A DNA stretch of 63,965 nt, filler included, from Reclinomonas americana ATCC 50394 (taxonomy: Eukaryota), in assembly GCA_048213135.1 (NCBI GenBank). It is 6 parts of 3 records of this genome, joined end to end, with 100 filler letters (N's around TTAATTAATTAA, not from the genome) between each part and the next. Parts side by side here need not be neighbours in the genome. Positions count along the whole stretch, not along the records: positions 1 to 31,907 come from PS015298.1; 5 more parts are not named here. The stretch is one strand, 5' to 3'. The translations under genes were made by a program, and so were the position numbers. Under the pieces are notes generated by a model, which was given only the letters and a program-made list of their open reading frames with translations, searched no databases and was not told the origin of the DNA. Positions 1 to 63,965 of this stretch are shown here, piece by piece. The first letter of the stretch is position 1; every line of letters begins with the position of its first letter.

Positions 1-12109: not shown

Positions 12110-15100
12110 ATGGCTGACTTGGAGAACGGCTATCAGCAGGCGACCACGCAGCAGCAGCATGAGAGCACTCGCTTGCTCTCCTCCAGTGTCCCGCGCTCTG
12201 CACAGTTACGCGCGCGTGTGCATGCAACACACACCTATGCAACATTCACTGCTCATTGCTCTCCACCACAGTGTGACGTGGGCCGATGATCGACACATGT
12301 TCCGACGGCCGCCTATTGACTCAGGCACGCACACACACACACTCTCTGTGTCGCGACTTGCTCTCATTCGCACATTGCACAGATGACGAAGACGATGATG
12401 ACAGCAGCATGCTGGAGCCAGAGGAGGAAGAAGACGAGACCTCGTCCACAGCCGGTGACGAGTCGTCATCACACAAGCCGCAGCCTGCAGCAGCAGCAAT
12501 AGCAGCAACAGGAGGAGATGTGGAGAGCAGCACAGCAATGCCTCCTCCTGCACTCGTCGCTCGCCCACGCGGATCATCGCTGTTGGTCAGTCGCTCACTG
12601 AGTCACCCTTGCGCATGCTGTTGCTCACCTCTCTCTCTCATGACAGCGCTCGCCTGGAGCACCTGGCAACGGTGCATCGACGACGCTGAGTGACTCGGAT
12701 AGTGCGCCGTCGGCGGCGAAACGAACGCGCGATCGCACGGCCTCGTTTTACGCCATGCAGCCGGAACAAATGTCGACGCTGCCGTCGTTCAAGGTCGTGC
12801 AGCACGTGCGTGGCAACAAGGTCAAGATGGTGCACGATGATCGGTCTGTCCGTGTGTCGCCTTCCACAGGTTTTCGTGTGCTTGCAGGCGATGACTGACT
12901 CGTTCTCGTGCAGGGCGGTGCGTGTTGGCGATGGCGATCGTCCCTCTCCTCTCCTTTCCTCTTCCTCTTTCCTGCCGACGCGATTCTGTGATTTGCGACC
13001 TACCCTCTCCCACTCTATTCGCTTTAACATTCCACTTTCCTTCCGAGCGATTCTGCAATCGTCGTGACCTCTCCTCAGTCATTCTTCTCCCTTTCCAGTT
13101 CTACTGACGCGATTCTGTGACTCGTGGCCTCTTCAATTTCCTGTTTCCGGCGACTAGAGTCTGTGTCTCGTGACCTCTCCTCTCCCTCTCTTCTTTCTTC
13201 CTCTTTCCTGCCGACGCGATTCTGTGATTCGCCACCTATCCTCTCCCACTCTTCTCCCTTCCTCTTCCACTTTCCTTCCGAGCGATTCTGCAATCGTCGT
13301 GCTCTCTTCTCAGCCACTCTTCTCCCGTTCCAGTTCTACTGACGCGATTCTGTGACTCGTGGCCTCTTCGATTTCCTGTTTCCGGCGACTAGAGTCTGTG
13401 ACTCGTGACCTCTCCTCTCCCTCTCTTCTTTCTTCCTCTTTCCTTCCGAGCGATTCTGCAATCGTCGTGCCTTCTCCTCAGCCACTCTTCTCCATATGCC
13501 ATTCTCATTCCTTCCAACGTGATCTGTTATTCATCGTCTCTTTCCCCCCTGTTATCCCCGTCCCTTCCCCCGTCCCTTCCCCCGTCCCTTCCCCCCTCAT
13601 TCTCCCTTTACCTTCCCTTGTCCCTTCCCCCGCCCCTTATCCCTGCCCTCGTTGTTATCGCAGCTATTCTCCGTCTCCAAGCCGTTCTACTACGGCATCC
13701 TTCGCGGCCTGGGCTTGTGGGTGCCGGAGACGACACGTGTGCGCCTCTTCCTCTTCCTCACCCTATTCCTGCTGATCTTTGCGTGCTCCGGCAACATTGT
13801 CGGCATTATTCTCTTCAAGGAGAAGCAATTTGAGAAGGTGAAGATGGGGTGTGCGCCAGTTCTCTGCGTGTACCTTGCTTCTCATGGTCCGTGCAGTTTT
13901 ACAACATTGTTCGTGTGGCATTCTTGTTTGCGTCGGTGTTTTTCGCCATCACGTATCTGCGTTGCGTCGGGGGGTTCTTGTGCATAGCATGCGGGTCACC
14001 TTGTCGTCTCATCGCTCATTTGCCTGCACAGCCTCGAAGAACTGGCGACGACTGATGCAAGAGGCGGTCTATTCCGGTGCGTTGTTTGTCAGTCTGATTC
14101 CCCTGACCTTGTACTTACTTCTGCTCCCACAGACATTGTTAAGACCCGAAGGCACCTCAACGCGTCTGTTATTCTCGCCGTCGTGCTGCTGATCTTTGCT
14201 GTCGCCATTGACATGCCGGTGTGGATCTCGTACATGGAGGAGGAGGACATTTCCACGGTGTGGCTGGTGTGGCTGACCATTACCGGGTGCGTTGTTCACG
14301 AGAACGCCTCTCTTTCCATCTGCTCCCATCACCGCTAACTCTCATTCCACTTGCCAGCCTCTTCTTCCACGTCTACATGGTGCGAAACGTCCTGCCACTG
14401 TTCTTGGATTTCTCTTTTTCCCCCTCCGCTCACCTTGCCGCTTGTCGCAGTCTGCTGGATCGGCCATTTTTGTGGCAGTGTGCCTGCTCAAAGTCCTCGA
14501 GTGGGACAAGATGAATGAGCGCATCGCCAAGCGGTCGGAGCATGAGTCTGAGGTGAGAGAAAAGAACGAGCTCCTGTCCCCCTCATATGCTGATCTTCGA
14601 CACAGAAAACCATGATGGAACACAGTGCGCGCACTGCTGCGCTGAGTGACACCAACAAGAGGGTGGAGGTGTATCTGGCGCTCAACTTTGTAGCCTCACT
14701 ATCGCTCCTGGTCGTTGGTGCGTGTGGGAGAGAGAGCGACGAGAGGGCAAGAAACCTCACTGTCGTTTATTGCAGAGGTCTACGGCCTGGTGAGCGACTC
14801 GGCAAGCCATTTTGTGTGGTCCATGCGTTTTGCCCACACGTTGACGCTGACGATGCTGCCACTGTTGCGTGCATCACCTTTGCCTTGGCGGCCGTCGTCA
14901 AGAACTCATCTGTTCTTTTTCGTCTCCCCGCGAAACAGGCTGGCCGCAGGCTATGTCACCGCCCGAGCCTCCAAGGTCAGTGCGTCATAGTGCTGTTGCG
15001 GGAGATGCAGTATGCGCTCACTCTCTGCTGCAGGGCCGCAAGATGATTGCCCGCATGCGTGCGCACGCCGAGACTGAGGACGGTCGGAAAGGCCTGCAAG

Positions 15101-15295
15101 ACCTGCTGGTCTACTACATTGCCACCGACGCTGCCTTGCGTTTGGTACGTGTGGCCTCACATCACACTGTTCCCCATTCTCCCCCTCACCCTCCCCACAC
15201 AGTTTGGCATGCGAATGGACTCGAGCTTCATCGCCAAGGTCGTGGTCATCGGATTCACCATCATCACATTTGTTTTGGCTCGTGCCTCTTCATGA
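12110..15295 (+). CDS. Seven-TM gustatory-receptor-like (GRL / 7TM ion channel, DUF3537-like) protein, ~16 exons
   Basis: Spliced product has an acidic low-complexity N-terminus, ILRGLGLW motif, 7 hydrophobic segments, a long TM4-TM5 loop (EHSARTAALSDTNKRVEVYL) and C-terminus DLLVYYIATDAALRLFGMRMDSSFIAKVVVIGFTIITFVLARASS. Confidence 0.7.
12945..13490. repeat. Intronic tandem repeat, ~235-bp unit, ~2.3 copies
   Basis: 'ttccgagcgattctgcaatcgtcgtg' recurs at ~13040, 13276 and 13444. 'ccagttctactgacgcgattctgtgactcgtggcctcttc' recurs at ~13095 and 13330. Confidence 0.9.
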
Positions 15296-15329
15296 AATCA
15301 CTTAATGCAAAGTCGCTGTCGCGGCTACC

Positions 15330-18300
15330 CTATACACGTTGGCCGCTAAAGATAAGGAAAAGCGCAGACGCCAGCGCTAGAAGGCTGGCAAATATCTGCA
15401 GGGAGAGGTGCCAGTGAGTCGAGAGCCACCCAACTCCCATCCCACAGCTCATCACTCACCCAGAACTGCCTCTCGCGTTCCACCACGTACTGCCGGTGTG
15501 ACTGACGCTCCTGTAACAAGCGCATCTCCGTCTGCTTCACCACGCCAGCCACCTGATCCAACAAATCGCAGTCGAGTGCCACCCGCTGCGTACGGAACGC
15601 CTCGTCGATGGAGCCCATTCGCTCACGAAGGCGGTCCAGATCGTGACGCAGATGATCTCGCTCCTCACCGACGGCGGCAAGATTCCGGTCGACTTCTCCC
15701 TTGCCCGCACGCAGTCGAGCAAGCTGCTGGTTCAGTTCTTCGAGCTGACGGCGCGTGGCCACTTGACTCTCCTGCAGGTGTTTCTCCGCGTTCTGCTTGT
15801 CGCCTTCGAGACGTTTAACCTGCTTCTGCGCCTCGCGGTCCGCCGCCTCCGCCTTGGTCACTTGGTCCGCCAGCTGCCGCCTCAGGTCTTGCTCACTCGT
15901 CTGCAGAGTGGTGACCCGAGTCGCGGCGGTGCGGAGATCACGGTCCATCTGCTGCAGGCGTGCGTCGACACGCTCGAATTCTGCCTGCGCCTTCTCGGCG
16001 GTTTCGCGCGCCGCGGCCAGCTCGGCCTCGAGCTCTCCGATGCGTCGGTTGAGAGTTTCGACCTGCGCCGCCTCTGGTAGGACACGCTCGGCGCTCTCCC
16101 GGAGCTGCTTCTCGAGGGCCGCCACACGGGCCGCCATCTCCTCCAGCCGCCGAGCGTCCTCCTTCCCCTTCCGCTCCGCCTCTGCATGCTGGCGGCTCGC
16201 CTTGCCGGCCGCAGCGTGTGCGTCGGCGTGTGCCTTGCGCAGCTGGTCGTTGAGTTCGTTCGTCTGCTGCTCCAGCTCCGCGACGTGCTTACGCAGTGCC
16301 TCGTCACCACTCGAACTCTTGGTCGTAGACATGGCAGCCGCCATCGCCGACTCGGCCAGAACGGCCGCAAATCGCTCCTGCTCCTTGGTCAGCTGTGCCT
16401 TCGCCTCAAACACGCGGCTTTCGGCCTCCACCTTGGCCGCCTCCACCTCCCGCTGCGCGCTGAGAACATGCTGTTGAACCTCGAGCAACTCCTTCGCGTG
16501 CTGATCGGTGAGAGACCGCACAGTGCTCTCCCGTCGTGCATCGGCCGCCTCCACCTGCTGTCGCAGCATTTGAACCAGCTGCTGCTCGTCGGCAAACTTG
16601 TTCTGCGCGTCGATGAGCTGGTTCTGAGCATCGGCCAGCTGCTCGGCGGCGCTGCTGGCCTTCTTCTGCGCCTCGGCGACTTGCTTGTGGGCATCCTCCA
16701 GTTCATGGCGAGCGTGCCTCAAGTCGGCATCGACGCGTTCGAGATCGCGCTCTGCCTGCGCCAGTTTGGCGCTGACCGTGTCAATCTCCGCCAGACGCGA
16801 GGTGCTGCCGGCCCTCAACACCACCAACTCCTCCCTGGCCTCGCGCAACTGCGAGCGCGCATCGGCCAGCTCCGCCTGCGCCTGCTCTGATGCGTGTGAT
16901 GATGGCGCCGCTGGGGACGCTACTGATGAAGATGATGACAGCTCGTCGACTTGCGACCTCAGCGCATTGACCTTGTCCTGTTCCTCCTGCAGTACATGCT
17001 GCAGGGCTTCCACTTGCGCAGCACGGGAAGCAATCTGACACACACGCAGAGGGACGGTGAGATCAAGAGTAAGCAGAGCAATAAATAGGAGATGCACACC
17101 TCTCGCTTCAGTGCCTCCTCGCGCTCGTGGAACTTTGCCTCAGCCTCCGTCAACCGCTTCTCGCCCTCGCCTACTCGTCCCTCGGCTTGCTTGAGATCCG
17201 ACTGTAGTTTCTCGCAGGCAGCCTTACTGCGAGCCAGCTGCTGCTCGACCTCAGCCAAGTGCCTTGACGTGTTGTCCTGCAAACAAAAATGTCACACCCT
17301 TGCGCACGCCAACGGACATGACAAAAACACTCACCTTCTCCGCCTGCGCATGGCGCACCTGTTCCTGTGCGTCGCGCGCCTGCTTCTCTGCGCGTTCCAG
17401 ATGGGCGCTCTTGACGCGCAACTCGTCCGCTTGGTCCGCCTTCGACTTTTTCACCTGGTCCAGTTCGCCCTCCAGCTGCTTCACACGCTGCTGCGATGCA
17501 TCCAGAGCCTGCTTTCTGGCCGACGCCTCCACTACTCCCTTCGTCTCCGAGTCGATCTGCAGTTGCTGAAGTTTGCTAAACTTGTGCTGCTCCTCTGACA
17601 GCTTCCGTTGCAGCCGCTCCACAGTCGACGCATTGTCGGACTCCACCAAAGCCAGCGCACGACGTGCCTCCAGGAGCTCACGCTCCCGCTGTTCAAGTAA
17701 CGCCGACAATTCCAAGTACTTTTCCATCGCCATTTCCAACGCCTCAGCAACTATGGACGGACGGATCATCGGATAAGCAACAACAACTGCAACAACAGTC
17801 GACTTCGCTTGAGCGAGTCGCACCTTCAGCCGGCACGGGCTGGTCTTCGTCAGCGTCCACCACAGCAGATGCGGAGGACGCGCCGTCACAGTTACCATTC
17901 TGCATCGCGGCACCTGTGTTCGCGTGAGGTGAGCGGGCGGCGAGACGCAAACTCTTGCCAAGCAATTGCACGCAACTCATCGAATCGCTAACATGATCTG
18001 CGACACAAGTGTGTGAGCAGCTGCGACAATGTAACACCGAGCAGCACGAGCACTCACCAACGATCCGAGTGCCCAACATGGCGGAAACGTGGTCCACACT
18101 TGACTGCATGTCGGACACCAGCGATTTCGGTGATGAAGGTGGCGATCTGGCACTGTCGTCGACTGTTGCTGCTGCGGAACGAGATTCGGGAGACGCAGCG
18201 GACGCTGCGGCAGAAGCACTCGAAGCCTTGCGTCGGTGAGCCTCGGAGACTCGCGACATGTCTTGCAGCAGTGCTGTGGCCTGTTGATAGCCGGCCGACA

Positions 18301-20364
18301 CCTGCTGTTCCATCGACTGCAGGCGGCTGCGTGCGTCCTTCAGTGCCGACTGACTGGCTTCCAGCTCGCGCTCCAAGTCTCGAATGCGCCCAACTGCCAC
18401 CTCGGGCGTCAATGGTGTTCCCTTGCTGTCGGATCCAGTAAACAGCTGCAGATGCACAATCATGTTATTGACTTGTGCGTTGCGTTAGGAAGAACGAACA
18501 CAGTCACGCACCACATTCGTCGACTTGATAGGAGTTCGGAACTCATCCTGCGTCACGCACACACACACACATATGAGCAACTCGAAGACACGCGAACACC
18601 GAGAGAGATACAAACGCACCGGGAAGAGACTGGATCCAGACTGAGGAACAGTGTACGCAACGCGCTGCTCACTGAGATCTTGCTCGGGGCTGGACACTTG
18701 CGACACATCGTGCGTGTGCTTTTGCAACAGCTTGTCGACGGTCGAGGAGATCTTGTCGATGCGCCTGCACGAAGATCACCGGTGAGAGGTGAGCCGAACC
18801 ACTGGCAAACGGGGATTTTGCACAGTGACGAAACGCAAGAGGTGACGACGGCAGTGGAACCACGTCGGTCAACTTGGTCACTTGGAGCAGCTTGGTGAAC
18901 TTGTGGCACAGCTTGTCCATTCGCGCAAGCAACTGCGACGAATCATCAGCGGGTAGTCGTACAAAATGTGACGCGACACGAGAGTACTCACCCGCTCCGA
19001 GTCGGCATCCAGCACGGACGACGACGACGAGCCCGGGGTGCCGATCGACTCGTCGAGATCCGTCACCTCCAGACCGCGACTGGACGAGTGCAAGCTGCTG
19101 TCATCGTCGGCCACAGATGTGGCTGACGACTGCGCCAGAGGCACCTCCTGGAAGTTGCCGCTGCCCCACGCCGACTCTGCAACCTCCTCCATCAGCTCGC
19201 TCTCCAGCGAGCCACGTAGCGCACCGTCCATGCGCGATGCCGTGAAATCGTACACTGAAGTCTGACGCGCGTGGTGCGCAGCACCCTGCTTGTCCCTCGA
19301 CACGTTGAGGCACGAGAACGAGAGAGAGAGAGGAAACACAAACACAGCGGGGCACGCACCATCATCGACATGCTTCGTGTCAGATCCGAATTCGTCTTGT
19401 TCAACTTGGCAATCGTCTGCGACGCGACCTCCAGCTTTTGCTGCAGATCCTCCACCACCATCTGCATCACCTCCTGTGACTTGATCTCCGTCATCTGCGA
19501 TCGCTCCGTGTACGCGGTCAGGCCGGCGACATCGGCCACCTCCTCCTGCACCCACCCATCGGCGTTCCTCTCCAGCTCCGAGCTCAACATGCGGAACTTG
19601 ATGTACAGCGCCTCCAGATCGCGATCGAAACGTGAAATCGAGTGCGGTGTGCCCGGAATGCGTGGTGAGGAGGCAGTGCTGGGTGATTGCGGTGGTGTGG
19701 AGGGGAGCTGGGAGAGGGAGAGGGGGAGAGGGGAGAGAGAGCGGGAGAGGAAGAGGATAGGAGAGGAGAGGAGAGGAGAGGAGAGGGAGAGGGGAGAGGG
19801 GAGAGGGGAGAGGGAGAGGGAGAGGGAGAGGGAGAGGGAGAGGGTGAGGGTGAGGGAGAGGGTGAGGGAGAGGGAGAGGATGCGGGAGAGGGTGAGGGAG
19901 AGGGAGAGGGTGAGGGAGAGGGAGAGGGAAGAGGGAGGGGAAGGGAAAGGAAGGGAAGGGAAGAAGGAAGAGGGAAGAGGGAAGAGAGATAAAGAGAAAG
20001 GGAAGGAAGAGAGAGAGGGAGAGAGAGAGGAGGGACACACAAACACGCAGAGGGATGAAGAGGGAGAGGAGGGGGAGAGGGAGCGATTCAGTCGAAATGA
20101 GAGACACTCAGAGACGCGCGCGCGCAAGAGGCACACCTCGCTGGTCGGTGTGGATCCCATCCACGAAGGAGTCGACGATCGACTGGCCAGCTCCGACAGC
20201 GTCTCACGCAGCGTTGAGATCTTGGTCATCGCCTCCAGAATCTGCCCGAGACTGTTCTCCAACACATGACCGAGACGAGTGCGTGGCGATCGACCATCGC
20301 TCAAACTCGCAGTGCTCACTCCGCGTGGCAGCGAGAGAGTGGGCACAGTCGGCGGGCGACTCAT
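15330..20364 (-). CDS. Long coiled-coil protein with C-terminal transmembrane tail anchor (paralog A; golgin-like architecture)
   Basis: Multi-exon heptad-rich ORFs (15346-17097, 17251-17961 and others). The last intron (tgg|gtgagt...cag|) yields QFW-IFASLLALASALFLIFSGQRV*. N-terminal exons are homologous to paralog B. Confidence 0.7.
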
Positions 20365-21280
20365 TGCTGCAAAGAGAAGGGAGAGAGTGTGTGTCAGCGC
20401 CTGTCATCATGCACTTCAACGTGTCAATGCCAATTGCACATGCGTGTTTGGTGTCACAGAGTGTCGCACTTCTCTCTTTTCTCCCCTCCCTCTCTCTCAC
20501 CCGCTGTCGTCGATGTTGCGTCCACTGAAATCCCGACATGACACGATAACGACGCAGAGGAACAAAGGACGAATATGCACTGACAATAGCGAGGAGGCGG
20601 AGAGAAAGAGAGGGTGCATACACACGCTGATATCGCACACACATGTGCACAGTGCAGCACAGAGAGAGAGAGAGTGAGTGCATGAAAGAGAGAGTGCGCG
20701 GGAGAGACATCGCGCGCGCGCGCGAAACATACCAGACTTTCTGCGTGTGCGAGCCTTGTGTATTCTTCGCCTCACCTACAGGTGCACACTCTTTCCTTTC
20801 CGCAGTGTGAACGAGCGTACACGCGGTCGCTTCTCCGTCGTAAAAAAGGGATGGCGGGACATGCATCGACACAGGACGACGGCTCTCTCAAGTTTCCTCG
20901 GTTTTTATGACGTGCACCAAAGACAGCATTAACATCACGGTCGCGAGGGCGACTCGAGACTGCACCCGGCATGCAAAGAGACTGCTCCGTACCCCTGCAG
21001 ACAGGAAATCACCGCAGTTGGGTGGCTCGTAAATTTAAAAGAGGGTCTACGGTGTCCACATTCACAGGCGCTTGCGTGACCAGGTGCTCATGATCGCGAT
21101 CGCGGGGCTTAGAAAATCGTTCTTCAGGTGTTCGGGGCCGGGGCCACTGACCTCCAAAAAATCTGCGGGGACAAAGAGTCCCGCTGCGCTCGCAAAGGCA
21201 ATTGTCTCCCCTATTGTTGTCGTTGGAGCGAAGACCGTCTCGCTCTTCTACGTGTGTGCCTTTTCCCCCTCTCGCGAAAA

Positions 21281-22299
21281 ATGTCCAAGCCGCGTATATC
21301 GTACTTTTACGACTGTTGCGTCGTGTGCGTTGTAAATTGCAATTGCAGAGCGCGCGGCACTGCGCTTTTGTTTTGTGTGCGCGTTTGCCATACTGTATCT
21401 GTGTGCGTCGTGCGTGGTGTGAGTGTGTGAAGCCTGAAGAATTCAAGGAGCTTGCCGCCGAAAGAAATTGAACAGTTGTTTATTCTTTATCCCGGCCCCA
21501 ACCTCTCCCAGTCCCCTTTCTCTGTCTTCCTTCCCCTTGACTTTCGCTGGGTTCTGCCCCTCTCCGTGTACCCCTCCTTTCTTTTGTGAGGGTTATGCTC
21601 ACTTGTCCGAATTCAACATTTTAAATTTGCAGCCGCGATTGGAAACTTTTACTATGGCCAAGGCCACGAGATGAAGCCGCACCGCATTAAGATGACACAC
21701 AACCTCGTCCTCAACTACGGCCTGCACAAGAAGATGGCGGTGTATGTTGCGTTTTCACCACCAAACCATTTCGCTTTGCTTTCTTTTCCATCCTTTCACG
21801 TTCTCACTGTCGCTTGCAGAGACCGCACTTGTCGACGGAGCAAGAGCTCACCAAGTTCCACACGGACGACTACATTGACTTCTTGCGGCGAATCTCGCCC
21901 GAGAACATGCAGGACTTTTCGCGGCAACTCAGCCTCTGTTGCGTCCCCTCCTTTTTTTCTCCTCTCCCTCCCTCTCTTATCCTCTCCCTCACCTTCACCG
22001 CCTCCTCCGCAGTCAATGTGGGCAACGAGTGCCCGGTCTTTGACGGCCTTTACGAGTTTTGCCAGATTTGTGCTGGCGGCTCAGTGGCCGGTGCGGTCAA
22101 GCTCAACACGGGCCAGTCTGATGTGCGTTCCACCTTGCATTACACACCCCTTTGCGCCTCCTCTCTCACAATGACGTCATCGCAGATTGCCATCAACTGG
22201 GCCGGTGGTTTGCACCATGCCAAGAAGGCTGAGGCATCGGGTTTCTGCTACGTCAACGACATTGTGCTTGGCATCTTGGAGCTGCTGAAGTTGCGTCTA

Positions 22300-22343
<44 letters not shown>

Positions 22344-22759
22344 GTACTACGTACTACCGTCCGTTCGTTCGTACACGCGAGACACACGAGAGAGAGAGAG
22401 AGTGAGTGCATAGAAGAGAGTAGTGCGGGGGAGAGACAGCGCGCGCGCGCGACGAACTACACGAGTACTTCTCGTCGNNNNNNNNNNNNNNNNNNNNNNN
22501 NNNNNNNNNNNNNNNNNNNNNNNNNNNNNNNNNNNNNNNNNNNNNNNNNNNNNNNNNNNNNNNNNNNNNNNNNNNNNNNNNNNNNNNNNNNNNNNNNNNN
22601 NNNNNNNNNNNNNNNNNNNNNNNNNNNNNNNNNNNNNNNAACGTACGGTACGGACGGTACGTCGGTTTCGTTCGTCGTACGTACGTAACCGAACGTAACG
22701 TTAGTTGTCGTTCGGTCGTACGTCGTTCGGTAGGTACGTCGTCGTCGTAGTGTCGTCTC

Positions 22760-22812
<53 letters not shown>

Positions 22813-24295
22813 TTTGCCCGGCTGACTCATCTCTCTCTCTGTCTCTTGTGTGTGCGCAGGGTGCATGCGCGTGTGCTGTACATCGACATTGACATTCACC
22901 ACGGCGACGGCGTGGAGGAGGCGTTCTACACCACCGACCGCGTGATGACGGTGTCGTTCCACAAGTTTGGCGACTACTTCCCCGGCACGGGCGACATTCG
23001 CGACGTTGGTGCCGGCGTCGGCAAGTACTACTCGCTCAACTTCCCGCTGAACGACGGCATGGATGACTTTAGCTACGAGAACATTTTCCGGCCGGTGCGT
23101 CAACCCTCTCCCCTCGTCTCTTTTTCTCCCATCTCACGCTTCACAGGTCATGCAACGTGTAATGGACTTTTACCAGCCGGGCGCCGTCGTGCTGCAATGT
23201 GGTGCCGACTCGCTGACGGGTGATCGCCTCGGCTGCTTCAACTTGTCGCTACGCGGCCACGCCGACTGCGTTGAGTTTATGAAGTCGTTCAACGTGCCGC
23301 TGTTGGTGCTCGGCGGTGGCGGCTACACAATACGCAATGTGGCGCGTTGCTGGACCTACGAGACAGCCGTGCTGTTGGGCCAGGAGATCTCGGATGGTAT
23401 GTGTGTGTTTGTCTTTCTTGCTTGCATGGATTCGTGCTCACGCTGGCGAGCAAANNNNNNNNNNNNNNNNNNNNNNNNNNNNNNNNNNNNNNNNNNNNNN
23501 NNNNNNNNNNNNNNNNNNNNNNNNNNNNNNNNNNNNNNNNNNNNNNNNNNNNNNNNNNNNNNNNNNNNNNNNNNNNNNNNNNNNNNNNNNNNNNNNNNNN
23601 NNNNNNNNNNNNNNNNNNNNNNNNNNNNNNNNNNNNNNNNNNNNNNNNNNNNNNNNNNNNNNNNNNNNNNNNNNNNNNNNNNNNNNNNNNNNNNNNNNNN
23701 NNNNNNNNNNNNNNNNNNNNNNNNNNNNNNNNNNNNNNNNNNNNNNNNNNNNNNNNNNNNNNNNNNNNNNNNNNNNNNNNNNNNNNNNNNNNNNNNNNNN
23801 NNNNNNNNNNNNNNNNNNNNNNNNNNNNNNNNNNNNNNNNNNNNNNNNNNNNNNNNNNNNNNNNNNNNNNNNNNNNNNNNNNNNNNNNNNNNNNNNNNNN
23901 NNNNNNNNNNNNNNNNNNNNNNNNNNNNNNNNNNNNNNNNNNNNNNNNNNNNNNNNNNNNNNNNNNNNNNNNNNNNNNNNNNNNNNNNNNNNNNNNNNNN
24001 NNNNNNNNNNNNNNNNNNNNNNNNNNNNNNNNNNNNNNNNNNNNNNNNNNNNNNNNNNNNNNNNNNNNNNNNNNNNNNNNNNNNNNNNNNNNNNNNNNNN
24101 NNNNNNNNNNNNNNNNNNNNNNNNNNNNNNNNNNNNNNNNNNNNNNNNNNNNNNNNNNNNNNNNNNNNNCACAGAACTTCCCTACAACGACTACTACGAG
24201 TACTTTGGCCCCGACTTCCGCCTCCACATCACACCCACCAGCATGGAGAACATGAACACATCTGACCAGCTGGAAAAGTACAAGTTGCGTACCTG

Positions 24296-24348
<53 letters not shown>

Positions 24349-25145
24349 CTTGGATGATGATACCATATTACATCACTGAAAATCTTACCTTACCATAAGA
24401 CAAAACCGTGATGGGAGAATAGGTCAACTGACGCACTCGTGCTCTCTCCTCCTTTCCTTCTTTTCTCCACTGTTTCTGGCTGCGAGTTGTTTTGCTTACT
24501 GTTTACTGCGCACACGTGCAGGATCATTCTGATGGAGAACCTCCGCAACCTGCAATGCGCCCCCGGCGTGCAGATGCACGAGGTGCCGCCAGACACGTGC
24601 TTTAGCGAGGAGGAAGAGGACGAGTTTGATCCGGAAATCCGTGACCCTCGTTGCGTTTNNNNNNNNNNNNNNNNNNNNNNNNNNNNNNNNNNNNNNNNNN
24701 NNNNNNNNNNNNNNNNNNNNNNNNNNNNNNNNNNNNNNNNNNNNNNNNNNNNNNNNNNNNNNNNNNNNNNNNNNNNNNNNNNNNNNNNNNNNNNNNNNNN
24801 NNNNNNNNNNNNNNNNNNNNNNNNNNNNNNNNNNNNNNNNNNNNNNNNNNNNNNNNNNNNNNNNNNNNNNNNNNNNNNNNNNNNNNNNNNNNNNNNNNNN
24901 NNNNNNNNNNNNNNNNNNNNNNNNNNNNNNNNNNNNNNNNNNNNNNNNNNNNNNNNNNNNNNNNNNNNNNNNNNNNNNNNNNNNNNNNNNNNNCTCGCTC
25001 TCTGTGTGTGTGTGCGTGATGAATCCCCCCATGCCCATCGCTGGCTTCTGTCACATGTGCAGTGCGAGACGAGCGAGTCGTTCGCGACGAGGAATTCTAC
25101 GATGGTGACGACGATCAGGATCACGACTTCCTCGATCGCATCTGA
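21281..25145 (+). CDS. Class I histone deacetylase (RPD3/HDAC1-3 family), 10 visible exons
   Basis: [122 protein letters not shown]-terminal [11 protein letters not shown]. Confidence 0.97.
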
Positions 25146-25353
25146 CCGTCTTGTTTCTTTTTACCTGCGTGGAGTAAAAAGACGATGACCGAGGCATGGA
25201 AAGTTGTGATACGTCCTGCTCACTCGTCTTGCAGAGTGGTGACCCGATTCGATATGTTGCGACGTGCCCTGTTTTTTGCAGCAGCGACTCTCGTCACAGA
25301 CTTGCCTTCTGGTTTTTATTCTTCACATTGGTATATCTGTGTTTACAGTGTGC

Positions 25354-25599
25354 TCACTCACTACGCCCAGGCCTCCCTTGTGATTCTGTTCTCTCCACGT
25401 TCTTCTTCTCGGTCGAGGCATCCTTCAGCTGCTGCGCGGCACGAGTGGACTCTTGTGCACGCTCCACCATCTTCTTGACATCAGCAGCGTGCTTTTTCAT
25501 ATGCTCACGAAAGTCAAGCATCGTGTGCTTCACATCGATATCTCCCTCGGTTGCGGCAATGGCAATGCGGTAAAGGCGCTGCGCGCCGCGACTAGTCAT
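25354..25599 (-). CDS. Possible small hypothetical helical protein (81 aa)
   Basis: ORF MTSRGAQRLYRIAIAATEGDIDVKHTMLDFREHMKKH... with coding-like composition. No recognisable family. Confidence 0.25.
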   Translation of the reverse strand: MTSRGAQRLYRIAIAATEGDIDVKHTMLDFREHMKKHAADVKKMVERAQESTRAAQQLKDASTEKKNVERTESQGRPGRSE

Positions 25600-25976
25600 T
25601 GAAGACTTGAATCACTACTGTAGAGGAGCAAAGAACAGGACAACTGAAGGGATCTCGATTGGGATCGTGTGCGCTCTCAGAAGCATGCGTACAGAGAGGG
25701 AGACAGAGCAATGACTGGACACCAATGCGCCATCACTGTTACTATAATTGCAAAGCAATGCCGGTGGCTGCAAGAGCCAGTGTGCCAGCCTGCGCATGCA
25801 GTAGCGACGGCGATGCACTTTCCCTCCTTCCTCCCTCCACCCCTTGTGCACAACGACTACTGGTTCCGGATTCATTCACATTCCGTCTGCGCGCTGCTGT
25901 CTATGGTGTCCACGCGTGCACCACCTCGATTCGTCATCGTCGACAGCTCTCTTCTCCCTCTTCTCACTTGCGCCGC

Positions 25977-28900
25977 TCATGCATGCCCGTTAGCCTGCGG
26001 AGTCACCTCCGGCTCCACCACTGGCTCCACCACTGCCGCAGCCGTCACCGTCTCGCTCACGGGAGGCGCGACGTCGACGCTCTCCACCTGCTTCCCGTCC
26101 GCCAACTGCACCTCCAGCTCGGCGGAAAGTGCCTTGGCCTGGTTCACCTGCTCCTTGGCGGCCTTTAGCAGCGTTCCCAGTTGCTGCCGCTCGCCAAAGG
26201 CCGTGACCGCCAGTCGCGAGGCTTCGGCCAGTTGAGCACCGAGGTCGCTGATGCGCACCTCGGCTTCGTCGACGTTGAGTTTCGAGCGGCGATGCTTGAC
26301 GGCGTCGAGCTGCGCGGCCACCTCCTTGCGCTCGTCGTCGGCCTTGGCCACTCGTCGGCCCGACTCCTCGGCCAGCACACCGAGCGCATCGGCGACCAGC
26401 TTGAGCTCCTTCAGCTCGTCACACGTCGTGTCCAGCCGCAGCGCCAGCTCTCGCCGCTTGTCTTCGGCATGCGCGCGCAGGCGATTGTGTTCGGCCACAT
26501 GCTCCGCGACCGTCACATGCGCCTCGTGCAGAGCCTCCTGCAACTCGTTGATCTGGCGCTCCAGTTCACGCGCCCGCTCTTGCGCGTCGTCCGCCGCTGC
26601 ACTGCGTCGTTCCAGCGCGGCCGCCAGCAGTGCCGAGTCCGTCACCGTCACCGCCGCCACCTCTTGCCACTGATCGGTGAGCACCGTGAGATGTGCAACG
26701 CGCGCCGCCTCCTCCCGTTGCTGCGCCGTGACCGCCTCCAGCGCCACGTCCTTGGCGCGGCTGGCGTCCACCTCCACTGCCAGCGACTGTTGCAAGCGAT
26801 CAATCTCGCCAGCCAGCTCCTGCTGCCGCTGCTCCGCCATCTGCTCGCTCTGCCGCCACTGCTCCTCCATGGCTTGCAACTGGCGCGCGAGCTCGGCGCG
26901 CTCCGCCTCTGTCGCCGTCGCACACTTGTTCCGCTCGTCCAGCTCCGCTTGCAACGCCACCGCACGCCCCGTGGCGTCCTGCAGCAGTGTGACCATGCCC
27001 TTGCGCTCCTCCTCGGCAGCCGTCAGCCGCCGGTTTCCCTCTTCCACCTGCGCCAGCAGGTCGCCAACTCGGGCTTCCGTGTATCGCAGTCGCGCCGTCA
27101 GCTCGCCGCGTTCGACTCCCACGCTCTGCGCGTCTGCTCGCGCTGCCAGCACCTGCTGCTCCAGGTCGACGACTCGTGCACGCAGAGCCTCGTCCCCGCC
27201 GATAGTGGACACGTCGCTGGCAGTGGACCTGGACTGCGACAGCATGCTGGCAAAGTGTTCGTGCTCCGCGGCCATCTGCGCCATCGTGTCCCGAAGACGA
27301 CCTTCGACCTCTGCTTTGGCCGCCTCCAGCTCCCGCTGCGCGCTGAGCACCGCCTCCAGCGCCTCGCTCTTGACGCGACCAACCTCTTGCGCCGCCACCG
27401 CCTCCTGCTCGAACTGTCGTCGCTGTTCTTCGCACGCCAACAACTGGCGGGCGAGCTCGGTGCGCTCCGCCTCGGCGGCATTCGCGCATTTGTTCCGCTC
27501 GTCGAGTTCCGCCTGCAACGCCACAGCGCGAGTAGTGGCATCCTGCAGCAGCGTGACCATGCTCTTGCGCTCCTCCTCGGCGGCTGTTTGCCGCCGGTTT
27601 CCTTCCTCCACCTGCGCCAGCAAGTCGCCGACACGCGCCTCGGCGTACCGCAATCGCGCGGTCAGCTCGCCACGCTCACTCTCGCCGGCGGTCTCTGCCG
27701 CAGCAGCGCGCTGCGCGCTCTCCTCCACGGCGACCTGCAACGCACTGATGCGAGCCTCGGCCGCCTCCAGTTGAACGGCCAGGTTGACACGCGCAGTCTC
27801 CGCCGACTCCGCACCCTTCTTCGACTCCTCCACCTCGACCTGCGCAGCGGCCACCTTTTCCTCCACGCCCCGCAGTTGGAGTGCCAGCTGTGCGCGCTCG
27901 TTCTCAACCGACGCCGCTCGCTTGCCAGCCTCCTCGGCGTCGGCTTGCGCCGCAGCCGCCCGTCCAGTGGCGTCTTTGAGCAGCGCCACAAGCTCTTTCC
28001 TTTCATCCTCTGCTGCACTCACTCGCTTGCCGGCCTCCTGCAGCAGCGCTTGCAGCTCCGCAATGCGTGCTTGATAGTTGACTCGCTCCTCGTCCATGGC
28101 AGACAGCATGCGTCGCGCCTCTTGGACATCGGCACTCGCCAGCTTATCCGCCACTTGCAGCTTCGCGAGCGCCGCCTCCCTATCGCTCTCCGCAGCGGCG
28201 GCCCGCGCGGCCGACTCGGCTGCGCGCGTCTCCGCATCGAGCACACGTCGCGTGAGTTCGGCACTTGTGGTTTCAGAGGCACTGGCACGCTGCTTGGCAT
28301 CCTGCAGCTCCGCTTGCAGCGCCGCCACCGCCACACTGGTAGCCCCTCCGTCGACGCCGTCGAGTGGCGACGCTCGAGCTTCCGCATCCACCAAGCGGCG
28401 CATCATCTCCGACCGCTCGCTTTCTGCGGCGACGGCACGCTCGCTGCACTCGTCTGCTCGTGCGACGAGCACCTGCCGCTCCATTAGCATCGTGGCCAGC
28501 TGCTTTTCGAGCTCTGCAATCTGCGCCCGACTGCGTACTCCCTCGTCCTCCAACTCGTGCCGCCGCTGCTCTGCCTCCGCAATGTGTCGGCTGACCTCGG
28601 CAGCGCTTTGCGCCGCATCGGCCACCGCCTTGCGCAACGCCTCCTGCAACTCGCCCAGTTGACGCTCAAACTGTCCCGCGCGGCGCTCCGAACTGGCGGC
28701 GCTTGTGGTGCTCAGCTCCTCCAGAATACGAATGTGATCCACGAGCTGCTGTACGCCGGCACTTTCGTGACCGTGCCAGGCCTCGGCCGCCACCAGCGCC
28801 TCTCGTTTCTGCTGCGCGTCAGCGGCCGTAGCTTCCAGCTGTGCACGCAGAGCGCTCACTTCGGACTGCCAGTGTACCACCACCTCGGCATGCTCGCCAG

Positions 28901-31900
28901 CCAGCTTGCGCGTAGAGGCCTCGTGGCGCGCATCCGCCTCGGCCACTTGCACACGCAATGCGTCGGCGGCACTGCGCATGTCACTGAGCTCGGCGCGAGC
29001 AGCGGCGAGATCGCGATGCGCCTGGGCCAGTCGCGCACTCGCCGTGTCGATTTGCGCCACGTGAGCCGCCGTCGTTGCTCGCAGCACCACCACCTCACCC
29101 TCCGCCTTGTGCAAGCGCGCACGCACATCCTCCAGTTCATCGACCGACGCCGTCGGCAAGGCCAGGCTGTCAGCCGATGGTGAACGCAGGAGGTGTAGTT
29201 CTGCCGCCTGCAATTCCTCTACCCGCATTCGCAGCTCTGCCGCCGCCGCGCGACCCTCGGCCGATTCGGTGAGGAGCTGCTCAATGTGCCTCTCCAGACG
29301 ATCGAAGCGTTGCGCGGAGACCAGTTTCTGATGAAAGGAAAAGCATTTGTCAGCAACAAATTTTCTGTGGTTGGAAGACGATCGCCACGCACATCATCCT
29401 CGGCCGTGCGCACAGCCCGCTCGAGTTCCGCACGCAGCCGCTGGACTTCGTGGTGCGCCATCTCCAACTCTCGCTCCTTGTCGCCGATATCACGCAGCAG
29501 GGCCTCCACACGGTGTGAGCACTCGACTTCGTTGCGACGCATATCCTGCTCCAGATCGGCCAGCTCGTGCTCCAGGCTCTCCACAGTGACCTCGAGATGA
29601 CCAATGCCATCGGCAGCAACCAGTTTCTGACAAACCAAACTCAAAAATGTCAGCTTCTCGACACCGAGCACAGAGTGGAAACGACTGCGCACCTCTGCTT
29701 GCGCGGCGGCGAGAATGCGCTCAAATTCCGCTTGCATCTTGCGTGCCGTATCGCGCGCCACAGCCAGCTCAGACTCGAGATCTCCAATGTGCCGGTTGAG
29801 CGTCTCAACGTGCGCCGCCGCTGTAGCGTCTCGTTCCAGTGCATGCCGATCTGACTTTTCACGCTCGGCGCTCTCCCGGAGCTGCTTCTCGAGGGCCGCC
29901 ACACGGGCCGTCATCTCCTGCAGCCGCCGAGCGTCCTCCTTCCCCTTCCGCTCCGCCTCTGCGTGTTGTCGGCTGGCCTTGCCGGCCGCAGCGTGTGCGT
30001 CCGGTGTGTGCCTTGCGCAGCTGTTCGTTGAGCTCGTTGATCTGCTGCTCCAGCTCCGCGACATGCTTGCGCTGCGCCTCGTCACCACTCGAATTCTTGG
30101 TCGCCGACACGGCAGCCGCCATGGCTGACTCGGCCAACACAGTCGCAAATCGCTCCTGCTCCTTGGTCAGCTGTGCCATCGTCTCACGCACGCGGCTTTC
30201 GGCCTCCGCCTTGGCCGCCTCCACCTCCCGTTGCGCGCTGAGCACCTTTTGCAGAACCTCGAACAACTCCTTCGCGTGCTGATCGGTGAGCGAACGCACA
30301 GTGCTCTCCCATCGTGCATCGGCCGCCTCCACCTGCTGTCGCAGCATTTGAACCAGCTGCTGCTCGTCGGCAAAGTTGTTCTGCGTGTCGATGAGCTGGT
30401 TCTGAGCATCGGACAGCTGCTCGGCGGCGCTGCTGGCCTTCCTCTGTGCCTCGGCGACCTGCCTGTGGGCCTCCTCCAGCTGGGCGTCGACACGTTGGAG
30501 ATCGCGTTGCGCCTGCGCGAGTTTCGCGCTGACCGTGTCGATCTCCGCCCGACGCGAGGCGCTGCCGGCCCTCAATACCACCAGCTCCTCCCTGGCCTCG
30601 CGCAACTGAGATCGCGCATCGGCCAGTTCTGCCAGCACGGTATCGGTAGCGCCGTTGGTGGCCTGGGCGACGGGAGAGAGAGAACAACGAGACAAAATGA
30701 GTAACTTTCACCACATGGTAAAGGAGAAAACGATCAGTGTCCACCTGCGCGCGTTTGTTTGCCTCCCGTGACTTGTGGCTCGGTGCCGCCGACCCGTTTT
30801 CCACATCGGTCGCCTTTTGCTTCAACTCATTCTCGGCGAGCAGGCGTCGTCGCGTGGCCTCGATAATCTCCTGCTGCAGCTCGTCGCGGTCCTTCTCCAG
30901 CCGCCTCACCCGCTTCTGCGCCGCCTCCAGTTCGTGCTTGGTGGCCGCCATTTCCGCTGTGCCGTCCACGGCGGCATCGCTCTGCCACCGCTGCAGCTCC
31001 TTGAGTTTGAGGCGCTCCTTGCGCAGCGACATTTGCATGGTGTCCATTATGACGGTCTTTTCAGCGTTCGACGCCGCCAGCGCACGCCGAGCCTCGGCCA
31101 GTTCCTCGTCGCGCTTCTGCAGCAAGCTCGCGAGCTCGCGGTGCATCTGCATGGCTGCTTCCACTGCCTCCACAACTTTTTGGCGAGGGAAGCGCGATGA
31201 GAACGACGGCACAAACAGTGGTGGCGACGGGAGGCATACCTTCCGCGGGCAACAGCGCGTCGTGATCAGCCGCTTGCGCAGCAGCCGAAACAACAACAAG
31301 AGGGGGAGGAACATCGATGGAGACAATGTGCTGTTCGACGGGTGAAAGTTGCGGCGAGGCGTCTGCAGCAACAAAACATGAGTGAAGGATATATTGTGAC
31401 AACAGACGAGTTCGCGCAACGGAGCGACTCCTCGACATGCTCTGCAGTGGAGGGAGGGAGAGGGTCAGCGTGAGAGGGAGAGGAGGGGAGGCGATGTGAA
31501 GCGACGGTGACGCACGAATGACATGCTGCGAAAGCATGTGGGAGACCGAGTGGACCTTGCTCGACACACGCGATACGAGCAACTCGGAGGACTCGGGAGG
31601 TGGAGACACGCGTCTTTCCTCACTGGCACCAGCTGGTTGCCGTCGAGTAATTTCGTGAAGCAGCGCAGTTGCCTGCTGCCAGCCTTGCATCAGTTGTTGC
31701 TCCGCCAGGTGCAGACGCTGTCGGGTGGAGAAGAGCGAGGCCTGGCTGGCCTCCAGTTCCATCTCCAGTTGGTGGACTCGGGAGGCGGTGGGGTCGGAGA
31801 TCTTTGTACGGGCAAAGGGGTAAGAAGAGGGAGGGAGGGAAGAGGGAGGGAAGGAAGAGGGATGGGGGAAGGGTGCAGGGTGAAGGGGAGAGGTGAAAGA

Positions 31901-34702
31901 GGGGAATNNNNNNNNNNNNNNNNNNNNNNNNNNNNNNNNNNNNNNNNNNNNTTAATTAATTAANNNNNNNNNNNNNNNNNNNNNNNNNNNNNNNNNNNNN
32001 NNNNNNNGAGGGTAAGCGGAAAGAAGAGGGAACGATTGCAGAGGAACAGAGATAAGGAAAGGGAGAAGAGGGTAAGAGGATATGAGGAAAGGGGAAAGGG
32101 TGCAGAGAAGAATGAAGGAGAGGGAACGGAGAAGAAATAGACAGGCAGAGTAGGATGAAGTGAGACAGTCAGTCAGACATACACAGACGGACTCACGGAA
32201 AGGCACGCACGCACGGGCAGGCACACACGCGCACGCACACGAAAGAAAGAAGGACGGAAGGATAGAAGAAAGAAAGAGTGGGAGAGGTAATGAAAGAAAA
32301 AGAAAAACGAAAGAGAAGGAAGGAAACGGAAGAAAGAAAGAAACAACAGACAGACAGGCGGAAAGAGAAACCGGTATGCAGACAGGAAATAGAGGAAAAA
32401 AGGACAGAGAGTGAGAGAGAAAGCGAAATAAAGACACACGGCGAACAGGCAGTAGAAGAAAAACAGATTTCCAGAAGCACGTACCTTGTCGGAGTGCTTT
32501 GTTGGAGTGCGGAAACTGCCGCTCCCACTCTGTTCGCTCACAAAGTGAGCCACACGACAACGTACACGCAACGGACTGGGAAGATGAAACGCACCATCCG
32601 CTCTCGATCGCGGATATCCTGTTCCGGGCTCCACAAACACGCCGACGAGTCGCTGCTGCTGCCAGAGAAGCGCTTCAGCAGCAGATCGACAGTGATGCTG
32701 AGGGTCTCCAGGCGTCGACTGTGTGTGGCGAGCACGTGTTTCAGTGGCTGTAGAATGAGCATCATCAATGACAATTGAAAACGCAACGTGGGCGACAGGG
32801 CGGCGGCAGCTGCCGACAGCGTGAAATCATCGGCAAGCTTCGTCACACGGAGGAGAGTGGCGAGCTTGTCGCACACGTTGTCGAGCCGTGCCAGTAACTG
32901 GGAGCGCAAGCGAGGCAGTGAGAACGGTGCATTCCCTAATGAGCGGCGATGAACTCACTCTTTCCGTCTCCACGTCCATTCCATGCACCGCCGGCGTACT
33001 GCCACGTGACACGTCAAGATCGGTGACCTCCAACCCACGCCCCACCGAGTGCGCACAGTCATCGTCGTCCACAAACGAAGTTGCCGTCGACCGTCCCACC
33101 TCCAGCTCCAAAAACGTACTCAACCCATCGGCGACTCCCGCAGCTGCGGCGGCTGTCACAGGACCAGTGGCCACAGGCACGCCTCCGTTCACGTCGCCCT
33201 CCTGGTCGCCCCACGCCAAGTCGACGGCCACCAGCTCGGCGCATTCGGGAGGCGGTGGAGCCATGTTGAGCCAGCTGTCGAGGTTGTGCTCGAGAATCGT
33301 GCTGAGGTGCATAAAGTTGTGGTACAGCGCGCCCAGGTCGCGATCGAAGCGCGATAGCGAGTGCGGCGTGCCAGGGATGCGTGGTGAGTGGTTGCCGCGG
33401 GGGGAGAGCGGAGAGTGTATGGTGCGCGGGGACCACGCGGAGCGAGGGGAGTGCGGCGGTGTGTGCTGCGAGCGATAGAAGGGAATGTGAGCCGATCAAT
33501 GTGAAAGGTGTGAGGAGAACAGATGAGAAGCAAGTACACACGGTGGTGTGACGAGAACAGAGCAGCCATGAAACGGAAGGGATGGAACAGGGAAGGCGGA
33601 GCCAGAGACAGAGATTGAACAGAACAAGCCGAACAGGGAAGAGCGGTGTCATCCAAGCACGAGAACAGGAAAGCGGATGCACGACGAAAGGCCAGCCCGT
33701 GTGCACCACGAACAGCAGAGCAATCGAGCAGCGCATGATGAGCGAAAGAAAGGCCAAGAGATGAACAAGAAGGAAAGAAGCGAATCACAACCAGCATGCA
33801 CGACAGAGAGAACAAGAACAAAGAGAGAGGACATTCCGTGCAATCAGCAATCGAGGAGGTCAAGACGATGCAGCAGCAGGAGCGAAACAAGACCAAGACA
33901 TGAGAACGATGCAGCCGAGACGGTAACCAAGGACAAGCAGCACTCAACAACATGCACGACAACAGGCAAAGAGAGTACAGAACGCGCCATCAACAGCGTA
34001 ATCAAAAACAGCAAGTGGACGCAGCACAGAAGCGAACCAAAGCCAAGACATGACAACGATGCAGCCGAGACGCTAACCGAGGACAAGCAGCACTCAACAC
34101 CATGCACGACAGGGAGAAAGAGAGGACAGCCCACGCCGCAATCGAGGAGGGCAAGACGATGCAGCAGAAAAGCGAACCAAGGCCAAGACATGAGATCGAT
34201 GCTAACCAAGGACAAGCAGTGCTCAACACGCTCTGAACAAAGAGAGAGGACACTCCGCGCCGCCCTCGACGAGGCAAGACGATGCAGCAGCAGGAGCGAA
34301 ACAAGACCAAGCGCCAGTTCAACATGAACACCAGACAGGAAGAATGCCGTCAAAACCCAACACTACCTCACTCGCCAGACTCGCAAACGCAGCCGCCGCC
34401 GCCCCTCCCACTGGCACCGCCACACTGCCTGCTCCATATCGACTCGAGATGCACGAGAGAGTCTCCCGCAACGTCGAGATACTGCGCATGGCGTCCAAGA
34501 TCTGCACGTGACTCTCGTCCAACATGCCCGCCACCAGTCGACTTGTGCGTGGCGAGTGCGGAGTCGTCGCACTGCCGCCCTCGCCCATGTCGATGCACAG
34601 AGAGGAGCGAGAGGAGACTGCAGCAGAGGAGGAGGAGGTGCCTGCTTGCTCGCCCAGGCCGAGTAGAGGCGGGATGACAGGGCGATTGAGTCGCGTCTCC
34701 AT
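25977..34702 (-). CDS. Very long coiled-coil protein (paralog B of 15330-20364) with internal repeats and an apparent 1-nt frameshift near 30001
   Basis: 1083-aa heptad ORF 25977-29228 plus upstream exons. Shares SPRIPGTPHSxSRFDRDL, QILxAMxxISTLRETLS, LLARxDxxCxKxxxLLxVTKL and SPEQD blocks and a 21-nt micro-exon with paralog A. Confidence 0.75.
31952..31963. other. Artificial TTAATTAATTAA six-frame-stop scaffold spacer (also at 36263, 51616, 57813, 60070)
   Basis: Identical 12-mer centred in ~100-base N blocks five times, with a stop in all six frames. Confidence 0.97.
33780..34315. repeat. Degenerate intronic tandem repeat (~120-190-bp modules)
   Basis: 'caagacgatgcagcag..agcgaa..aag.ccaagacatga..acgatgc...aaccaaggacaagcagcactcaaca' recurs at ~33860, 34020, 34150 and 34275. 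Confidence 0.8.
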
Positions 34703-35413
34703 GACTGTGCAGTCACAGTGAGTGAGTGAGAGTGCGAGAGAGAAAAGAGAGTGAGTGTGTGTGCGTGAGTGCGAGAGAGAGAGGTGCGAAAGAGCGCCTC
34801 TCAGTCAAAGTGTCGTCATGCGCATTCGGACATTGTGTGCGTTTCTTATGCATATAAGCTCTTTGTGTGTGTCTCTCTCTCTCTCCTCTCGTGCATGCTC
34901 ACCTGCGCGCGACTTCGTGCTTTTGCCTCTGCGCTTCCGATGCGAATTGGGTGATGATTGCATGGTTGTTCGTTTGGACAAGCACGCGACGTCGACGTTC
35001 CTCCGTGCATCAGTGAGAGCCTTGCAGGATGTCTCTTGCGGTTATAAAGGATGTGTATGTGGTTTGCAGAGGTGCGAAAGTTAATCAACTTTCCGAGTTT
35101 GATTGCAAACAACTTGAAACTTCGAGTCTGGAAAGTCCGCGCTTGACCAAGGCCAACCAGCTGCAAGTGGCAACCACCAGTCCTGACAGTAACACAGGTG
35201 CATGATGAGCGGTAAGCGTCGTGCACGAGTATCAGAAACCGAGACAGCCCAGAAAACGGCGAAGTGAATATCGGCACCTGCTGTCTTCGTAACCATTCTG
35301 GAACAGCTGACAGCAACCCAGCTGCACGATGATAATCAGGGCCTTGAAACCCCAAGGCCCGCTCACAGCCACCTCACAAAAGAGCCGCTTCTACTTGCAT
35401 TCGATTTCGCTTA

Positions 35414-36071
35414 TCACTGCGTGTCTTGCAGCAGGTGCGCCACCTGGGCCAACTCTCGGGTCAGCGACTGCACCAGTGCAGCGCACGATTTCAGTCGTTG
35501 TGGCTGCTGTTGTTGCTGCAGTGGCGGTGGCAGTCTGTCTCCCTGCTTCTCCACTGGCCAGTCCAGCAGCCGGCGAGCCCACGAGGCCGCCAACGACGAG
35601 TGCTCCTCACACGCGCTCCTTGCCTCCACAATCTCCTGCTCGAGCTCAGCCGATCGCCCCTCGGCTGCGCGGTCACAGAGAGTAAGCGCCCTCCTTCTCC
35701 CCAGCAAAAGCGTCACCTCGAGCTCCTCTCTCACCTTCCCTCCTATCCAACGCCGCCGCCAACGCCTCAACCAGCTGCACCGCTGCAGCCACACGACTCG
35801 TCTCCACCAGCTGCGCCTCCACCATGTGCTGCTCACGACGCGCCTCGGCCAGCTCAGCCACCAGTCGCTGATTCGCCTCGCGCAGTTCCGCCTCTGGAGT
35901 CGCCACAGACAGCTCCTCCAGCTGCAGTGGAGGCGACACAACAGCAGCCGAGGAGGCAAACAAGGGCGAGGCAGCCTCGCGCAGCTCACTGCCCAACGAA
36001 GGCACGACCTCGCCTTCTCGTTGGATGCTGGTCGGGCTGTAGAACGAGTTGCGAGGGGGTCCACTCTGCGA
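35414..36071 (-). CDS. 3' exons of a coiled-coil-containing protein (may or may not be the tail of the NB-ARC gene)
   Basis: AELREANQRLVAELAEARREQ... followed by ELEVTLLL...LTRELAQVAHLLQDTQ* in another frame, implying a short intron. Separated from upstream exons by a spacer gap. Confidence 0.45.
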
Positions 36072-36183
36072 CTGAGACAAGTGAGACAAGCGAGGAGGAG
36101 GAGGAGGAGGAGGAGGAGGAGGAGGAGGAGGAGGAGGAGGAGGAGGAGGAGGAGGAGGAGGAGGAGGAGGAGGAAGAAGAAGA

Positions 36184-36218
<35 letters not shown>

Positions 36219-36318
36219 NNNNNNNNNNNNNNNNNNNNNNNNNNNNNNNNNNNNNNNNNNNNTTAATTAATTAANNNNNNNNNNNNNNNNNNNNNNNNNN
36301 NNNNNNNNNNNNNNNNNN

Positions 36319-36437
<119 letters not shown>

Positions 36438-36765
36438 GAGACAGAGAGAAAGAAAGTAAGCAAGAGCGAGAGAAAAGGATTGGGGGAAAACAGGGCAAAG
36501 GATACGGAAGGAGAGAAACAGAAAGAGAACCGAGAAATATAGCGAGAAACAGAGACATAATATGACGAAACAGGAAAGAGGAAAGGGACAAAGAAGAGGC
36601 AATGTCAATGAGAAGCAGTTAAGAAGAAGAACAGCGATGGAGAACGAAGAAGAAACATCGAACTGAAGCACAGAAACAAAGGAAACCAAAAGAAGCACAG
36701 CGACAGAAAGAGAGAGAAGAATATGACAAAGAACTCTCTGCTTCGAAAGCCACCATGCAACTCAC

Positions 36766-60652: not shown

Positions 60653-63600
60653 CGAAAGTGCGCCCCAGCAATGCCTTGTAATCATAGAGCGTGTCGGCCG
60701 AAGACTTTTCGTGCCGGCGGCGACTGACATTGCCGAGAATCCACCGACCCGTGGTACACGTGACACAGTTGGCAATGCATGGGGCCTGCACACCGCAGCG
60801 GTCAACAACACGAGTTGCACGAGTGTGAATATGGCCAGACAACTCAACTGCATCCTCCTGCAGCATCACAGGCTGTCCCGGCGACGCCACTGTCGTATGG
60901 CGCAGCACCGACTCTGACAAGTCAGGCTCCCAGAACTCGGCTCCCTTCGGCACCATCCGCCACGCCTCTCGCGCCTCTCTCAACTCCTCCTCGTACGCCT
61001 CCTCCGACTCATCATCATCTCCATCATCATCATCATCATCGTCATCGTCGGCACTCGAGTGCGCATCGGTCGTGGCCGCATCAGTGACAGAGTGAGTTGT
61101 GTCTGCCGCCCCGTGCTGGTGGCGGTGACTGTGCCGACGCGTCTCTCGCCACTTGCGCAACTCGCCAATCGACACATGACACATCACGTAGCAGCGCAGC
61201 AGATCGGTTCCAAAGTCGATGCCCACATAGCCCCGATGCTCACCAGCCGCCGCCGCACTGATGATCCCCGGCGGCGCGGCACTGTCGGCGTTCATCACAC
61301 GACAAGGGGATAGAGGACAGAGGCGAGGACGCGAGCACATATCCATGAAATTCACTTTGGCTTTCGCGCGCCTTACAAAAGTCCATCACCGTATCTCACG
61401 TGCGATCTGGATCCGAGATGGCTGCCGGATCGGAACTGACTTCGATCGGCGGTTCAGGGGCCACGACACCCGACGCCGAGCCGCCGCCCGCCACACCACC
61501 GTCCTCGTCTGCGGCGTGCACAATCGAGCTGAACGATGCGAAGCCCTCGGGTGCGCCAAAGCTATCAGGGGGAAGGAAGGAAGCAGAGAATAAGTACGAC
61601 GCGTACAATTATTCGGACGCTACAGCGGAGGGGAAAAAACGCAACACAAATGGTTGGTCGCCGAAATTGATGCGCGCCTGTTGTCGCCTGCCAAAGGTCA
61701 CCGCCGGGCAGTAGTACTCGTGGTGTGAGAGAGGTGCGCCACTGAACGCCACGGGGCTCTTTGTTCGTCGCCTCAACAGCGGTTGACCGTTCTTGAAGAA
61801 GAAGATCTCGAGAGTGTCCACATCGATACCGCAACCAATCACATCGCCCGGAACCGCCGGTCGCCCATCCAGATACTCTCGTTTCTTGCCGCTAACGGTG
61901 CGGCCACGGAACACCTCAAACGCAAACGAAAGTGGGTCGTCGCCGAGCTCACCGTCCTCCTCCAGCACCTCGCACTCGAGCGACGCGAATCCGCATCGCA
62001 GGTGCTCCACATTGTCGAGGACCACCTTGGCGTCGCACGAAGAGAGGTCAGCAGAGAAGTGCGAAACTCTTGTTCTCTCTCTCTCTCTCTCTCACTCTCT
62101 CTCTCATTCACCTCGTAGTAGTATCGGCCAGCACTGGCGAAACCCGTGTATAGTACAGACTGAGAGATGGGCGCGTCGTTGCGGAAGTGCAAGCGCGACG
62201 GAATCATGTGCAGGAGACCGCTGAGTTTGCAGTGATGCGTGCTCTCCTCCGAACCCACATCTGTCGCCACCCCGGGGGTGAGTGCACACAACAACAGATG
62301 ACGCCAAGAGATTTCATCGATGACGCACCAGTCTCTAGCATGCCGGTGACCCATTCCGCACAAAACTCCAGACCCTTGTCGTCGATGCCTTCACGGTGCA
62401 GACGGTCGCGGAACTTGGAAATGGTCGACTGCAACGAGGAGGAGCGCATCCGCTCCTTTACCGTTTCTGCGAACGCAGTGAGCAGAGAGAAACGACCGGA
62501 AGCGGCGACCACGCGGCACGAATTCATCATGAGCTCACCGACGGTGGCGAGGAAACCCAGCGTGTTGATGGTGTTGATGAGTGTTGATGCATCCGACTCC
62601 GCCGCCAGTGTTTCGGCGAAGCGTTCAATCACTCCTTGTTCCGACATGTTGCGGCACGCCTCACCCGCTACAACAGCCAATCAGTCTACCAGTCATTCGC
62701 TGAAACGCAGCACACAGCTGGCACAACGTACCTCCGACAGCAATGTCGGCGAGAAGGAGCGTGGCGTCCCGTCGGTCGCTGACCTCGGCGGAGGAGCAGA
62801 GTGGCGCCAGGTGCTCTCGCCACAGCCGTCCAAAGTACCGATCTGCGCAGGGAGAGCATAAGTGACGAGCTCGGTGTTGACGAACAAGCGAGCGACACAA
62901 ACACACTTACCATCCTCGGAGAGTTTGGCCAGCGCCGAGAGTGCCAGATGGCGCTCTGCGGCGTCGGTGCGTCGTGCGTACGACACCAACGAGGCGATCG
63001 CATTGGCCTCGACCAGTGCGTCACGTACTTGAAGAGCTGTGGTGCGCGTCAAATGCACGCACAAACGGTAAATGGTGACGGTGAAACGCAACACACGAGG
63101 GTCAACTGCGCGAGCACACTGCACGCAAGCAGGTCGTTGCCACTCTGACCGTGGAGCGACAATTCCACAAGCGATTCGATTCCGTGCTCGTCCATCAGCT
63201 TGATGGCGTACATGTCTGGCAAGGCGCACACACACGGCTGAGAAGAGAAACAAGTCGCGGTTGTGCCACCCCCCTACGAAACTGGTACTCGACAGATAGT
63301 ACAGAGCAATGAGCGCGAAGCGAATGGCGTCGGGTTCGCGGCACGTCACGATAATGTGCAGCAAATGCCGAATGCCACCACTGTCGTGAATGATTCGTGC
63401 CGCTCCCTCTGCGAAGACGTCGACGACAATGGTGTGAGAAGTGGGGGAACACACACACACACAAGTGCATGCACAGACCATGCATGGCCATGTTCATGAG
63501 AAGCGAGGCCGAGTCGACCACGGCCTTCACTTCATCGGAACGCGCACCGGCGTACACCTTTTGCACATCGTGACTTTCGAGAATGTCGTGCAGCAGCGCC

Positions 63601-63965
63601 TGGTTCTCGTGATCCTCTGAACAGAGAGCACAAGTAAGCTTTCCAACGAACTGTGCAATTACAAGCACTGGAGCAGAACACACCCTGCCGATACACATTC
63701 TCCAGCGTGTGCGAAATGGCGGCAAAATTGTTCGCGCGAATGTTGTAAATCAGATGCGCGCAGACGGGCGATTCGAGCACCTTCAGGCGGCGAGACCTGC
63801 TCAATTCAAGCATGCCCTCAACCGTGTCGTCGAGGGAGCGACTGGGAAGCAAATTGATGTCGGGTGGCTGCACGAAGACATTGGAGATGAGGAGGAAGCA
63901 ACACACTGAGATGTGAAAGACACAAACCGAAATCCATGAATGCTCCAGCGCTTTTTCCAGGGTAA
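60653..63965 (-). CDS. RSPRY1-like ARM-repeat + SPRY protein fused to an Hsp70-like NBD (partial at both ends)
   Basis: ARM-like GGIRHLLHII...FALIALYYLS and LALSALAKLS; LEFCAEWV; SPRY GRYYYE|VVL...LRCGFA...LGDDPLSFAF...GDVIGCGID...FFKNG...PAVTF...NFGDQPFV|F; then in frame GYVGIDFGT...DYKALLGRTF. Confidence 0.8.

What the first reader, a model, noticed from the sequence alone, without database searches (positions are those of the whole stretch)
21315..24650. Donor register depends on the last exon base: G|GTGMGT versus (A/C/T)|GTTGMGT
Seen: nearly all shifted donors follow an exon ending in A, C or T. The only exceptions I found are 60652 and the uncertain 9463. Most unshifted donors follow G (tg|gtgcgt, ag|gtgagt, cg|gtgcgt). 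A few strong unshifted donors follow non-G (6155, 22123, 42509, 42740, 61399). Both classes fit one 7-mer, G-[G/T]-T-G-[A/C]-G-T, cut before the first GT. Inference: when coding constraint removes the -1 G, intron G+1 takes over its U1 pairing, so U1 register and cleavage site are uncoupled. The HDAC gene shows both classes side by side.
Basis: partly seen in the sequence, partly recalled or inferred. Interest (0 to 1): 0.75.

Follow-up and report, generated by a model that had tools for sequence, protein, structure and literature searches.

The report
Second, one-base-shifted intron start class
In this jakobid-like protist about three in ten introns begin with GTTGCGT, the usual intron-start signal moved one base inward, and they sit almost only where the exon does not end in G; this is a rarity in humans but routine here, and it probably needs a modified U1 splicing RNA.

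Summary
Observation confirmed. A motif-blind spliced alignment with other histone deacetylases (HDACs) recovers all 9 HDAC introns: 6 start GTTGCGT, all after A/C/T. Among 122 curated donors, 37 are shifted (T+3, G+6); 34 of these follow non-G, against 7 of 85 others (p=8e-20). Same-position introns in repeat units switch class with the last exon base. None of 65 HDAC introns from other eukaryotes is shifted. The exon-side A/T bias shifts by one base too, supporting a true +1 register. The shifted class is far stricter (C+5 in 33 of 37). With a standard U1 arm the shifted form never pairs better than the unshifted one (0 of 35), whereas two arms differing only at position 8 (C/A) reproduce the rule (post hoc). 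Best explanation (0.5): a variant U1 reads these donors one base out of register. The scan noted this class before elsewhere in this genome (131 notes), two reporting an altered U1 gene, which I could not check. There are no RNA data. Likely jakobid.

The parts
21281..25145 (+). Class I histone deacetylase gene, 10 exons, 427 aa; carries both donor classes
   Evidence: Spliced model 81% identical, no gaps, to Seculamonas HDAC P0012; sister to it, SH-aLRT 99, quick tree
21315..21632 (+). HDAC intron 1, phase 1, shifted donor t|GTTGCGT
   Evidence: Motif-blind alignment; position shared with L009 (ct|GTAAGA)
21746..21819 (+). HDAC intron 2, phase 0, shifted donor t|GTTGCGT
   Evidence: next residue R in 54 of 64 homologues, G in none of the listed states; position shared with L020, L046, L075 (unshifted, after C)
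21938..22012 (+). HDAC intron 3, phase 1, shifted donor t|GTTGCGT
   Evidence: split codon gives F, as in 57 of 64 homologues; position shared with L009
22123..22185 (+). HDAC intron 4, phase 0, unshifted donor after T (exception) t|GTGCGT
22290..22859 (+). HDAC intron 5, phase 2, shifted donor a|GTTGCGT (contains an N gap)
   Evidence: position shared with L009 and L073 (unshifted, after A); HDAC contigs of other organisms leave the window at 22290/22291 (weak)
23095..23146 (+). HDAC intron 6, phase 0, unshifted donor g|GTGCGT
23397..24174 (+). HDAC intron 7, phase 1, unshifted donor g|GTATGT (contains an N gap)
24284..24521 (+). HDAC intron 8, phase 2, shifted donor a|GTTGCGT
   Evidence: position shared with L009 and L026 (unshifted, after T or A)
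24650..25062 (+). HDAC intron 9, phase 1, shifted donor c|GTTGCGT (contains an N gap)
   Evidence: a GC donor 3 nt downstream scores slightly higher, so least secure of the nine
275..4246 (+). IPT/TIG-repeat gene: the phase-1 intron at the repeat junction reads g|GTGTGT 633, a|GTTGAGT 1113, t|GTTGCGT 1684, a|GTTGAGT 2208, t|GTTGCGT 2797, g|GTGTGT 3301, g|GTGAGC 4240; all 7 phase-2 introns follow G and are unshifted
   Evidence: Pfam TIG; motif-blind alignment of units against each other returns 12 of the 12 donors tested as most frequent calls (acceptor of 275 not resolved)
62328..63683 (-). Eight phase-1 introns at about 42-residue spacing (ARM-like repeats, label recalled): six unshifted after G, a|GTTTCGT 63282, t|GTTGCGT 63092
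   Evidence: Open frame, list; no external homologue
54360..55859 (-). Actin-like domain with four shifted donors (55859 t, 55406 a, 55175 c, 54425 a) and two unshifted after G (55770, 54784)
   Evidence: Pfam Actin; PDB numbering colinear across 55406; exon before 55175 ends at actin 173; exon before 54425 ends at actin 363 of 375
9463..9525 (+). Exception: shifted donor after G (g|GTTGCGT)
   Evidence: Open frame, no close alternative; no homologue
59294..59361 (-).
   Evidence: Open frame, no close alternative; no homologue
60646..60652 (-). Exception: g|GTTTCGT donor of the Hsp70-like part
   Evidence: Phase 1 fits the next exon, which lies on an inverted contig; Hsp70 motif match at this junction is recalled

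Best explanation
These are ordinary GT-AG (U2-type) introns whose 5' splice sites come in two formats. Format 1 (about 70%) is W-G|GT-R-N-G-t, read in the normal register with exon G-1 opposite U1 C9. Format 2 (about 30%) is W|GT-T-G-C-G-T: the whole recognition word, exon side included, lies one base deeper (shown). It is most likely read by a second, variant U1 snRNA whose 5' arm has lost C8 (arm of the type ACGCAAC or ACGUAAC). Intron G+1 then pairs with C9, U+2 with A8, U+3 with A7 and GCGU with positions 6 to 3 (inferred). The cut is still made before the GU, fixed later by U5/U6/Prp8 (inferred from established knowledge). The dependence on the last exon base is a partition: where coding leaves G at -1 the normal route pairs better, and where it leaves A, C or T the variant route does. 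Old introns were therefore converted in place, most simply by gain of one T (inferred from shared intron positions).
For: T at +3 in 37 of the 39 donors with G at +6 and not at +5; motifs with another base at +3 are never curated donors (0 of 30). The exon-side A/T bias moves with the motif (p=0.91 shifted, 8e-7 unshifted). The shifted class is strict: G+4 30, C+5 33, T+7 33 of 37. Standard arm: mean duplex -1.4 kcal/mol and 0 of 35 better than the unshifted form; arms with A8: 31-35 of 35, but then only 3-10 of 73 G|GT donors fit. Pairs of arms differing only at position 8 fit both classes (64-69 of 73 and 28-32 of 32) and disfavour the rare exceptions (0-1 of 7, 0 of 3). No single arm among 1024 11-mers and 1024 12-mers exceeded about 80% in both classes. 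Five of the six shifted HDAC introns lie at positions shared with other eukaryotes, which use unshifted donors after non-G there. Precedent for U1 arms co-evolving with donors: Entamoeba AACAAAC and Mastigamoeba ACGUAC (bioRxiv 10.1101/2022.06.08.495308, abstract and passages). Unchecked lead: two earlier notes report a U1 gene with an altered arm on another piece of this genome.
Against: No U1 gene was seen: none in the window and the genome is not held. Whether a standard U1 also exists is unknown. The arms were chosen after seeing the consensus, and energies ignore pseudouridine, U1C and Luc7. A standard arm plus the fully complementary arm fits only 40 of 73 G|GT donors, so not every two-arm model works. 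U1 pairing energy was the least predictive score in human splicing assays (PMC11732430, passage). Several lineages with C or U at +4 keep a standard U1. Ten of 122 donors break the rule. No RNA confirms any junction.
Confidence: 0.5

Rival explanations
1. One reading: one standard U1 slides by one base (the human shifted register), G+1 taking over the C9 pair, helped by U1C or Luc7-type proteins that demand a G opposite C9.
For: 115 of 122 donors place a G opposite C9 in one of the two registers. The exon-side bias shifts too. The register is proven in humans (described in PMC4856993 and PMC11162779, passages).
Against: Shifted form never beats the unshifted form with the standard arm (0 of 35). 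C rather than A is preferred opposite U5 (33 against 4). In humans all validated non-canonical registers together make about 1.5% of sites.
Confidence: 0.2
2. Selection acts after U1: the U6 ACAGA box, U5 loop 1 and Prp8 accept the CGU word at +5 to +7 with U+2 or U+3 looped out. This is a shifted version of the known split into exon-strong and intron-strong donors, and U1 only marks the region.
For: The anti-correlation is present: final T in 33 of 37 shifted and 6 of 7 unshifted non-G donors, against 46 of 78 after G. A non-canonical U6 register has been proposed for human STAT3 (PMC11162779, passages). U6 rather than U1 is argued to fix the cut (PMC11732430, passage).
Against: It does not by itself explain the near-invariant T at +3, the C excess, or the shift of the exon-side A/T bias, since U5 contacts are tied to the cut.
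Confidence: 0.2
3. Bulge register: U1 pairs normally at -1, +1 and +2 and loops out the extra U.
For: Bulge +2/+3 registers are validated in humans (54 to 68 of 201,541 sites; PMC4856993 Table 3 passage).
Against: A bulge keeps the G-1:C9 pair, so G-1 should be favoured; it is found in 3 of 37 against 12.8 expected from codon use. The exon-side bias sits at -1, not at -2.
Confidence: 0.06
4. Artefact or other origin: homopolymer over-call of T, biased annotation, a family of mobile introns, or a cut one base further in.
For: The assembly has noisy sequence beside gaps and one apparent 1-nt frameshift near 30000. Most donors outside HDAC were curated by hand.
Against: H-GTG[A/C]GT stands 12 times in frame inside modelled exons without an extra T. 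Shifted donors lie on both strands (19 and 18). Motif-blind aligners return the same donors. Shifted introns share no sequence beyond the donor (435 pairs, mean score 13.4 as for other pairs, none at 30 or more) and occupy old positions. A cut one base in would change conserved R and F.
Confidence: 0.04

Closest known systems
Shifted (+1) U1 register at atypical human 5' splice sites (Roca and Krainer 2009; paper not held, seen only through PMC4856993, PMC11162779, PMC9311317 and PMC6280755 passages; consensus GUUAAGU recalled)
   Same: Consensus moved one base into the intron, GU kept at the cut, poor pairing in the normal register.
   Different: A small subset of human sites against 37 of 122 here. 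Human sites keep A opposite U1 U5/U6 and pair well with the standard U1; these carry GC there and do not.
Co-evolved U1 arms in Entamoeba (AACAAAC with GUUUGUU) and Mastigamoeba (ACGUAC with GUGCGC) (bioRxiv 10.1101/2022.06.08.495308, abstract and passages)
   Same: Donor consensus departs from GUAAGU in a way a changed U1 arm would match; C at the fourth position as in Mastigamoeba.
   Different: There the register is normal (G at +5) and one motif dominates; here two formats coexist, one base apart, chosen by the last exon base.
Two major donor classes AG//GUNNN and NN//GURAG (PMC11732430 passages; PMC9803359 and the LUC7 preprint seen as search listing and start of abstract only)
   Same: Exon-side G and intron-side strength are anti-correlated.
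   Different: Both known classes keep G at +5; here the intron-strong class has moved it to +6.
Bulge +2/+3 registers (Roca 2012, not held; Tan 2016, PMC4856993 passages)
   Same: Looks like one U inserted after GU.
   Different: Needs G-1, which these donors avoid.

Membership tests
U2-type spliceosomal intron | GT...AG ends whose removal restores the reading frame | tested here: met
   36 shifted introns with a mapped acceptor end CAG (34) or TAG (2); HDAC restored gap-free
U2-type spliceosomal intron | Branch-point-like motif shortly before the AG | tested here: met
   YTVAY 10-50 nt before the end in 27 of 30 short shifted and 55 of 70 short unshifted introns, median 18-19 nt; loose motif, no shuffle control
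Shifted-register 5' splice sites (Roca and Krainer) | Consensus displaced by +1 relative to the cut | tested here: met
   G+6 and T+7; exon-side bias displaced too
Shifted-register 5' splice sites (Roca and Krainer) | Good pairing to the standard U1 5' arm in the +1 register | tested here: not met
   Mean -1.4 kcal/mol, 0 of 35 better than the unshifted form; nearest-neighbour model only
Shifted-register 5' splice sites (Roca and Krainer) | Rescue by suppressor U1 in the shifted register | not testable with these tools
   Needs a splicing assay
Donors with a co-evolved U1 arm (Entamoeba, Mastigamoeba) | U1 gene with a changed arm complementary to the donor | not testable with these tools
   No U1 in the window, genome not held; reported in unchecked earlier notes
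Donors with a co-evolved U1 arm (Entamoeba, Mastigamoeba) | Normal register with G at +5 and one dominant motif | tested here: not met
   Two formats; shifted class has C or A at +5
AG//GU versus NN//GURAG donor classes | Anti-correlation of exon-side G and intron-side strength | tested here: met
   Final T 39 of 44 in shifted or non-G donors, 46 of 78 in unshifted after G
AG//GU versus NN//GURAG donor classes | Both classes in the same register | tested here: not met
   34 of 41 donors after non-G are shifted
Bulge +2/+3 register | G-1 kept and paired with U1 C9 | tested here: not met
   G-1 in 3 of 37, 12.8 expected, p=2e-4
U12-type intron | Donor RTATCCTT (recalled) | tested here: not met
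   No such donor among the 122 (one search lists)
Introner-type mobile intron family | Sequence similarity along the intron and new positions | tested here: not met
   No similarity among 435 pairs; five of six shifted HDAC positions shared with other eukaryotes

The most novel reading that the evidence does not exclude
This lineage runs two specialised U1 snRNPs within the major spliceosome, one reading G|GU donors in the normal register and one reading |GUUGCGU donors one base out of register. About 30% of introns then reach catalysis without G at +5, so U6 must also engage them in a new register. That would be a natural, genome-wide second 5' splice-site code.
Probability: 0.3. Interest if true: 0.9.

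Novelty: new variant of a known kind. Interest (0 to 1): 0.72.

Why it matters
G at intron position +5 and the fixed U1/U6 registers are among the most conserved features of splicing. An organism in which about 30% of old introns moved that G to +6, in step with the last exon base, offers thousands of natural test cases for how recognition by U1 is separated from choice of the cut by U5/U6. It would also be a rare case of snRNA specialisation inside the major spliceosome. In practice, standard gene finders will mis-annotate this lineage.

Tried and rejected
Own-genome searches for U1 and U6: genome not held. Rfam scan of the window: 0 matches. RNA-type runs: 24 listed, none above a 0.10 share. 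Laying 4 of them on 21270-22295 at 80% gave only other organisms' HDAC pieces and four spurious joints. A gene finder with a flat donor model was too noisy to use. Homologue searches for the actin-like exon and the PIG-S exon returned nothing. The search for the WD40 exon gave mostly generic repeats, and P0135 did not span an intron. Cross-alignment of the two coiled-coil paralogues agreed with my model at 3 of 6 and 3 of 9 called introns only. No relative with shifted donors among 80 metagenome HDAC loci. The careful tree did not finish; only the quick tree is used. Left out of the 122 as too uncertain: 42911, 42740, 42679, 39155, about 46138, 44337, 44153, 11403, 12918 and the 12844-12917 region; I did not recount with them. 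Rejected: sequencing artefact, mobile introns, U12 type, cut one base further in, bulge register (see rivals). Literature: full-text searches found no report of an abundant GTTGCGT donor class, judged from titles and abstract starts. The library lacks most subscription journals, including Archibald et al. 2002 on jakobid introns and Roca and Krainer 2009. Figure 3 of PMC1201135, which shows jakobid junctions, is not held, and no supplements were read.
Full report
Setting. The window is intron-dense eukaryotic DNA with short introns (median about 69 nt) and many assembly gaps. No whole genome is held and no RNA-type run listed holds the sequence (best share 0.10), so all junctions rest on protein homology and reading frame. 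The spliced HDAC is 81% identical over 427 residues, without gaps, to the HDAC of the jakobid Seculamonas ecuadoriensis, then 74% to Andalucia. It is sister to Seculamonas with SH-aLRT 99 in a quick tree of 61 rows (4 of 65 rows left out as odd or chimeric-looking). One gene suggests a jakobid; it does not prove it.

The HDAC gene. A spliced aligner that knows only GT/GC and AG, given a profile of 64 other HDACs, returned nine introns with the donors listed under parts. Six begin GTTGCGT, after T, T, T, A, A and C. Three are unshifted, after T, G and G. The cut cannot lie one base further in: that would turn R50 into G and F89 into C, where 54 and 57 of 64 homologues have R and F.

Window-wide test. 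I built 16 model pieces with a gene finder whose donor score treated both registers alike and ignored the -1 base, then corrected them by hand for open frames. A donor was called shifted if it had T at +3, G at +6 and no G at +5. Of 122 donors, 37 are shifted: 3 after G and 34 after A/C/T. Of the other 85, 78 follow G and 7 do not (p=7.6e-20). The result holds by phase, after collapsing repeat copies, without ambiguous sites, and under random re-picking blind to the -1 base. In the 19 donors I regard as fixed by conserved families the table is 1, 11, 6, 1 (p=0.002). Of these 19, the 9 HDAC donors were aligned blind, 3 actin donors have PDB numbering support, and the other 7 rest on recalled family motifs. 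About ten uncertain candidates were left out (listed under Tried and rejected).

Natural experiments. In the IPT/TIG-repeat gene the same phase-1 intron reads g|GTGTGT, a|GTTGAGT, t|GTTGCGT, a|GTTGAGT, t|GTTGCGT, g|GTGTGT, g|GTGAGC; blind alignment of units against each other recovers the 12 donors tested. Eight evenly spaced phase-1 introns at 62328-63683 show the same rule. Against strict coupling: in the two coiled-coil paralogues two homologous donors changed their -1 base without shifting (g|GTGAGT 18991 against a|GTGAGT 32958; g|GTGAGT 18057 against c|GTGCGT 31515).

Control. The same aligner found 90 introns (65 distinct) in 50 of 80 HDAC loci from metagenomes. None is shifted, and all 20 that follow a non-G keep G at +5. 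Locus L009 shares six intron positions with the window. Five of the six shifted HDAC introns have counterparts elsewhere with normal donors after non-G. So the shifted donors were made from old introns in place. They share no sequence beyond the donor and have the same branch-like motif and acceptors as the others.

What kind of shift. Three features bear on it. First, the extra base is T in 37 of 39 donors with G at +6 and not +5. Second, the exon side moves too: position -1 of shifted donors (A14 T13 C7 G3) matches position -2 of G|GT donors (A32 T29 C13 G4; p=0.91), and both exceed codon expectation for A/T (p=0.006 among non-G, and 2e-8). This fits a +1 register and not a bulge, which would keep G-1 useful. 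Third, the shifted class is stricter than the other: C stands before the conserved G in 33 of 37, against 34 of 85 (p=3e-7).

Which reader. With the standard arm AUACUUACCUG (PMC4856993, Table 2 passage) shifted donors pair at -1.4 kcal/mol on average. None of 35 pairs better than the same site without the extra T. Arms with A at position 8 reverse this (31-35 of 35) but fail the G|GT class (3-10 of 73). No single arm among 1024 11-mers or 1024 12-mers exceeds about 80% in both classes. Pairs of arms that differ only at position 8 fit 64-69 of 73 and 28-32 of 32 and disfavour the ten exceptions, but a standard arm with the fully complementary arm fits only 40 of 73. These fits are post hoc and ignore pseudouridine and proteins, and U1 energy predicts splicing poorly in human assays (PMC11732430, passage). 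Before consulting earlier notes I put a variant U1 at 30%. Two notes then reported a U1 gene with an altered arm on another piece of this genome, which I could not check. I settle at 0.5 for a variant U1 read in the +1 register, 0.2 for a sliding standard U1, and 0.2 for selection at the U6/U5 step. In every model U6 meets a donor without G at +5, which is the open structural question.

Comparison with what is known. It works like the human shifted register, but fails that family's test of good pairing to the standard U1 and is far commoner (all validated non-canonical registers make about 1.5% of human sites). It resembles the co-evolved U1 arms of Entamoeba and Mastigamoeba but not in register. 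It shares the anti-correlation of the two known donor classes but not their common register. The Andalucia genome paper reports 134 introns in 107 of 864 mitochondrial-protein genes, all GT-AG; the passages I saw give no donor consensus (PMC7050145). My searches found no report of such a class, but older jakobid intron papers and figures were out of reach. The scan itself has noted the class 131 times, all within this one genome as far as listed; that is repetition by AI readers, not independent proof.

Verdict. The feature is real and far beyond chance. New variant of a known kind, interest 0.72, with one cheap decisive step: find and read this organism's U1 and U6 genes.

Noticed in passing
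window 54291-57753 and 57870-59852 (-): An actin-like domain (Pfam Actin) sits in frame at the C-terminus of a long coiled-coil and low-complexity protein; a WD40-like part (EDC4-like label recalled) lies upstream across a scaffold gap. Possible WD40, coiled-coil, actin fusion.
   Followed up: partly
window 60653-63813 (-) and 60126-60569 (+): Repeat region, SPRY domain and Hsp70-like N-terminus appear to be one gene (open frame); its continuation (Pfam HSP70) lies on a small contig placed in the opposite orientation, probably a scaffolding error.
   Followed up: partly
window about 30000 (-): The long coiled-coil gene 25977-34588 changes frame by one base relative to its paralogue at 15330-20364; probably a sequencing error.
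   Followed up: partly
window 55771-55785, 6055-6075, 17977-17997, 31421-31441, 14358-14379, 12914-12917: Micro-exons of 15, 21, 21, 21 and 22 nt in the models, and a possible 4-nt exon.
   Followed up: no
window 12325-12382 (+); acceptors 31802, 31176, 62026 (-): One candidate GC-AG intron (g|GCACGC) and three introns modelled with AAG acceptors.
   Followed up: no
window 964 (+), 34366 (-), 42679 (-): Edge cases: g|GTTCGT (T at +3 but G at +5), g|GTAGTGT (G at +6 with A at +3), a|GTTGCAT (shifted type without G at +6).
   Followed up: partly
window 31952-31963, 36263-36274, 51616-51627, 57813-57824, 60070-60081: A 12-base all-frame stop linker between 44-N runs marks contig joins; noisy CGTA-type sequence flanks several gaps. 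Both are assembly features.
   Followed up: no
window 12950-13500, 33780-34330, 46400-46960: Imperfect tandem repeats of roughly 100-250 bp, seen by eye, two inside long introns and one intergenic.
   Followed up: no
L009: A metagenome HDAC locus shares six intron positions with the window's HDAC and has normal donors; useful as an outgroup for ancestral positions.
   Followed up: yes
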